In this document: positions 1 through 64,000 of the stretch, piece after piece
How the letters are laid out: each line of letters starts with the position of its first letter
How positions within the stretch are numbered: position 1 is the stretch's first letter
Assembly: GCA_964474635.1 (NCBI GenBank)
Contig: CAYYTT010000003.1
Span: 20,017-84,016, forward strand
DNA length: 64,000 bases
Direction of reading: 5' to 3'
Source of the DNA: an uncultured Alphaproteobacteria bacterium
GTDB taxonomy: Bacteria > Pseudomonadota > Alphaproteobacteria > JAJFIK01
Made by a program: the position numbers and the translations under genes
The notes under the pieces: model-generated
Told to the model about the DNA's origin: nothing
Databases searched by the model: none
The model's input: the letters and a program-made list of their open reading frames with translations, nothing else

Positions 1-276
1 AAACGCCTTACTCGGCGTGGTGCTGACGGAGGGACCGTATCGCTTTGCCTGTGAAAGTGCCGTTAATGGCAAACAACAGCGAGCGAGGCGTCAGGTTTCC
101 CGTGCCGGAACTTTGCCCAGACCAAGGCGTTATCGCCTTGGGACCACCGCGCGCATGACACGGTTCTGAAGTTCGTTACGCAGCGGTAAATCGGGCCGGG
201 CCGCATGGGTTGGGCACGGCCTTCTGGAAGTACAATGACGCGGGGGGGACCTCGTGAGACACGGAGGGTTATTGTT

Positions 277-969
277 ATGAGCCATCAGACCACGTCGCGC
301 CGGGCTATCCTGACCGGTGGTGCCACTGCCCTTGGTGCCGTGTGCCTTGCCCCCGGGCAGGCCCTCGCGGACCGCAAATTGGAAGCGCGCACCCTGATCC
401 TGCGTGCCCAGGCGACCGTTGAGAATTTCCGCAACGACTCCAACATGCAGTGGGTCCGGGACAATGTCAGCTATGCCAAGGCCGCAATGATCGTGCCGCA
501 AAGCGTGAAGGGCGGCTTCATCATTGGCGGGTCCGGGGGCACCGGGGTCCTCTTGAAGCGCCGCGACCGGGACTGGTCGAACCCGGCCTTTTATACCATC
601 GGTTCCGTGACGATCGGCTTCCAGATCGGCGGCGAGGTCTCCGAAATCCTGCTTCTTGTGATGACTGACCGGGGTGTTGAACGCCTGATGACCTCGTCCT
701 TCAAACTCGGCGCGGATCTCAGTGTCGCCGCCGGCCCGGTAGGAGCGGGCGCCAAGGCGCAAACGGTCGATGTGCTGGCCTTCGCCCGGTCAAAAGGCCT
801 TTACGGCGGCATCAATCTGGAAGGCGCCGTCATCAAGATCCGGAATGATTATAATGCGGACTATTACGGCCGCTCCGGCATCCGCCCGCGCGACATTCTC
901 ATCGGTAATGAGGTGAGCGCTCCGGACGCGGTGGAATTGCGCCAGGCCGTGCTTGACCTGCAACGCTAA
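277..969 (+). CDS. SYLF (Ysc84-like) lipid-binding domain protein with Tat-type signal peptide
   Basis: ATG at 277 preceded by GGAGGG. N-terminal SRRAILTGG twin-arginine motif plus hydrophobic stretch. Body matches the Ysc84/SYLF (DUF500) family by recognition. Confidence 0.6.
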   Translation: MSHQTTSRRAILTGGATALGAVCLAPGQALADRKLEARTLILRAQATVENFRNDSNMQWVRDNVSYAKAAMIVPQSVKGGFIIGGSGGTGVLLKRRDRDWSNPAFYTIGSVTIGFQIGGEVSEILLLVMTDRGVERLMTSSFKLGADLSVAAGPVGAGAKAQTVDVLAFARSKGLYGGINLEGAVIKIRNDYNADYYGRSGIRPRDILIGNEVSAPDAVELRQAVLDLQR

Positions 970-1034
970 CGCGAGCCCCCTCGCAGGGCCGGTCGCCATC
1001 TCCTGACCGGCCCCGCAGGGCACACGAGCCAGCC

Positions 1035-1388
1035 ATGGCCGACTTCAAATCCAGTGCCCATGATGCGGCCTATTGGGATGCACGCGGTCTTGCTGAAACC
1101 CGCGGCTGGCATATTGATGATATGGTGACCGCGGATACTGGCTCCATATACTTTACGGCGATATGGCCCCACTCCATGGGGGATGACGCTCCGCTGGTCT
1201 TGCGTGTCCGGATCAGCGACCACAAACCGGCCGGCTGGCAAATGCGGGCCCGATACGCGTTCGTGACCTGCCATTGCAGGCGCCGGACGAAGCGCGATCT
1301 GGACCGGCTGGCGCACCGCCTGGACGCCCTTGCACAAGGGAACCGCCGTGTGGGCCGTCCCAGTCGCCCAAGACCGCCGCCGCCCTGA
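1035..1388 (+). CDS. hypothetical protein (117 aa)
   Basis: ORF only, no motif. Runs into the tandem repeats at its 3' end. Confidence 0.3.
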   Translation: MADFKSSAHDAAYWDARGLAETRGWHIDDMVTADTGSIYFTAIWPHSMGDDAPLVLRVRISDHKPAGWQMRARYAFVTCHCRRRTKRDLDRLAHRLDALAQGNRRVGRPSRPRPPPP

Positions 1389-1391
1389 TCC

Positions 1392-1515
1392 GCATTGGCC
1401 TGACCCACATTGGCCTGACCCGCCTACCCCCGAACCGCATACCAAGGCACTGGGCAGACCAAGACACTGGGCAGACCAAGACACTGGGCAGACCAAGACA
1501 CTGGGCATGCCAGGG
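1392..1515. repeat. Two adjacent tandem repeat blocks: 2x15 bp (cattggcctgaccc) then about 4x17 bp (gacactgggcagaccaa)
   Basis: Direct reading of the sequence. Perfect head-to-tail copies in an intergenic spacer. Confidence 0.9.
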
Positions 1516-1546
1516 AACGGGGCATGCCGGGTGTAAGGCATACCGA

Positions 1547-2086
1547 TCAGGCGAGGTCGAGTTCCATGGCCATCATGCGGGAGGCCATGGCCTCGTCATA
1601 GGACCTGTACAGATCGATCCGGCGAAAGCCAAGCCGGTCATAAAGCGCGATCGCCTCGGTCTGGCGATGGCCGGTTTCCAGGAGAAGCCGGCTGTAGCCA
1701 AGCCCCGCCGTTTCGTCCCGAAGCTGCGTGCACAGGCGTGCGGCAAGACCATGCCCCCGGGCAAAATCGGCCACGAACAGGCGCTTCATCTCCGCGCATT
1801 CCGGCGTGAAGCGCTGTGCCATCGTGCAGCCCGCAGGCCGGCCGTCGAGGCGCGCCAGCAGGAGACATCCCTCCGGCGGCCGATGCATATCCGCCAGATC
1901 ACGGATCATGGTATCCACCGTCGCCGGCGCATAATGTCCGTCCACGAGCCATAGCTCGTCGGCGTAGCGCATGCGCACCCACTCCATGAAGCCGCGCACC
2001 AGGTCCTGGACAGCCAGGAGATCTTCTCCACCGGACACGGGCACAATGCTCACCGCGTCGCTGGCCGCCTGCTCGCGCGTGGTCAT
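1547..2086 (-). CDS. GNAT family N-acetyltransferase
   Basis: ATG at 2086 with AGGAG upstream. Acetyl-CoA binding region (RGHGLAARL...) typical of GNAT. Confidence 0.8.
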   Translation of the reverse strand: MTTREQAASDAVSIVPVSGGEDLLAVQDLVRGFMEWVRMRYADELWLVDGHYAPATVDTMIRDLADMHRPPEGCLLLARLDGRPAGCTMAQRFTPECAEMKRLFVADFARGHGLAARLCTQLRDETAGLGYSRLLLETGHRQTEAIALYDRLGFRRIDLYRSYDEAMASRMMAMELDLA

Positions 2087-2188
2087 GGCTCCTGGTCCCT
2101 TCCTTGTTTAAAGCAGCGGGCGAGATATCCGATCAGTTAGCGGATCAGTTAGAGTTCAGCATGCCGCTGCGATAGTCGCCTGCGCGCC

Positions 2189-3469
2189 CTAGCCGAACAG
2201 ATCAATCCCCAGAGCTCGGGCAAGCGAACGCGCACCCAGCATGATCGTAATCGCGATCACCACGGCGCCAACCCCATTGGCTATGGGGCCATTGGTGTGG
2301 ATACCGAGGATCCGCCGCTGGTTCATGGCCCAAAGCAACAACATGGCAACCACCGGCAACATGAACCCATTGGCGATCTGGGCCGTCACGATGACCCGCA
2401 CCACATTGATGTCAAGACTGGCCACGATAAGACCCACGGCCAGGACCAGCAGCATCACCGCGCGAAACCGCAATGCGCGGGACAGGGGAAGGTGTTTGTC
2501 GGGCACGATCTCCTGGACCAGGTAGGCGGTTGCGAGCGGCGCGGCCACGGCGGAAGTCAGCGCCGCCGCGAACAGGCCTACACCGATGATCGTCTTTGCC
2601 CAGGTGCCGTACACGGGCTCCAGGCTGCGGGCGAAATCGGCCGGGCCGGTGACCCGGCTGCCCCCCTCACCGCCCACCGCTTCGGCCAAACCGGCGGCGG
2701 CCATCACCATGATGGCCGCGGAAATGAGACCGCCCACCGCTATGGTGACCGCCGTATCCAGGGCCACATGGCGCAAGGCCCCGGGCGACGGCACGGGCCA
2801 GTGGTCCCGGGCGGCGGCGGCATGGAGAAACAGATTGTAGGGCACGATCGTGGTGCCGATCAGTGCAATGATCAGCGGAAGCGCCCCCTCGGGCACCCGG
2901 GGACGCAGGCCCGAGACGATGCCCGGCCAGTCCGGCCCGACAAGGGCAAGCCCGGCCAGAAAGGCGAGGATCATCGCACCCACAAGGGCGGCAAGGACCC
3001 ATGTGATGAAACGTACACCGCCCGTCAGCATCAAAAACCCCGCGGCGAGACCCGTCACAGCAATCCCCGCGATGCGATCAAGCCCGAAAAGAAGCGAAAG
3101 GCCTACCGCACTGCCCGTGATGTTGCCGGCCTCATAGGCCATGGCGCCGATGCCCACGGCGATGACCATGAGGGCGGAAATGGCAAGGCGCATCACGGGC
3201 CCCGGCATCTGCCCGGCCAATGTTTCGCCCAGGCCCGCGCGGGCCAGAATGCCGAGGCGTCCGGCCATGGTTTGCAGGACAACGGCGGCCACGGTGGCAA
3301 AAATCAGGGCCCAAGTCAGGGCGTAGCCGAAATCGGCGCCCGCCACCGTGCAGGTCGTCACCGTTCCGGGCCCGACAAAGGCGGCCGTCACCAGCACACC
3401 GGGCCCGGGACGCCAGGCGCGCGAGCCAGGCGCGCCGCGCATGTCCTCTTGCTGGGTGATCTCGCTCAT
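2189..3469 (-). CDS. Nramp/MntH-family (SLC11) transporter with non-canonical metal-site motifs
   Basis: ATG at 3469 with GGGGAG upstream. About 11 TM helices. TM1 region aligns to MntH but reads GPGT instead of DPGN. TM6 reads TTIVPY instead of A-x-x-M-P-H. Confidence 0.8.
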   Translation of the reverse strand: MSEITQQEDMRGAPGSRAWRPGPGVLVTAAFVGPGTVTTCTVAGADFGYALTWALIFATVAAVVLQTMAGRLGILARAGLGETLAGQMPGPVMRLAISALMVIAVGIGAMAYEAGNITGSAVGLSLLFGLDRIAGIAVTGLAAGFLMLTGGVRFITWVLAALVGAMILAFLAGLALVGPDWPGIVSGLRPRVPEGALPLIIALIGTTIVPYNLFLHAAAARDHWPVPSPGALRHVALDTAVTIAVGGLISAAIMVMAAAGLAEAVGGEGGSRVTGPADFARSLEPVYGTWAKTIIGVGLFAAALTSAVAAPLATAYLVQEIVPDKHLPLSRALRFRAVMLLVLAVGLIVASLDINVVRVIVTAQIANGFMLPVVAMLLLWAMNQRRILGIHTNGPIANGVGAVVIAITIMLGARSLARALGIDLFG

Positions 3470-3664
3470 GTCGTGCCACTCCCCGGCCGCTGCCCGGCAC
3501 TTGAGGGAAGGCGAACGGTCGCGATGCCTGATGATGGATGGTCTTAAAGTGCTTTATAAGCCCATTTCGCGCCGGAACGAACAGTATTCGCCGTCGCTGC
3601 GCCAGGGATTACCCGCGCGGCGTTGAATTTGTCACCATGGAGAGCAAAAAGGCGGGGCCGTCCC

Positions 3665-4360
3665 CTAGAGTTCAACCTCTCCGACGGAGGGTTTTTCTTG
3701 TGTTTTCGTCAGGTATTGAACCAGATCGTCAATTTCATCCTCGGACGTGAATTGGAAGGACATCTGCCGCATGCCCTTGGCGCGGGTCGAGGCCTTGGGT
3801 CCCCCGCGCCAGCCCTTTTGGTAGGCCTCGATCTGCCGACGCACATAGTCCGCGTCCAACAGCGCCAGATTGGGGATGTAGAGAACGTCCGATCCTTGGG
3901 CAACCTGACCATGGCACGCGGCGCAATTTGCGGCATAAAAGGCCGCGCCCCGCATGTCCGGTTCTTCGGTCCGGTCGGCCTGGGCCACTTCCGGCGTTGG
4001 CGGTCCCAAAGACGCGTAATAGGCGGCAAGGCGGACAATCGCGGCATTATCGAGCAGGCCAGCCGAAGCCGCCATGGTCTGGCCGGCAGTGTCCTGCGGG
4101 TGCGTGCCACGGCGCCCTTGCGCAAAATGCGCCAGTTGTTCGGCCAGATAGCGTTGTCCCTGCCCCGCCAGCCGCGGCGCCTGCAAATCAGGATTGCCCA
4201 TGCCATCCGCGCCGTGGCATGAGGCGCACAGGCCTATGGTGTCATCCCAAGTGGCGGCTTCGTCCACCGTTTGCGCCCTGGATGACGACGCCGCGGCGAG
4301 CGCGATGAGCGCGAGCATGGCGCCCAGCGCGGGACGTGCCCCTTTTGCCCTATTGGTCAT
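3665..4360 (-). CDS. dihaem cytochrome c (c4-like, class I)
   Basis: ATG at 4360 overlapping the upstream stop (ATGA). Signal peptide. Two CxxCH motifs (CASCH, CAACH). QAPRLAGQ c4-type signature. Confidence 0.7.
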   Translation of the reverse strand: MTNRAKGARPALGAMLALIALAAASSSRAQTVDEAATWDDTIGLCASCHGADGMGNPDLQAPRLAGQGQRYLAEQLAHFAQGRRGTHPQDTAGQTMAASAGLLDNAAIVRLAAYYASLGPPTPEVAQADRTEEPDMRGAAFYAANCAACHGQVAQGSDVLYIPNLALLDADYVRRQIEAYQKGWRGGPKASTRAKGMRQMSFQFTSEDEIDDLVQYLTKTQEKPSVGEVEL

Positions 4361-4830
4361 GGCTCTGCTTCTCCTCCGCGGCGCTTTGAGGGGGCGGTCT
4401 CTTGTTGTTCTCGTCCGGCGGCACGGATCCGCGCGATCAGGGCCTCTCGCACCGGCGTCACTTGCGTCAGGGGATCCCGGCGCAGGATCGATAGCTCTTG
4501 CGCCGTGTACGGTACGAACCCGGTGGGCAGACCGTCCGGATCGAAGTGCGTGAGCATCCAATTCAAAACCCTGGCCAGCCGATCATCCGGCAGGTCGGAC
4601 AGCGCAACGCCCGGAACCTGCACGAGATAGGCCCGGCCGCCTTCGACACCCAGAAACGCCGCCATTTCGCCCCGCAATCGCGGCACGCCGCGCTCGGGAA
4701 ACCCTTCGCCGCCGGGCAAGTGGCACCCCTGGCAATTGAGCATGTAGTCGATCCGTACAGGATCCGCCTGACCCGTTGACACATGGGCGATGACCGCAAG
4801 GACCGTCAAAAGGATCGATACGCGCCTCAC
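4357..4830 (-). CDS. monohaem cytochrome c, probable electron acceptor of the amine dehydrogenase
   Basis: GTG start at 4830 with GGAG 9 nt upstream. Signal peptide. Single CQGCH. Confidence 0.65.
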   Translation of the reverse strand: MRRVSILLTVLAVIAHVSTGQADPVRIDYMLNCQGCHLPGGEGFPERGVPRLRGEMAAFLGVEGGRAYLVQVPGVALSDLPDDRLARVLNWMLTHFDPDGLPTGFVPYTAQELSILRRDPLTQVTPVREALIARIRAAGREQQETAPSKRRGGEAEP

Positions 4831-4836
4831 AGTGCC

Positions 4837-5361
4837 CTACTCCGCCACGGCCACAACGACGGACAAGGAACAATGGTAGGGCACATTGGCCTGACTTCCC
4901 GAACACCAGTTGATGTTGTTAGAGGTCTGCGGACGATAAATGGGCGTATCGCCCTTATTGGTGTTGCAAAAGCAGGAGCCACAGGCCGAAAGTCCGCAAC
5001 AGTCGTTATAGGAAATGACGTAATCCTTGCCATCGGTCGGGTTGCGACAGGTCCCGATCCAAGTGATGTCCGAGACGACCGTCCCCGGTGGGCATGTGCT
5101 CGCCGAGCCTCCGCAGCAGCCACACAGAAAGCCATCAATGGCGCAGTGACGCCAGTAATTGCAGTCGTTCGGATCTCCCCGTTCGGGCACGGACTGGCTT
5201 GCGCCTTGCGCAAAGGCCCCGCTTCTGAAAACCGGCACCAGCGGCGTGAGTGAAGCGCCGACCAGCGCCGCACCCATCTTGCCCATAAATCCGCGCCGGG
5301 AGGATGTGCGGGCCCGGTGGCGTGTCATCCGTTCAACGAACTGATCCAATGAGCCTATCAT
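4837..5361 (-). CDS. mauA: TTQ-dependent amine dehydrogenase light (small) subunit
   Basis: Tat signal (SRRGFMGKMGAAL). Cys-rich core CNYWRHCAIDG...PGT...YNDCCG...NWC, near-identical in pattern to the methylamine/aromatic amine dehydrogenase light chain. ATG overlaps mauD stop. Confidence 0.85.
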   Translation of the reverse strand: MIGSLDQFVERMTRHRARTSSRRGFMGKMGAALVGASLTPLVPVFRSGAFAQGASQSVPERGDPNDCNYWRHCAIDGFLCGCCGGSASTCPPGTVVSDITWIGTCRNPTDGKDYVISYNDCCGLSACGSCFCNTNKGDTPIYRPQTSNNINWCSGSQANVPYHCSLSVVVAVAE

Positions 5362-5942
5362 GCGGCAACTCCTAGCGTGTCGGACGCCTCAACCAGGCTG
5401 TCGATATGTTCACGGGAATTGACAAGCCCATGGCTTAGCACCGAACCGTTTCGCCCGATGAGGATGCCATAGGGCAGTTTGCTGATCCGGTAGGCCATGC
5501 CGGCCTCAGCCGACAGAACATAGGGAAAAAATTCGAGCCTGTGGCGGGAAATGAAGGCCCGGTGTTCCGCCTCGTCCCCATCGCTCGCGAAGACAACCCG
5601 CAAACGCCCCTGTTCGGCCGAAGCGATGTTTTTAAGCGCCGGCAGCAATTCCTTGCAGACCGGGCACGTGCTCGACAGGAAGAACAGAAGGGTCTCTCGA
5701 TCATTTTGAGACTGTGCGCCAAAGCGTGTCTCACCGCCATTAAGGGACGGCAGCGAAAAATCCGGCGCCGGATCACCGACCTGGAGGGCTTGGCCCAGGG
5801 AGAGAGCGCCAACGGGCTTCAACCGGTCATGGAGAAGGCCGATCTGCCGCGTCAGGGCATACACCACAACGCAAAGCGCGATGATGACAATCCAGGACAG
5901 GATCACCGCAACCGTCAATGCTTCCATCATGCTTGGCTCCAT
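5358..5942 (-). CDS. mauD: MauD-like thioredoxin-fold thiol-disulfide oxidoreductase
   Basis: N-terminal TM anchor then thioredoxin fold with CPVC motif. Position between mauE and mauA. First ATG at 5942 (track start 5948 is TTG). Confidence 0.75.
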   Translation of the reverse strand: MEPSMMEALTVAVILSWIVIIALCVVVYALTRQIGLLHDRLKPVGALSLGQALQVGDPAPDFSLPSLNGGETRFGAQSQNDRETLLFFLSSTCPVCKELLPALKNIASAEQGRLRVVFASDGDEAEHRAFISRHRLEFFPYVLSAEAGMAYRISKLPYGILIGRNGSVLSHGLVNSREHIDSLVEASDTLGVAA

Positions 5943-6472
5943 CGCCAAAATTGCCTATTCCGGATCAATGTTTCGCTCATGAGGTAAAGGGCACAGGCGG
6001 ACAAAATGCCGAACAGGCAGGCCGCGCCATCAAGCCAGGTCCAGGAGCGCACGGCCGTGGGCATCAGCAATACAGCGGCAACAACACACAGCGCCCCGTT
6101 CCGCACCACCAGTGCCGCAGAGATCTGGCCCGTTCCCCGCCCAAAATGGCAGCCGCAATCGATCTGCGTTCTGCCGCGCAACAGGTTGATCCCTATTGCA
6201 CTTGCGTAAATGGCCAACAGGGTCATGGTGAGAAGCGCCCCGGCCCGAACGGACCCAAGCAGGAGGAGGAGAGCGGCAAAACTCTCCATAAGGACGACAA
6301 GGCCTGCGACAACAGGCGCCAGGAGATCGGGCCCAAGGCGATAGGCCTTGAGTGTCCCGAGAAAACGCCTCACATGCGCTACTTTGTGGATGGCCCCCAC
6401 ACTGAATAATAGAGCAAAGGCCCAAGTCAGGATCATCGCGAATACCGGATCAAGCCCCATCGCCGTCACCAT
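5927..6472 (-). CDS. mauE: MauE-family membrane protein
   Basis: About 5 TM helices, 181 aa. ATG at 6472. Position between mauB and mauD as in mau operons. Confidence 0.75.
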   Translation of the reverse strand: MVTAMGLDPVFAMILTWAFALLFSVGAIHKVAHVRRFLGTLKAYRLGPDLLAPVVAGLVVLMESFAALLLLLGSVRAGALLTMTLLAIYASAIGINLLRGRTQIDCGCHFGRGTGQISAALVVRNGALCVVAAVLLMPTAVRSWTWLDGAACLFGILSACALYLMSETLIRNRQFWRWSQA

Positions 6473-7770
6473 GCCTTGATCGCAATGTGGGCCCCGCCCG
6501 GATTGACCGGGCCACGCACCAGGTGCGTGCCATCGTCCCCGTCATACACATTGACGCGGGATTGGAGCAGGTCCCGGAAACCGGCCTCGCCTTCGGTGAC
6601 CAGGATCCACAGGGTCTCCAGAAACGACACGGGAATGTGGAGATCCATGGTAACAAGGCGTGGCTGCTCTGCCTGCGTCACATCGATGGAAACGGTCAGA
6701 TCCTTCATCTTGATGCGTTGGACTCGTTGCCTCTTGGCCGTATCGACAACCCAAACCTCCTCGCCCGGATCCTCGAATTTTTCCGGTTTGCCCTGCCGCA
6801 TCAAAACGAACAATCGTCCGCTCGCCCGGTGGATCGCCAGATGTCCAAGACCGGCGATGGTCCACTGGTCGCCGCGGTCCCCGTCGCTCAGGAGCGACCA
6901 GCTGCCCAGATGATCGATCCGCGTATCCGTCATTCGAATGGCATGGACCCGCGCCTGGCGTGACAGGAAGTACCAAGTATCTCCAGCGTTGACCGGGGAT
7001 GCCGTCAGCGGATCCTCAATGGCATCGAACAGGACGCCGGTGCGTTCGCGCTCCACGACACGGCCATCAGAACCAAGACGAAGGCGCATAAAGGATCCAT
7101 TGCTGCAGATCAGGTAAAAGCTGCGTTCACCGCCCTCATGGGCGCCCATGCATCCGGGCGTTTCCACCTCCTCAACGAAGCGACGCTCTTTCAGGTCCAC
7201 GATGCTCAGCGATTGGGCGGGTGTATAATTCACGACGGCGAGGAAGCGCTGATCCGGGGTCATACGCATCATTTGGCTCGGCTGCGTCGCGTTCATCCGC
7301 TTGGCGGGAATTTCAATCTCGTATCTGGGCCGAAGGGTCTTATCGTCATAGGCCGCGACGATATCGGTGCGCTCCCCGCGCGTACCTCGGCTCAAATAGG
7401 TCTCAACGGTCAGGATTGCACCATAACGATCGGCCGGCAGAAGATTTGTGAACCAATATCCCGTGCTGAGTTGACCCAACCGCCTTGCATTGATGTCGTA
7501 AAGATAGGCGCGCCCATCCACGAAACTTGGTGAACCAACGCCATAGGCCCAGTAGCGCATCCCCGGAGCCGCATCATCTAACGTTGTGGACCGGGCCATT
7601 TCGGGGAAAGGACTGTTGCGCACAGGGCCCGTCGTTGCGTTTCCGGCCACCATTGAAGCCTGCCACAGCGCAGCACCAGTCAGCGCCGCCAGGAGGACCA
7701 GAAGGACGATCAAAACACGGATCATGAGGGTCAAGATCGGTTTCCTTGTCCGGGACGTCCGCGCGGTCAT
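6466..7770 (-). CDS. mauB: amine dehydrogenase heavy (large) subunit, beta-propeller
   Basis: 434 aa with N-terminal signal/anchor. Size and operon position (first, upstream of mauE-D-A) match mauB. Overlaps mauE by 7 nt. Confidence 0.7.
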   Translation of the reverse strand: MTARTSRTRKPILTLMIRVLIVLLVLLAALTGAALWQASMVAGNATTGPVRNSPFPEMARSTTLDDAAPGMRYWAYGVGSPSFVDGRAYLYDINARRLGQLSTGYWFTNLLPADRYGAILTVETYLSRGTRGERTDIVAAYDDKTLRPRYEIEIPAKRMNATQPSQMMRMTPDQRFLAVVNYTPAQSLSIVDLKERRFVEEVETPGCMGAHEGGERSFYLICSNGSFMRLRLGSDGRVVERERTGVLFDAIEDPLTASPVNAGDTWYFLSRQARVHAIRMTDTRIDHLGSWSLLSDGDRGDQWTIAGLGHLAIHRASGRLFVLMRQGKPEKFEDPGEEVWVVDTAKRQRVQRIKMKDLTVSIDVTQAEQPRLVTMDLHIPVSFLETLWILVTEGEAGFRDLLQSRVNVYDGDDGTHLVRGPVNPGGAHIAIKAW

Positions 7771-7797
7771 GATGGGTCTCCTCGTCCCGGATATCGG

Positions 7798-8442
7798 TTA
7801 AGTCGACGGATTATTGGGGGCGGTCAAAATGCGTTCAAGATAGACGGCCTGCATGTCAAGACCGTGCTGCAAGACTTGTTCAGCCAGGTCGCCCTCGCAC
7901 TCAAAATAAAGATCGATCAGCGATACGGCGGTTTCAGTCAGCATCAGGAATGCCGGCTCAAGGTCCGCTCGCGATGCACCGAAGCCCCTGTGATGGGTGA
8001 GTTCGGCAATGCGGATGGCGATCTGCTTGGTATCGTCCAGATCCATGCGCCGCAGGAGGGGCGAACTCTTCATGGCGCGCCGGATCGCAACGCCGCCCGG
8101 GCGTTGCTTAAGCCAGCCGATGAGATCGCGGACGGTGCCGACCCAGAACCCCGCCGACGGTATGTCGGGCGACGCCTTTGCATCGTAGTCCTCCACCCAT
8201 ACGTTCCAGTCCGCAATCAGATGGTCTGCAAGGGTCGCAACAATCGAAAGCTTGTTTGGAAAATAGCGATAGAGGGTTTGCACGCCCACACCGGCCCGTT
8301 CAGCGACCAGATTCGTGGTCAGCCCATCCCAACCAACCTCATCCAGAACGACCGCCGCCGTCGCCAGTATATGGTCGAAGGTCTTTCTGGACCGGGCCTG
8401 CGAAGGCGTTCTCCTGAGAAGATCGTGCGTTTCGTCCATCAT
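7798..8442 (-). CDS. TetR family transcriptional regulator
   Basis: N-terminal HTH (TNLVAERAGVGVQTLYRYFPNK). ATG at 8442. Immediately upstream of mauB and co-directional. Confidence 0.8.
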   Translation of the reverse strand: MMDETHDLLRRTPSQARSRKTFDHILATAAVVLDEVGWDGLTTNLVAERAGVGVQTLYRYFPNKLSIVATLADHLIADWNVWVEDYDAKASPDIPSAGFWVGTVRDLIGWLKQRPGGVAIRRAMKSSPLLRRMDLDDTKQIAIRIAELTHHRGFGASRADLEPAFLMLTETAVSLIDLYFECEGDLAEQVLQHGLDMQAVYLERILTAPNNPST

Positions 8443-8560
8443 CGGTCCCGTTCGCGCTCGACAAAGCGGAGCATTTGCTCCCATTATTGAGCGGTGAGGA
8501 CACGAGCCCTGTCAAGGGGCAATCCGGGCCTTCGGGCAGAGCCGAAAGCGGAGGGAAGCG

Positions 8561-9715
8561 GTGCGCGACTTTACGACGGAAAATTGGAGCGATGCTCCGC
8601 ACAACCAGCAAAGCTTTCAGCAGGTGCAGTCCCTGTTCCCCACGGCACGTCTGCGTCGCGGGGCAGAAGGTCCAAGCGCGCTGTCGCAGCGGCAACAAGA
8701 CATTACGCGAATTGAATATGATAGTGTGGACGGATCAAAACGGACCATCGCCCATTTTCTCGAGAACTCCTATAATGATGCTTTTCTGGTTGTGAAGGAT
8801 GGCGCCATCATTGCCGAGCATTACGACAATGGCATGGGCCCGGACAGCCTGCACCTCATCAACTCAATCTCAAAATCTTTCCTAGGCATGCTGGCAGGCA
8901 TCCTCGCCGGTCAGGGGTTGCTCGATCCAGAGAAAAAGGTGTCCGCCTACATCCCCGAATTCGCCGCCAATGCCTTCGCGCACACGACGGTTCGGGAGGT
9001 TCTGGATATGACGGCGGCCGTGAAATTTGGCGAGGACTACGACACACCGGACGATGATTTCTGGACCGAGACCTCCGTCGTCGGATGGCGTCCCGCCTTG
9101 GTCAAGCCGGGGGCACCGCATACCTTGTTCGACTACGCCCTGTCGCGGACCGAAACGGTCCAGGCGGACGGTGCGGGTTTCAAGTACCGCACGCTCCTTA
9201 CCAATGTGCTCGGCATGGTCATTGAACGGGCCGTCGGACGTCCGCTCCAAGATCTCATGGAAGAGGAGTTGATCCAGAAGCTCGGCTTCGAACAGGACTG
9301 CACTGTCGTGGTGGATCGCCAGGGCTTTCCCTATATCGGCGCTGGCATGAGTGTGTGTGCCCGCGATCTTGCGCGCTTCGGCCTGATGCTGATGAATGGC
9401 GGGACCTGGAATGGACGCCAGGTCGTGCCGGCGGGCTGGGTCGCCGGAACACTGTCGGGCGATGATGATCTGCGCAGGTCTTTTGCCAACAGCGCGTATG
9501 GTGAGGGACTGCCCGGCGGTCACTATCGAAACCAGTGCTGGGCCCACAAAGATCTGGGCCTCATTATCTGTATTGGTATCCATGGACAGACAATTGTGAG
9601 CCATCCGGCGACGAAAACGGTGATCGTGAAGCTCACCAGTCATCCGCAGCCCGCGCCGACGCATTTTTACACCGATGTCTTTTCGGCCAGCCTGACCATT
9701 GCGGCGGCCCTTTAA
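8561..9715 (+). CDS. serine hydrolase, beta-lactamase/transpeptidase-like (class C type)
   Basis: GTG start at 8561 with GGAGGGAAG upstream. S-x-x-K motif (SISKSF). Family-typical length. Confidence 0.8.
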   Translation: MRDFTTENWSDAPHNQQSFQQVQSLFPTARLRRGAEGPSALSQRQQDITRIEYDSVDGSKRTIAHFLENSYNDAFLVVKDGAIIAEHYDNGMGPDSLHLINSISKSFLGMLAGILAGQGLLDPEKKVSAYIPEFAANAFAHTTVREVLDMTAAVKFGEDYDTPDDDFWTETSVVGWRPALVKPGAPHTLFDYALSRTETVQADGAGFKYRTLLTNVLGMVIERAVGRPLQDLMEEELIQKLGFEQDCTVVVDRQGFPYIGAGMSVCARDLARFGLMLMNGGTWNGRQVVPAGWVAGTLSGDDDLRRSFANSAYGEGLPGGHYRNQCWAHKDLGLIICIGIHGQTIVSHPATKTVIVKLTSHPQPAPTHFYTDVFSASLTIAAAL

Positions 9716-9793
9716 GGGCTGGCCATCGACTGGGTGCCGCGGCCCGCTCCGTCCCCTGGAGGACCTTTGCCCGCCCGGGCGCAAGGCCCCAGT

Positions 9794-9852
9794 CCCCGCT
9801 TGCCAGGTCCGGCCCCGCTTGCCAGGTCTGGCCCCGCTTGCCAGGTCCGGCA
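9794..9852. repeat. 3 x 19-20 bp tandem repeat (cccgcttgccaggtccggc)
   Basis: Direct reading of the sequence; intergenic. Confidence 0.9.
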
Positions 9853-9930
9853 ATGCGGGTGACATTCCCGTTACATGCCGGTAGTTTACGTCGCGTAATA
9901 GGGGTGCCGGGCGCAATGCTCGAGGATCTT

Positions 9931-9958
9931 GGCCCAGGCGTCATGGCCCAGGCGTCAT
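9931..9958. repeat. 2 x 14 bp tandem repeat (ggcccaggcgtcat)
   Basis: Direct reading of the sequence. Confidence 0.85.
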
Positions 9959-10135
9959 AGGTTGGGCGCATCGGGGCTGGGCACGCCGGCGTGATCGAGC
10001 AATATACCCTTTTTGGGTCAGGCTGGGTTGCCCCCATTGTTCTTTCGATGCGTCGCATGGTGGGCCCTGTCCCTTGGGTCCCGGGGCCGGCCGAAAGGGT
10101 GTGGGCGGACGCGTCCATGACGGGAAGGATGGGCC

Positions 10136-12724
10136 ATGAGCGAGCGTGAAGACCTGTTCGCCGCCGAAGGACTGGACGGCGAAGAGGATATTGCCCCGCC
10201 GCCTGCCCGCGGCACGCCGGTCACCCGGTTCTTCCAATCGATCACGGGCAGCTCGTGGTCGATCATTGCCATCCTTGCCAGTCTTGCCATCTCCATCGTC
10301 TCTTTCAAGACGACTTTCCAGGGCATGACGGATTATCTGGGCGCGGAACCACCCTTTGGCTTTGCCCTGTCATTTTTGCTGACCTTCGGGGTCCAGAGCC
10401 TGCTTTTCATTGTCAGTTGGCTTATTGCCTATGCCATTTTTGAGCGCAGGCTGTTTCAGACGGTCAGCTTTACGATCATCTGGGCGATTTCCATGGCGGT
10501 CTCGGTCGGCTTCTCGTTTGTCGATCTTTACGACGGGCGCCTGAAGGCCGGCGGCGGCGCGGTGGAGGCCCAGGAGGCGGGCCGCATGGGCCGGGCCACC
10601 AGCCTCGCGACCGACACGATCCTGGATTTGCGCGAGCAGATGGACGCCCAGCGGACCCGGATCTTCAAGGATTTCCGCAGCCAGGACACCTATCTGACCT
10701 TCAAGGAAACCGAAGATCGCATCCGCCAGCTCGCCACCAATCCGCCGGCGGAGGTCGCGGACGTCTTTCGACGGCAACTGGCTCAATACAAGACCGAACG
10801 CGATGACATCATCCAGGCGCGCAACACGCTCGCCGTGGACCTGAGCCGCGTCGACCAGGACATCGCGGCGGTCCAAACGGCCATCAACCAGGCCCAGGGC
10901 GAGTTGATGGCCTATATGGACAGCAACGCCGAACAGAAAGCCGGCGCGGAAAAAATACTGGTCCAGCTTGAGCCGCGCGTGATCGCACTCACCCAGCAGG
11001 TCGAGAATGAAATCGCCGGACGCGGATCGCGATATGCCGAGACCGTGGGGCGCCCCGGATGCGGGCGCGTGTGCCAGGAACTGCAAAGGGAACTCAACCC
11101 CCTGCGCCTGAAGGTGCAAGAAGCCAAGATCCTTGTCGAAACGATCACGGCCCGCGAACGCGAGCTTCAAGGCAAAATCGATGCGCTCGAAACGGAGCTT
11201 GTCGGGCTCCAAGGACAGCGCAGGGGCTTGCTGGCCGACACTGAAACGCCGCCGACCGCCACCTCCATGGCACAAGGGCCAGGTGGGCGGTCCCTTGAGA
11301 GCCGGTCCGATGGCGGGCTCTCCGTACCCGCCGCAACGATCCTTGACGCCCAGGACCAGCGTCTCGCGTTCCTCGACGCCCGCATCGCGCTTTTTGACGG
11401 CAGCAACAATCCTGTCCGGGCCATTTCCGCGCGCATTATCGAAAACATCAACGCGTTCGAGAAAAACCAGGATCTCGACGCCTTCGATGAAGCCATCGAA
11501 CTGTGTCGCCGGGTGGCGGCCATGGATGGCGGGGCCTTCGTTCACCGTGGTCGTGCGCCCGATGATGTGTGCCCGGGTGTCCAGGACAATCCGGTCTTTG
11601 CGGTCCTTGCGGGCTACAATGCCCAGCGGGCGCGATTTGACGCCACCTGTGGCGGGCGCACCGACGAGGGTCTGGGTCAGACCCTGGCGCGGCTGCGCTC
11701 CGCTGATGACATGTTCGCCCTGACGACGACCTGTATCCAGGAATCGGGACTGCGCGGGGCGGCAATCGATGGGCTGTGGGCGGATTTGCGCAACAAGATG
11801 CAGCGCTGGAGCCCGACCGCCAGCAAAACCGACAAGGCCTACACGGCCCTGATCGAGGATAAGGAAACGGCGGCCCTGATGTCCTTTGGCATTGCGCTGG
11901 TCATGGACTTCCTGGTGCTGCTCGTGGCCATCGGCGGCCAGCAGATGCAATCGGTCGAGACCCTCCACCGGGAGGGGAAAACCGACCTGTTCAAGGACGG
12001 TATGGCCAATCTCACCGTGATGGAGACCGACAGCCCGCGGGCCCGGTCCATCAAGATGTTCCTGAAGCACTGCCATTTCCGCGGCGACGGCAGCGGCCGG
12101 GTCAATCTCGACGGGCTGAGCGGTGACGAGTACCGGGACTCACTCAGTACGCTGCACATGCTGATGGCCAACCGTCAGGCCTTCATCCAGGACGAGCAGC
12201 AGCCTTCGGTGATCACCATCACCAAATCGGGCCACCGGCGCCTGATGACTTTGCTGCAGCGGGATCCGAGCCAACGGGCACGGCGTGATTTCACCTCCCC
12301 CGCCGATCGCCGCTACGGTCCTGGCGCCAACTTTACCTTCTGGACGCCGAAGGGCGCCGCGCCCAGCACCACGGACAAGGGCCCGGATCGCATTTTCAGG
12401 GGCTGGCCCTCCATCGCCGCCAATGATTCCCAGGATGCGGCGGGCGGGCAGTCGCGTCCCGCCTCGGGCGGTACGGCGCGCCCCGCCGATCCCCGCCGCA
12501 TGCCCCCGCGCGCGGCCGGAACGGCGGCCGGGCAAGAGTGGAGCCTCAGGGAACCCGAGAGCCGCGAGCATCTGGTCCGCGAGACCGGCTCCGTCCGTGA
12601 AGACCCCGCTCATGGGGCCGATCTCCGGGACGATAACCCCGATCAGGGGCAATCCTCGTCAGAGCCCCCGCGCCAGCAGGCCGCATATCCCAATCTCGAC
12701 AATCTCTACATCCGCCGGTCCTGA
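10136..12724 (+). CDS. uncharacterised polytopic membrane / long coiled-coil protein (862 aa) with disordered Pro/Arg/Gly-rich C-terminal tail
   Basis: ATG at 10136 with GAAGGA upstream. 3-4 TM helices at residues about 40-130. About 430 aa of heptad-like charged helical sequence. C-x3-C pair (GCGRVCQ). Another TM near residue 590. Last about 170 aa low-complexity. Confidence 0.7.
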   Translation: MSEREDLFAAEGLDGEEDIAPPPARGTPVTRFFQSITGSSWSIIAILASLAISIVSFKTTFQGMTDYLGAEPPFGFALSFLLTFGVQSLLFIVSWLIAYAIFERRLFQTVSFTIIWAISMAVSVGFSFVDLYDGRLKAGGGAVEAQEAGRMGRATSLATDTILDLREQMDAQRTRIFKDFRSQDTYLTFKETEDRIRQLATNPPAEVADVFRRQLAQYKTERDDIIQARNTLAVDLSRVDQDIAAVQTAINQAQGELMAYMDSNAEQKAGAEKILVQLEPRVIALTQQVENEIAGRGSRYAETVGRPGCGRVCQELQRELNPLRLKVQEAKILVETITARERELQGKIDALETELVGLQGQRRGLLADTETPPTATSMAQGPGGRSLESRSDGGLSVPAATILDAQDQRLAFLDARIALFDGSNNPVRAISARIIENINAFEKNQDLDAFDEAIELCRRVAAMDGGAFVHRGRAPDDVCPGVQDNPVFAVLAGYNAQRARFDATCGGRTDEGLGQTLARLRSADDMFALTTTCIQESGLRGAAIDGLWADLRNKMQRWSPTASKTDKAYTALIEDKETAALMSFGIALVMDFLVLLVAIGGQQMQSVETLHREGKTDLFKDGMANLTVMETDSPRARSIKMFLKHCHFRGDGSGRVNLDGLSGDEYRDSLSTLHMLMANRQAFIQDEQQPSVITITKSGHRRLMTLLQRDPSQRARRDFTSPADRRYGPGANFTFWTPKGAAPSTTDKGPDRIFRGWPSIAANDSQDAAGGQSRPASGGTARPADPRRMPPRAAGTAAGQEWSLREPESREHLVRETGSVREDPAHGADLRDDNPDQGQSSSEPPRQQAAYPNLDNLYIRRS

Positions 12725-12775
12725 CGCCGCCTTCGAATGGCGGGACGGCGCGCGGAAAGACCGGCGGTGATGTCG

Positions 12776-13867
12776 TCACATGAACGCGTCCAACGGATAG
12801 GTGAGTTGGCCCTGGCGCCCCGTGACGAGATACATGAACGGGTCCACGATCATGAAGGGCTGCCAATAGCGCCGGGCTTCCATTTCCGGGTAAAGGGCAA
12901 AGGAGCGCTGCAGAAAACTCAGCCCCCCCTCCCCGGGCGCCTGGATCAGCATGCCGTCCCGGTGCAGATCGTAATTGGCGCAGCCATTCTTGATCACGAA
13001 GCCGTAGACGGACACCGGGCACAGGCAGATCTCGACAGGCCGTCCCGACGCGGTCTTCTTGCCCATGAGACCAAGGAGCGAGCGCCGAAGCGCGTCGTCA
13101 TCAAGGACAACTTCAAGCACCGCACGCTGAAACTCCCGCGGATCGAGCGCGGCTTCGATGGCTTCCCGACCAAAGGCGGTCCAGCGGGTCTCATATTTGG
13201 TCAGACACAGGACGAGCCGCTCGACCCGGCAATCGGGCGACCGCAACCGGTTGAACAGCCGGACATAGTTCAAGACCACATTCGCGTCGCCATCGGCGCG
13301 ATAGGTGGCGGGAAGACAGACCATCAAATGGCGCACCCGGGAGATCCAGGCCTCCGCCTCCTGCATGCGGATCCGCTCGCGCGCGCCGGCCCGCAAGGCC
13401 GACTCCACCCCTGGAAAGGCCAGCCCGCCGGCCAGATCCGTGATCGTCAGGGGGATCGACTCAAGCTCGCCGCGTTCGGCCGGGTCCCCCAGATCGCCGA
13501 CCTCAACACTTTTGCGGGCCGACCGGCGCTTGGCTTTCGCACCAGGGTCCTCGTAGTAATCAAGGCGCAGATCATAATGCAGCGGCCGGTCCTCCGGCGT
13601 CGCCGCGTAATGGCCACCATTGGTCAGGGACTGTATGACCTGCGTTGAGACATGTTCGATGGTCCCGGTTGGATCGGCCGAATCGGGCAGAGGCCGCTCA
13701 TCGGACAGGAACACCGGGTGTTCTTCGGGAAAGCTGTGCAGACTCTGGTCCGCCAGTTTCAGCGTCGCCGACAGGAGAGCAGTTTTACCCGATTGGCGTT
13801 GACCCACGAGGGCGATTCCGAGTTTTCCACCGTCGTTGGTTTTGATCATCTTTTCTGAATTGGACAT
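12776..13867 (-). CDS. stand-alone P-loop GTPase (364-372 aa), uncharacterised family
   Basis: G1 GQRQSGKT, G3-like ITDLAGG about 120 aa downstream, G4 LCLTKYE (TKxE). First ATG at 13867 (track start 13894 is GTG). Convergent with the 862-aa gene and divergent from the 1173-aa gene. Confidence 0.7.
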   Translation of the reverse strand: MSNSEKMIKTNDGGKLGIALVGQRQSGKTALLSATLKLADQSLHSFPEEHPVFLSDERPLPDSADPTGTIEHVSTQVIQSLTNGGHYAATPEDRPLHYDLRLDYYEDPGAKAKRRSARKSVEVGDLGDPAERGELESIPLTITDLAGGLAFPGVESALRAGARERIRMQEAEAWISRVRHLMVCLPATYRADGDANVVLNYVRLFNRLRSPDCRVERLVLCLTKYETRWTAFGREAIEAALDPREFQRAVLEVVLDDDALRRSLLGLMGKKTASGRPVEICLCPVSVYGFVIKNGCANYDLHRDGMLIQAPGEGGLSFLQRSFALYPEMEARRYWQPFMIVDPFMYLVTGRQGQLTYPLDAFM

Positions 13868-13894
13868 CAACTCGCCATTACCGCTGAGATACAC

Positions 13895-14051
13895 AACGCT
13901 TTACTGATTTAACCGCCTGATTAGTGGGATGAACATTTAGCAACTTCACGAAAAAAGGTAAAATTACTTGAAATCGCATAGCGCAAATTCAATCTTGCTT
14001 GATTTTACATCTTTAGAGAAACATTATACGACAGTAACAGTCTGATTTTCG
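13895..14051. promoter_or_regulatory. AT-rich (about one-third GC) divergent promoter island between the GTPase gene and the 1173-aa gene
   Basis: Sharp composition drop relative to flanks. Contains TTGATT / TTTACA ... TATACG sigma70-like hexamers and A/T tracts. Confidence 0.55.
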
Positions 14052-17000
14052 ATGAGTGTCATTATGCCCCCCTGGGTTACTCCGTTCTGGGATCGCGCGG
14101 CCGATACCGTGTTTCTGGTGGTCAATCGCGAGAAAATCACGAATTCCGCTGACTTTCTACTGATCCTGGGCGCCGAAACTGAAATGCCGGAGCGTATTCT
14201 CGCGCAGATTCCCCTTACGCCCCTGGATCTCACGCCCTTGGGGCTTGCCACGCCGTTCCTGTTCATCCCGGCCCTCTCGGACGATCGTTTCGCGGTCCAT
14301 CTGGAGCTTTGGAGCCGGGATGGCCGCGTCGACCGGCACACGCTCCTGTTTGATGCCGGCGTCGCGCCGGACCGGCTCCAGGCCCTGCCGGAGGGCGAAG
14401 GCCATGGCCAGCCGCTTGGCGCGGGCGCGCGCGCCATTGTGCTCAATCCGGCCACTTTGCCGCGCTTTTACAATCCGCTCGATGACGGTCCCTTGACGGA
14501 AGTCCTCCTGCCGGGCGGGCTCGCCGGCGCGGGCCATGGGGCCGACACGAGGATCACCGAGGCCAGGCTCAATGGCGGCACGGTGGTCCTGTCTCCAGCC
14601 TCGGGCGGGACGGTCGGTCCGTGCTGGGAACATGTGGGCAGTCAGGAACCGCTTCACGCGGGCGTCGCCACATTGGATCTGGAGGACCGGGGCAACCCGT
14701 GGGCCGGCGAGGCCTTGCAGATCTGGGTTGACCTGGGCCCCGAGGAGGCCCGGGCCGTGGAAATCAACCGCCGGCTCGTCTTCGGGTTCGAGCGCTATGC
14801 GGACCCGGTCGATTTCCGGGCGCGGCGCCGGAGCGGGGACAAGCAGTTCGGTGTACAGCCCACATTTGTCTACGGCGAGGACGACGGCACGCCTTTTGGC
14901 TGCACACGCACCTTAAGGCGCCTTGGTTCATCCGACCACGGGACGGTCCGGTGGATCGCCCAGTGCGACTTTCATGGTCTGGCCCATCTGGATCGGGCCT
15001 TTGTGCTGCACGCGGGCGGCGCGCGCCTTTATCTGGGCTCCAGCAGTGCGGATATCGACGAAGCCGCTATCCACGCCTTCGCGTTCATGGGGCGCCGGGC
15101 CCTGCGTGACAAGGCGGCCGGCCAGGCCGTGCTGGCGGCCTTCCGCCGGCGTCGTCCGGGTCCGGACCGGCGCACGCTTGCGGACGGCAGTCATGTGGCC
15201 GTGGCGGCCGGACGGGCCCTCGACATGACGCTGCCGGGCCAAGGCCTCCTTGCCGAAGCCGCCTATCAGATTTTCGTCAATCGGATCGCCGGACCGGATG
15301 CCCCGCCGGGACGGGTGGACAGTTATCGCCGCTGCCTGGAGGCGCTGGGCGTCGATTTCCACCACGCTGGCAGTGTGCTTGCCAATGCCGAAAGCGTCTT
15401 TGCCCTTCTCCACCCCCAACTGCGTCTCCAGGCCCAGGATGCCGCCGACCGGGGGGCCTTCGAAGCCCAGCAGGAGCCGCTGACCTGCCTCGACATCATG
15501 GGCGTCACGTTGGAGCGCCAGGTGGACGGCGGCCTGGACTGGACGCGCAGCCTGGAGGGCGAGGACCGGACCATGGGCTTTTTGGCCTTCAGTGCCGGTC
15601 TCACCCTGGCGCCCTTCATCCGGGCACGAATTCCCTTCGACCCCAACCTGACCGACGATCAGCTCAGTGACCTCGACACGCTCACGGCCCTTGTGCGCCT
15701 GCCAGGCCTCGATGACGCGGTGAACCGGTATCTTGCCGATGGACGCGGGCCGGCGCGCGAGGGCGGTGCGGTGACCCGGGACGGGCTGAAGACCATCACC
15801 CAACGCTGCGCCCGGATCGAGGACGCGCTCAACGCCTATCGGCGCGAACTTGTCCTGGTCGTCGATACCCTGCCCGAGGGCTCGGTGCTGCGGACCGAGA
15901 TCGCCGAACGCTTCCTCCATGATGTGCAGGGCGACAACCCCTTGCAGATGGCCGGCGCCTTTGTCGAAGGGGTGCGCTTTGCGGCGGCCTGGAACCGCCG
16001 CAGCGGCGGCGCCTCCACACTGGGCGCCTTCGATGCCCTATTGCCCGTCGACGCCGCCGCTTTGGGCCAGATCGGTCGGGCGGGCCGCTGGTCCACCCTG
16101 AGCGATACCGTCTTGATGATCCTGGAGCGGATCCATGCGGATTGGGTGACGCGGACGGATGATGTGGGCAGTGCGCTCCAGGTCTTTGCCCACCGCCTTG
16201 CCCAGGCCAACGGCCAAGAGCCCGTCGACGGCGGCTTTGAGGACGTGCTGAAATCCAGCTTCGACCTTGTGGAACAGGCCTATCGCATCGGGGCCGCCCA
16301 GCCCCACCGCGAGACCGGCGACACCCTGCATTCAACCCTGGATCGGTTGAGCGAGGCGACCCGGGGCCTGCCCGATGCCTTTTTCCAAAGCCAGGCCGGC
16401 GAATTGCTGGCGGCCTTCGTGGATTTCGTCATAGAGCACGGCCCCGATATCAGTGTGGGACTATATTCCATGCTCCGGACCACCGCCGCCCGGGAAGAGC
16501 AACAGGCGACCCTTGACGCCGTGGCCGCGCTTGTGACGCCGGCCCATGCCAAGGCGGCGAGCGCGCAAGTCTCCGATCCAATCCACCAGCTCGACACCAT
16601 CATATTAGGTCTCGAAACGGCCATGGCCGACACGCTGGACGAGGCGCAGACCGCGCAGGAGATCGTCGCCGCAATCCGGACCATGCCCCGCCAGGACGTG
16701 CCAAAAGCCCTCTTGGACTGGGCCGCGGATCTTGAGGCGACGGCCCGCACGGCCCTCACCGCACGGGACCAGGCGGGCACCATGGTTGACGCCATGAACG
16801 CAACCCGGCCGAACGATCCGGAGGCACCGCTCGACCCGCACGAAGTGGTGCCCCATCTCGATGAGCAGATCGCCCGGGTTTTAACCCGGTCCTTGCGCGA
16901 CATGCGCACCCTGATTGCCCGCCAGGAAGCCGTGATCGACAGTTTTGCGGACGACAGTCCGTACCGCGATCAGATGCAAAACCACTTCCGCGAACGGCGC

Positions 17001-17573
17001 ATGGAAGACTTCCTGGGCACCCTGCGCGATGAGCGCTATCTCGCCCAATCCCTGGCGCCGCAGATCCGGGCACTGGGTCTTGACAGTTCCATGATCGAGG
17101 ATCTGGCAGACCTGATGGATGTCTTCGCGCTCGACAATCCACTCTTCGCCGGGCGCATGAACATGCCGGACCTGCGTGAGCTGCGCCGCCTGATCACGCA
17201 AGGCCACAGTCCGACAACAGAGGAAATCGAAGCGATCCAGTCGGAGTTGGACCGGCTGCGCGCCCTGATCGAGGCCGAAGACCCCGCGCTCACCCCCGTT
17301 GGATTTCTGGATCGCCGCCGCAAAGAGTTCCGGGACAAGCTGCGCCGCGTCCGGGAACTTGTCACCCACTATTCCACCAATCCGGAGCAGCTGGCGCTGG
17401 CGCCCTCGGTCGGGCAGGTGGAACTGGCGCGCGAGGGCCTGAAATGGTGGCGCCCGCTCTATGACGCAGACCGGCGCCAGATCGATCCCGTCCTGCGCCA
17501 GGCCCTCGACGCTCAAGATCTGCTTGTCCCGGACGATGACGGCGACGACCAGTCCGTGATCACCTTGCGCTAA
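14052..17573 (+). CDS. uncharacterised large protein (1173 aa), predominantly alpha-helical, no recognisable motifs
   Basis: Uninterrupted ORF with protein-like composition throughout. ATG at 14052 (alternative ATG at 14064). Confidence 0.7.
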   Translation: MSVIMPPWVTPFWDRAADTVFLVVNREKITNSADFLLILGAETEMPERILAQIPLTPLDLTPLGLATPFLFIPALSDDRFAVHLELWSRDGRVDRHTLLFDAGVAPDRLQALPEGEGHGQPLGAGARAIVLNPATLPRFYNPLDDGPLTEVLLPGGLAGAGHGADTRITEARLNGGTVVLSPASGGTVGPCWEHVGSQEPLHAGVATLDLEDRGNPWAGEALQIWVDLGPEEARAVEINRRLVFGFERYADPVDFRARRRSGDKQFGVQPTFVYGEDDGTPFGCTRTLRRLGSSDHGTVRWIAQCDFHGLAHLDRAFVLHAGGARLYLGSSSADIDEAAIHAFAFMGRRALRDKAAGQAVLAAFRRRRPGPDRRTLADGSHVAVAAGRALDMTLPGQGLLAEAAYQIFVNRIAGPDAPPGRVDSYRRCLEALGVDFHHAGSVLANAESVFALLHPQLRLQAQDAADRGAFEAQQEPLTCLDIMGVTLERQVDGGLDWTRSLEGEDRTMGFLAFSAGLTLAPFIRARIPFDPNLTDDQLSDLDTLTALVRLPGLDDAVNRYLADGRGPAREGGAVTRDGLKTITQRCARIEDALNAYRRELVLVVDTLPEGSVLRTEIAERFLHDVQGDNPLQMAGAFVEGVRFAAAWNRRSGGASTLGAFDALLPVDAAALGQIGRAGRWSTLSDTVLMILERIHADWVTRTDDVGSALQVFAHRLAQANGQEPVDGGFEDVLKSSFDLVEQAYRIGAAQPHRETGDTLHSTLDRLSEATRGLPDAFFQSQAGELLAAFVDFVIEHGPDISVGLYSMLRTTAAREEQQATLDAVAALVTPAHAKAASAQVSDPIHQLDTIILGLETAMADTLDEAQTAQEIVAAIRTMPRQDVPKALLDWAADLEATARTALTARDQAGTMVDAMNATRPNDPEAPLDPHEVVPHLDEQIARVLTRSLRDMRTLIARQEAVIDSFADDSPYRDQMQNHFRERRMEDFLGTLRDERYLAQSLAPQIRALGLDSSMIEDLADLMDVFALDNPLFAGRMNMPDLRELRRLITQGHSPTTEEIEAIQSELDRLRALIEAEDPALTPVGFLDRRRKEFRDKLRRVRELVTHYSTNPEQLALAPSVGQVELAREGLKWWRPLYDADRRQIDPVLRQALDAQDLLVPDDDGDDQSVITLR

Positions 17574-17611
17574 AAACCGGTCCCGTAAGGACGATCACGC
17601 AATACGGCACA

Positions 17612-17647
17612 AGCCGGCGCACCGCTCCAGGGCGCACCGGCTTTTCT
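17612..17647 (+). terminator. possible intrinsic terminator (imperfect GC hairpin plus TTTTCTC)
   Basis: agccggcgcacc...ggcgcaccggcttttctc between the convergent 1173-aa gene and the pirin gene. Confidence 0.35.
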
Positions 17648-17669
17648 CACGCCGCCTTACTGGCTTGGT

Positions 17670-18371
17670 TCAAGGGATCATGTCGAAGACGAGCACTTCG
17701 GCGCCTTCCCCCTTGGAGAGATGTACGGACGGTTCGCCCCTCAGGGCCGCGCCGTCGCCGGCGGAAAGGCGCGTTCCGTTCACGTCGATGCTGCCCCGGG
17801 CGACCTGCACCCAGGCAAGGCGTCCTTGCGCGATTTCATGACGGGCATCCTCGGCCCCATCGAACAGGCCGGCGTAAAGGCGCACATCCTGGTGGATGAG
17901 GACGCTGCCGCCCTCACCCGCCGGCGCCCCGATCAGGGCCAGGCGGCCACGCTTATCCGCCTCCGGAATAGGCGTCTGCTCATAGCTCGGCTCCAAACCC
18001 TCCCGCTCCGGAATGATCCAGATCTGCAGAAAGTGCACCGGATCGGATGCGGAATGATTGAATTCCGAATGCCGAATGCCCGTGCCCGCCGACATACGCT
18101 GGATTTCGCCCGGCGTAATCACAGACCCCGTACCGATGGAGTCCCTGTGCTCAAGGGCGCCGTCAAGGACATAAGAAATGATTTCCATGTCCCGGTGTCC
18201 GTGGGTGTCGAAGCCGGCCCCGCCCATCACCCGGTCCTCATTGATCACGCGCAAGGGCCCAAAGCCCATATGCTGCGGATCGTGGTAATGACCAAAGGAG
18301 AAGCTGTGCCGCGACTTCAGCCAGCCGAAATCGGCAAGGCCGCGCTCGTCCGCATACCGAATAGACATCAT
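17670..18371 (-). CDS. pirin family protein (bicupin, quercetinase-like)
   Basis: ATG at 18371. Cupin metal-site His/Glu pattern (HSFSFGHYHD...H...E). Pirin length 233 aa. Confidence 0.85.
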   Translation of the reverse strand: MMSIRYADERGLADFGWLKSRHSFSFGHYHDPQHMGFGPLRVINEDRVMGGAGFDTHGHRDMEIISYVLDGALEHRDSIGTGSVITPGEIQRMSAGTGIRHSEFNHSASDPVHFLQIWIIPEREGLEPSYEQTPIPEADKRGRLALIGAPAGEGGSVLIHQDVRLYAGLFDGAEDARHEIAQGRLAWVQVARGSIDVNGTRLSAGDGAALRGEPSVHLSKGEGAEVLVFDMIP

Positions 18372-18649
18372 AGCCTTAGCCTCCTCTTCCAGGTGCCAAG
18401 CAATTGGCTTGACGCTGATATGGCCATGGCGCCCTGCACCGCCAGGACAGTCCCCGGCGACAGTGTCTTTCCGAACGGGAAACACTCAACACAAATGGAA
18501 AACGCCCACCCCGAACGCAAAACGCCCACGAATGGGGCTGAACCACGGGCGCCCGCGCCAGGGGCCGAGGCGCACGATTGCAAGGCCATCAGCCCGGTGC
18601 GAAGCTTTAAGCGAAGAGCCTTATAACCGGAATGAGGAGGTGGTGCCCG

Positions 18650-19093
18650 ATGGAAGTCGTGAACGAGGTCGTCCCAAGCGATCCAGATCAGCTTGCGGAA
18701 TTGCTGCAACCGGGCCCAGACGGCCCGATTTTCATGGTCAATCTGCTGAAATTCAAAGACAGGGCCGAATATGAAGACGGACGCCCGACCGACCTGTCGG
18801 GGCGGGATGCCTATATGATCTACGGGCGGGCCGTCGTGGACTTGCTGCCGAAATTCGGCGGGCGCGCGATCTTCGCAAGCGACATCACCTTTCTGGCCAT
18901 CGGGCAGGTCGAGGAGTTATGGGACGAAGTGGCCATCGCGTCCTATCCCAATCGCGCAGCGCTTGTCGCCATGTCGACCTCCGACGCATGGCGTGAGATC
19001 GCGGTCCATCGCACCGCCGGTCTCAAGGGACAGCTCAACATCGAGTCCGTGCTGCAGGACGGAGTTGCCCTGCCCGCCGGACTGACCGGGTAA
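18650..19093 (+). CDS. DUF1330 domain protein
   Basis: ATG at 18650 with GAGGAGG upstream. Family recognition is by pattern only. Confidence 0.55.
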   Translation: MEVVNEVVPSDPDQLAELLQPGPDGPIFMVNLLKFKDRAEYEDGRPTDLSGRDAYMIYGRAVVDLLPKFGGRAIFASDITFLAIGQVEELWDEVAIASYPNRAALVAMSTSDAWREIAVHRTAGLKGQLNIESVLQDGVALPAGLTG

Positions 19094-19105
19094 GGAGGAC
19101 AACCC

Positions 19106-20188
19106 ATGGAAAGTCTACGCGAAATTCTGGTGGACCGGAGCGATCTGCGCCGGGTGCACCTGTCCGATGCGCCGGCGCGGCCCCTCCAGGATGGTGAGGT
19201 CCGGGTTGCCATTGAGCGTTTCGCTCTGACGGCAAACAATGTCAGCTACGCAACGGCGGGCGACATGATCGGCTATTGGAACTTCTATCCCGCCAACGCG
19301 CCTTGGGGGAAAGTGCCCGTGTGGGGCTTTGCCGACGTGACCGAAAGCCGGTGCGAGGGCGTTCCCGTGGGCGACCGGATCTATGGCTTTTTCCCCATGG
19401 CCAATCAGACCGTTCTGCAACCCGGCAAGATCCGTCCGGGAAGCTTTACGGATGTGGCCGCACACCGGGAGGCCCTACCGGGTCTTTACAATGTCTATGC
19501 CCGCACCGCCGGCGATCCCGCGCTCCTGAAGGGCATGGACAACGAGCGCTGCCTGTTTTTTCCCCTGTTCATTACATCCTTCGTGCTGGCGGACTATCTG
19601 GCGGACAATGATTTCTTTGGCGCCCGCCAGGTGATCATCGGATCGGCTTCCTCGAAGACAGCCCTCGGCCTTGCCATGCTGCTGTCGGATGATCCGAAGG
19701 TCAGCCAGCGGATCGTGGGCGTCACGTCGCCCGCCAATGTGTCTTTCCTGGAAACCTTGGGCGCCTATGACCAGATCGTGACTTATGGGTCGGAAAGCGC
19801 AATCGATGCCACACTCCCCGCCGCCTTTGTCGACATGGCCGGCAATGGCCAGTTGACCGTCACGCTGCACACCATGCTCGCAGACAACATGGTGGAGAGC
19901 TGTCAGGTGGGTGCAACCCATTGGAATGCGGATCGCCGGCTCGACACTCTTCCAGGGGCAAAGCCGGCCTTCTTCTTCGCGCCATCGCAGATCGCAAAGC
20001 GAGACGGGGACTGGGGGCCAGGTGTCGTAATGGCCAAGGCAACCGAAGCAAGCGCCCGTCTTGCGACCCGCATGCGCGAACACCTGACGATCGAGCACAT
20101 CACGGATCGACAGGCGGCCGCCGACCTGTGGGTAGCGATGCTGGATAACAAAGTCGCTCCGAACCGCGGCCTGGTGGTATCGCTCTGA
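19106..20188 (+). CDS. DUF2855 family protein
   Basis: ATG at 19106 with AAGGAGG upstream, 12 nt after the previous stop (operon). Family call from memory. Confidence 0.5.
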   Translation: MESLREILVDRSDLRRVHLSDAPARPLQDGEVRVAIERFALTANNVSYATAGDMIGYWNFYPANAPWGKVPVWGFADVTESRCEGVPVGDRIYGFFPMANQTVLQPGKIRPGSFTDVAAHREALPGLYNVYARTAGDPALLKGMDNERCLFFPLFITSFVLADYLADNDFFGARQVIIGSASSKTALGLAMLLSDDPKVSQRIVGVTSPANVSFLETLGAYDQIVTYGSESAIDATLPAAFVDMAGNGQLTVTLHTMLADNMVESCQVGATHWNADRRLDTLPGAKPAFFFAPSQIAKRDGDWGPGVVMAKATEASARLATRMREHLTIEHITDRQAAADLWVAMLDNKVAPNRGLVVSL

Positions 20189-20268
20189 GCCGGGGAGGCC
20201 ATTGACCCCATCGCCCGGCTCATGAAGGCCGGGCAATGGGTCTTCTTAGGCATTAAAAAGAGCTTTCC

Positions 20269-21306
20269 TCAGCCGGCGAACAAAGCCTCGCAGCCCGTGC
20301 CCGCCAGCAACGTGTCGACATTGGCGCGCGCGGAAGCCGGCAGGGCCGCATAGCCCTCCCGAAGCCAGCCAAGACATTTTGCCTGATAGGCAAAGACAGG
20401 CTGGGTCCAGGGCCGCCCGTCAATGGTCGCCTCGACTGTTTCGGAGCCGGCCATGACGGCGGAAGCGTTGGCGATCAGGAACGGGGCGTAGACCCGTCCG
20501 ATTTCGTGGAGCAGCGGACCCAGACGCTCCCTGGCCTGTTCCAAACCGTCCCACGGACCCGGCTCAAGCCCGGACAGGTCGTCGATCCGGTCGATCCAGC
20601 CGCGAATACGCGGCGCGATTTCGGCGGCGACCCGTGCCGGGGTCGGATCGACCAGCACGAGCTGGGTCAGTTGACCATAAAGCGCGAAATCCGCCGATGA
20701 CGGGCGCTGCCCGAGCACATAGGGCGAAGACTGGAGCAGCGTGTCCAGAAGTGTCAGCAGCCGTTTGTAGCTTGTCTCGATGGTCTGCGCCGTGGTCTCG
20801 TTAGAGCCGACCACATAGAGGCGGCTGATCTGCCGTTCGGAAATCATTTGAGCAAGGTCGCGGGCCTGATCCGGCGCGAGCCCCGGGTCCTGCCAGAAAA
20901 TCAGCAGCGGCCCGGCATTAGCGATATCGTCCTGGTACGCCCAGCGATAGTGGAACATGGCCTTGGTCAGCCATTCGTCCGCATAATCCTCAATCAAATC
21001 ATTCACGAAGCCAAGGGCCGGATCCTCCGGCACGGCGCTACGGCCCGCATGGTCTGTCTCCAGCCTGCGGATGATGGGCGTTGTGTCGACGGTGGCCTCC
21101 CGGGTGCCGTCTCCCTTGGGGAAATAGACCGTCGGCAGAAGTTTGACCTTGGGCTCGGGATAGGCGGAAGTTCCCCGATTGTAGCTGCCCCAGATGATTC
21201 TGTGTTCAATCCTGCGATAGCGCAGCAGCGCCAGCAGCTTTCGCGTATAAGGAGATCCTGGTGCCCCCATGAGTTCCAGCGGCGCCGCATTCGTGTCCTG
21301 AGCCAT
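20269..21306 (-). CDS. glutathione S-transferase family protein
   Basis: N-terminal thioredoxin-like GST domain (SPYTRKLLALL) plus helical C-domain. ATG at 21306. Confidence 0.7.
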   Translation of the reverse strand: MAQDTNAAPLELMGAPGSPYTRKLLALLRYRRIEHRIIWGSYNRGTSAYPEPKVKLLPTVYFPKGDGTREATVDTTPIIRRLETDHAGRSAVPEDPALGFVNDLIEDYADEWLTKAMFHYRWAYQDDIANAGPLLIFWQDPGLAPDQARDLAQMISERQISRLYVVGSNETTAQTIETSYKRLLTLLDTLLQSSPYVLGQRPSSADFALYGQLTQLVLVDPTPARVAAEIAPRIRGWIDRIDDLSGLEPGPWDGLEQARERLGPLLHEIGRVYAPFLIANASAVMAGSETVEATIDGRPWTQPVFAYQAKCLGWLREGYAALPASARANVDTLLAGTGCEALFAG

Positions 21307-21506
21307 GTCTGCCTTCCCGTCCTGTCATTGTCCGCTTTGACGATGGAAGCTGGAACGCGGAGCGGTCAAGCGCCTGACCGCCGGCCGCAGCGTGCCGCAA
21401 AAATGTGCAGGTACAGCTATTGCGCTCGGGCCCAAATGCGGTTCACCCTCTTGAGCGAACGAGGCAGCGCAACAAGACGCTTGGAACCGCCGGGAGGACC
21501 TTGGGC

Positions 21507-22262
21507 ATGTCGCAGTCACAAAGACCGGACGAGCACCCGGGCGCCTGCCTGGTGATTGGCGCGGGCGATGCCACCGGCGCCGCCGTGGCCCGAGGTTTTG
21601 CGGCCCTTGGCTTGACCGCCTGCGTGGTCCGGCGTCCGCGCAATGTGGACGCCGTGGAGCAGCTTGCCGCCGATATCCGGGCCCATGGTGGCAAGGCGCG
21701 GGCCTTCGGCGTTGACGCGCGGGACGAGGCGGCCATGGCCGGTCTCGTTCAGGACATTGAGAGCTCCGTCGGGCCCATTGAAGTTGCCGTCTTCAACATC
21801 GGCGCCAATGTGAATTTTCCCATCCAGGACACCACCACACGGGTTTATTCCAAGGTCTGGGAAATGGCCTGCCTGTCGGGCTTCCTGATGGGCCGCGAAG
21901 TGGCTGGGCCGATGATGGCGCGGGGCCGGGGCACCATGATTTTCACCGGCGCGACGGCAAGCGTGCGCGGCGGGCCGGGTTACAGCGCCTTCGCCGGCGC
22001 CAAGCATGCCTTGAGGGCTTTGTCCCAAAGCCTGGCGCGCGAACTCGGCCCGAAGGGCATTCACGTGGCCCATGTGGTTGTCGACGGGGCCATCGACAGC
22101 GCCTTTATTCGCGACAATTTTCCTGATGCGGATGAGCGGCGAGCGCGCGATGGCCTTCTGTTGCCGGACCGGATCGCACAGACCTATGTGTGGCTACACG
22201 GCCAGCCCCGCTCCGCCTGGACCCATGAGATGGATCTGCGTCCCTGGTCGGAACGCTGGTAG
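21507..22262 (+). CDS. SDR family oxidoreductase
   Basis: ATG at 21507 with GGGAGGA upstream. Gly-rich NAD(P) site and YxxxK (YSAFAGAK) catalytic motif. Confidence 0.8.
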   Translation: MSQSQRPDEHPGACLVIGAGDATGAAVARGFAALGLTACVVRRPRNVDAVEQLAADIRAHGGKARAFGVDARDEAAMAGLVQDIESSVGPIEVAVFNIGANVNFPIQDTTTRVYSKVWEMACLSGFLMGREVAGPMMARGRGTMIFTGATASVRGGPGYSAFAGAKHALRALSQSLARELGPKGIHVAHVVVDGAIDSAFIRDNFPDADERRARDGLLLPDRIAQTYVWLHGQPRSAWTHEMDLRPWSERW

Positions 22263-22314
22263 ATAGAGACCGTCTTTACACGCCTTATCATCCTCTTCGG
22301 GGAAGGAAACCGCC

Positions 22315-22917
22315 ATGGCCGAGATTGAGTTCCTGTTCGACTTTGCCAGTCCCAACGCCTACATGGCGCACCGAACCCTGCCGGGCATCGCCGAGCGCAC
22401 CGGCGCAACCGTCCGCTATACGCCCTGCCTCCTCGGCGGCATCTTCAAATTGACCAACAATCAGGCGCCCATGATTGCCTTTGCGGACATTCATAACAAA
22501 TTGGTCTACGAACAGCTTGAAATGCGCCGCTTCATTGAACGGCACGGTCTTGCCCATTTCACCATGAACCCGCATTTTCCGGTGATCACGCTGCTGATCA
22601 TGCGCGGCGCCATCGTTGCCGAAGAGGAAGGTCTTCTGCCGGCCTATGTGGAGGCGATGATGCACCACATGTGGGAAGAGCCGAAAAAGATGGACGATCC
22701 AGAGATTGCCAAGGCGGCGCTGAGCCAGTCGGGCTTTGACGCGGAGCGGATCCTCGCCCGCACCCAGGAGCCGGCGATCAAGAAGAAACTCATGGACAAC
22801 ACCCAGCAGGCCGTTGACCGGGGCGCCTTCGGCATCCCGACTTTTTTTGTCGGCACGGAAATCTTCTTCGGCAAGGAACGCATGGGCCAGGTCGAGGAAC
22901 AGGCCGCGCGCACCTGA
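22315..22917 (+). CDS. 2-hydroxychromene-2-carboxylate isomerase / DsbA-like thioredoxin-fold protein
   Basis: ATG at 22315 with GGAAGGA upstream. N-terminal DFASPNAYM motif typical of HCCA isomerases. Confidence 0.75.
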   Translation: MAEIEFLFDFASPNAYMAHRTLPGIAERTGATVRYTPCLLGGIFKLTNNQAPMIAFADIHNKLVYEQLEMRRFIERHGLAHFTMNPHFPVITLLIMRGAIVAEEEGLLPAYVEAMMHHMWEEPKKMDDPEIAKAALSQSGFDAERILARTQEPAIKKKLMDNTQQAVDRGAFGIPTFFVGTEIFFGKERMGQVEEQAART

Positions 22918-23064
22918 CCGGAACCGGGCCCCAAAAACGGCCAGGGCAATGCAGACTCCGCGGCCCCGCCAGCCGCCCTCATGGCCAAGCGGGAGGCGCT
23001 CATGCTATGAGCCTGCGCAAAGTCGGTCTCAAACCGATCCCTATGCGCTAAAGGAGGCGGAGCC

Positions 23065-23766
23065 ATGCAGATCTCCGGACTGGCCGACAAGAAAGTGGTG
23101 ATCACCGGCGCCTTTGGGCGCCTCGGTACGGCTGTCAGCGAGGGCTTTCTGCGCGCCGATGCCCATGTGGGCGTGGTCGATATGGGCTCCGAGCCCCACA
23201 CCCCCTTCTCAAAGCCCGTCGCCATGGCGCCGGGCGTCAATCTCGTCGATCCGGCGGCCGCCCGCGACGGCATCGCGCTCGTTGCGGACCGTCTGGGCGG
23301 CATCGACGTGCTTGTGAACGTGGCTGGCGGGTTCACCTGGATTCCGTTCCAGGACAGCGTTCTGGAAGACTGGACCCGCCTTTTCGCCATGAATGTGCAG
23401 ACGGCTGTGAACGCCACCAAGGCGGCGCTGCCCTTCGTCAAGGCCTCCAAAGCCGGGGTCATCGTCTCCATCGGCGCCAACGCGGCCGTGAAGGCGGGCG
23501 CCGGCATGGGCCCCTATGCAGCCTCCAAGTCCGGCGTGATGCGGTTTACCGAATCACTCGCAGAAGAGGTGAAGGGGGATGGCATCACCGTGAACGCCGT
23601 GCTCCCCTCGATCCTCGACACGCCGGCGAACCGGGCCGACATGCCCGACACGGATCCCTCGATCTGGGTGAAAACGGAGGAAGTGGCCGATCTCATTCTT
23701 TTTCTGTCCTCGGCCCAGGCCCGCTCCATCACCGGCGCCCTGATCCCAATCACAGGACGGGTCTGA
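23065..23766 (+). CDS. SDR family oxidoreductase
   Basis: ATG at 23065 with AAGGAGG upstream. TGAFGRLG cofactor motif and YAASK catalytic motif. Confidence 0.8.
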   Translation: MQISGLADKKVVITGAFGRLGTAVSEGFLRADAHVGVVDMGSEPHTPFSKPVAMAPGVNLVDPAAARDGIALVADRLGGIDVLVNVAGGFTWIPFQDSVLEDWTRLFAMNVQTAVNATKAALPFVKASKAGVIVSIGANAAVKAGAGMGPYAASKSGVMRFTESLAEEVKGDGITVNAVLPSILDTPANRADMPDTDPSIWVKTEEVADLILFLSSAQARSITGALIPITGRV

Positions 23767-23854
23767 CCCCTCCCCCTTGACCCGTGACGCGTCGCCCGCG
23801 ACAAGGCGCGCGCCTTGCCCGTATGCCCATTTGCCGCCAGACGGAGGTGATCCC

Positions 23855-24907
23855 ATGGCCTTGATCCGCGCCTTGAAATCCATCATTGCCCTGATCCTCA
23901 CCCGCACGCCGCCCGCCATTGCCACGGTCTGGTTTGCCGGCCGGCGCCGTCGCTACGACGGGCGTATCATCGAGGCCAAGGCGCAGGCGCTGGGCGAACT
24001 TGGCCTAGCCATGCGGGACCCGAAGGCAGGGCTCGACCCGGCCGTGATGCGCAAGGCCTATACACAGGGGCGCAAGGTCCTCGATCATCCGGGTTCGGAT
24101 CTCGCCCTGGTGCAGGACATGGCGGTGGAGGGCGCGGCCGGGGACATCCCGGTGCGCATCTATGACGCCCAGGATAATGCCCTGATGACCACGGACCGCC
24201 GCCCCACCCTCATGTTCCTCCATGGCGGCGGCTGGGTGATCGGCGATCTCGACACCCACGATGCGGCCTGCCGACGCCTTGCGATGGCCTCGGGCGCACG
24301 GGTTTTGTCGGTGGCCTACCGGCTCGCGCCAGAACACAAATTCCCAGCGGCACCGGACGATGTTCTGGCCGCCTATGACTGGATCGAAAGCCATGGGCCC
24401 ACCTACGGCATGGACCCGGCGCACCTGGCCGTTGGCGGGGACAGTGCCGGCGGGAATCTCACGGCCGTCCTGATGCATGATCTGCGTGCTGCCGGGCGCA
24501 CGCTCCCCAGGGCACAGCTCTTGATTTATCCGGCCGTGGACATCCGCATGGACGGACAGATTTTCGAGGATCTGCCCAATGCCTATGTCCTGCCCCCGGC
24601 CCTGTGCACGTGGTTCCGGGAGACCTATCTGCCGGCGGGCGTGGATCTGGACAATCCCCGGATTTCACCGATCCATTCGCCCTATCTCGGCGGTCAGCCG
24701 CCGGCCTTCGTGATCACGGCGGGCCATGATGTGCTGCGTCCCCAGGGCCACGATTATGCCAGGGCACTCGAAGCGGCGGGCGTTCCTGTGACCTATGAAG
24801 AGGAACGGGGGCAGGTGCACGGCTTCATCAATTTCAACGCGGTGATGCGGTCCAGCAATCAGGCCCTCGACCGCATGGGCCAATGGCTTAAGGCCACGCT
24901 CGCATGA
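23855..24907 (+). CDS. alpha/beta hydrolase, HSL-type esterase/lipase
   Basis: ATG at 23855 with GGAGGTGA upstream. HGGGW oxyanion motif and GDSAGG nucleophile elbow. Confidence 0.8.
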   Translation: MALIRALKSIIALILTRTPPAIATVWFAGRRRRYDGRIIEAKAQALGELGLAMRDPKAGLDPAVMRKAYTQGRKVLDHPGSDLALVQDMAVEGAAGDIPVRIYDAQDNALMTTDRRPTLMFLHGGGWVIGDLDTHDAACRRLAMASGARVLSVAYRLAPEHKFPAAPDDVLAAYDWIESHGPTYGMDPAHLAVGGDSAGGNLTAVLMHDLRAAGRTLPRAQLLIYPAVDIRMDGQIFEDLPNAYVLPPALCTWFRETYLPAGVDLDNPRISPIHSPYLGGQPPAFVITAGHDVLRPQGHDYARALEAAGVPVTYEEERGQVHGFINFNAVMRSSNQALDRMGQWLKATLA

Positions 24908-25167
24908 TCTTTCAGGCAACGCCCGGCAGGGCCAGCCCATCGAGAAGATGATCGAGTGCCACAATCTCCCGGCGGTCGCGCTCGCGCCGCCGGTGGAGGG
25001 GCGCGGCGAGGGCAAACGGAACCACGGATGTGCCGCTGATCCCCGCGAGCCGCCGGGTCAAACGCTCCCCGCGCACCTCCAGGGCACGCCGGCGCTGAAC
25101 CAGAACAAAGCGGCATTGGGCGGACAACACGGCAGCCGTCTCCCCTTTTCTCTAACGTCTCCACCGT

Positions 25168-26592
25168 TCAAGACACACCTGACGGCGAACTGTATCCCGG
25201 TGTGCCGTCGATGGAGACCAATTGCTCCACATGCATCCAGCGCACCGAAGGCGCCAGACGATCAAGGAGCGCGCCGACCACCTGGGCCCCATTGGGCCCA
25301 TCGCTGGCGTAGGAGAAGCGGCAGCGCCAGTGATCCACAGGGTCGGCATAAACCTCACCTTCAGGATACATCTGCGCGAAGCGGTTGGAAATAAGCTCAA
25401 GGTCGAAAGGCTGGTCTTTGATCAGACTGCTGATTAATGTGGCCAGCGCATCGACCGAGCCTGACCATTCGACGAATACATCCACGCCCTCGAACCGCAC
25501 AGCCTTGCGGCGCCGGGGGGCGGTGGCCCCTGGCGCCTCAAGACCCATGGCCCGGTGCAGACCGGGGACGGGAACTTCTTCAAGTTTTTCGAGCACCGCA
25601 TCGGTGAAGGCTTCCGTACCGACCCCGTCGCCATCGCGCGCCACGTCGGCGGTCAGTCGCCGGCCGTCCTCATAAGCCAGATGGAGGGCCTGATCGATCC
25701 GCTCTCCTTCGGCGTGAAAGCCCATATGCCGGAGCATCATGGCCCCCGCGCGCATCATCGCGGTCGGGTTGGCCACATGGCGACCGGCGAGGTCCGGCGC
25801 GGCGCCGTGTACCGGTTCGAAGACACTCACCAGATCGCCCACCTGGGCGCTCGGCGCCAAAATCAAGCCGCCGACGAGGCCGGCGGCAAGGTCTCCCAGA
25901 ATGTCGCCGTGCATGTTGGTGGTCACGATGACGTCGAATTGCTCCGGATTGGTCACGAGTTGGTGAGCGCAGGCGTCAATCTTGATGTGGCTGCGCGCCA
26001 ATCGGGCAAAGGCGTCCCCCACATCGTCAAAGACGTCCTTGAACATGCCTTCGGTCAGGCGCATGACGTCGGACTTGGTGGCGCAATGGATGGTCCTGCG
26101 CCGCTCCCGTGCGGCAAGGCCGTAGGCCAGCCTGATCACTTTTTCTGATCCGCGCCGGCTGATCAGCTTAAGGCTTTGCGCCACGTCGGGCGTCTGCATG
26201 TATTCGATGCCCGCGTAAAGATCTTCCACATTCTCCCGTACAATGAAGAAATCGATGTCGCGGTCGGCAAAGGGCGAGGTCAATCCGGGCAAGGGATGGA
26301 TGGGACGGATATTGCCGTAAAGCTCGAACATCCTCCGCAAGGTGACGTTGATGTTTCTGGAACCCCGGCCCTCGGGCGTCAAAAAGGGCCCCTTGAGCAC
26401 CACGGGTCGCCGCGCGATCGTGTCGACGGTATCCTTGGGCAGGCCCGAGGCCACCCCCCGCTCCAGGGCCGCGCCGCCCCCATCCGCCACCGTCCAGTCC
26501 ACCACGGGACACACGATCTTGAGGACCCGCAAGGCGGCCTTCATGATCTCCGGGCCGATCCCATCGCCTGGCAGAACGATCACTTCGCGCAT
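25168..26592 (-). CDS. isocitrate/isopropylmalate/tartrate dehydrogenase family enzyme with about 140-aa C-terminal extension
   Basis: ATG at 26592 giving N-terminus MREVIVLPGDGIGPEI. VRENVEDLY and NMHGDILGD family motifs. Extra C-terminal region with no match to the core fold. Confidence 0.7.
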   Translation of the reverse strand: MREVIVLPGDGIGPEIMKAALRVLKIVCPVVDWTVADGGGAALERGVASGLPKDTVDTIARRPVVLKGPFLTPEGRGSRNINVTLRRMFELYGNIRPIHPLPGLTSPFADRDIDFFIVRENVEDLYAGIEYMQTPDVAQSLKLISRRGSEKVIRLAYGLAARERRRTIHCATKSDVMRLTEGMFKDVFDDVGDAFARLARSHIKIDACAHQLVTNPEQFDVIVTTNMHGDILGDLAAGLVGGLILAPSAQVGDLVSVFEPVHGAAPDLAGRHVANPTAMMRAGAMMLRHMGFHAEGERIDQALHLAYEDGRRLTADVARDGDGVGTEAFTDAVLEKLEEVPVPGLHRAMGLEAPGATAPRRRKAVRFEGVDVFVEWSGSVDALATLISSLIKDQPFDLELISNRFAQMYPEGEVYADPVDHWRCRFSYASDGPNGAQVVGALLDRLAPSVRWMHVEQLVSIDGTPGYSSPSGVS

Positions 26593-26856
26593 GCGCCGCG
26601 GGGCGTCTTGCGGCGCGGCACTCCAGGTTTCGGGCCGGCCAGCGGTCCGATCAGTGGATCGCGGAGTGGCAGGCATATGAGTCTCCCTAGCCCTTGGGGC
26701 GTATTTCCCCATTTCCTTTTAACTTGATTGCCCCGCGCCCCTAGAAAAGATGATCGACATCGAAGTTATGATAGGATTTTCCTATCGAAGTGCGCGGAAC
26801 CTGGTCGCAGCTGGTGGGTCGGACCGGGTGCGCCTCGCGCAAATCAGATCGAGCCC

Positions 26857-27789
26857 ATGGACCAGCTTCCAATAACACTGCGCCAACTGAGCTATTTCGT
26901 TGCCCTGTCGGACACGGGCCATTTCCGCCGTGCCGCGGAGCGGTGCGGCATCTCCCAGCCCTCTCTCAGCACCCAGATCCAGGCCCTGGAGCAGGCCCTC
27001 GGCGTTGCCCTGGTGGAGCGCAGCCGCTCCGGTGTGGCGCTCACGCCCGTGGGCCGGGACATCGTGGCGCGATCCCGGGCCATCCTGGAAGATGTCCAGG
27101 GTGTCATCGACCATGCTGGCATTGCGCGCCACGGCCTTGTGGGCACGATCCGCCTCGGCGCCAAGCCGACCCTCGGCCCCTATCTTTTGCCCCACGTGGT
27201 GGCCCGGCTCCATCGGCAATATCCGGACCTCAATCTGCACATTCGGGAAGGCGGACCGCGCGATCTTGAAAGCGAGCTGTCCCGGGGCGTCCATGACGTG
27301 ATCCTCGCCCAACTGCCCATCAGCGGATCCGAGCTTGTGGCCCACCGCCTGTTCCGCGAGCCGCTCTATGTGGTCCTGGCGGCCGATCATCCCCTGGCCT
27401 CCCGCGAGACGATTGCCGCCTCGGCGCTTCAGGGGCTGCGGGTCCTCTCGCTTGAACCGCAGTATCAGCTCCACGAACAGGTCGACGACCTGTGCCGCGA
27501 GTTCGGCGCCATTCTGGAACGCGGCTATGAGGGCAATACCCTCGATGCCTTGCGGCAAATGGTGGGTATGGGAATGGGTATCAGCTTCATGCCGGCCCTT
27601 TATGTGCGTTCTGAAATCGGTTCGCGCAGCGAGGTGGTGGTGCGCCCGCTTGAGGGGCGGACGATCAGCCGCTCCGTGGGCATCGTCTGGCGCAAGAGCG
27701 CCGGCCGCGCCGAAGCCTATGAGCGCATCGCGGATGTGATGCGCGACGTGGTGCGACGCAAATTCAAGAACCTGACCCTGGAGTGGTAA
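26857..27789 (+). CDS. LysR family transcriptional regulator
   Basis: ATG at 26857. N-terminal HTH (LRQLSYFVALSDTGHFRRAAERCGISQPSLS) and LysR substrate-binding domain. Divergent from the IDH-family gene. Confidence 0.85.
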   Translation: MDQLPITLRQLSYFVALSDTGHFRRAAERCGISQPSLSTQIQALEQALGVALVERSRSGVALTPVGRDIVARSRAILEDVQGVIDHAGIARHGLVGTIRLGAKPTLGPYLLPHVVARLHRQYPDLNLHIREGGPRDLESELSRGVHDVILAQLPISGSELVAHRLFREPLYVVLAADHPLASRETIAASALQGLRVLSLEPQYQLHEQVDDLCREFGAILERGYEGNTLDALRQMVGMGMGISFMPALYVRSEIGSRSEVVVRPLEGRTISRSVGIVWRKSAGRAEAYERIADVMRDVVRRKFKNLTLEW

Positions 27790-27816
27790 GACGGCCGCGC
27801 CGCTTTGTAGGCAGCC

Positions 27817-28566
27817 TCAAGAACTGCGCCGGCTGAAGATCGCCTCCAGGCTCGTCTGGTTCATGCCATGCTTGACGTAGTTATAGGGCGTGACATTGAC
27901 CGCCTTGATGATCCGCCGGGTGATCACCGGAGGATCGCCGGCCACATCCACGTCGATGACGTTGAGACAGGCCGTGTCCTGTTCGAACGGTCCGACGGCG
28001 GACAGGCCAGCGCCCGTGGCCCAGCCGAGCAGCAGGCGGTTCACCCCCTCATGGGCGACGACCAGCGCCGTTGTCCAGTCCGGGGCCACAAGAAACTCTT
28101 CCGCCCAGGCCGAGACCCGCGCATAGGCATCAACGAAGGGCTCTCCCCCCTCGCCGAGGGACGCCCCCGGCTGGTCCGCGCCCGCGAAGGCCTCGTAGAT
28201 CTGCCGAGACAGTTCAGACAAGTCGAAGATCTGCGCCCGCAGCCGCGCGCCGCCGCCGCGCAGTTCCCGGATACGCCCATCGTCGACCAGCCCCGGAGAC
28301 TCACCGATCTGATGGGAGAGCACGATTTCGGCCGTTTGGCGGGTGCGCGGCAGCCCTGAGCAGATGGCCCGGTCAAAGGTTACATGGGACAGGGCGATCC
28401 CGGCGGCCGCGGCCTCCTCACGCCCCCGTTCGGTCAACGGCACCGCGTCCGCGCCGCCGGTCAACCGGGGCGCGGAGAAGTAATCCACATGGCCGTGGCG
28501 CATGAGATAGAGCCGGCTGCGGCCTTTCGTGCCGGGCAGGGCCGGGATCGCGGCGGGTTCGGCCAT
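27817..28566 (-). CDS. histidine phosphatase (phosphoglycerate mutase-like) family protein
   Basis: LYLMRHGH (RHG catalytic motif) at N-terminus. ATG at 28566. Confidence 0.75.
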   Translation of the reverse strand: MAEPAAIPALPGTKGRSRLYLMRHGHVDYFSAPRLTGGADAVPLTERGREEAAAAGIALSHVTFDRAICSGLPRTRQTAEIVLSHQIGESPGLVDDGRIRELRGGGARLRAQIFDLSELSRQIYEAFAGADQPGASLGEGGEPFVDAYARVSAWAEEFLVAPDWTTALVVAHEGVNRLLLGWATGAGLSAVGPFEQDTACLNVIDVDVAGDPPVITRRIIKAVNVTPYNYVKHGMNQTSLEAIFSRRSS

Positions 28567-28569
28567 GGC

Positions 28570-29697
28570 TCAGATCACGCCTTCAGCGCGCAGGGCCGCG
28601 ACCTCGGTCGCCTTGAAGCCCCAGTCGATGAGCGCGCTTTCGGTGTGCTCTCCGATGGCGGGCGGCGGTCCCTGGACGGCCTCCTTGGTGCGGCTGAAGC
28701 GGGGCGCCGCGTTGGGCTGCACCACGCCGGCGACCTCAACAAAGGTGTCGCGGGCCGCGTTGTGGGGATGCTTTGGGGCCTCCTCGAGGGAGAGCACCGG
28801 CGCGAAACAGATGTCCGTGCCTTCCATGATCTTGCACCACGCGTCGCGGTCTTTCGATCGGAACAGGGTGGCCAGCTTGGCGCTCAGGGAGGGCCAGTGG
28901 TCCTTTTCCATCTGCTTGGAGAACTCCGGGTCGTTGATGCCGGCCTTTTCAAGCAATAATCCGTAGAACTGGGGCTCGATGGAGCCGACGGCCACGAACC
29001 GTCCGCAGGCGCACTCGTAAGTGTCATAGAAGTGGGCGCCGCCATCGAGCAGGTTCACATCCCGTTGGTCGGTCCACAGGCCGCTCGCCTTCATGCCGTA
29101 GAACATGGCCATCAGGGAGGCCGCGCCGTCGGTCATGGCCGCGTCGATCACCTGCCCCTGGCCCGAGCGCTGCGCCTCGAACAGGCCCGCCGCGATGCCA
29201 AAGGCAAGGTAAAGCGCGCCGCCCCCGAAATCGCCAACCAGGTTGAGCGGCGGCGGCGGCGGACTGTCGGGCCGGCCCATGGCATGGAGCGCGCCGCTGA
29301 CCGCGATGTAGTTGATATCATGGCCGGCCGCATGGGACAGGGGGCCGGTCTGGCCCCAGCCGGTCATGCGCCCAAAGACCAGCTTGGGATTGCGCGCCAG
29401 ACACACGTCAGGGCCGAGCCCAAGACGCTCCATGACGCCGGGCCGAAAGCCCTCCAGCAGGGCGTCGGCCTGATCGATGAGCTGGAGCACCGTCTCCACA
29501 CCCTTTGGGTTTTTCAGGTCGATGGCGACGGACCGGCGCCCACGTGAGGTGACATCGTATTTGGAGCCGCCCTTGGCTCCCTTCCGGTCGATCCGCACGA
29601 TCTCGGCGCCCAGATCCGACAGCAACATGGCGCAGAATGGGCCGGGCCCGATGCCGGCAAATTCCAAAATCTTGACGCCCGAAAGGGGACCAGCCAT
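28570..29697 (-). CDS. CaiB/BaiF family III CoA-transferase (alpha-methylacyl-CoA racemase-like)
   Basis: ATG at 29697. Family-typical [16 protein letters not shown]-terminus and conserved Asp region. Confidence 0.85.
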
Positions 29698-29830
29698 GGC
29701 GTTCTCCCGTATGTCTTTGTGAACGGCGCCCAAGGGCCCGTGTCTTTTGATGCGCGTAAGTCGCCTAAGATCCTCTTGGCACGCCGCCAAATGTCAACCA
29801 CCGCCCCCCCCCAACAGCGAGACGCTGCCC

Positions 29831-31378
29831 ATGACCGACGCTCCCGTCCCCGGCCGTTTCAACATTGCCCGCTACTGCCTGGGCCCGGACGCGGCGCGCC
29901 GGGACCCGGCCAAGACGGCGCTGATCGTCGTGGGCGACGGCGCGGCCCCGCCAGAGGCGGCCGAGCGCTGGACCTATGGCGCGCTTGATGAGGGCGTGCG
30001 CCGGGTGGCGGCGGGGCTTCAGGCCATGGGCATCGCGCCGGGCACACGGATTATGATCCGCCTGGAGAACACCAGCGATTATCCCCTGCTTTTCTTTGGG
30101 GCCATGGCCGCAGGCTGCGTGGCCCTGCCCACGTCTTCACAGCTCACCGAGAAAGAAGCCCGGTTTGTGCTGGAGGACTCCGGGGCACAGGTTCTGGCGG
30201 CGGCGCCGGATTTGACGCTGGAGCGGGTGCCGGACGGGATCCGCGTTCTCGATGCCGCAGCGCTTGAGGCCCTGAAGGCCCATGATCCGGCGCCGGACTA
30301 TGCCGACACGGGCGCCGAGGATCCGGCCTTTCTGGTCTACACGAGCGGCACCAGCGGACGGCCCAAGGGCGTGCTCCACGCGCACCGCTCCGCCTGGGGA
30401 CGCCGGCCCATGTATCAGGGCTGGTACGGCATCCGGCCCGATGACGTGATCCTGCATGCCGGCGCCTTCAACTGGACCTATACGCTCGGCGTTGGCCTGA
30501 CCGATCCGTGGGCCAATGGAGCCACCACGGTCGTCTATAATGGGGCCAAGGACGCGGCCCTCTGGCCGGCGCTCATCCGCCGCTACGGCGCCAGCCTGTT
30601 CGCGGCCGTGCCCTCGCTTTATCGCCAGATCCTGAAATACGCCGACGAGGACCGGGCCGCGTTTGACGGCCTGCGCCATGGCCTTACCGCCGGCGAGGCG
30701 CTGGCGCCCACCCTTGCCGAACGCTGGCGGGAGGCAACCGGAACAGCCCTTTATGAGGCGCTCGGCATGAGCGAGTGCTCAACATATGTTTCGTCATCGC
30801 CAAGCGTGCCGCCCAAGCCCGGTTCGCCTGGCAAGCCCCAGGCCGGTCGGCGCGTGGCCATTCTGCCCCTGGAGGGCGGCGATACACCCCTGCCCGCAGG
30901 CACGCCGGGGCTTCTTGCCGTGCACCGGTCCGATCCCGGCCTCATGCTGGGCTATTGGAACCGGCCGCAGGACGAGGCCGAAGTCTTCCGGGGCGACTGG
31001 TTCGTCGGCGGTGACGTCGCCGCGCTCGATGAGGATGGGTATCTGTGGTTCCAGGGGCGTGCCGACGATCTCATGAACGCCATGGGCTACCGGGTTTCGC
31101 CGGAAGAAGTCGAAACCACCCTGATCGCGCACCCGGATCTGGCGGAGGTGGCCGTGACAGAACTGAAGGTGCGCGCCGACGTGTCTGTGATCGCGGCCTT
31201 TTGTGTGGCCCGTGACCCCGAGGCTCCACCATCGCGCGAGGCGGTCCTTGAATACGCGCGGGAAAACCTGGCGAACTATAAATGTCCGCGTGAAATCGTG
31301 TTTCTCAAAACCCTGCCGAGAACCGGCAATGGGAAAGTGATCCGCCGCGCCCTGCCCCAGGCGGCGGCGGGCACGTGA
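29831..31378 (+). CDS. AMP-forming acyl-CoA synthetase
   Basis: ATG at 29831. YTSGTSGRPKG AMP-binding motif. C-terminal PRTGNGKVIRR Pat-acetylation-type motif. Confidence 0.85.
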   Translation: MTDAPVPGRFNIARYCLGPDAARRDPAKTALIVVGDGAAPPEAAERWTYGALDEGVRRVAAGLQAMGIAPGTRIMIRLENTSDYPLLFFGAMAAGCVALPTSSQLTEKEARFVLEDSGAQVLAAAPDLTLERVPDGIRVLDAAALEALKAHDPAPDYADTGAEDPAFLVYTSGTSGRPKGVLHAHRSAWGRRPMYQGWYGIRPDDVILHAGAFNWTYTLGVGLTDPWANGATTVVYNGAKDAALWPALIRRYGASLFAAVPSLYRQILKYADEDRAAFDGLRHGLTAGEALAPTLAERWREATGTALYEALGMSECSTYVSSSPSVPPKPGSPGKPQAGRRVAILPLEGGDTPLPAGTPGLLAVHRSDPGLMLGYWNRPQDEAEVFRGDWFVGGDVAALDEDGYLWFQGRADDLMNAMGYRVSPEEVETTLIAHPDLAEVAVTELKVRADVSVIAAFCVARDPEAPPSREAVLEYARENLANYKCPREIVFLKTLPRTGNGKVIRRALPQAAAGT

Positions 31379-31469
31379 GGCGGCTCAGCCGCCCGATGGT
31401 CAGGGGCATTTGCCGATTGCACCATCCTCCCGTACGCTAGCCAGAAAAATCGTCTGGGGAGGAACGACC

Positions 31470-32450
31470 ATGACCGTCCATGACTTTCCAGGGCGCTTCG
31501 TCCAGATCGAGACCAACGGGCTTTCCTTGCGCGCCCGCGTGGCCGGGGACGGCCCGCCGGTCATCCTCGTGCACGGATTTCCAGAGTCCTGGTATTCATG
31601 GCGCCACCAGATCGGACCCATTGCCGAGGCCGGCTTCACCGCCATCGCCATCGACGTGCGCGGATATGGCGGCAGCGCAAAGCCTCAAGCGGTCGAGGCT
31701 TACGACATGGGCAGTCTGACCGGCGATGTGGCCGGTCTTGTGGACACCCTGGGCCTCGGGCCGGCCGTGTTGATCGGGCATGACTGGGGGGCGCCCATTG
31801 TCTGGAACACTGCGCTGGTCCACACGGGCCATGTGCGGGCCGTGGCCGGCCTGTCGGTGCCCTTCACGGGCGTGCCGCCGGTCCCCTTTATCGACATGGT
31901 ACGGAAAATCTTTACCGAGAAGGGGCGGTTTTTCTATCAAGTCTATTTCCAGGACGTCGGCGTGGCCGAGGCCGAACTGGAAGCCGATCCGGCGGCGTCT
32001 TTGCGCAAATTTATCTACGCCATCAGCGGCGATGCCCCAGACGGCACCTGGCCGAACGACAAGCCCCACGGGGCAAGCCTGCTGGAGCGCCTGCCCGACC
32101 CCTCGCCCTTTCCGGCCTGGTTGAGCACGCAGGACCTCGCCTACTACACGAGCCAGTTCGTGGCATCGGGCTTTCGCGGGCCCTTGAACCGGTACCGGAA
32201 CCATGAGCGGGACTTCGCCTGGCTGGACCCCTTCCGCACACGGCGGATCGAGCAGCCGTCCCTGTTCATCGGAGGTACCCGGGACCTGGTCCTGAAAATG
32301 CTGCCCGGCGTCGACGTGGTCGAGGCCATGGGCCCGCACATGGCGGACTTACGCGGCTGTCACGTGCTTGAGGGGTGCGGACACTGGACCCAGCAGGAGC
32401 GCCCCGAAACGGTCACACGCCTCATTGTCGAGTGGCTGAACACCCTCTGA
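31470..32450 (+). CDS. alpha/beta hydrolase (epoxide hydrolase-like)
   Basis: ATG at 31470 with GGGAGG upstream. HGFPESWYSWRHQ motif and nucleophile GHDWGA. Confidence 0.8.
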   Translation: MTVHDFPGRFVQIETNGLSLRARVAGDGPPVILVHGFPESWYSWRHQIGPIAEAGFTAIAIDVRGYGGSAKPQAVEAYDMGSLTGDVAGLVDTLGLGPAVLIGHDWGAPIVWNTALVHTGHVRAVAGLSVPFTGVPPVPFIDMVRKIFTEKGRFFYQVYFQDVGVAEAELEADPAASLRKFIYAISGDAPDGTWPNDKPHGASLLERLPDPSPFPAWLSTQDLAYYTSQFVASGFRGPLNRYRNHERDFAWLDPFRTRRIEQPSLFIGGTRDLVLKMLPGVDVVEAMGPHMADLRGCHVLEGCGHWTQQERPETVTRLIVEWLNTL

Positions 32451-32570
32451 CATCCCGCGCCCAGGCAGAGCCCGGCATACTTGACGGCCCCGCGCACGGC
32501 TTCACAATCGAATGACAATCACGTCCGGCACGAGACTTTGCCCGGCCCAAGCACGAGCAGGAGGACGCCC

Positions 32571-34151
32571 ATGACCGACACCCCGACCCCGCAAGCCCCA
32601 ACGGAGGACGGCCTCACGCTCCTCGCCGCCGCCGTGGGTCCCAAGCTGGCGGTGATCGACGACCGGCCGGACGGAACCGTCATCACGTGGACCTTCGCCG
32701 AGTTGGAAGCCAATGCGAACCGGCTCGCCCATGTGCTGCGCTCCCACGGCGCCGGCAAAGGCACCAAGGCCATGGTCTGTGGCCAAAACTCGACCTGGGT
32801 TGTCGCCTTTGGCCATGCCTGCCGCAAAATCGGGGCGATTTCCGTGCCCCTGAACTATCGTCTGACGCCGGAAGAGGCCGCCTATGTGGTGGACAATTCG
32901 GACTGCGAAGTTGCGCTGATCGATGCGGAATTCGCCGGCCTGTTCGCCCAGATCCGCCCCCAGGCGCCGCAGCTGAAGACCGTTCTGGTGTTCGACGGCA
33001 CGCCGGGACCGGGCATGCTCGATGCCGCAACCGCCCTTTCGGCCGCGCCCGACGTCCCCCCCGGTCCGCCCCTTGAGGACGCGGGCGGCACGATGATTTA
33101 CACCTCCGGGACCACCGGTAAGCCCAAGGGCGCCGTGCGCCCCCGGGTGGGCGATCCCACGCTCATGGCGAATATGATTGGCGAGATCGGCTACACCAAC
33201 GAGGACGTCTACCTCACCACCGGGCCGCTCTATCACTCCGGTCCCGGCGGCTTCATGGCCATCGCGCACATGCTCTCCAACACCGTCGTGGTGCAGCGCA
33301 AATTCGACGCCGAAGACTGGCTGCGCCTTGTGGAAAAGTACAAGGTGACCTCCACCTTCGCGGCGCCAACGCCGATCCGCCGGGTCTGTCAGTTGCCGGA
33401 GAACGTGGCGAAGAAATATGATGTGAACAGCATGCGGATCATGATCGCCAATGCGGCGCCCTGGTCCTTTGCCCTCAAAAAGCTGTATCTGGAACGCTTC
33501 CCCGCCCGTTCGCTTTTCGAAGTGTATGGCTCCACCGAACTTGGCGTGAACACGATCCTGCGGCCCGAGTACCAGCTTTCCAAGCCGGGCTCGTGCGGGC
33601 GCCCCGCGCCAGGGGTGGAAATCGTGCTGTTCGACGAAAACGGCAACAAGATCACCGAGCCCAATGTTCAGGGCGAGCTTTTCGTCCGCTCGCCGAACAC
33701 CTTCGCCACCTATTACAAGGCGCACGACAAATTCGAAGAGGACCGGCGGGGCGACTACCAGACCGTGGGTGACATCGCCTATTTCGACGAGGAAGGGTTC
33801 ATCTTCATCTGTGACCGGAAAAAAGATATGATCATTTCCGGCGGGGTGAACATCTATCCGGCCGAGATCGAAGACGCCCTTGAGCATCACCCGGACATCA
33901 TGGATGTGGCCGTGTTCGGAATTCCGGATGAGGAATGGGGCGAGGCGGTCCATGCGGTCGTGGTCGTGCGTCCGGGGACGGACCTGCCGCCCGAGGCCAT
34001 TCAGGCCTTCGCGCGCGAGCACTTGGCCGGCTACAAGGTGCCGCGATCGATTTCCTATATCGACGAGATCCCGCGCACCGGTTCGGGCAAGACCCTCAAG
34101 CGCGACCTGCGCAAGCCCTTCTGGGACAACTACGACAAGGGCGTCGCCTGA
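32571..34151 (+). CDS. AMP-forming acyl-CoA synthetase
   Basis: ATG at 32571 with GGAGGA upstream. YTSGTTGKPKG motif. C-terminal PRTGSGKTLKR motif. Confidence 0.85.
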   Translation: MTDTPTPQAPTEDGLTLLAAAVGPKLAVIDDRPDGTVITWTFAELEANANRLAHVLRSHGAGKGTKAMVCGQNSTWVVAFGHACRKIGAISVPLNYRLTPEEAAYVVDNSDCEVALIDAEFAGLFAQIRPQAPQLKTVLVFDGTPGPGMLDAATALSAAPDVPPGPPLEDAGGTMIYTSGTTGKPKGAVRPRVGDPTLMANMIGEIGYTNEDVYLTTGPLYHSGPGGFMAIAHMLSNTVVVQRKFDAEDWLRLVEKYKVTSTFAAPTPIRRVCQLPENVAKKYDVNSMRIMIANAAPWSFALKKLYLERFPARSLFEVYGSTELGVNTILRPEYQLSKPGSCGRPAPGVEIVLFDENGNKITEPNVQGELFVRSPNTFATYYKAHDKFEEDRRGDYQTVGDIAYFDEEGFIFICDRKKDMIISGGVNIYPAEIEDALEHHPDIMDVAVFGIPDEEWGEAVHAVVVVRPGTDLPPEAIQAFAREHLAGYKVPRSISYIDEIPRTGSGKTLKRDLRKPFWDNYDKGVA

Positions 34152-34212
34152 TCTCTCGTCGGTCAGTGCACCCATTGGTTGACAGCTTGAGCGCGGGGCG
34201 AGTCCTTCGCAC

Positions 34213-34330
34213 CGCGCTCAAGATTTCGTCGCCGCACTCAAAGCTTCGTCACCACGCCCAAGACTTCTTCACCGCACTCAAAGCTTCGTCACCACGCCCA
34301 AGACTTCTTCACCACGCTCAAAATTGGGGC
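34213..34330. repeat. about 6 x 20 bp degenerate tandem repeat, forming 2.5 x 40 bp higher-order units (cgcactcaaagcttcgtcac / cacgcccaagacttcttcac)
   Basis: Direct reading; downstream of the acyl-CoA synthetase stop. Confidence 0.9.
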
Positions 34331-34526
34331 CCGGCGCTGCTGCGCCGCCCGCGCGGCGCGCCGCCCAAAGCGCGATAGAAACGTGTGAGTGCGCCAAAAC
34401 CGAGCGGCGGCGTGCTGCACACAGAGTGATCTTGGCCTTCTCGCTCGGAGTGATAGGACAGGCTCTCCCGGGCCCATGGGTGGCTCGGGAGATTGTTTCG
34501 CACTTCACCGATGTCGCTGAGCGGGA

Positions 34527-35699
34527 TTACGCGGGCGGCCCGTCCGCCTTGACGGTCTCGTCCTTTTTCTCCTGGGAAGCCGGCTTGTCGATGAACTGGG
34601 CGTTTTCGGCCCGAATCCGCGCGGCCATGTCGTCGTAGAGGAACGGTAAAAAGGCGAAACGGCGACCCCGCGTCATCTTCGTGACTTGGTGCAGGAGGGA
34701 ACAGGAAAACACCACGGCCCCACCCTTCGGCGGCTTAAAGCTGCGCGGCCCGTATTCGGGGAAACAGATCTCCCCGCCGTCAAAATCGTCATTGAGATTG
34801 ATCGAGACCGCAAAGCGCCGGTGCGCGGTGCCCTTCGTCGTGTTGTCCCGGTGCGCCGAGAAATGCCCGCCATCATCGGCCGCGTAGCAAGACACGATAT
34901 AGCGTTCCATGCGTGTGACCTTAAACTGGTGGATCTTGGCGATTTCCGGCACCACCCGATGCAGGACCCGGCTTTGCAGGCGGCTGATCAGCGCCTGATC
35001 CTTAATGGTCACGTCCCGCCGGCTTTTGAAGCTGTGGTCGCGGATGCCCACCGTGCGCCCGCCCACCTCTCGCATGAAGCCGCTGTCCTCACCGCCGTCG
35101 TCCTCATAAAGATCGATCAGTTCCTGGCACAGCTCCGGCTCGAACACGCGGGGCAGAAACAGAATCGGCGCCTGCAGCTCAAGGCCCGCATGGCGCTCGG
35201 GCGGCGGCAGTCCCTCCATCACTTCCATGAACCGGGCGATGTCGCTTCGGTCCTCCCGGAAGGGGATCGCTTCGATAATCCGCATCGTGGGGTCGATGAC
35301 GACCCACTGGCGCACCAGGGCCTGGCGCAGGGTCTCCGGCTCGCCGTCCTCGGCCGCCACCCGGTAAAGCCGTGCGGCCGTCAGGTCCCCGTCCCAGAAG
35401 TGGCGGAACCCGGGAAGGCGGCTCGCCACCCGTCCTTGCGCCTCGTCCTCCGGGTCGGCGCTGACCCCGAAAAAGCAGGCTTTCCTGTCGTCGAACAGAT
35501 CGGTCCGCTGATAGGCGGCCTCGAGGGCCGCTTTAGCGTGGTCGTCCTGCGCGCTGCCGAAAAAACACAGCACCAGGTAGCGCCCGGCGGCGGTGTCGAA
35601 ATTGTATTTTGGGTTTGACGTGTTGCGCTGCACAAAGCTTGGCGCGGCTTCGCCGGGCTCAAAGGGGCGTTTTGGGGCGGATGGGGATGGAGTGGACAT
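34527..35699 (-). CDS. Fe(II)/2-oxoglutarate oxygenase (prolyl-4-hydroxylase-like) with N-terminal redoxin-like domain
   Basis: ATG at 35699. C-terminal H-x-D ... H ... R-x-x-F pattern (AHRD, LLHQV, RGRRFAF). N-terminal AhpC/TSA-like YLVLCFFGS. Confidence 0.7.
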   Translation of the reverse strand: MSTPSPSAPKRPFEPGEAAPSFVQRNTSNPKYNFDTAAGRYLVLCFFGSAQDDHAKAALEAAYQRTDLFDDRKACFFGVSADPEDEAQGRVASRLPGFRHFWDGDLTAARLYRVAAEDGEPETLRQALVRQWVVIDPTMRIIEAIPFREDRSDIARFMEVMEGLPPPERHAGLELQAPILFLPRVFEPELCQELIDLYEDDGGEDSGFMREVGGRTVGIRDHSFKSRRDVTIKDQALISRLQSRVLHRVVPEIAKIHQFKVTRMERYIVSCYAADDGGHFSAHRDNTTKGTAHRRFAVSINLNDDFDGGEICFPEYGPRSFKPPKGGAVVFSCSLLHQVTKMTRGRRFAFLPFLYDDMAARIRAENAQFIDKPASQEKKDETVKADGPPA

Positions 35700-35873
35700 G
35701 GGACGAAAACCTCGAATGCACCCGCCCTCGGCGGGCCGGGCCGCCGCACCAAGCCTCGCAGCCCAAGTCAATCATCCCTTTTATACAATGACTGGCCTGT
35801 AAATATAGAAGCCCGTTAAGGACGCGACGCAGCCGGACTGGCCGCCGTCAATCGCCCCTTCCGCATCGCTCCC

Positions 35874-35935
35874 CAGGCACTGCCCTTGGGCACTGCCCCA
35901 GGCACTGCCCTAGGCACTACCCATAGGCACCGCCA
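35874..35935. repeat. 5 x 12 bp tandem repeat (aggcactgccc-)
   Basis: Direct reading; between divergent genes. Confidence 0.85.
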
Positions 35936-35992
35936 TTGACTTTCGCCGATAGCTGGGCGAGCCAAACGCCAAGTCTTTCTGTGGAGTAGGTC

Positions 35993-37402
35993 ATGGCGCG
36001 TTATCTGTTTTTGCATCCCAATTTACCCGGCCAGTACAAACATCTCGCCCCGGCGCTCGCGTCGGACCCAAAAAACGAAGTGGTCTTCGTGACCGAGAGC
36101 ACGGTTCGGCGCACCCTTGATAACGTGCGCAAGGTCACCTACGCCGTACCCCAGGACAAGGGCAAGCCCCATCTGTATGCGGATGTATTCAATACGGCGA
36201 CGGCCACCTCGCAGGTCGTGGCCAAAACGCTCCTTGATCTGAAAAAAGACGGCTTTGTGCCCGACGCGGTCATCGGCCATCTGGGGTGGGGCCAGGGCCT
36301 TTACGTCAAGGACGTCTTTCCCGACACGAAGATCCTGAATTTCTTTGAATATTATTACAATTCCGAGGGCGGTTCGGCCGGTTTCCTGCCGGGCGAGGAT
36401 TTGGACATCGGCGCCTCGGCCAAGTTGCGCAGCCGCAACGCGCCCCTGCTCATGAGCATGCGGGACGCGGATTGGGCCACGGCTCCCACGATCTTTCAAT
36501 TCCGTCAGCACCCGCGCGAATACTGGTCCAAGATGTCGCTGCTCCATGACGGCGTTGACGTGGACGCCGCCCGGCCCGGCCCGGCGCGCGCGCTCACCCT
36601 TCCCAATGATGGCCCGACCCTGTCGCCGGACGATGAAGTGGTGACCTTCATTTCACGGAATTTCGAGCCCTATCGGGGCTTTCCCACCTTCATGCGCGCG
36701 GCAAAGGCGCTGCTCAAGGAGCGGCCCAAGGCGCACATCATCTTTGTGGGTCAGGAAGGCGTCAGTTACAGCCGGCGCACGCCCGAGGGCATGACCTATC
36801 GCCAGATCATGGAAGCGGAGGTCAATCTCGATCCCGAACGCACCCATTGGCTCGGCTATCTTCCGCACCATGAGATGATCCGCATCATGCAGCTCTCCCG
36901 GGCCCATGTGTATCTCACGGTTCCCTTCGTGCTGTCCTGGTCCATGCTGGAGGCCATGGCCACGGGCTGCGTCGTGGTCGCGTCCAACACGCCGCCCGTC
37001 CTTGAGGTCATCGAACACGGGCACAACGGCATCATTTGCGATTTCTTCCGCCCCGACGACGTGGTGGCCAAGATCATCGATGTGCTCGAAGCCCCTGACA
37101 AAATGGCGGATCTGCGCCGGGAGGCCCGCAGCACCATCATCCGGCGCTATGCCCTTGACGTGACCCTGCCCTTCCATGTGGGCCTCGCCAAGGACCTGGC
37201 CGAGGGACGCACGCCGCCGCCGACGGCGGACAAGATCCTGCAATTCAACCGCCTGCACGATCAGGACCCGGAAAACCCGCCGGCCCGCATGAACAACTGG
37301 CCAAAACCACCCGCCGAAATGACCGACTACCTGGACATGTCGATCGTGCAGCGGCTGAAAAAGGAGCTGGACGCCAAGAAATCCAAGGCGAAACCATCCT
37401 GA
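35993..37402 (+). CDS. glycosyltransferase family 4 (GT-B, group 1)
   Basis: ATG at 35993 with GGAGTAGG upstream. C-terminal E-x7-E region (SWSMLEAMATGCVVVAS). Confidence 0.8.
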   Translation: MARYLFLHPNLPGQYKHLAPALASDPKNEVVFVTESTVRRTLDNVRKVTYAVPQDKGKPHLYADVFNTATATSQVVAKTLLDLKKDGFVPDAVIGHLGWGQGLYVKDVFPDTKILNFFEYYYNSEGGSAGFLPGEDLDIGASAKLRSRNAPLLMSMRDADWATAPTIFQFRQHPREYWSKMSLLHDGVDVDAARPGPARALTLPNDGPTLSPDDEVVTFISRNFEPYRGFPTFMRAAKALLKERPKAHIIFVGQEGVSYSRRTPEGMTYRQIMEAEVNLDPERTHWLGYLPHHEMIRIMQLSRAHVYLTVPFVLSWSMLEAMATGCVVVASNTPPVLEVIEHGHNGIICDFFRPDDVVAKIIDVLEAPDKMADLRREARSTIIRRYALDVTLPFHVGLAKDLAEGRTPPPTADKILQFNRLHDQDPENPPARMNNWPKPPAEMTDYLDMSIVQRLKKELDAKKSKAKPS

Positions 37403-37707
37403 CCACCGCGTCATGACCTAGGGGAATGGACGTGGGGCAACAGCGATTTTGCTGCACCGCACACACCACTTTTAGGAATGGATAAGTCAAGACATCTCTG
37501 TTCGGAATCTTACTCAAGAAGAAAGTGCATATGAACGCACGGGGCGAGGCCAAAACCGGGGCTCGGCTTTGTCTCACGGCGGCGTGAGTCCTTAGAGGTG
37601 TTCAAAAAAAATCTCGTGACGCATCCCAAATCTCGGGGTTAACGTAGCGTTACGGAAAAAGCAGACCTTGGGGCGAGATGCGTCCGGCGGGTCACGGGAG
37701 GGTAACG

Positions 37708-40575
37708 ATGAGAGCATGGAAGAGCGGCGTCTGCACAGCCGCATTGCTCCTGGCAGCTGGGGCAGCCCCGGCCTGGTCCCAGGAGACTGTCACTGAGGAT
37801 GAGTCGACTGAACGCATGACCGTGACCGGCTCGTTCATCTCCGGCACGCCGGAAGATGCCGCGTTGCCGGTGAGTGTGCTGGGTCGGGGGGAGCTGGACG
37901 AGATCGGTGCGCCGAGCCTGAATGAATTGCTCCGGAACATTGGCGCAGCCCAGGGCCTGATCGGTGAAACGAACCAGTTCGACACCCGCGGCGGCCAGGG
38001 CAACGAAGGCGCGACCACGATCAACTTGCGTGGTTTAGGCTCCAACCGGACCCTGGTGCTCTTCAACGGTCACCGTCAGGTCGGCGACGACAACATCGGT
38101 GTGGACGTCAACTCCATCCCGCTGATCGCCGTCGAGCGTCTTGAGATCCTGAAAGACGGCGCGGCAGCCCTGTACGGCTCCGATGCTGTGGCGGGTGTGG
38201 TGAACTTCATTACACGGAATGATTTCGAAGGCATCGAGCTGCGCGGGAACTACCAGTTCATCGAAGATTCCGATGGCGACTGGGACATCGGCGTGCTGGC
38301 CGGCCACAATGGCGAGCTGTGGGGGCGTGAGTTCCAGGTCATGCTGGCCGGTGAATATGGCCGCCGGAGCGAACTGTTCATCAAAGACCGCGACTTTGCT
38401 CTTCGGAGTTTCCCGGAAAACCCTCAAGGCGGTTGGTCCTCGATCGGTAACCCGGGCACGTTTATTCCGTCCAACGGGTTTGCCGGTGGTCTGTTCCCGG
38501 ACCCGAACTGTAACGAGTTGGGCGGCTTCAACGCAGCCGGCTTCTGCCGCTTCCAGTTCACATTCTTCGACAACCTCATCGAAGAAACCGAAACGATCAA
38601 AATCTTCCACACCGGCAGCTACGACTACGCCGACAATCACACGATGGAATGGGAGGCCATGTTCTCCCGCGTCGACCTGCCCGAGTGGAACACCTCGCCG
38701 GCTTATCCCCCGCAGACCTTGCTCGCTCCGGGCAACCAAGTGCTGCCGGATCACCCGGGTCGTCTGGCGTTCTTCGACGAAAACCCGGCTTTCGGCGCGA
38801 ATTTCGATCCCAATGAGCCGATCTTTTTCTGGGGCCGGTACACCGGTGTCGGCGGCATCAACGGCGGTCAGCCGGAAACCAGTCAACGCCTGACCGAACA
38901 GTACCGCGGCAGCGTGTCCTTCTTGGGTACGATCTTCGATGGCAAGCTGAACTATGACATCAGCGGGACATACTCGGTTCGTCGGCGTTCGTTGAATGAT
39001 TTCAACGACACGGCCGTGCAGAACTTCGGCTTTGCACTGCGTGGTCTTGGTGGCCCCAATTGTGATCCCTCGGCGGGCACCCCTGGCGTTGGTCCTTGCG
39101 AGTACTTCAACCCGTTCTCGAACGCGATCGAATCCTCCGCAGTCACCGGTCAGGCCAATCCAAACTTCAATCCGGCGGTGTCCAACTCCCCGGAACTGCT
39201 TGCTTGGCTCACCGAGCGCGGCAGCACGGCCGACATCAACCGCCAAGCTGTGATAGACGCGGTGTTCGACGGCGTTCTGCCCTGGGAACTGCCGGGCGGT
39301 GAGATTGGCTTCGCCTTCGGCGGCCAGATCCGGAAGGACTATTACGAGCAGGAGGTCACGGATAACTACAACCTGAACCTGAACCCCTGCCCCTATGATG
39401 ATCCGTTCGCAGTTGAATTGGGTCTGACGCCGACGCTGGATTGCGCAAGCCCCACAGGCCGCTTCGCCTTCCTCGCCGGGACCCTGCCCCAGCAGCTCGA
39501 CCGGAACGTCTATGCGTTGTTCGCTGAATTGGCCCTGCCTCTCACGGACACAATCAATGTGCAGTTGGCGGCTCGCTATGAGGATTACGGCGGGAACGTC
39601 GGTTCCACGCTCGATCCGAAGTTGGCCATCCGCTGGCAGGCTCTGGATTGGCTGGCCATGCGTGGCTCCATCTCGACGACCTTCCGCGGTCCGGGTCTGA
39701 GCCAACTGGGCGGTCGCTTCACCACCCTGTCCTTCATCCCGCCAACGCTTGCCTTTAAAGCGGTGGACACGGTCGGTAACCCGAACCTGCGTCCTGAAAG
39801 TGCGGTGACCACGAATATCGGTGCGTTGTTTGAGTACGGAGCGTTCACGGGGTCCATCGACTACTGGCGCTTTGACTTCAGCGACCCGCTGCAGCTCGAG
39901 GACGAGAACCAGCTGACCAACGCTTACATCGGCAACTCATGTTTCGATGGCGGCGCTGGCGTTGGAACCGAAATCTGTGACTCTCTGCGTCAGCAGATTT
40001 TCCCTACGGGCATCGCGCCTGAGTTCATCGAGCGGATCGAACGTCAGTTCGTCAATGGCGCTGACCTTGTGACCGACGGCATCGATTTCTTCGGTCAGGT
40101 GGACTTCCCGTGGCAGGAGATCGATTTCACCGTCGGGATCCAGGGCACCTACACCATCAGCTTTGAATCCGATGACTTCACCAATGCTGATGGCTTCACA
40201 ATCGCGCAGGGCGGTGACTTTGTGGGTTTCCTGAACGAAGGCACGCCGTTCCAAACCCTGGTCGGCCTCAACGGTAACGTGTTTGCCAAGGCACGCTGGA
40301 AGAACCACTTCCTGCAGTTCGTGGCCCGTTATGTGTCCTCCTTTGAAGACACGAACGCGCCATCCATCCCCGAACTTGCCAACATTGAGAGCTTCACGAC
40401 CTACGATCTCTACTACACGCTGGACCTGTTCGATGGCAGCACGCGGCTCAATCTGTCGATCTTCAACCTGACGGATAATGACCCGCCCTCCGTGTCGAAC
40501 GATGTGAACTTCGACCCCTTCACCCATTCGCCCTTCGGCCGGATGATCAAGATCGGGTTCATCCAGCAGTTCTGA
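37708..40575 (+). CDS. TonB-dependent outer-membrane receptor
   Basis: Signal peptide, TonB box/plug (ERMTVTGS), long beta-barrel, C-terminal aromatic residue (QQF). Start taken at ATG 37708 by position; not checked against the sequence. Confidence 0.85.
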   Translation: MRAWKSGVCTAALLLAAGAAPAWSQETVTEDESTERMTVTGSFISGTPEDAALPVSVLGRGELDEIGAPSLNELLRNIGAAQGLIGETNQFDTRGGQGNEGATTINLRGLGSNRTLVLFNGHRQVGDDNIGVDVNSIPLIAVERLEILKDGAAALYGSDAVAGVVNFITRNDFEGIELRGNYQFIEDSDGDWDIGVLAGHNGELWGREFQVMLAGEYGRRSELFIKDRDFALRSFPENPQGGWSSIGNPGTFIPSNGFAGGLFPDPNCNELGGFNAAGFCRFQFTFFDNLIEETETIKIFHTGSYDYADNHTMEWEAMFSRVDLPEWNTSPAYPPQTLLAPGNQVLPDHPGRLAFFDENPAFGANFDPNEPIFFWGRYTGVGGINGGQPETSQRLTEQYRGSVSFLGTIFDGKLNYDISGTYSVRRRSLNDFNDTAVQNFGFALRGLGGPNCDPSAGTPGVGPCEYFNPFSNAIESSAVTGQANPNFNPAVSNSPELLAWLTERGSTADINRQAVIDAVFDGVLPWELPGGEIGFAFGGQIRKDYYEQEVTDNYNLNLNPCPYDDPFAVELGLTPTLDCASPTGRFAFLAGTLPQQLDRNVYALFAELALPLTDTINVQLAARYEDYGGNVGSTLDPKLAIRWQALDWLAMRGSISTTFRGPGLSQLGGRFTTLSFIPPTLAFKAVDTVGNPNLRPESAVTTNIGALFEYGAFTGSIDYWRFDFSDPLQLEDENQLTNAYIGNSCFDGGAGVGTEICDSLRQQIFPTGIAPEFIERIERQFVNGADLVTDGIDFFGQVDFPWQEIDFTVGIQGTYTISFESDDFTNADGFTIAQGGDFVGFLNEGTPFQTLVGLNGNVFAKARWKNHFLQFVARYVSSFEDTNAPSIPELANIESFTTYDLYYTLDLFDGSTRLNLSIFNLTDNDPPSVSNDVNFDPFTHSPFGRMIKIGFIQQF

Positions 40576-40600
40576 TCGGACGAACGACACACCTGACAAC

Positions 40601-40637
40601 GGCAGGCCCCGGAGCGATCCGGGGCCTGCTTTTTTAT
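40601..40637 (+). terminator. Rho-independent terminator
   Basis: caggccccgg-agcgat-ccggggcctg hairpin followed by TTTTTTAT, 26 nt after the receptor stop codon. Confidence 0.75.
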
Positions 40638-40773
40638 GTGAACGGCGGATCCGTGCGGCACGAAAGCGCTCACACCAGGAGCGTTTGGCGGGGCCGGCGG
40701 CCTTGGGCTAGGCTTCAGGGCAGTGGGAGATTTGGGCCCCGCGACCGGGGCCGGCTGGGGAGACGACGCCGCC

Positions 40774-42585
40774 ATGACCAAGACCGCAGACACCGCCTTT
40801 GACCCGAATGCCTTGCGCTCGAAATACCGCCAGGAGCGGGACAAGCGCCTGCGCCAGGACGGCAACGACCAATATGTGGAGGTAAAGGATCAGTTCGCGC
40901 ACTATGTGGACGATCCGTATGTGGACGCCCCCCTCACCCGCGCGCCCCTCACCGATGAGGTCGACGTGGTCGTGGTCGGCGGCGGTTTCGGCGGGCTGCT
41001 TGCGGGCGCGCGGCTGCGCCAGGCCGGTGTGGAGAGCATCCGGCTGATCGAGAAAGGTGCCGATTTCGGCGGCACCTGGTACTGGAACCGTTATCCGGGC
41101 GCGGCCTGTGACGTGGAATCCTACATCTACCTGCCGCTTCTGGAGGAAACGGGCTACATGCCCGTGGAGAAATACACCCGCGCCCGGGAAATCTTGGAAC
41201 ACAGCCGGCGCATCGCACGGCATTTCAATCTCTATACGAATGCCTGCCTTCAGACCGAAGTCACCGAAACCCGTTGGGACGAGGAAACGGGTCACTGGGT
41301 GATCCACACCAATCGCGGCGACCGCATGCGCGCGCGCTTCCTGGTGATGTCGAACGGTCCCCTGCACCGGCCCAAACTGCCCGGCATTCCCGGCATCGAG
41401 ACCTTTAAAGGCCACAGTTTCCATACGAGCCGCTGGGACTACGACTACACCGGCGGGGGCCCGGACGGGGGCCTCGACAAGCTGTCGGGCAAGCGGGTTG
41501 GGATCATCGGCACGGGCGCCACGGCGGTCCAGTGCGTGCCCCATCTCGCCAAGGGCGCGCAGCACCTTTATGTCTTCCAGCGGACCCCCTCCTCCATCGA
41601 TGTGCGCAACAATCAGCCGACGGACTGGCAGTGGGCCCAGAGCCTTGAGCCCGGCTGGCACAAGAAGCGCATGGAGAATTTCAATATTCTCGTATCCGGG
41701 GGTTACCAGGCGGAAGATCTCGTCAACGACGGTTGGACGGACATCATCCGTAATCTGCTCTTCCTCGCCGAGCAGGACGCAGGCGCCGGGCTCACGCCCG
41801 AAAAGCTCGCCGAAATTGCCGAACTTGCCGATTTTACCAAGATGGAGCAGATCCGCGGGAGGGTCGCGGCCTTGGTGGCCGACCCCACCGTGGCCGAGGC
41901 GCTCAAGCCCTGGTACCGGCAGTTTTGCAAACGGCCCTGCTTCCACGATGACTATCTCCAGGCCTTCAACCGGCCCAATGTGACCCTTGTGGATACCGAG
42001 GGGCGCGGCGTTCAGAAGGTGACGGAGCATGCCGTAGTCGCCAACGGCAAGACCTACGATCTCGATTGCCTGATTTACGCCACGGGCTTTGAGGTCGGCA
42101 CCAGCTATACGCGCCGGTCGGGCTATGACGTCTTCGGGCGGGGCGGCCAGTCCCTTTCATCGGCCTGGGAAGACGGCGTGCGCAGCCTGCACGGCATCTT
42201 CGTGCATGGCTTTCCGAACCTGTTCGTCATGGGCGGTGCGCAGAGCGGCCTCACCGTCAATTACCCCCATCTGCTCGACGAGCAGAGCAGCCATATCGGC
42301 TATGTCCTCCAGGAAGCCCGCAAGCGCCAGTGGCGCGCCGTGGAAGTGACCGAGGAGGCCGAGGCCGCGTGGGTTCAGAAGGTTCTGGACAAGGCGTTGC
42401 TCCGTACACAGTTCTTCGAGGAATGCACGCCGGGCTACTACAACAATGAAGGCAAGGTCGCCGACCGGAACGGGCAAAGCATGTTCTATGGCGGTGGGTC
42501 CGTGGAGTATTTTGCGATCCTGAACGCCTGGCGCCAGGCCGGCGACCTGCCCGGGATCCAACCGCGCCGCGATTTCAGCCGCTGA
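40774..42585 (+). CDS. Baeyer-Villiger (type I flavin) monooxygenase
   Basis: GGGFGG FAD site. BVMO fingerprint [21 protein letters not shown] site. Confidence 0.85.
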
Positions 42586-42645
42586 ACCAGTGCCGGCCCG
42601 GTCTCGCACCGGGCCGGATCGCTCTCGTTACACGGATCACTCGTG

Positions 42646-44268
42646 TCACATCCGGGCCACGCCGAAGCTGTTGGGCCGGATTTCCCGGCGGCGCGCTTCC
42701 CACACCGTATCAAGGAGAAAGCCGAGGGTTTGGCGGGTCTCCCGCGGGTCGATCATGCCGTCATCGAGCCCCCGGCCGGAGGTGTAAAACGCGCCTGCCT
42801 GGCTGTTGAAATGCTCCGTGAGGTGCTCTTCCTGGGCCTTGAGCCGGTCCTCGTCCACCGCCGCGCCCCGGGCGGCGGCCTGTCCCCGCGCCACGATGGA
42901 CATCACGGTCGCGGCCTGTTCCCCGCCCATAACGCCCGTGGACGCGTTGGGCCACGTGTACAGAAAATCCGGATCATAGCCGCGCCCGCACATGCCGTAG
43001 TTTCCGGCCCCATAGCTTGCGCCGATCATGAAGGTCAGCCGGGGCACGGAGATATTGGTCACCGCCTGGATCATCTTGGAGCCGTGTTTGATCATGCCGC
43101 CCTGTTCATAGATCTTGCCCACGAGGTAACCCGTGGTGTTCTGCAGGAAGACGGCCGGCGTGCCCGCCTGGTCGAGGAGTTGGAGGAACTGGGCCGCCTT
43201 GGTGGCGCCGTCCGGGTCGATGGGGCCGTTATTGCCGATCAGGCCGCACGGATGGCCGAACACCTCGGCCTGCACACAGACCGTCGAGACACCGTAGCGC
43301 GGTTTGAAATCAGTCAGGTCCGAGCCGTCCACGATCCGCGCCATGACTTCGCGCACATCATAGGGCGTGCGGTAGTCCACCGGCACAATGCCGGCGATTT
43401 CGTCCGGGTCATAAGCCGGTTCCCGCACGACGCGGGGCGGGGCTTTCGGGCAAAACCGGTTCCAGCCCAGGCGCGCCACGACCTCGCGGGCCATGCGGCA
43501 GCCCTCGCCATCGTCCTCGGCCAGATATTCCGCAAGCCCTGAGATTTTGGCGTGCATTTCCGCGCCGCCCAAGTCTTCATCCGTGGCGATTTCGCCCGTT
43601 GCGGCCTTCAGCAGCGGCGGGCCGGCGAGGAAGGCCTTGCCCTGCCCCTTCACGGCGATCACGTAGTCGGACAGGCCGGGCATATAGGCCCCGCCCGCCG
43701 TCGACGATCCGTGCAGGACGGAAATGACCGGCAGCCCCTTGGCCGACAGCCGGGCAAGAGCCGCGAACATGCGCCCTCCATCCGTGAAGCCTTGAACGGT
43801 ATAATTGAGAAGATCGCCCCCGGCGCTTTCAACGAGGTGCACAAAAGGCAGGTTCTGCTGGAGCGCGATGTCCTGGGCCCGGCGCAGGCGGTAGACGCCG
43901 GCGGACGTCATGGCGCCTGCCTGGATGCCGCTGTCGTCCACCACAACGGCGCAGCGGGTTCCCTCGATAAATCCAATGCCGGAGAAAATCGTCGAACCGG
44001 GGATCGAGCGCGCCTCGTCGTCCGTGTCCCACAGATAACCGGCAAGATTACCAATCGACAGCCACGGCATCCCCGGATCGAGCAGTCTGGCGAGGCGTTC
44101 GCGGGGCAGCAGCTGGCCCCGGGCCTCAAACCGGTCCTTGCGTTTGGCCGACAGGGCGGGCGCGCGCGCATTCAAATCGCGCAACTTTCCGACAAGGCTC
44201 AGCATGTCTGCCCGGTTCTTTTGATAACCGTCCGACCGGGTCGAAATGCGAGAGGAAAAAACAGTCAT
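42646..44268 (-). CDS. acyl-CoA carboxylase carboxyltransferase (beta) subunit
   Basis: ATG at 44268 with AGGAGGG upstream (track start 44274 is TTG). Twin crotonase-like carboxyltransferase domains, 540 aa. Confidence 0.85.
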   Translation of the reverse strand: MTVFSSRISTRSDGYQKNRADMLSLVGKLRDLNARAPALSAKRKDRFEARGQLLPRERLARLLDPGMPWLSIGNLAGYLWDTDDEARSIPGSTIFSGIGFIEGTRCAVVVDDSGIQAGAMTSAGVYRLRRAQDIALQQNLPFVHLVESAGGDLLNYTVQGFTDGGRMFAALARLSAKGLPVISVLHGSSTAGGAYMPGLSDYVIAVKGQGKAFLAGPPLLKAATGEIATDEDLGGAEMHAKISGLAEYLAEDDGEGCRMAREVVARLGWNRFCPKAPPRVVREPAYDPDEIAGIVPVDYRTPYDVREVMARIVDGSDLTDFKPRYGVSTVCVQAEVFGHPCGLIGNNGPIDPDGATKAAQFLQLLDQAGTPAVFLQNTTGYLVGKIYEQGGMIKHGSKMIQAVTNISVPRLTFMIGASYGAGNYGMCGRGYDPDFLYTWPNASTGVMGGEQAATVMSIVARGQAAARGAAVDEDRLKAQEEHLTEHFNSQAGAFYTSGRGLDDGMIDPRETRQTLGFLLDTVWEARRREIRPNSFGVARM

Positions 44269-44444
44269 GGACAAGCCCTCCTAACGGCCGGATTTCCCAT
44301 GGGCTGGCTGTTATGGCCCCCGGGTGTTTTTTGACGCCCCCGGCAAATTCGCTACGCTCTAAACGAACAAAACCCAGTGTTGACCGCTCACCCCGACGGC
44401 ACAACCGCCAAGTCGATGCTGCAACGCACAAGAGGACACGCCCC

Positions 44445-46151
44445 ATGGCCGCCGCGACGACCCGAGACGAAGCCCTGAAGCGTTTGACCGCGCCGGGGGA
44501 GCCCTATGAACTCATTGACATGTCCCTGTTCGGACAACCGGTGCGGATCTTCAAAAACGGCCCCATGAGCTTGCGCGAGCTCTTTGAGTCGACCCGAAGC
44601 GATCTCGACTTCATCGTGTTCGAGGATGAGCGTTTCACCTTCGAGGAGGCCTGGCAGGCGTCCTGCCGCATCGGCCATCTCCTGGTGCACGACTACGGCA
44701 TCAAAAAGGGGGATCGGGTCGCCATTTCCATGCGGAACTATCCTGAATGGGTGCTCTCCTTCTGTGCCGTGACCTCGATCGGCGCCGTCGCGGTGGCCAT
44801 GAATGCCCTGTGGCAACCCAATGAGATGGCCTATGGCCTGCGCGACAGCGGCACAAAGGTGCTCATCGCCGACCAGGAGCGGGTGGACCGGGCCTTGGAG
44901 GCGGACGATCTGCCGGCGGATCTTCAGATCATCGCGGTGCGCCCGGCCCGCGAGCTGCCGTCCCATATCCGCCGGTTCGACCATGCCCTTGCGGTCATTC
45001 CGCCCTGTCCCATGCCGGCGGCGGAAATCGCGCCGGACGATGACGCAACGATCCTCTACACCTCCGGTTCCACGGGGCATCCCAAGGGTGCCGTATCCTG
45101 CCAGATCAATATCATCAGTGCCCTGCTGTCCTGGGAACTCGATTTCCAGGCCTCGGCCATTACCGGTCTTGTGGAACCGCCCTCGGACGAACCGGGTCCC
45201 CAAGGGGCGGCGCTGCTGGGTGTACCCTTGTTCCATGTGGCCGGCTCCCACGCGGTCTTCCTGGCCTCCTACCGGGCGCAGCGACGCCTTGTCAGCATGT
45301 ACAAATGGGATGTGGAGCGGGGCGCGGAACTCATTGAGCGCGAACGGGTCACCATGTTCGTGGCCACGCCGGCCATCACGGGCGATCTCGTGGCGGCCGC
45401 CCCGCGCCTTAACCGGGATCTGAGTTCCCTCGCCCTGGTCGGCGGTGGAGGGGCGCCCCGCGCACCCGAACAGGTGCGCAATATCGACAAGAATTTCGCC
45501 AATGCCCTGCCCAATACCGGCTGGGGCATGACGGAGACGAACGCCATTGGCACGGGCATCGCTGGCCCCGATTATCTTCAGCGTCCGGAAAGCTCCGGCC
45601 GGGTCGCCGCCGTCCTCGACATTCGCATCGTGGATGAGGCGGGAACGCCCCTGCCGCCCTACAAACGGGGTGAGCTTGAGGTGCGCGGCGCCTCCGTGAT
45701 CCGCGGCTACTGGCAGCGCCCGGATGCCAACGCCGCCACCTTCCATGAGGGCTGGATGCGCACCGGAGATGTGGCCTATCTCGACGACGAAGGCTTCCTG
45801 TTTATCGTCGACCGGATCAAGGATCTGGTGATCCGGGGCGGGGAGAATATCGGCTGCGGCGCCGTGGAGGCGGCCTTGCTTGAACATGCCAATGTGCTCG
45901 AGGCCTGCGTTTACGGCGTGCCGGATGAACGCCTGGGCGAGGAAGTGGGCGCCACGCTCTATGTGGACGCGGCCATCGAACCGGAGGAGTTGCGGGCCTT
46001 TCTGGCGCCCCGCCTCGCCCGCTTTGAAATCCCCCGCTACATGACCTTCAGTTTCGAGCCCCTGCCCCGCACCGCGTCGGGCAAGATCTACAAGCGCCAA
46101 TTGCGCGTCGAGGCGGCCGATCTGCATACCGACAAAGGGGGGCGCGGCTAA
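44445..46151 (+). CDS. AMP-forming acyl-CoA synthetase
   Basis: ATG at 44445. YTSGSTGHPKG motif. C-terminal PRTASGKIYKR motif. Confidence 0.85.
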   Translation: MAAATTRDEALKRLTAPGEPYELIDMSLFGQPVRIFKNGPMSLRELFESTRSDLDFIVFEDERFTFEEAWQASCRIGHLLVHDYGIKKGDRVAISMRNYPEWVLSFCAVTSIGAVAVAMNALWQPNEMAYGLRDSGTKVLIADQERVDRALEADDLPADLQIIAVRPARELPSHIRRFDHALAVIPPCPMPAAEIAPDDDATILYTSGSTGHPKGAVSCQINIISALLSWELDFQASAITGLVEPPSDEPGPQGAALLGVPLFHVAGSHAVFLASYRAQRRLVSMYKWDVERGAELIERERVTMFVATPAITGDLVAAAPRLNRDLSSLALVGGGGAPRAPEQVRNIDKNFANALPNTGWGMTETNAIGTGIAGPDYLQRPESSGRVAAVLDIRIVDEAGTPLPPYKRGELEVRGASVIRGYWQRPDANAATFHEGWMRTGDVAYLDDEGFLFIVDRIKDLVIRGGENIGCGAVEAALLEHANVLEACVYGVPDERLGEEVGATLYVDAAIEPEELRAFLAPRLARFEIPRYMTFSFEPLPRTASGKIYKRQLRVEAADLHTDKGGRG

Positions 46152-46702
46152 CGAAAGCCGCCGCCCGCATCCAGATAGGCCTGTTCCTCGGGCGTTGTGT
46201 CCCGCCCGAGGATATTGTTGCGATGGGGAAAGCGGCCGAAACGGGCGATGGCGTCCCGGTGCGCCCGCCCAAAGCGCACGGCGGCATGATCGCCGAGATG
46301 GGCCGTGAGCAGGGCCACGCCCTCCTCCTGCGCCGCCAGGTCCTCCGCGTGGGTGAAGGGATGGTAGAAAAACTGTCGCCAATCCGGGTCCGGAAAAACC
46401 GCGTCATGGCCCTGTGCGACGGCCGCGCGCGCCAGGGCAAGCGCCTGAGTATCGCCGCTGAACGCTTTCGGCGTCCCGCGAAACAGATTGCGGGTGAACT
46501 GATCGAGCACGATGAGCCGGGCGAGCGACTCCTGCGCCCCGGTGGCCCCGAGCAAGCCACCGCCGGCCACGTGGGACCAGGTGCCTTTGAAGCGGTCCGA
46601 CAGGGCGGCGTCAAAGGCGGGCGTCGCGTTAAACCAGGCGCGGCGGGGTGTGTCTTCAAACCAGAAGGTCAAAATGTCCTGGGGCGACGCCGGATCCGTC
46701 AT
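46148..46702 (-). CDS. DUF924 family protein
   Basis: ATG at 46702. Family call by pattern (WF-rich N-terminus, about 185 aa). Stop overlaps the convergent synthetase stop. Confidence 0.55.
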   Translation of the reverse strand: MTDPASPQDILTFWFEDTPRRAWFNATPAFDAALSDRFKGTWSHVAGGGLLGATGAQESLARLIVLDQFTRNLFRGTPKAFSGDTQALALARAAVAQGHDAVFPDPDWRQFFYHPFTHAEDLAAQEEGVALLTAHLGDHAAVRFGRAHRDAIARFGRFPHRNNILGRDTTPEEQAYLDAGGGFR

Positions 46703-46773
46703 CGCGTCTTCTCCCATTCTTGCCGCCCCTGCCCGATTGGACGCATCATAGCGGGCCAAGGGAGGTCTTGCCC

Positions 46774-49335
46774 ATGACCCTGTCCGATCTCGATTGCCTT
46801 TACAGGCCCCGGTCCCTCGCCGTCATCGGGGCGTCCGACCGGCCCGGGTCCATTTCCGGCACGGTAACCCAAAACATTTTGGAAGGCTTCGAAGGGCGCG
46901 TGCACCTGGTCAATCCGCACCGGGAGAGTGCCTTCGGCCGACCCTGCCTGCGAGATTTGAGCGATCTTGATGCGGACAAGGCGCCCGATGGCAAGGCGCC
47001 GGACCTCGCCGTCGTTGTCACGCCGGCGGACGCGGTGTTGCCGTCCGTGGACGCGGTGGCGCGGGCCGGTTTTCCCGCCGCCTTGGTCATCAGCGACCCG
47101 AGACGGGGCTCCAGGCGTGCCGTCGAATTGCGCCGGGCCCTTGACGAGATCGTCCAGGAGACCGGACTGCGCATCAACGGGCCCAACTGCCTCGGCATCG
47201 CGACACCGCAGATCGGCCTCAACGCCAGCATGTCGCGCATCAGGGCCCGCCCCGGGACCATCGCCTTTGTGGGCCAGTCGGCCACGGCCGCCGGCCCCAT
47301 CGTCGATTGGGCCGAGCCGCGGGGGCTTGGGTTTTCCCATGTGATTTCCCTGGGCGACATGGTCGATGTGGACTATGCGGATGTTCTCTTCTATCTCGCC
47401 GAAGAGCCCTCCACCAGGGTTATCGTTCTTTATGCGGAACGCCTTTCGGAGGCCCGGCGTTTCCTGTCGGCGGCCCGTCACGCAGCCCGGGGCAAGCCCG
47501 TCATCGTCCTGAAAGCCGGGGCCATGGCCCCGCGCCCCCTCGCGCTTGAGGCGGGACTTGAAGCCAAAGTTGAAGACGCACGCAGGCCGGACGGCCCGAC
47601 GCCGGACAGCGTCTATGACGCGGCCTTCCGGCGCGCCGGTATCCTGCGCGTGCGCACGCTCCATGACCTTTTTGATGCCATCGAGGCCCTGACCATGCGC
47701 CTGCCCGGCGATGCCCCGACAAGCCTGGGCAGCCGCCTTGCGATCATGGCCAATGGGGAAAGCATGGGCATGCTGGCCCTGGACAGTCTCTCGGCACGCG
47801 GGGGCACACCGGCCGTCCTGTCACCCGAAACGGTGGAGCGTCTGGCCGCCATCCTGCCGCCAGGCCGGCCGCGCTCCAATCCCGTCGACATTCTACCCGA
47901 TGCCACCGGGGAGCGTTTCGCCGAAGCCTTGAGCATTCTGATGGGCGACAAGGCCATCGACGCCATCTTGTGCCTGGCCGGCCCGACCGGCGTCGCCTCG
48001 GGCCTCGATATGGCCCAGGCCGTGGTGGACGTGGTGGAGACGGCGCGCCGGCATCCGGGCAAGCGGCGCCCCTGGATCGGCACATCCTGGCCCGGCGGCA
48101 CGGAGGCCCTGCCCGCCCGTCGCCTCTTCGCGGATGCCCATATCCCGACCTTCGACACGCCCTCGGACGCCATAGCGGTCTTCAGCGTTCTGAACGAGCA
48201 GCGCCGCGTGCAGGTGTCCTTGCGCGAAACCCCCGCCTCCGTCCCGGAAGCCTTCGATGTTCAGCCCGACCTGGCGCGCACCCGGCTGCGCCTTGCACGG
48301 GATCGTCGCCACACGGAGCTGAGCCTGATCGAGACAGCGACGGTCCTGTCCGCCTACGGACTGCTGCGCGATCCTCCAGCGATGATGGCCGCCGGTGACG
48401 CGCCCTCTCCCATTGCCTGGCGCATCGCCACGGCCTTCGATCCCGAGTTCGGGCCGGTGATCCGCTTCGGCCTCACAGGCCCCGTGGCCGGCCTCATCGA
48501 CCGGGAAGTCGTCGCCCTGCCGCCCCTCAACCAGACCCTGGCACGTGATGTGGTGCTGTCCCACCGGGCCGGTGCAGCCCTGTGCGGTCCTGAGGGCCAC
48601 CTCGCCGACGGGCTGACCCTCGATCACATCGCCCTTGCCCTCATGCAGGTCAGCCAAATGTTGATCGATCTTGAGGATCTGGCGGCGGTCACCCTCGATC
48701 CGGTGCGCCTGTGGCCCGGCGCGGTAGGCCTGCGATGGGGCAAGGCGCGGATCTTCGTGCGCGGCTCCGGCGCCCCTGCACGATCGGGCGCGCGCATGCT
48801 GGCGATCCAGCCCTATCCACGGGATCTGGAAACGGTCGTCACCTTGCGCGGTGGACGCGTGGGCCATCTGCGCCCCATCCGCTCTGAAGACGAGCCCGCC
48901 CTTGGTCAATTCCAGATGGCCCTCTCGGACGAGGACATCCGCCTGCGGTTCTTTCGTATGATCCGCAAGAATGACCACGCCTTTCTCGTCGCCCTGACCC
49001 AGATCGACTATGCCTGGCACATGGCCTTCGTGCTGACCGGCGACGGTTTGCCTGGGGACGCGGAGATCTTTGGCGTGGCCCGATTGATCCGCAGCGCCAA
49101 GGCCAATACGGGCGAATATGCCATCATCGTACGCTCGGACCTGAAAGGGCTCGGGATCGGCCGCCTTTTGATGGACCGACTGATCGACTATGCCCGATCC
49201 ATTGGGCTGGAGAGCATTTACGGCATCGTTCTGGCCGAAAATGGCGGCATGCTCGCGTTGAACCGCAAAATGGGCTTCACCGTCACGCGCGAGCCGGACG
49301 ACCCGGGCGTTCTCCGGGTGAGCCTCGCCCTGTGA
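46774..49335 (+). CDS. pat: Pat-type protein lysine acetyltransferase (NDP-forming acyl-CoA synthetase-like domain fused to C-terminal GNAT)
   Basis: ATG at 46774. CoA-binding/succinyl-CoA-synthetase-like N-terminal domains (SLAVIGASDRPGS). C-terminal GNAT (about residues 720-895). Confidence 0.8.
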   Translation: MTLSDLDCLYRPRSLAVIGASDRPGSISGTVTQNILEGFEGRVHLVNPHRESAFGRPCLRDLSDLDADKAPDGKAPDLAVVVTPADAVLPSVDAVARAGFPAALVISDPRRGSRRAVELRRALDEIVQETGLRINGPNCLGIATPQIGLNASMSRIRARPGTIAFVGQSATAAGPIVDWAEPRGLGFSHVISLGDMVDVDYADVLFYLAEEPSTRVIVLYAERLSEARRFLSAARHAARGKPVIVLKAGAMAPRPLALEAGLEAKVEDARRPDGPTPDSVYDAAFRRAGILRVRTLHDLFDAIEALTMRLPGDAPTSLGSRLAIMANGESMGMLALDSLSARGGTPAVLSPETVERLAAILPPGRPRSNPVDILPDATGERFAEALSILMGDKAIDAILCLAGPTGVASGLDMAQAVVDVVETARRHPGKRRPWIGTSWPGGTEALPARRLFADAHIPTFDTPSDAIAVFSVLNEQRRVQVSLRETPASVPEAFDVQPDLARTRLRLARDRRHTELSLIETATVLSAYGLLRDPPAMMAAGDAPSPIAWRIATAFDPEFGPVIRFGLTGPVAGLIDREVVALPPLNQTLARDVVLSHRAGAALCGPEGHLADGLTLDHIALALMQVSQMLIDLEDLAAVTLDPVRLWPGAVGLRWGKARIFVRGSGAPARSGARMLAIQPYPRDLETVVTLRGGRVGHLRPIRSEDEPALGQFQMALSDEDIRLRFFRMIRKNDHAFLVALTQIDYAWHMAFVLTGDGLPGDAEIFGVARLIRSAKANTGEYAIIVRSDLKGLGIGRLLMDRLIDYARSIGLESIYGIVLAENGGMLALNRKMGFTVTREPDDPGVLRVSLAL

Positions 49336-49596
49336 AGCCTCTGCGACCTTGTCATGGCCTTTCGCACGTGGACAAAAAAGCCTGGAGTTTCAAATGCACT
49401 GGGGTGATTTATCGACCGGCGCGATGCAAAAGGTTGCACGCCCCCCTGGACCGGCCCGCCACGGAATGCTTTAGATTACGCACTCGTAAGACATTTGATT
49501 TTGGGCGGCTTTCGCCTGTGCCCATGGGGATATGATGCCACCGGCGATCGGTGGCCCCCTCCGGGCGCCGCCTCCTCCCGACGAGGGCAAGGGTTT

Positions 49597-51438
49597 ATGG
49601 CGACATTTTCCCGAGACCCGTCTTCGGAGCGGGGCCTGATCGGATCGGTGGTGCGCTGGACCTGGCGGCGCGCGCCCTGGTCTGAAATCGCGCTGCCGGC
49701 GCGCTACCGCTCCGCGGCCACGCGTGAAGTCATCGCGCTCGCCAAGGATGATTTCATCATTCGTGCCCTCATCTGGGGATGCACCTTTTCATTCGTGTGC
49801 GTCACCGGTGCCCCGTCCCTGGCCATTGGCATCGTGCTGATCGCCGGCCTTTACGAACTTGCCTATGTGCCGGTCTGGGCGAACCTTGCGCGCCAAAGAC
49901 GACCCCGCCAGGACCTGATCTTGGTCATGCTGCTCCTCTACGGCGTCACGCAGATGGTGTATCTCAGCATCATCTGGATGGACGGCTCGGAGCTTGTCCA
50001 TGTGGTCGCCTATGTAATCACCACGACATCGATCTTCCGCGTCACGATCATGTATGGCTGGGATAATCTCTACGCGGCGGCGCTCAACCTGCCCCGGCTC
50101 GCGGTGATGTTCTGCTTCCCCCTGATCCCCACCTGGGACGGGTCCTACGTGACCAATGGCGAGATCGGCTGGTTCACCTTTGGCTGCATGTTCTACGCTG
50201 GCACTTTCATCATGGTGACCCTGCGCGCCGACCAGTCCCGGCGGCGCCTGTGGGAGTTGAATGCCCAGGCCCAGGCGCAGCGCCGCCGCGCGGAAGCGGC
50301 CAGTGAGGCGAAATCCCAGTTCCTCGCCGTGATGAGCCATGAGATCCGCAATCCCCTCAACGGCGTCCTTGGAATGGCCCAGGCCCTGAAACGGGACGAT
50401 CTGACAGCAGAGCAGCGCGGCAAGGTCACGACCATTATCGAGAGCGGTGAGGCCTTGCTCGGTGTCCTGAACGATGTGCTCGACCTGTCAAAGATCGAGG
50501 CGGGGCGCCTGGAAATCGTGCCGACCGATCAGGACCTGGGCGCGCTCCTGCGCCAGATCTGCCTGCTGTGGGAGCCGGCGGCCCGCGACAAGGGCCTGGC
50601 GCTCACCCTCACCCTCACGCCCGAGGAGCCTGGCACCTTCCGCTTTGATGCCCTGCGCGCGCGCCAGTGCCTCAACAATCTGCTCTCCAACGCCGTGAAA
50701 TTTTCCGAAAACGGCACGATTGCGGTGCGTGTGGACGTGCGCATGCTGGGCGCCCGGGAGGCGGAGGCCATCATTTGCGTTCGCGATGAGGGCATCGGCA
50801 TGGCACCAGAGACCCTCGCCAAGCTGTTCACGCCCTTCACCCAGGCCGACGGCGGCACCGCGCGGCGCTTCGGGGGCACGGGACTGGGGCTGTCGGTCAG
50901 CCGGACCTTGGCCCGCAAGATGGGCGGCGATGTCACCGTGACGAGCCAGCCCGGCGCCGGGTCCACCTTCGTCCTGTCGTTCCGCGCCGCGCCGGTCTCG
51001 CGCGCCGTCGAGCCAGAAACGCCGGCCGAGGCCACTATTCCGGAAGACCTGCGCCGCCAAATCCGCCGGATCCTCCTTGTCGATGACATGTCGCCTAACC
51101 GGGATCTGGCCAAACTGTTCCTGGAGGATTTCGAGGCGGAATTCACCGAAGCAACAAACGGCCAGGAGGCCCTGGAGCGCCTGGGCGAAAGCGAATTCGA
51201 TCTTGTCCTGATGGATATGCACATGCCCGTCAAGGACGGCGCCAGCGCCATTCGGGATCTGCGCCGCCTGGACGCCCCCAGCCAAAACGTCCCCGTCATC
51301 GCCCTCACCGCCGACGCCATGGCCGGGGATCAGGACCGCTTTATCGCCCTGGGCTTTGACGGCTACGTGTCAAAACCCATGAATGCCGAAAAGCTGATCG
51401 CGGAAATTCTGCGCGTGCGCGCCCGCGTAGCAGTGTGA
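49597..51438 (+). CDS. hybrid sensor histidine kinase / response regulator, membrane-anchored
   Basis: N-terminal TM helices. HisKA H-box [10 protein letters not shown]. HATPase G-boxes. C-terminal REC ([10 protein letters not shown]). ATG at 49597; an upstream in-frame start at 49495 is possible. Confidence 0.8.
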
Positions 51439-51509
51439 TGGCATTGCCCGTACCGGCGTGACCGGCTGCAATAGTTGGCCTTGGTCGTGGTGCGGAGTGT
51501 TTTTCAAAG

Positions 51510-52298
51510 ATGTTCGATAGATCCACTGCTCAGTTTTGGTCTCCAACTCGGCACGAAAACGATCCAGCGCGGTTTTCCTTGACTGCCAAACCCGCAGGCT
51601 GTGTCGGCCCGAAGGATGGCCAGTTCCTGATGGGCGGCGTTGCCATGGCGGCCGCTATCGAAGCCCTGGAGCACTGGTCAGGCAAACCGCTCCTGTGGGC
51701 GAGCATCCAATTCCTCACTCAAGGTCTACTTGGCGATAAACTTGAGATTGCCGTGGACCGTATCGGCGGAGGACGCAGCGTCCTCCAGGCCAGCGCGCAG
51801 GTCACCCGTGGCGGCGCGCCCCTTCAGCATGTAATGGCAGCGCTTGGCACCCGTGGTCGGGCGCACGATCGTCAATTCACGGCAATGCCGGACGTTCCAG
51901 CACCCGATCACTGTCCGCTTAAGGACGATAACGCTCTTGGTCTGCCCGGGAACTTACTCGAACAGTTCGAACGGCGGACAGCCCTTGAGGACGAGGAGAC
52001 GGGCACAGAGTGCATGTGGATCAGGCCCGTGTTCGACGCCGATGTGACGGCCCCTCTGCTTGCGCTCATGTCGGATTTTTTTCTTGGGGCCCATGAACGC
52101 AGTCGCGGGGGGACAAGTCTCGACAACACGTTTCGTCTGTGCGCCCTGAAACCGACCGGCTGGATTTTGTCCGTAACGCAGCTTTCAAGCTTCACGAACG
52201 GCGCGGTCCATGGGGTGCAGCATCACTTCGGCGAGGACGGGACGCTTCTGGCGACATCGAGCCAAACGGGCCTGCTGCCAAAGCACATTTCGGCATAG
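51510..52298 (+). CDS. acyl-CoA thioesterase II-like (double hot-dog)
   Basis: ATG at 51510. TesB-like pattern. Confidence 0.7.
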   Translation: MFDRSTAQFWSPTRHENDPARFSLTAKPAGCVGPKDGQFLMGGVAMAAAIEALEHWSGKPLLWASIQFLTQGLLGDKLEIAVDRIGGGRSVLQASAQVTRGGAPLQHVMAALGTRGRAHDRQFTAMPDVPAPDHCPLKDDNALGLPGNLLEQFERRTALEDEETGTECMWIRPVFDADVTAPLLALMSDFFLGAHERSRGGTSLDNTFRLCALKPTGWILSVTQLSSFTNGAVHGVQHHFGEDGTLLATSSQTGLLPKHISA

Positions 52299-52539
52299 TC
52301 CCGCGCTCCAGGTAGCCTGTCGATGCGCGGCCGGCAAAGAGGCGTGAAGCGAATAGTCCGCATCACGCTCAAGCGCCAGACCATGGCGCCAGACCATGGC
52401 CCCAGATCATGACTTACGCCTGTCGGCTCTCACAACGCCGCCCCCGGGACGACGCCGCCCTTTGGCCGCGTCAACGGCACAGGCGGGAGCGGCGTGGCAC
52501 AGGATATGGCGTCGTCCGGACTTTTCGCCCATCGCCGCG

Positions 52540-52899
52540 TCAGGCGGCGACCATGCGGTCCACTTCCTGGACAAGGTCGCGCAGGTGGAAGGGCTTGGAG
52601 AGCACCTTGGCGTCCTTGGGGGCGTTGCTGTCCGGGTTGAGCGCAACGGCGGCAAAGCCCGTAATGAACATGATCTTCAGGCTGGGATCGAGTTCGGCCG
52701 CGCGTCGCGCCAATTCGATGCCGTCCATGACCGGCATGACGATGTCGGTCAGCAAAAGGTCGTACATGGTCTGTTCGAGGGCTTCGAGCGCCTCGTCCCC
52801 TTGACCATAATCCGTGACCCAATGACCGGCCTTCTCCAAGGCGGATTTCAGAAACCGCCGCATGGCGTCATCGTCTTCGGCAAGCAGTATCTTAGCCAT
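52540..52899 (-). CDS. single-domain response regulator (CheY-like receiver)
   Basis: ATG at 52899. DD ... D(phospho-acceptor in LLLTDIVMP) ... T ... K receiver residues, 119 aa. Confidence 0.8.
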   Translation of the reverse strand: MAKILLAEDDDAMRRFLKSALEKAGHWVTDYGQGDEALEALEQTMYDLLLTDIVMPVMDGIELARRAAELDPSLKIMFITGFAAVALNPDSNAPKDAKVLSKPFHLRDLVQEVDRMVAA

Positions 52900-53525
52900 C
52901 CATTCCCCACCTAGCGTGTCCGCACCTGGATTGTCAGCCCCCTTGCATATCGCACCGGCGGCCACCTCATACTCGCGTCCCGTTTCGAAACACGCACCCC
53001 AAGCGCCGATCACGACTCAATCATGCCTGCGTGCGTCTCGGGATGCCACGATTTTAACGCCGCCCGCAGCCCCCCTCGCGGGAGAGCGACCCGGCGCCGC
53101 GACGGCTTCACCATGACGGCGCAATCGTAAAGGTGGGCTGAACCTTGATCGCGTTGCGCCGGATTGGGGCCGAATTGCAAAATGGCAAGCGGTCTAGCTC
53201 CCATGGGCGCGGCCCGCCCCAGCGGGGCTGGCCCGCCGCCTCCTTCCGCGCGGTTGATCCGCGCGGGGGGCAATGGTCCACTGGGTTAACGCAGTCCTGC
53301 GCTCCCACGCCATCGCAACACCGCCCCATTCGGGCGGCCGCGGCAGCGGACATGGTGCAGGATAGGGAATTTCTCGCACTCCTATGGTCCGCGCCCATGT
53401 TCGACGCCCTGGCCCCTGCCCTTGATCCGCAGCCCGGCCCCGCTCCCGCGCGGCACCCGGCCCGTGCGATCCCGCGCCTTGATGCCGCGTATCCACAAGC
53501 CAGCCTGCCGGCCGGCTTTGAGCCC

Positions 53526-54404
53526 ATGGCGCGGTTCGAAAGGCCCTTGTGCACCGAAGGCGAGGCCGCCGTGCCCTTCGTGTTCGCATCGCCCCATTCG
53601 GGCCGGATCTATCCTGACGGCTTTTTGAATGCCTCTCGGCTCGATCCCATCACGCTGCGCCAATCCGAGGATGCCTTTGTCGACGACCTGTTCGCCGCGG
53701 CGCCCCAACACGGCGCGGCGTTCCTGAAGGCCCATTTCCCCCGGGCGTTTGTCGATGTGAATCGGGAACCCTGGGAACTTGACCCGTCCATGTTCGCCGA
53801 GCCGCTGCCGGCCTGGTGCAACACGCGCTCAATCAAAGTGGTGGCGGGCCTCGGCACGCTTGCCCGCGTGATCCGGGACGGCAAGGACATTTATGCAAGC
53901 CGTCTGGCCCTTGCCGAGGCGGAGCATCGCATCGCGTCCCTCTACATGCCCTATCACCGGACCCTTGAGGATCTGCTTGACGGCGCCATGGCGTCCTTTG
54001 GCTGCGCGGTGCTGGTGGACTGCCATTCCATGCCCTCCGTTGGCGGGCCCATGGACCGGGACCGGGGCACAAGCCGGTGCGATTTCGTGCTCGGAGACCG
54101 GTACGGGACGGCCTGTTCGCCTCTGCTCACCCGGATTGCCGCGGAGACCTTGCGCTCCATGGGCTACCGGGTTGGCCGTAATGCGCCCTACGCTGGCGGA
54201 TTTTGCACCTTGCGCCATGGGGCCCCGAGCCGGGGTCGCCACGCCCTGCAGATCGAAGTCAATCGCGGCCTCTATATGGACGAGGCCACGCTGACCCCGC
54301 GCCCGGACTTTCCAACGATTGCCGCGGATCTGGGACGCCTGATTGCCCGCCTGACCGCCATCGCCCCGGAAATGCTGCGCTGCCCACCGACCTACGGCGC
54401 GTGA
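53526..54404 (+). CDS. N-formylglutamate amidohydrolase family protein
   Basis: FGase-like core. Start uncertain: ATG at 53526, 53397 or 53352, with a Pro-rich N-terminal extension if the longer starts are used. Confidence 0.6.
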   Translation: MARFERPLCTEGEAAVPFVFASPHSGRIYPDGFLNASRLDPITLRQSEDAFVDDLFAAAPQHGAAFLKAHFPRAFVDVNREPWELDPSMFAEPLPAWCNTRSIKVVAGLGTLARVIRDGKDIYASRLALAEAEHRIASLYMPYHRTLEDLLDGAMASFGCAVLVDCHSMPSVGGPMDRDRGTSRCDFVLGDRYGTACSPLLTRIAAETLRSMGYRVGRNAPYAGGFCTLRHGAPSRGRHALQIEVNRGLYMDEATLTPRPDFPTIAADLGRLIARLTAIAPEMLRCPPTYGA

Positions 54405-54600
54405 CCCGACAACCCTGAACGCATAATGGGCTTAAAGCACGCCCTAAAACGCGAGCAAAAGCCTGATAACGACTTGCAATATCATTTAAAGCCTTAGACG
54501 TGGATTTACAACGCCTTATTGACCAGCCGCATGAGACGCGGTGGGTGTACTTCTCTTTCGACAAAGCTTTAAACGCGAGGTTTTCGCGCCACAGTCGCAG

Positions 54601-54630
54601 GAAAAAAAAAGGCCGCCTTGCGGCGGCCTG
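54601..54630 (-). terminator. terminator-like GC hairpin with a 9-nt T-run on the minus strand
   Basis: Plus strand reads a9-ggccgcc-ttgc-ggcggcc. On the minus strand this is a hairpin followed by TTTTTTTTT. No annotated minus-strand gene upstream of it. Confidence 0.4.
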
Positions 54631-54957
54631 AGTCTAGGGAGGAAACGCCCAAGAAGGGCTGTGCAGCGCGACCGAAGCCGTACTGCACCGCAGCATAGTG
54701 CCAGCGACCTTGGAGCTTGGCAAGCGCCAATCTGCACGAGAGCCTTGACAATTGCGCATGCCTCGAATGCATAGAGCTGCTCATGTTTTGGATCCACATC
54801 CGCTCTCGCCCATGTAAGAACGGACATCCTGCCGGATTCCCATTTTTCGTTAAGCCGAATCGGTGAGAGTAGGGAGCGTCTCCTGGACGCCTACCCCCGG
54901 GGTCGCACTACGGGGAGAGGTAATGGGTCGGTCGCCGCGGGACGCGAGGTTATCGTT

Positions 54958-55821
54958 ATGCCGAAGAACACGGCTATGAGGGTGTGCTATCGCGCACTTG
55001 GATTTGCTGCCTGCTTTGTCGGGCTGGGCCTTGGGCGCCCGGACACGGGCATTGCGGCTGTCGGGCTGGCTCTTGATCCAGCATCACCGGATTGGCAGGT
55101 CTGCCGGGCGGCCGCGCGCGACGTGGGCCGCTCCATGAACATTCCGGACCACCTGCTTGCCGCCGTTTCCGTCACCGAAACCGGGATCCAACCCAAGGGC
55201 CACAAACATACAAGCCCCTGGCCCTGGACAATCAATGTGAACGGACGGGGCATGCGCTTCTCGACCAAGGAGGAGGCAGTGCGCAATGTGCGCCGCCTGC
55301 GCCAGGATGGTCATGCGAGCATCGACGTGGGGTGCATGCAGGTGAACCTGAAATATCACCCTCGGGCCTTCACCGGCCTTGAGGAAGCCTTCGACCCGCT
55401 TGCCAATGTCACGTATGCGGCCCGGTTCCTGACGCGTCTGCGGGCCCGCCATGGGGAGTGGCGCGCCGCCGTGCGTCGATATCATTCTTATGAACGGGTC
55501 CATCACACACTTTATGGCGAGAAGGTCGACACGGCCTGGGCCCGGGAGCGCGAACGCGCCCGCTCCGAGCCCTTTGGCCAGCATCGTCCGGTCGCCCTGG
55601 CGAGTGTGATGCCTCTGGCCGCCATCGCCGCGGCGCCGCCGGTTCCCATTCCCCTCATCGAGCGGGCCGGCCCCGATCCCTTATCCGCACGCCGCATCAT
55701 CCGGGTGCCCTCGCCGACCATGCAAATCTCAACAAAGCTCGCCCGCGCTCCGCGTCTTCGCGTGGGAACGCCTCTGCCGCTGCCCCGCCCCATGCCCGCC
55801 GTCCGGCCCCATGCCCGTTGA
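54958..55821 (+). CDS. lytic transglycosylase (SLT domain) with Pro-rich C-terminal tail
   Basis: ATG at 54958. Signal/anchor. SLT catalytic region (VSVTETG...). C-terminal low-complexity. Confidence 0.75.
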   Translation: MPKNTAMRVCYRALGFAACFVGLGLGRPDTGIAAVGLALDPASPDWQVCRAAARDVGRSMNIPDHLLAAVSVTETGIQPKGHKHTSPWPWTINVNGRGMRFSTKEEAVRNVRRLRQDGHASIDVGCMQVNLKYHPRAFTGLEEAFDPLANVTYAARFLTRLRARHGEWRAAVRRYHSYERVHHTLYGEKVDTAWARERERARSEPFGQHRPVALASVMPLAAIAAAPPVPIPLIERAGPDPLSARRIIRVPSPTMQISTKLARAPRLRVGTPLPLPRPMPAVRPHAR

Positions 55822-56421
55822 GGCGCCAATCCCCTGAGGGCACCAATCCCCCGACGGCACCAGTCCCCCGATGGTTTCGGGTCTCTGGCTCGATTTTCGG
55901 TGACGCGCACAAGAGTGCCGCGGTCCGATGATGCCTCATAGCCGTATGACTTGAAGTTATGACATGACGTCGGGGTGCTGGCCCGTCATCCAAGCCGCCT
56001 TTTTGATTTCAGCCTTGGCGATGTCCGCATGGGCGCATCCCTGGCCCGCGTCTTTGTGAAAAACGCCGGACTTGAATGACTTGGCGGGGCGGACCATCAC
56101 TGACAGACTCACGAGGAGTTGCCGTCCGCGCGGACGGGACCGCCCTTTCGCTCTTGAAGAGACGGGCCCGGATTCGGGTCGCACGCAGATGGCCCATCGT
56201 TCGGCACCCACCAGCAGTTTTCGCACCGGCCCCCTCTTTCCAGGTGCTGATCGACGTGTTGAGCGCCGGGCGTCTCATCCGCCGGGGACGAGTGCATCCG
56301 CACCGACGGGACGCAAGCCAGTCGCTGGGAGCGCCAAAATCAAGACCACCGCCGCGCATTGCCGGATTTGGGTCCTCCCCCCTGTCCCACGCCATGCTCT
56401 CAAGAAGCCCGTGGGGGCGCC

Positions 56422-57648
56422 ATGACCTCCCATCCGCCCGAGGATCGCCAGGACCCAGGCTTACCTCCTCTCCCCGCCGAAGACGCCGAGCAGGCGGAAC
56501 GTCAAAACTGGTACAAGCGGGCCGGAAACCGCTTGCGCGTGCTCACGCGCCGGAAGGCCAAACTCGACCCCGCCGAGCCGAACCCCCATTCGGGACTGCG
56601 CATCATCATCGTGACCGACGCCTGGGCACCGCAGGTCAACGGGGTCGTGCGGACCCTCGAGGAATTGTGCAACCGGCTTGAAACCATGGGCAATGAGGTC
56701 ACCGTCATCGCCCCCACCATGTTTCGCACCGTGGCCCTGCCCACCTATCCGGAGATCCGGCTGGCCCTGTGGCCAAACCGCCAGGTGGCGCGCGTGATCA
56801 ACGATATGCGGCCCCACGCCATTCATATCGCCACCGAAGGTCCGTTGGGCCTGGCCGCACGCCGGTTCTGTCTGCGCCGGGATCATCCGTTCACGACATC
56901 ACTGCACACGCGATTTCCCGAATACATCAATGCGCGCACGGGATTCCCGGTGTCCTGGGGCTACAGGCTGCTGCGCCTGTTCCACAAACCGGCCTCGGCC
57001 GTCATGGTGGCAACGCCGAGCGTTAAGGATGAAATGGCCGAGCGGGGCTTTGCCAATCTGCGCCTGTGGTCGCGCGGGGTGGACACGGATCATTTCAGCC
57101 CGCTGGACTCCGGCCGGGATGACATCCTGGCCTATCCGCGGCCCATTTGGTTGTCCGTGGGGCGGGTCGCGGTTGAAAAGAACATTGAGGCGTTTTTGAA
57201 GCTCGATTTGCCCGGCACCAAAGTGATTGTCGGCGATGGCCCCTTGAAGGCAAGCCTTGAGACCACCTATCCGGACGCGGTCTTTCTGGGTGCCCGTTTT
57301 GGCAAGGACCTCGCCCGCCTTTATGCGGCGAGCGATGTCTTTGTCTTTCCCAGCAAGACCGACACATTCGGATTGGTGAATGTGGAGGCGCTGGCCTGCG
57401 GCACGCCGGTGGCGGCCTATCCCGTTCATGGACCCAAAGATATTATTACGGTGCCGAAGATCGGTGCACTGCATGAGGACCTTCAGACCGCCTGCCTCGC
57501 GGCCCTGGCCGAAGGTGACCGGAAGGCGGCCCGGGCCCATGCCCTCGGCTTCAGTTGGGATGCCTGCACGCGCCAATTCCTGGTTAATCTCGACCTTCCG
57601 GGCTTTGACGAATCCTATTGGGCCGAAAGCGCCAAATTGCCGGACTGA
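56422..57648 (+). CDS. glycosyltransferase family 4 (group 1)
   Basis: ATG at 56422. GT-B fold, typical N-terminus (RIIIVTDAWAPQVNGV) and C-terminal EAxxxG region. Confidence 0.8.
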   Translation: MTSHPPEDRQDPGLPPLPAEDAEQAERQNWYKRAGNRLRVLTRRKAKLDPAEPNPHSGLRIIIVTDAWAPQVNGVVRTLEELCNRLETMGNEVTVIAPTMFRTVALPTYPEIRLALWPNRQVARVINDMRPHAIHIATEGPLGLAARRFCLRRDHPFTTSLHTRFPEYINARTGFPVSWGYRLLRLFHKPASAVMVATPSVKDEMAERGFANLRLWSRGVDTDHFSPLDSGRDDILAYPRPIWLSVGRVAVEKNIEAFLKLDLPGTKVIVGDGPLKASLETTYPDAVFLGARFGKDLARLYAASDVFVFPSKTDTFGLVNVEALACGTPVAAYPVHGPKDIITVPKIGALHEDLQTACLAALAEGDRKAARAHALGFSWDACTRQFLVNLDLPGFDESYWAESAKLPD

Positions 57649-57825
57649 AGCAGAGCCACGCTGACAGGGCCGATTGGAGTATCCGGTTCGATCGAGCCTG
57701 TCTTTTGGACGCATTCCCTGTGGGATGCCGGCCGAGAGACGCTCTGCCTGCCGATTATTGCGCGGGGCGATTAATCGGCACCGCACTCAAGGCCGCGACG
57801 GCGGCCCGGCGCCGCTGCGCCGCCC

Positions 57826-58077
57826 TCAGCGGTTCCTCTGGTCAAGCTGACCATCATCCTCGGCCGGACAATCGCCCAGCAGGCACTCGCCCCAACCCAT
57901 GATCCGGTCGGCAATTTCCCGGCCGACGCCTGTGCCAAGGCCCGTTGCAATCCCCGTCGCAAGGGCGAGCAACAAAGCACCGATGGTGCCATAGGTCAGG
58001 CAGCCCCGCCGCCCGGAACCTTGGCTCTGGCTTTGGCTTTGCGAGCCCTGACTTTGCGATTGCTGTTGCCACGCCAT
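57826..58077 (-). CDS. small glycine-zipper membrane protein with SQ-repeat N-terminus (83 aa)
   Basis: ATG at 58077. GxxxGxxxG zipper (GALLLALATGIATGLGTGVG). Could be a chance ORF. Confidence 0.3.
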   Translation of the reverse strand: MAWQQQSQSQGSQSQSQSQGSGRRGCLTYGTIGALLLALATGIATGLGTGVGREIADRIMGWGECLLGDCPAEDDGQLDQRNR

Positions 58078-58151
58078 CGTGACGCCTTCCCCTTACCCGG
58101 GCTCCGGACCGTCACCGGTCCAGGAGCACCCAACACTGTCCTTGCGGACAC

Positions 58152-59021
58152 TCACAAAACCAGTTTCACAGCCGAACTTGCCGCCAGAACCTCGCTCACC
58201 GCCACCGGGAGGGCATCGGGCTTCGTTGCCGACGGATAAGCCCTTGCAAGAACGCCGAGCGCGGCATCGATTGTTGCCTTGGCCGGTGTCGCGGCAAGGG
58301 CCTCAGCCTGCTTTTCCGCACGCAGGCGCGCTGCGGCCGCAAAGCCGTACCCGTCCAGATAGGCAGCGCCTTCCGCTCCGCCTGCGACGATCTGGTATTG
58401 CAGTGCGGCGCGTTCGATCATGTCGGCGACAATCGTTGCCGTCACGTCGACGGGCGCCGCATCGCCGGCCTCGGGCGCCGCGGCCTCGGCCGCGTCGGTC
58501 GCCTCCAGGACCGCCGTCACGGCAGCCTCGACTTTTGCCACAGGCGCCCCATCGATGGCGAGACCGCCGGCCACGGACATAAGGTCATCGAAGGGGTCCA
58601 CGCCCCGTTCGGCAAAGACCGGTTCCATGGTCAAATAGACCTCGGAAATGGGGTGCACGAACAACTCACCGGCCGCCTCCCGGTCACCGGCGGCGTAGGC
58701 CGCCTGTCCGGCGAGATAATGGGCGCGAATGACATCGAGCGCGATGCCATACACCACCGGGTCGACGCGGGCCTGTGCGGCATCGACGCCGAATTCGCCG
58801 CCGTTCTCGCCGCCTTCTCCCGCGCCTTCGCCGCCTTCCCCTTCGCCCTCGCCCTCGCCGGCCGGCGGCGCCGCCTCGGCGAGCGCGCTCACACTCACCC
58901 CGGCCTTGGCGCCGTCACGTGCCGTCGCGGTCCGCTCCTCATCGGCCAAGGCCGGGCCGGACCCGAGCAAAACCGCCGTACCGAGGCTGGTCCACAGCTT
59001 GCTCCGCCGCAGAACTGACAT
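58152..59021 (-). CDS. secreted hypothetical protein with acidic GEGEGEGE low-complexity linker
   Basis: ATG at 59021. Signal peptide ending ALA-DE. Alpha-helical body. Confidence 0.55.
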   Translation of the reverse strand: MSVLRRSKLWTSLGTAVLLGSGPALADEERTATARDGAKAGVSVSALAEAAPPAGEGEGEGEGGEGAGEGGENGGEFGVDAAQARVDPVVYGIALDVIRAHYLAGQAAYAAGDREAAGELFVHPISEVYLTMEPVFAERGVDPFDDLMSVAGGLAIDGAPVAKVEAAVTAVLEATDAAEAAAPEAGDAAPVDVTATIVADMIERAALQYQIVAGGAEGAAYLDGYGFAAAARLRAEKQAEALAATPAKATIDAALGVLARAYPSATKPDALPVAVSEVLAASSAVKLVL

Positions 59022-59171
59022 GGGACCCCCTTTCACTTTCGCTCCGCCGGCACCACGGTCCGGCGGGCCCTGTTTGTGTGTCTCGCGCGGAAGCCTAAGG
59101 ACCCGGCTTGCGCCGGGCAAGGCCGCAAACAAGACTGACTTGCAGATTTTCCGCCCAACGGAGAGCCCGCC

Positions 59172-59831
59172 ATGTTGCACATCGGATCCGTCCTCGACGA
59201 GGCCACCCGCCAGGTGCTCGTCGAGGCCCTTTCAGAGGACGCCTTTTTCCGGGACGGCCGGGAAACCGCCGGCGCGGTCGCCCGGCCGGTGAAAAACAAT
59301 GGACAGATCGCGCGCGGGGCGCGTCACGCGGTGCTTTCCAAGGCCGTCGAGACGGCGCTCCGGCGCCATCGCCTGTTCATGGCCGCCGTACGGCCAAGGG
59401 GCTTTGCCCGCCTGCTCTTCAGTCGATATGGCCCGGGCCAGGCCTATGGGCGCCACCTGGATGAGCCCATCATCGCCGGTCAGCGTACGGATCTGTCCTT
59501 CACCCTGTTTCTGAACGATCCGGCCGCCTATGACGGCGGCGCGCTCGTGGTTGAGGACCGGGACGGGGAAAGCGAGATCAAGATGCCGGCCGGCGGCCTC
59601 GTGCTTTACCCCTCAACGGCCCTGCACCAGGTGACGCCGGTGACACGGGGAGTGCGTCTGGCTTGTGTGGGTTGGGTGCGCAGCCTGATCCGGCTTGAGG
59701 CCCACCGGGACATTCTGCTCGATCTTGAAACCGCCGCCGACGCCGTCTGGCGCCGGGACGGCGCGAGCGAGACCCACGCCCAAATCACCCGCGCACGAGA
59801 CAACCTGATCCGCCTGTGGGCCGAGGACTGA
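59172..59831 (+). CDS. PKHD-type Fe(II)/2-oxoglutarate hydroxylase (PiuC/YbiX-like)
   Basis: ATG at 59172. HxD ... H (HLDEP ... LHQV) and RxS motifs. 219 aa. Confidence 0.8.
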   Translation: MLHIGSVLDEATRQVLVEALSEDAFFRDGRETAGAVARPVKNNGQIARGARHAVLSKAVETALRRHRLFMAAVRPRGFARLLFSRYGPGQAYGRHLDEPIIAGQRTDLSFTLFLNDPAAYDGGALVVEDRDGESEIKMPAGGLVLYPSTALHQVTPVTRGVRLACVGWVRSLIRLEAHRDILLDLETAADAVWRRDGASETHAQITRARDNLIRLWAED

Positions 59832-59849
59832 CAAACCGCACCGGGCGAT

Positions 59850-59890
59850 CCAAAACAAAAAAGGGGAGCGGTCATCGCCGCCCCCCTTCA
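59850..59890 (-). terminator. Rho-independent terminator for the giant adhesin gene
   Basis: On the minus strand: gaaggggggcggcgatgaccgctcccc hairpin followed by TTTTTTTGTTTTGG, about 40 nt after the stop at 59930. Confidence 0.55.
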
Positions 59891-59929
59891 CAGTCCCATC
59901 TGGGCCCGGCCCCTTCGTAAGCGCGCGGC

Positions 59930-62900
59930 TTAGAATTGGAGATCCTCAAGCCCGAGCGCTGACGTGCCGTCGAACAAAATCTCGCCGCTGCCTCCGAAGT
60001 TAAGGGAGAGGCTGCTCGTGCCCGAGAGAGTGACCGTTGCGGACAGGGCTGCGTCCGCCGCATCGATCAGACCATCACCCGTGACGTCAAAGTCGGCAAA
60101 GACGAACCCGGTTCCGGTCACGGAAAGCACATCGTTTCCGAGCTGATCGAAGTCAAAGATGACGTCTTGACCAAATGCCCCGGAGAACACGAACAGGTCG
60201 CTGCCGAAACCGCCCGTGAGCAGATCGTCGCCCTCCCCGCCCGTAATCGTGTCATTGCCGTCGCCAGCGCTGATCCGGTCGTTTCCGGCCCCGCCATCCA
60301 GACTGTCAAAACCCCAACCGGCCGTGATGATGTCGTTGCCGTCGCCGCCTAGCAGGATGTTGTCCCCGCCCATGCTGGTGATCCGGTCGTGGCCATCGCC
60401 GCCGGAGACAAAGTCGAAACCATCATCCGTGGTCACGATATCGTTGCCGCCACCGCTTTCGACCACGTTGTCGCCGCCGCCCGCATCAATCCGATCCCGG
60501 CCGGCCCCCGTCGTGACCACATCGAAACCGCGACCCGCGAAGATGGTGTTATCGCCCTCGCCGCCGTCGATGGTGTTGTCTCCATCACCGGCGTCGATGT
60601 CGTCATCACCCGCCCCGGCGGTCAGGGAATCGTCTCCCTTGCCAGTGCCGACCTCGTTATCGCCATCGCCGGCATCCACCACATTGTCGCCTTTGGCAAT
60701 ATGGATGCGATCATCTCCGTCACCGGAGGTGACCGTATCATTGCCTTTGCCGGCTTCAATGAGGTTGTCGCCATCCCCCCCGAAAATCAGATTGTCGCCA
60801 TTGCCGGCACAAATGGTGTCATCGCCGCCCCCGGTGATCACAAGATCGTCCTCGTCACCGAGCTTGATCACCATGTCCTCGTCACTGGGCTGATCGTCAT
60901 TGCGGATTGTGCCCACAGCGGAGATGTCCGCGCCCAGAACGCCGTTGACCGGGTTCGACAAGACAATGCGGAAGTCCTCATCCAGTTCCAAGGCCAGATC
61001 ACCATTGACGAGGACGGTGACCTCCTGCTCCGCCTCTCCGTCGGCGAAATCAACCCTGCCCATGGGCAAGACGCCGCCGGAGAAATCGTCCCCATCGGCG
61101 GCGAAGAACTGGCTCCCCACCCCTTCGATGGCAAAGTCGACCGAGGCCGCCTCTGCCTGATTGACAGAGCGAATGATCCGGAAGGTGAAGGCCGTCAGCC
61201 CCGCGTCGCCCTCGAACTCGAACGCCATGTCCGGCTCGACGGTGAACACGCCGAGCGCGTCGTCATTGACGATGGTGCTCTGCGCCGTGATGTCCGTGCC
61301 CAGGGTCGCCATCGCCGAATTGGACAAGGTGACCGAGAAGGCCTCGTCACCCTCGACCGCCAAATCGCCCTCGACTTCGATGGTGATCGTGGCGCTGGCA
61401 TCGCCATCGGCCAGCATGACCGTGCCGGTCGGGAACACCCCGCCCACAAAGTCATCGGCGGAAGCCGGATCAATGCCTTCGCCCGCGACCGTGAAGGTCG
61501 CAGAGGACGGCCCCGTAAGATTGCCCGTGCGCGAGACCGTGAAGGTGAACACCGTCGTGCCGCCATCGCCCTCATCCAAGGACACCTGGTCGGCCGCGAT
61601 GGTCAGCTCACCAAAATCATCATCATTGATGACCGTCCCAACAGCCGTGATTGAGTCGCCCAAAACCGCTCCGACGGGGTTGCTCAGGGTCACGGCCACA
61701 AACTCGTTGGCCTCGGGCAGGGTATCGCCTGCAACGGGAACCGTGACCAGCGCGACCGCCTGACCATCGGCGAATTCCACCGTACCAGAGGGCAGAACAC
61801 CGCCCGGGAAGTCATCCGCATCAACCCCATTGGCGCCGATGCCCGTCACGCTGAAGTCAACCGAAACGGGCCCTGCCGCATTGACGGAGCGGACAACGAC
61901 GAAGGTCAGCGTGGCTCCGACCGTGTCTCCCTCGGGCAGGTTGGCGAGTACGGAGGCAATCGTCAGTACTCCTGGCACATCGTCATTGAGGATCGTGCTG
62001 GTGGCTTGCGTCGACGCGCCGAGGGTTGCGCTTTGTGGATCTGAGAGGGTGACCGTGAAGGCCTCGTCGGCCTCGAAGACCGCCTCGCCCTGAACCTCCA
62101 CCGTGATGGTGGCCGAAGCCTCGCCGTCCGCAAAGGTCACGGCGCCGGTCGGGAAACCGCCGCCCACGAAGTCCTCCGCGGAGGCCGGATCCGCGCCTGT
62201 CCCGGCCACGGTGTAGGCTGCCGATGCGGACCCTGTCAGATTGCCTGTCCGGGTGACCGTGAAGGTAAATGTGGTCGCGCCGGTATCGCCCTCTTGCAGG
62301 GATATCTGATCAGCCGCGAGGGTGAGTTCGCTAGGCGTGTCGTCATTGATGATGATGCCGAGCGCGCCGCCTGAGGACCCGGCCGCATTCTCAACAATCT
62401 GGCTCGTCTCCAGCGCCGTCATATCCATGTCCGTGAAGACGACCCGGGCCCGGATCTCATCATCCGCCAGGGGATCGAGACCGGACAAATCAGCGGCGTA
62501 GCGCAGACCAAAGGGCGTCGAAACCAGATCGGCGGGCGCGAGCGTTTCCACAAGCGCACCGTTCACGAACAGCTCCACCCGGTCGATATCGGCGGGCGAA
62601 ACACCAGATCCGCCCGTGAGGCCAGCCTGCAGCGCCTGCGGATCAAGCACACGTTCTGCCGATCCGTTCGCGATGGCATCGTCGACAAGATCGAGTGTGT
62701 CCAAATCGGCGCCATTGCCAATCCCAATAGCACGGATGGTCGTGTCGAGACCCAGCGGATCGATCAGGGTCGTGACTTCATCCAAGAAGTTCTCACTCGC
62801 GTTCCCGTCGCTCAGGAAGAAAACGAAGTTCTGTCCCGTTGCTTGACCGGAAAGAAAGCCAATCGCCTCCTGGAGTGGTGGCCCGAAGGCGGTGTTTCCG

Positions 62901-64000
62901 CCGCTCGATAGGCTGCGCAGGACTTCGACCACATCCGGTGTGCCGTCAATGTTTAAATCTTCCTGGGCCGTCCCGGAGAAGACCGTTGTTGCGCTATTCG
63001 TGAAGGCAATGACTGCAACATCGCTCGCCCCCAGACCGTTGACGAGCAAAGAGTCATTGAGGGCCAGGAAGCCGGCGATTTCCCCATCGAGAACCGTGTC
63101 CGGAGTCCCATCCGCATTCAAATCACCAACGGGCACCCCGCCGGAAAAGTCACCACTGGTGCTGCCCGAAACGTCGATGACGTAGACAACGTTGAACTCA
63201 TCCGATGTAACTGCATCTCCAAGGGAGATAAATCCGGACACACCGATTGTGTCTTCGACCGTCGTGTCAGGAGCCGTGAGAGACAGGCTCACATCCTGGG
63301 CGGTCTCTGGGATCGTGCCCGACGCGCTTGTGGTCTGCTGCGTGGTTTGCGTAAGCGTGGCATTGACCGGATCCGACAGGGTGACTGTGAAGGTCTCATC
63401 CGCCTCCGGAAGGAGATCGCCGGAGACGACCACGCTGATTTCCGCAAGGGCGTCGCCGTCGCCGAAAGTGACCGTGCCCGTGGGCAGACTATCGCCCACG
63501 AAATCCAAGCCGTCCGCGGGATCGCTGCCTGTGCCGGAGACCGTAAATGTGGCCGAGGCAGAACCGGTGGTGTTGCCGGTCCGCTCCACCGTGAACGTGA
63601 ACACCGTCTCGTCGCCGAGATTGCCTTCGGTCAGCGCGATGGTCTCCTCGACAATCCGCAACGCACCAAAGCTGTCGTCGTTCACAATGGTGCTCATGGC
63701 CTCGACTTCGACGCCGAGGGTCGCATCCGTTGGATCGGACAGGACAACAGAGAAGGTTTCGTCCGGTTCGACCACGGTATCGCCCGTGACGTCGATGGTA
63801 ACGCTCACCTCGTCTTGACCATCGAGGAAGGTGACCGTCACGGGCGGCGGAAGCACTCCGCCGAAATCATCCGCCGAGGCCGGGTTTCCACCGGACCCCG
63901 CGACAGTGGCGAGCACGGATGCCGTGCCGGTCAAATTGCCGGTCCGCGTGACCGTGAAGCTGAACGGCGTGACGCCGGTATCGCCTTCGGGCAGGGCATC
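59930..64000 (-). CDS. giant repetitive adhesin, 5'-truncated by the window edge: tandem Calx-beta-like domains, one VWA domain, C-terminal RTX nonapeptide repeats (T1SS substrate type)
   Basis: ORF continues through 64000; the track 'M' at 63934 is an internal TTG. At least 8 repeats of about 110 aa with G-x-x-D-x-L-P/E-x-D-E-x-F-x-V-x-L-S-x-P pattern. VWA MIDAS motif (VIDVSGST). Dozens of GGxGxDxxx repeats near the C-terminus. Confidence 0.85.
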   Translation of the reverse strand, partial: DALPEGDTGVTPFSFTVTRTGNLTGTASVLATVAGSGGNPASADDFGGVLPPPVTVTFLDGQDEVSVTIDVTGDTVVEPDETFSVVLSDPTDATLGVEVEAMSTIVNDDSFGALRIVEETIALTEGNLGDETVFTFTVERTGNTTGSASATFTVSGTGSDPADGLDFVGDSLPTGTVTFGDGDALAEISVVVSGDLLPEADETFTVTLSDPVNATLTQTTQQTTSASGTIPETAQDVSLSLTAPDTTVEDTIGVSGFISLGDAVTSDEFNVVYVIDVSGSTSGDFSGGVPVGDLNADGTPDTVLDGEIAGFLALNDSLLVNGLGASDVAVIAFTNSATTVFSGTAQEDLNIDGTPDVVEVLRSLSSGGNTAFGPPLQEAIGFLSGQATGQNFVFFLSDGNASENFLDEVTTLIDPLGLDTTIRAIGIGNGADLDTLDLVDDAIANGSAERVLDPQALQAGLTGGSGVSPADIDRVELFVNGALVETLAPADLVSTPFGLRYAADLSGLDPLADDEIRARVVFTDMDMTALETSQIVENAAGSSGGALGIIINDDTPSELTLAADQISLQEGDTGATTFTFTVTRTGNLTGSASAAYTVAGTGADPASAEDFVGGGFPTGAVTFADGEASATITVEVQGEAVFEADEAFTVTLSDPQSATLGASTQATSTILNDDVPGVLTIASVLANLPEGDTVGATLTFVVVRSVNAAGPVSVDFSVTGIGANGVDADDFPGGVLPSGTVEFADGQAVALVTVPVAGDTLPEANEFVAVTLSNPVGAVLGDSITAVGTVINDDDFGELTIAADQVSLDEGDGGTTVFTFTVSRTGNLTGPSSATFTVAGEGIDPASADDFVGGVFPTGTVMLADGDASATITIEVEGDLAVEGDEAFSVTLSNSAMATLGTDITAQSTIVNDDALGVFTVEPDMAFEFEGDAGLTAFTFRIIRSVNQAEAASVDFAIEGVGSQFFAADGDDFSGGVLPMGRVDFADGEAEQEVTVLVNGDLALELDEDFRIVLSNPVNGVLGADISAVGTIRNDDQPSDEDMVIKLGDEDDLVITGGGDDTICAGNGDNLIFGGDGDNLIEAGKGNDTVTSGDGDDRIHIAKGDNVVDAGDGDNEVGTGKGDDSLTAGAGDDDIDAGDGDNTIDGGEGDNTIFAGRGFDVVTTGAGRDRIDAGGGDNVVESGGGNDIVTTDDGFDFVSGGDGHDRITSMGGDNILLGGDGNDIITAGWGFDSLDGGAGNDRISAGDGNDTITGGEGDDLLTGGFGSDLFVFSGAFGQDVIFDFDQLGNDVLSVTGTGFVFADFDVTGDGLIDAADAALSATVTLSGTSSLSLNFGGSGEILFDGTSALGLEDLQF

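Follow-up and report, generated by a model that had tools for sequence, protein, structure and literature searches.

The window (the whole stretch of DNA analysed here, 64,000 nucleotides from an uncultured alphaproteobacterium) contains a small gene set between two giant ones. An earlier, sequence-only reading took the small gene product for a stand-alone GTPase, and suggested that it acts as a regulatory switch for its neighbours. This raises two questions: what kind of protein does the gene encode, and is it tied to its neighbours by anything other than position? The locus comprises the following elements:

12776-13867, minus strand: GTPase-fold gene, 363 aa (ORF call and translation, homologues, AF2 model, Foldseek search of the PDB)
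13868-14051, no strand: divergent intergenic region between the GTPase gene and A (composition, promoter scan)
14052-17573, plus strand: protein A, 1173 aa, divergent partner of the GTPase (locus comparisons)
10136-12724, plus strand: protein C, 862 aa, membrane/coiled-coil protein, convergent with the GTPase gene (hydropathy, alignment)

The open reading frame proposed earlier is borne out, as are its two giant neighbours, and the frame can now be assigned to the minus strand (no strand had been given). Its start codon is the ATG at 13867 (a GTG at 13894 being an alternative), and its stop codon lies at 12776-12778. That this is a real gene, and no chance ORF, follows from its homologues, its family profile matches and its retained motif residues. 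Three other MAGs encode homologues with 47-54% identity. Close relatives are few: only five were found among 5.8 billion clusters, and a scan of GTDB genomes and JGI metagenomes matched only the three known MAGs and one 1.3-kb contig. An exhaustive HMM search was required to reveal the wider family, word-indexed searches having returned just 4-6 proteins each for the GTPase, its family profile and protein C. Against 1.84 billion proteins, the exhaustive search with the family profile retrieved 250 cluster representatives at E<=1e-3, of which 104 reach E<=1e-10. All of the members looked up are unnamed or "hypothetical", and the named sources are Alphaproteobacteria; the family is rare and known only from uncultured, mostly marine Alphaproteobacteria.

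The sequence-only reading had proposed profile searches and structure prediction as checks. In the former, no Pfam, NCBIfam or PADLOC model reached threshold for the window GTPase. Similar scans of 30-64 family members gave no named family at threshold, with the exception of one member, P0031, at the cutoff of DO-GTPase2. Searches of PDB sequences with the single GTPase sequence and with the family profile gave P-loop-level matches only (e.g., ABC transporters, Der), and a literature search found no paper that describes the family.

Structure prediction, on the other hand, gave a confident G domain. The AF2 model built from a 142-sequence alignment (pLDDT 90.0, pTM 0.89) replaces a poor earlier model built from five sequences (pLDDT 62.6). 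Its elements run in the order beta1-P-loop-alpha1 ... beta2/beta3 hairpin-DxxG-alpha2-beta4-alpha3-beta5-TKYE-helices-beta6-PVS. When compared with the PDB using Foldseek, the model is matched best by four chains of YcjX (E 1.7e-6 to 3.8e-6, TMq 0.42-0.47, TMt 0.35-0.39), the best of them with E 1.7e-6 and TMq 0.46; later matches have E of at least 2.3e-4 and TMq of at most 0.31, and the top 50 PDB entries are nearly all GTPases. The shallow-alignment model gives an identical structural ranking, again with YcjX first. Membership of the TRAFAC class was judged by the definition of Leipe et al. 2002, which covers G1, the switch-I Thr, G3, G4 and the fold. Walker A, a switch-I Thr before beta2, the Walker B DxxG and the G-domain fold are all present. 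As modelled, the window protein is a P-loop NTPase with a TRAFAC-class (Ras-like) G-domain fold, and it is the founding member of a rare, unannotated family of that class. Both the earlier description of a stand-alone GTPase-fold protein and its separation from Era, Obg, EngA, FeoB and dynamin are thereby upheld: the first by the model and its Foldseek matches, the second by the empty Pfam and NCBIfam scans and by YcjX as the best structural match.

The motifs, inserts and extension of the protein are listed below, in N- to C-terminal order; conservation was counted in the 142-sequence family alignment.

13781-13804, minus strand: G1 / Walker A, GQRQSGKT, aa 22-29 (G22 135/142, G27 139/142, K28 135/142, T/S29 138/142)
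13601-13744, minus strand: insert 1, aa 42-89, ~48 aa, from alpha1 to switch I (model, alignment, composition)
13598-13600, minus strand: switch-I (G2) Thr90, just before beta2 at aa 96-105 (T 112/142, S 16/142; T/S 128/142)
13466-13552, minus strand: insert 2, aa 106-134, ~29 aa, charged loop and short helix in the beta2-beta3 hairpin
13424-13438, minus strand: G3 / Walker B, DLAGG, aa 144-148 (D144 137/142, G147 135/142)
13190-13201, minus strand: G4-like TKYE, aa 223-226, non-canonical, with Glu for Asp (alignment of 142 sequences)
12998-13018, minus strand: G5-like PVSVYGF, aa 284-290 (S286 137/142, G289 142/142, F290 137/142)
12779-12997, minus strand: family-specific C-terminal extension, aa 291-363, ~73 aa (alignment and model)

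The strings quoted in the sequence-only reading (GQRQSGKT, DLAGG, TKYE, and CLCPVS at aa 281-286) are exact. Its description of G1 and G4 as canonical stands for G1, which matches GxxxxGK[ST], but not for G4, where TKYE departs from [NT]KxD. Position 223 of G4 is T in 125/142 members and position 224 is K in 100/142 (M in 13, Q in 10, H in 9); in total, the Lys is replaced by M, Q, H or R in 37/142 (26%). Position 226 is acidic in every one of the 142 sequences, being Glu in 86 and Asp in 56. In the model, beta2 (96-105) and beta3 (135-144) are consecutive strands that run into D144 of Walker B. The DLAGG motif carries no catalytic Gln or Glu after its Gly; across the family, position 148 is Gly in 80/142, Glu in 37/142 and Ala in 10/142. 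Further support for Thr90 as the switch-I residue comes from hhalign, which aligns it with a threonine of the YcjX sequence PTPTRG.

Two earlier statements about the architecture of the protein do not survive the model. Firstly, the region between G1 and G3 was read as a single insertion of ~120 aa. It consists of 114 residues, which resolve into normal elements (alpha1, Thr90, beta2 and beta3) and two inserts, with a net excess over Ras of ~75 aa. Insert 1, which includes a short strand (52-55) and a helix (70-79), is 10% Pro and 15% acidic, and its length varies across the family; by hhalign, E. coli YcjX has an equivalent spacer. Insert 2 is 24% acidic and 24% basic, with only residues 118-125 modelled at low confidence (predicted disordered). 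Secondly, the C-terminal domain had been put at ~170 aa. In the model, the G domain extends through residues 227-290, which supply three helices, strand beta6 and G5 (PVS286), and so the extension proper is limited to the last ~73 residues. Its signature positions (G295, N298, W335, P337, P343 and G350) are the most conserved of the protein, and it is modelled with a pLDDT of 91-98 except at residues 311-320. The cysteines that had been singled out as a feature of this domain fare no better. The protein has Cys at 184, 213, 221, 281, 283 and 296 only, with no N-terminal Cys pairs; C281, C283 and C213 are unconserved, C296 is subfamily-specific, and C184 and C221 lie in core beta-strands. A metal-binding, Cys-rich C-terminal domain was therefore considered and rejected, there being neither conservation of these residues nor a metal-site pattern.

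We turn to the second question, that of the neighbours. Protein A, or a protein with its N-terminal motif, divergently adjoins the GTPase gene in all ten independent loci recovered (L001, L002, L005, L006, L010, L011, L013, L014, L017 and L019). Window A is 34-44% identical to its counterparts in L001, L002 and L005, and gives remote yet significant matches in L010, L013, L006 and L014. In L011, L017 and L019, the upstream proteins resemble A only in the short N-terminal motif [FY]xW[DE]xxAxhL, and the A profile has no significant match to them. Protein A has no TM segment and no known domain: Pfam, NCBIfam, PADLOC and PDB-sequence searches, the last with the A profile, gave no match. Its conserved motifs are an N-terminal W-V-x-P-F-W-D and LAHLDRAFV, and an alternative start at ATG 14064 suits the starts of its homologues better. 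The intergenic region that separates A from the GTPase gene is AT-rich (37% GC, versus 63.7% for the window). It holds one sigma70-like promoter match per strand, the sole such matches within 9900-17800; no conservation with the homologous loci and no Rfam family match was detected.

Protein C, on the other side, is tied to the GTPase by distribution. Only four homologues were found among 5.8 billion proteins, and these share their four contigs with the close GTPase clade. The C/GTPase pair is kept in L002, where the genomic surroundings differ and two inserted genes separate its members. A further C homologue (E 2e-10), whose TM pattern matches and in which four Cys are conserved, recurs in L019, where it is convergent and follows the GTPase and a third large protein, B; the GTPase of L019 is only 25% identical to that of the window. 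In L017, no C was found within 10 kb. From hydropathy alone, C has predicted hydrophobic segments at 36-61, 73-103, 106-132 and 577-604, the second of which is ambiguous at 31 aa. Between segments 3 and 4 lies a region of ~440 aa with a coiled coil (~150-370) and six conserved Cys, and the last TM segment is followed by a tail of ~260 aa. Pfam, NCBIfam and PADLOC scans of C gave weak coiled-coil-type matches only, to SMC and DUF4407. Protein C may be accessory to the module.

In seven distant loci, the GTPase gene is followed by a co-directional, translationally coupled gene for protein B; in L006, L010 and L017 the two genes overlap by 4 nt. A tblastn search of the window for B or other neighbours from the distant loci found none, there is no sign of a fusion of B into A, and no second GTPase copy was found in the window. 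Partner proteins in the distant loci gave nothing at threshold in Pfam, NCBIfam and PADLOC scans. The partner set varies by locus (B is absent from the window clade, and C from within 10 kb in L017), and L019 adds two genes of its own: a signal-peptide/vWA-like/TM protein and a multi-TM protein. Nevertheless, with A adjacent in every locus and C sharing the four-genome distribution of the close GTPase clade, the linkage between the GTPase and its two giant neighbours, as supposed earlier, is genuine and no accident of position. Together, the genes probably make up a single machine. Co-regulation of A, the GTPase and C would be conjecture, since the three form separate convergent or divergent transcription units rather than an operon.

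What might such a machine do? We lean, with moderate confidence, towards the GTPase being the nucleotide switch of a conserved, membrane-associated A/C module, one that is related to the YcjX and DO-GTPase systems but lies outside both. Its biological output might lie in envelope stress, in conflict/defence or in a structural role. The interpretation given in the sequence-only reading is thus partly supported: the "regulatory switch" is inferred from fold and gene linkage, as are the physical interactions, the membrane action and the nucleotide that we suppose. Four other readings have to be set beside the switch of an A/C module.

One of them, that the protein is a housekeeping ribosome or translation GTPase (of the Era/Obg/EngA/HflX/YihA type) to which the giant neighbours are irrelevant, is effectively refuted. 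It draws on generic signals: sub-threshold matches to MMR_HSR1 in 6/64 members and to small_GTP in 5/30, and translation factors among the weak structural matches of the model. The G-domain core and motif order are shared with Ras/Arf/SR-beta, Era/EngA and G-alpha. The lack of a catalytic Gln after DxxG is likewise shared with HAS-GTPases, and the extra structure between alpha1 and switch I with G-alpha. However, TM-scores to generic small and HAS-type TRAFAC GTPases are ~0.3, no Pfam or NCBIfam family matches at threshold, and the inserts and the G4 motif differ, with a unique, conserved C-terminal extension in place of the simple alpha5. Five close homologues in 5.8 billion clusters are incompatible with a universal housekeeping factor, and the gene is tightly linked to A, B and C. 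Membership of a characterised translation- or ribosome-associated GTPase family, which the sequence-only reading had named as the finding that would overturn it, was looked for and not found. A second reading concerns the nucleotide and is compatible with any functional model: because Glu stands in for Asp in G4, and 26% of members lack the Lys, "GTPase" may be the wrong name, and the protein could be a G-fold ATPase (using ATP or another NTP) that is not GTP-specific. The window protein is among the 86 members that have Glu where the guanine-reading Asp would stand, and in YchF/OLA1 an NxxE G4 accompanies a preference for ATP. Yet the acidic residue is invariant and remains Asp in 56 members, which argues for conserved recognition of the base amino/imino groups, as for guanine; moreover, the G5 Ser is conserved, and YcjX, the closest structure, was crystallised with GDP and GDPCP (according to the PDB titles). 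We consider an enzyme that is not GTP-specific rather unlikely.

The remaining two readings assign the module to a known system. Among solved structures, the stress-associated, Ras-like GTPase YcjX (DUF463, PF04317; 6nz4/6nz5/6nz6) is clearly the nearest: its E-values lead by about two orders of magnitude and its TM-score is the highest. Its G1, long spacer, switch-I Thr, beta2, loop, beta3 and DxxG follow in the same order; when E. coli YcjX is aligned with the family profile by hhalign, G1, spacer, Thr and Walker B fall into register. YcjX is also stand-alone, cytoplasmic and genetically linked to a membrane protein: its gene nearly always has that of the inner-membrane protein YcjF as a neighbour, and there are ties to psp operons and a sigma32 promoter (PMC3041696). 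By analogy, the window GTPase would be stress-induced and would act with C, the conserved membrane protein of the module, as its inner-membrane partner in envelope or membrane stress. We regard this as quite improbable. No PF04317/DUF463 match is seen at E<=1 for the window GTPase, the hhalign match to E. coli YcjX covers the N-terminal half only (probability 20%, E 1.1e-3), and a TMq of 0.46 means that only about half of the protein superposes (the core and N-terminal inserts fit, the rest does not). YcjX exceeds the window protein by ~100 aa, and its Walker B is followed by a large helical insertion that is missing from the GTPase family, while the latter has its own C-terminal extension (YGF..G.AN...W.PF..PF) and DLAGG where YcjX has DYPGE. 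The G4 of YcjX is a canonical TKAD. In E. coli, ycjX and ycjF overlap by 4 nt, whereas C is convergent with the GTPase gene and not translationally coupled to it. None of A, B and C is related to YcjF; C and the other window neighbours contain no DUF697, the neighbourhood in the window holds no psp genes, and YcjX has no equivalent of A or B. [quoted passage not shown] Here the GTPase would set the threshold for an effector against phage or other invaders, with B as a GAP1-like protein, A as a GASH-like helical or sensor protein and C as a membrane-acting effector. DO-GTPases, too, are stand-alone TRAFAC-class GTPases linked to large partners of no known kind, and TM components are common in their systems (PMC7159879). 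P0031, a bona fide family member (matched by the family profile along its whole length, E 3.9e-20), matches DO-GTPase2 from Walker B to G4 with 27.6 bits against a gathering score of 27.0, and weak matches occur in 8/64 members; the family borders on Pfam DO-GTPase2. The DxxGE Walker B of 26% of the family would fit the "conserved glutamate in Walker B" of those systems (PMC7159879), if the residue after Gly is meant. In most loci, a large partner is encoded directly downstream of the GTPase, as is GAP1; accessory genes differ between loci (e.g., L019); the family is sporadic and rare; Trypsin_2-AAA-FGE-sulfatase/WD40 and TIR-FGE-sulfatase genes lie near L001, L005 and L002; and L010 carries a truncated paralogous GTPase (GPRGSGKT, DVRGE, TKCE, PISLYGY) that echoes the paired GTPases of DO-GTPase systems. 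Against this, the window GTPase has no DO-GTPase1/2 match at E<=1 and its DLAGG lacks the Walker B Glu. By hmmscan, which does not reach remote homology, no GAP1-N/M/C, GASH, GAAD or FNIII Pfam match is seen in A, B or C of any locus, and the module has no zinc ribbon and no recognisable effector domain. B, the gene in the GAP1 position, is absent from the window, where no co-directional gene follows the GTPase. A PADLOC-DB 2.0 scan of the module proteins gave P-loop and coiled-coil noise only (E of at least 5e-6, on the coiled coil). Nor does the module show signs of mobility: relatives of the GTPase were found neither in 72,556 plasmids and 50,697 phage records (tblastn) nor in IMG/VR contigs, which were scanned with two subfamily alignments. 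In three MAGs, the module occupies the same chromosomal site beside pirin and housekeeping genes and has host-like GC3; it therefore looks vertically inherited, and not like a mobile defence island.

If the GTPase is the switch of an A/C module, as we lean towards, the following cycle can be envisaged. The GTPase would be the cytoplasmic switch subunit, and the large, soluble A its obligatory partner, divergently transcribed from an AT-rich promoter region that both genes share; the membrane/coiled-coil protein C would be a further partner in this lineage of Alphaproteobacteria, while distant loci would add the translationally coupled, large B, lost in the window lineage. Binding of GTP (or, given TKYE, of another purine NTP) would order switch I (Thr90) and switch II (DLAGG), such that the inserts and the C-terminal extension (YGF..G.AN...W.PF...PF) form a surface that engages A and the cytoplasmic part of C. 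With no Gln or Glu after the Walker B Gly, hydrolysis would have to borrow a residue from a partner or gain one through dimerisation, making the cycle partner-dependent. A bolder reading, conceivable but on balance doubtful, is that the GTPase, A, B and C, with lineage additions such as the vWA-like/TM and multi-TM proteins of L019, constitute an undescribed GTPase-driven membrane machine, possibly envelope-spanning, in which (i) all components are new families, (ii) the GTPase is a third lineage beside YcjX and the DO-GTPases, (iii) the C-terminal extension is a new effector-binding or nucleotide-lid element, and (iv) the Glu-type G4 reflects an unusual nucleotide preference.

P-loop GTPases with large partners are a recurring switch design, seen in membrane remodelling, stress responses and immunity. 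At this locus, a modelled G domain is tied to three families (A, B and C) in which no Pfam, NCBIfam, PADLOC or PDB-sequence domain is detectable, making the GTPase an entry point to "dark" proteins 800-1200 aa in length. At present, the practical significance is limited, the family being rare, from uncultured sources and attached to no phenotype. The family may nonetheless serve as an intermediate that links the poorly understood YcjX and DO-GTPases, and its natural series of Glu-for-Asp G4 motifs is useful for studies of nucleotide specificity. The protein itself is small and probably soluble, with easy point mutants at K28, T90, D144 and E226.

A minor observation concerns the resemblance of protein C to DUF4407 (PF14362). 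The two share an N-terminal TM cluster, a long coiled coil and a later TM segment. The match, however, is confined to the coiled coil and falls far below the cutoff of 31.3 bits (E 0.0085, 15.8 bits for the window protein; E 0.0009, 19.1 bits for that of L001), and C is about twice the length of DUF4407, with a Cys-containing domain and the 260-aa tail in addition.

The GTPase gene is read from a minus-strand ORF with GTG at its upstream end (12776–13894); the ATG at 13867 yields a 363 aa product (MSNSEKMIK...) whose N-terminus agrees with those of its homologues. All of the motif strings quoted in the sequence-only reading are present in this product.

Module genes, motifs and candidate promoters
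10136–12724, plus: gene C, 862 aa, convergent with the GTPase gene
13937–13964, plus: sigma70-like match, GTPase–A spacer
14052–14023, minus: sigma70-like match, GTPase–A spacer
14052–17573, plus: gene A, 1173 aa, divergent from the GTPase gene
GTPase aa 22–29: G1, GQRQSGKT
GTPase aa 144–148: G3, DLAGG
GTPase aa 223–226: G4-like, TKYE
GTPase aa 281–286: CLCPVS

A 303 aa ORF antisense to the GTPase gene (12737–13648, plus) is without support, and is a shadow ORF of the kind expected in GC-rich DNA; several long antisense ORFs of this type also overlap genes A and C. The 184 bp GTPase–A spacer (13868–14051) has a GC content of 37% versus 63.7% for the window, and holds the only two sigma70-like matches in 9900–17800, one per strand. 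These sites would give rise to overlapping divergent transcripts. The spacer shows no sequence conservation with the equivalent spacers of the homologous loci L001, L002 and L005, which have a common block among themselves. Gene A carries in-frame ATGs at 14052 and 14064, giving MSVIMPPWVTPFWD; since translation of the homologues begins where the second ATG lies (MS/MP-xWVxPFWD), the genuine start codon may be the one at 14064.

A word-indexed search of 5.8 billion clusters returned the GTPase itself and four relatives (54, 54, 47 and 36% identity). Exhaustive HMMER searching of 1.84 billion representatives, with an alignment of these relatives as the query, recovered 250 proteins at E ≤ 1e-3 (104 at E ≤ 1e-10, nine at E ≤ 1e-30), mostly 290–430 aa in length. 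The GTPase is the product of a real gene and the defining member of a family. Of 30 representatives examined by exact look-up, none bears a functional family name: all are unnamed or 'hypothetical', the sole exception being an automatic 'GTPase SAR1 family protein' label. Where a source is named, it is an Alphaproteobacteria or Pseudomonadota MAG, Neomegalonema sp. or Candidatus Rhodobacter oscarellae. The conserved columns of a 142-sequence family alignment are exactly those expected of a G domain, together with a family signature.

Conserved positions (sequences of 142)
G1: G22 135, G27 139, K28 135, T/S29 138
Switch I: T/S90 128
G3: D144 137, G147 135
G4: T223 125
G5 region: S286 137, G289 142, F290 137
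C-terminal: G295 138, N298 140, W335 130, P337 140, P343 138

AlphaFold gave a poor GTPase model from five sequences (pLDDT 62.6), and a model with pLDDT 90.0 and pTM 0.89 from 142.

Elements of the predicted structure, in order (aa)
beta1 16–22, P-loop, alpha1 28–41
short strand 52–55, helix 70–79, Thr90
beta2 96–105, helix 108–116, disordered loop 118–125, beta3 135–144, DLAGG
alpha2 162–177, beta4 180–186, alpha3 195–207, beta5 217–223, TKYE
three helices 225–269, beta6 279–284, PVS
C-terminal extension, 73 aa: short strands and two helices

The model redraws the anatomy read from sequence alone. The G1–G3 spacing of 114 aa, read there as an insertion of ~120 aa, is not a single insertion: it comprises a normal switch I, beta2 and beta3, together with two inserts (aa 42–89 and 106–134), and only 118–125 is of low confidence. 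The supposed C-terminal domain of ~170 aa contracts to a true extension of aa 291–363, residues 227–290 still being G domain. Nor are cysteines a feature: C184 and C221 lie in core strands, C296 is subfamily-specific, and the other Cys are not conserved. Given these corrections, the observation was essentially right.

In a Foldseek search against the PDB, the top ranks are four YcjX chains (E 1.7e-6 to 3.8e-6; TMq 0.42–0.47), followed by a bacterial dynamin pair, eEFSec, SR-beta, G-alpha, Hbs1, Rnd1 and GIMAP2 (E at least 2.3e-4; TMq at most 0.31); the ranking is identical with the shallow five-sequence model. Alignment of the family profile with E. coli YcjX (hhalign) has a probability of only 20%, with G1, a spacer of similar length, the switch-I Thr, and YcjX LEIVDYPGE with family F.I.DG.GG in register. 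The model, Foldseek and hhalign results together place the protein among the TRAFAC-class G-domain proteins, with YcjX as its nearest solved relative, but outside the YcjX family.

Ten independent loci were recovered, comprising the window clade and the distant loci L006, L010, L011, L013, L014, L017/L018 and L019. In L001 and L005 the order is pirin, A (1178 and 1164 aa, minus), GTPase (plus) and C (811 and 804 aa, minus). On their pirin side both loci appear syntenic with the window, which marks the module as seated at a fixed position on the chromosome in three MAGs. In L002, A (1205 aa) and the GTPase lie in another genomic context, with C (909 aa) two genes further on, past a DUF2079 gene and a glycosyltransferase gene. 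Identity within the window clade is 34–44% for A and 51–60% for C. The distant loci show a constant order of A-like gene (minus), GTPase (plus) and large soluble B (plus), the start of B overlapping the GTPase stop by 4 nt in L006, L010 and L017. The B proteins have a conserved N-terminal domain of about 130–200 aa in common; the window contains no B counterpart. A of L006, L010, L013 and L014 significantly matches window A, while the A-position proteins of L011, L017 and L019 have only the N-terminal motif [FY]xW[DE]xxAxhLhh in common. From gene order, A appears to be the universal partner of the GTPase, and B the usual one. In the Neomegalonema-like MAG locus L017, the A-position gene is followed on its own strand by genes for three soluble proteins (1191, 473 and 527 aa; 417–9594, minus), which have no domain match and no counterpart in the other loci.

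Hydropathy places four hydrophobic segments in C (36–61, 73–103, 106–132 and 577–604), with about 440 aa between the third and fourth that contain a coiled coil; weak matches to SMC, LmuB and DUF4407 are of the coiled-coil type. If the N-terminus is cytoplasmic and the first three segments are TM helices, the ~440 aa region would be periplasmic and the 260 aa tail cytoplasmic, though the second segment, at 31 aa, leaves this hydropathy-based topology ambiguous. Six Cys of this region (C309, C313, C457, C479, C505 and C533) are invariant in the four homologues, and would fit disulfides were the region periplasmic. These four are the only C homologues among the 5.8 billion clusters, a distribution that C shares with the close GTPase clade. 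In the distant locus L019, where the GTPase is 25% identical to that of the window, a 641 aa C homologue (window C match E 2e-10) follows B convergently, keeping the 3+1 hydrophobic segments and four of the Cys. Its neighbour, of 907 aa, combines a signal peptide with a DxSxS vWA-like N-terminal domain (weak VWA_2 match, E 0.0076) and a TM segment at the C-terminus; after this comes a multi-TM protein of >1200 aa.

L019:12890–21120, minus: C homologue, 907 aa protein and multi-TM protein, adjoining the GTPase–B pair

These neighbours suggest that some lineages have a more extensive set of envelope-associated genes. C itself is probably a recurrent membrane partner, fixed in the window's lineage.

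No relatives were found in plasmids, phage genomes or IMG/VR contigs, and GC3 of the three module genes (0.75–0.79) matches neighbouring housekeeping genes. To the left of the module lie a beta-lactamase-like gene, a TetR regulator, a methylamine dehydrogenase cluster and Nramp.

Flanking features
3665–7770, minus: methylamine-dehydrogenase-type cluster
3665–4561, minus: di-haem-type cytochrome c
4837–5361, minus: light chain
5358–5948, minus: redoxin/AhpC-like
6466–7770, minus: heavy chain
7798–8484: TetR regulator adjoining the cluster
17670–18485, minus: pirin gene flanking gene A
18632–19093, plus: 153 aa ORF at the position of the L005 DUF1330 gene

By ORF layout, the right flank appears syntenic with L001 and L005 (pirin, DUF1330, DUF2855, fatty-acid hydroxylase, acetyltransferase, DAHP synthase II). 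A terminator-like hairpin (17592–17580, minus) follows the window pirin gene. Given the absence of mobile-element relatives, the host-like GC3 and the flanks, the locus looks vertically inherited and chromosomal, not a defence island.

The analyses establish fold, motif conservation, linkage and co-distribution. The best-supported reading is that the GTPase is the nucleotide-dependent switch subunit of a conserved A/(B)/C module acting at the membrane; comparative genomics supports the putative role, proposed from sequence alone, of a switch for the flanking giant proteins. A divergent conflict system of the DO-GTPase type is an unlikely alternative. Pfam scanning of 64 family members gave weak matches to DO-GTPase2 (PF19993) in eight, AAA_16 in 11 and MMR_HSR1 in six; the DO-GTPase2 matches cover the P-loop alone in most, and one full-length member, P0031, scores 27.6 bits (cutoff 27.0) from Walker B to G4. 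Pfam, NCBIfam and PADLOC models do not match the window GTPase. DO-GTPases are TRAFAC GTPases with a conserved Walker B Glu, often occurring as paired paralogues and often with N-terminal zinc ribbons; their systems always include a GAP1 protein, plus either a GASH or an FNIII component (Kaur et al. 2020; PMC7159879). None of these features is present in the window GTPase or detectable in its partners. Among the loci recovered, only L010 has a 'double GTPase' arrangement: directly downstream of, and overlapping, its A gene lies a truncated 252 aa paralogue (L010:238–996, minus; GPRGSGKT, DVRGE, TKCE, PISLYGY) without the inserts or C-terminal extension. Conflict-type genes lie a few kb from the module in three loci (L001:13916–20882, L005:16452–21092, L002:19616–21083), and include FGE-sulfatase-domain proteins, a Trypsin_2 and AAA pair with an FGE-sulfatase or WD40 protein after it, and, next to a guanylate cyclase, a TIR_2+FGE-sulfatase protein; no genes of this kind occur in the window. 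A YcjXF-like envelope-stress pair, to which the structural ranking and the membrane protein C could be matched, is more improbable still, and a housekeeping ribosome-associated GTPase, set against the linkage to A, B and C, is effectively refuted. In describing a DO-GTPase-family protein, a subsequent paper by an overlapping group refers to the YcjX structure paper and the DO-GTPase paper side by side (PMC11237479), which agrees with placing the family between YcjX and DO-GTPases. The unannotated GTPase family and its partner families are new, and thematically close to both. The family is rare, from uncultured organisms and without a phenotype, which limits its reach; the GTPase nevertheless offers a clean way into several 'dark' protein families.

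For the switch reading, partners would be bound through the switch regions, the inserts and the invariant C-terminal extension. The nucleotide is presumably GTP. G4, described as canonical from sequence alone, is TKYE instead of NKxD: the fourth position is acidic in all 142 sequences (E 86, D 56), and the Lys (window K224) is replaced in 37 (M 13, Q 10, H 9, R 5). This variable Lys followed by an invariant acidic residue is an unusual G4 pattern; that ATP or some other NTP is used rather than GTP, a question independent of function, is rather doubtful. Position 148, after the Walker B Gly, is Gly in 80 and Glu in 37 of the 142 sequences, and neither Gln nor Glu in the window GTPase. Because no cis catalytic residue follows DxxG, hydrolysis would be stimulated by a partner.

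The window-clade P-loop reads G-[QH]-R-x-S-G-K-T, with Arg (R24) at the third position, where other members mostly have Ser, Thr, Val or Pro; this position is equivalent to Ras Gly12.
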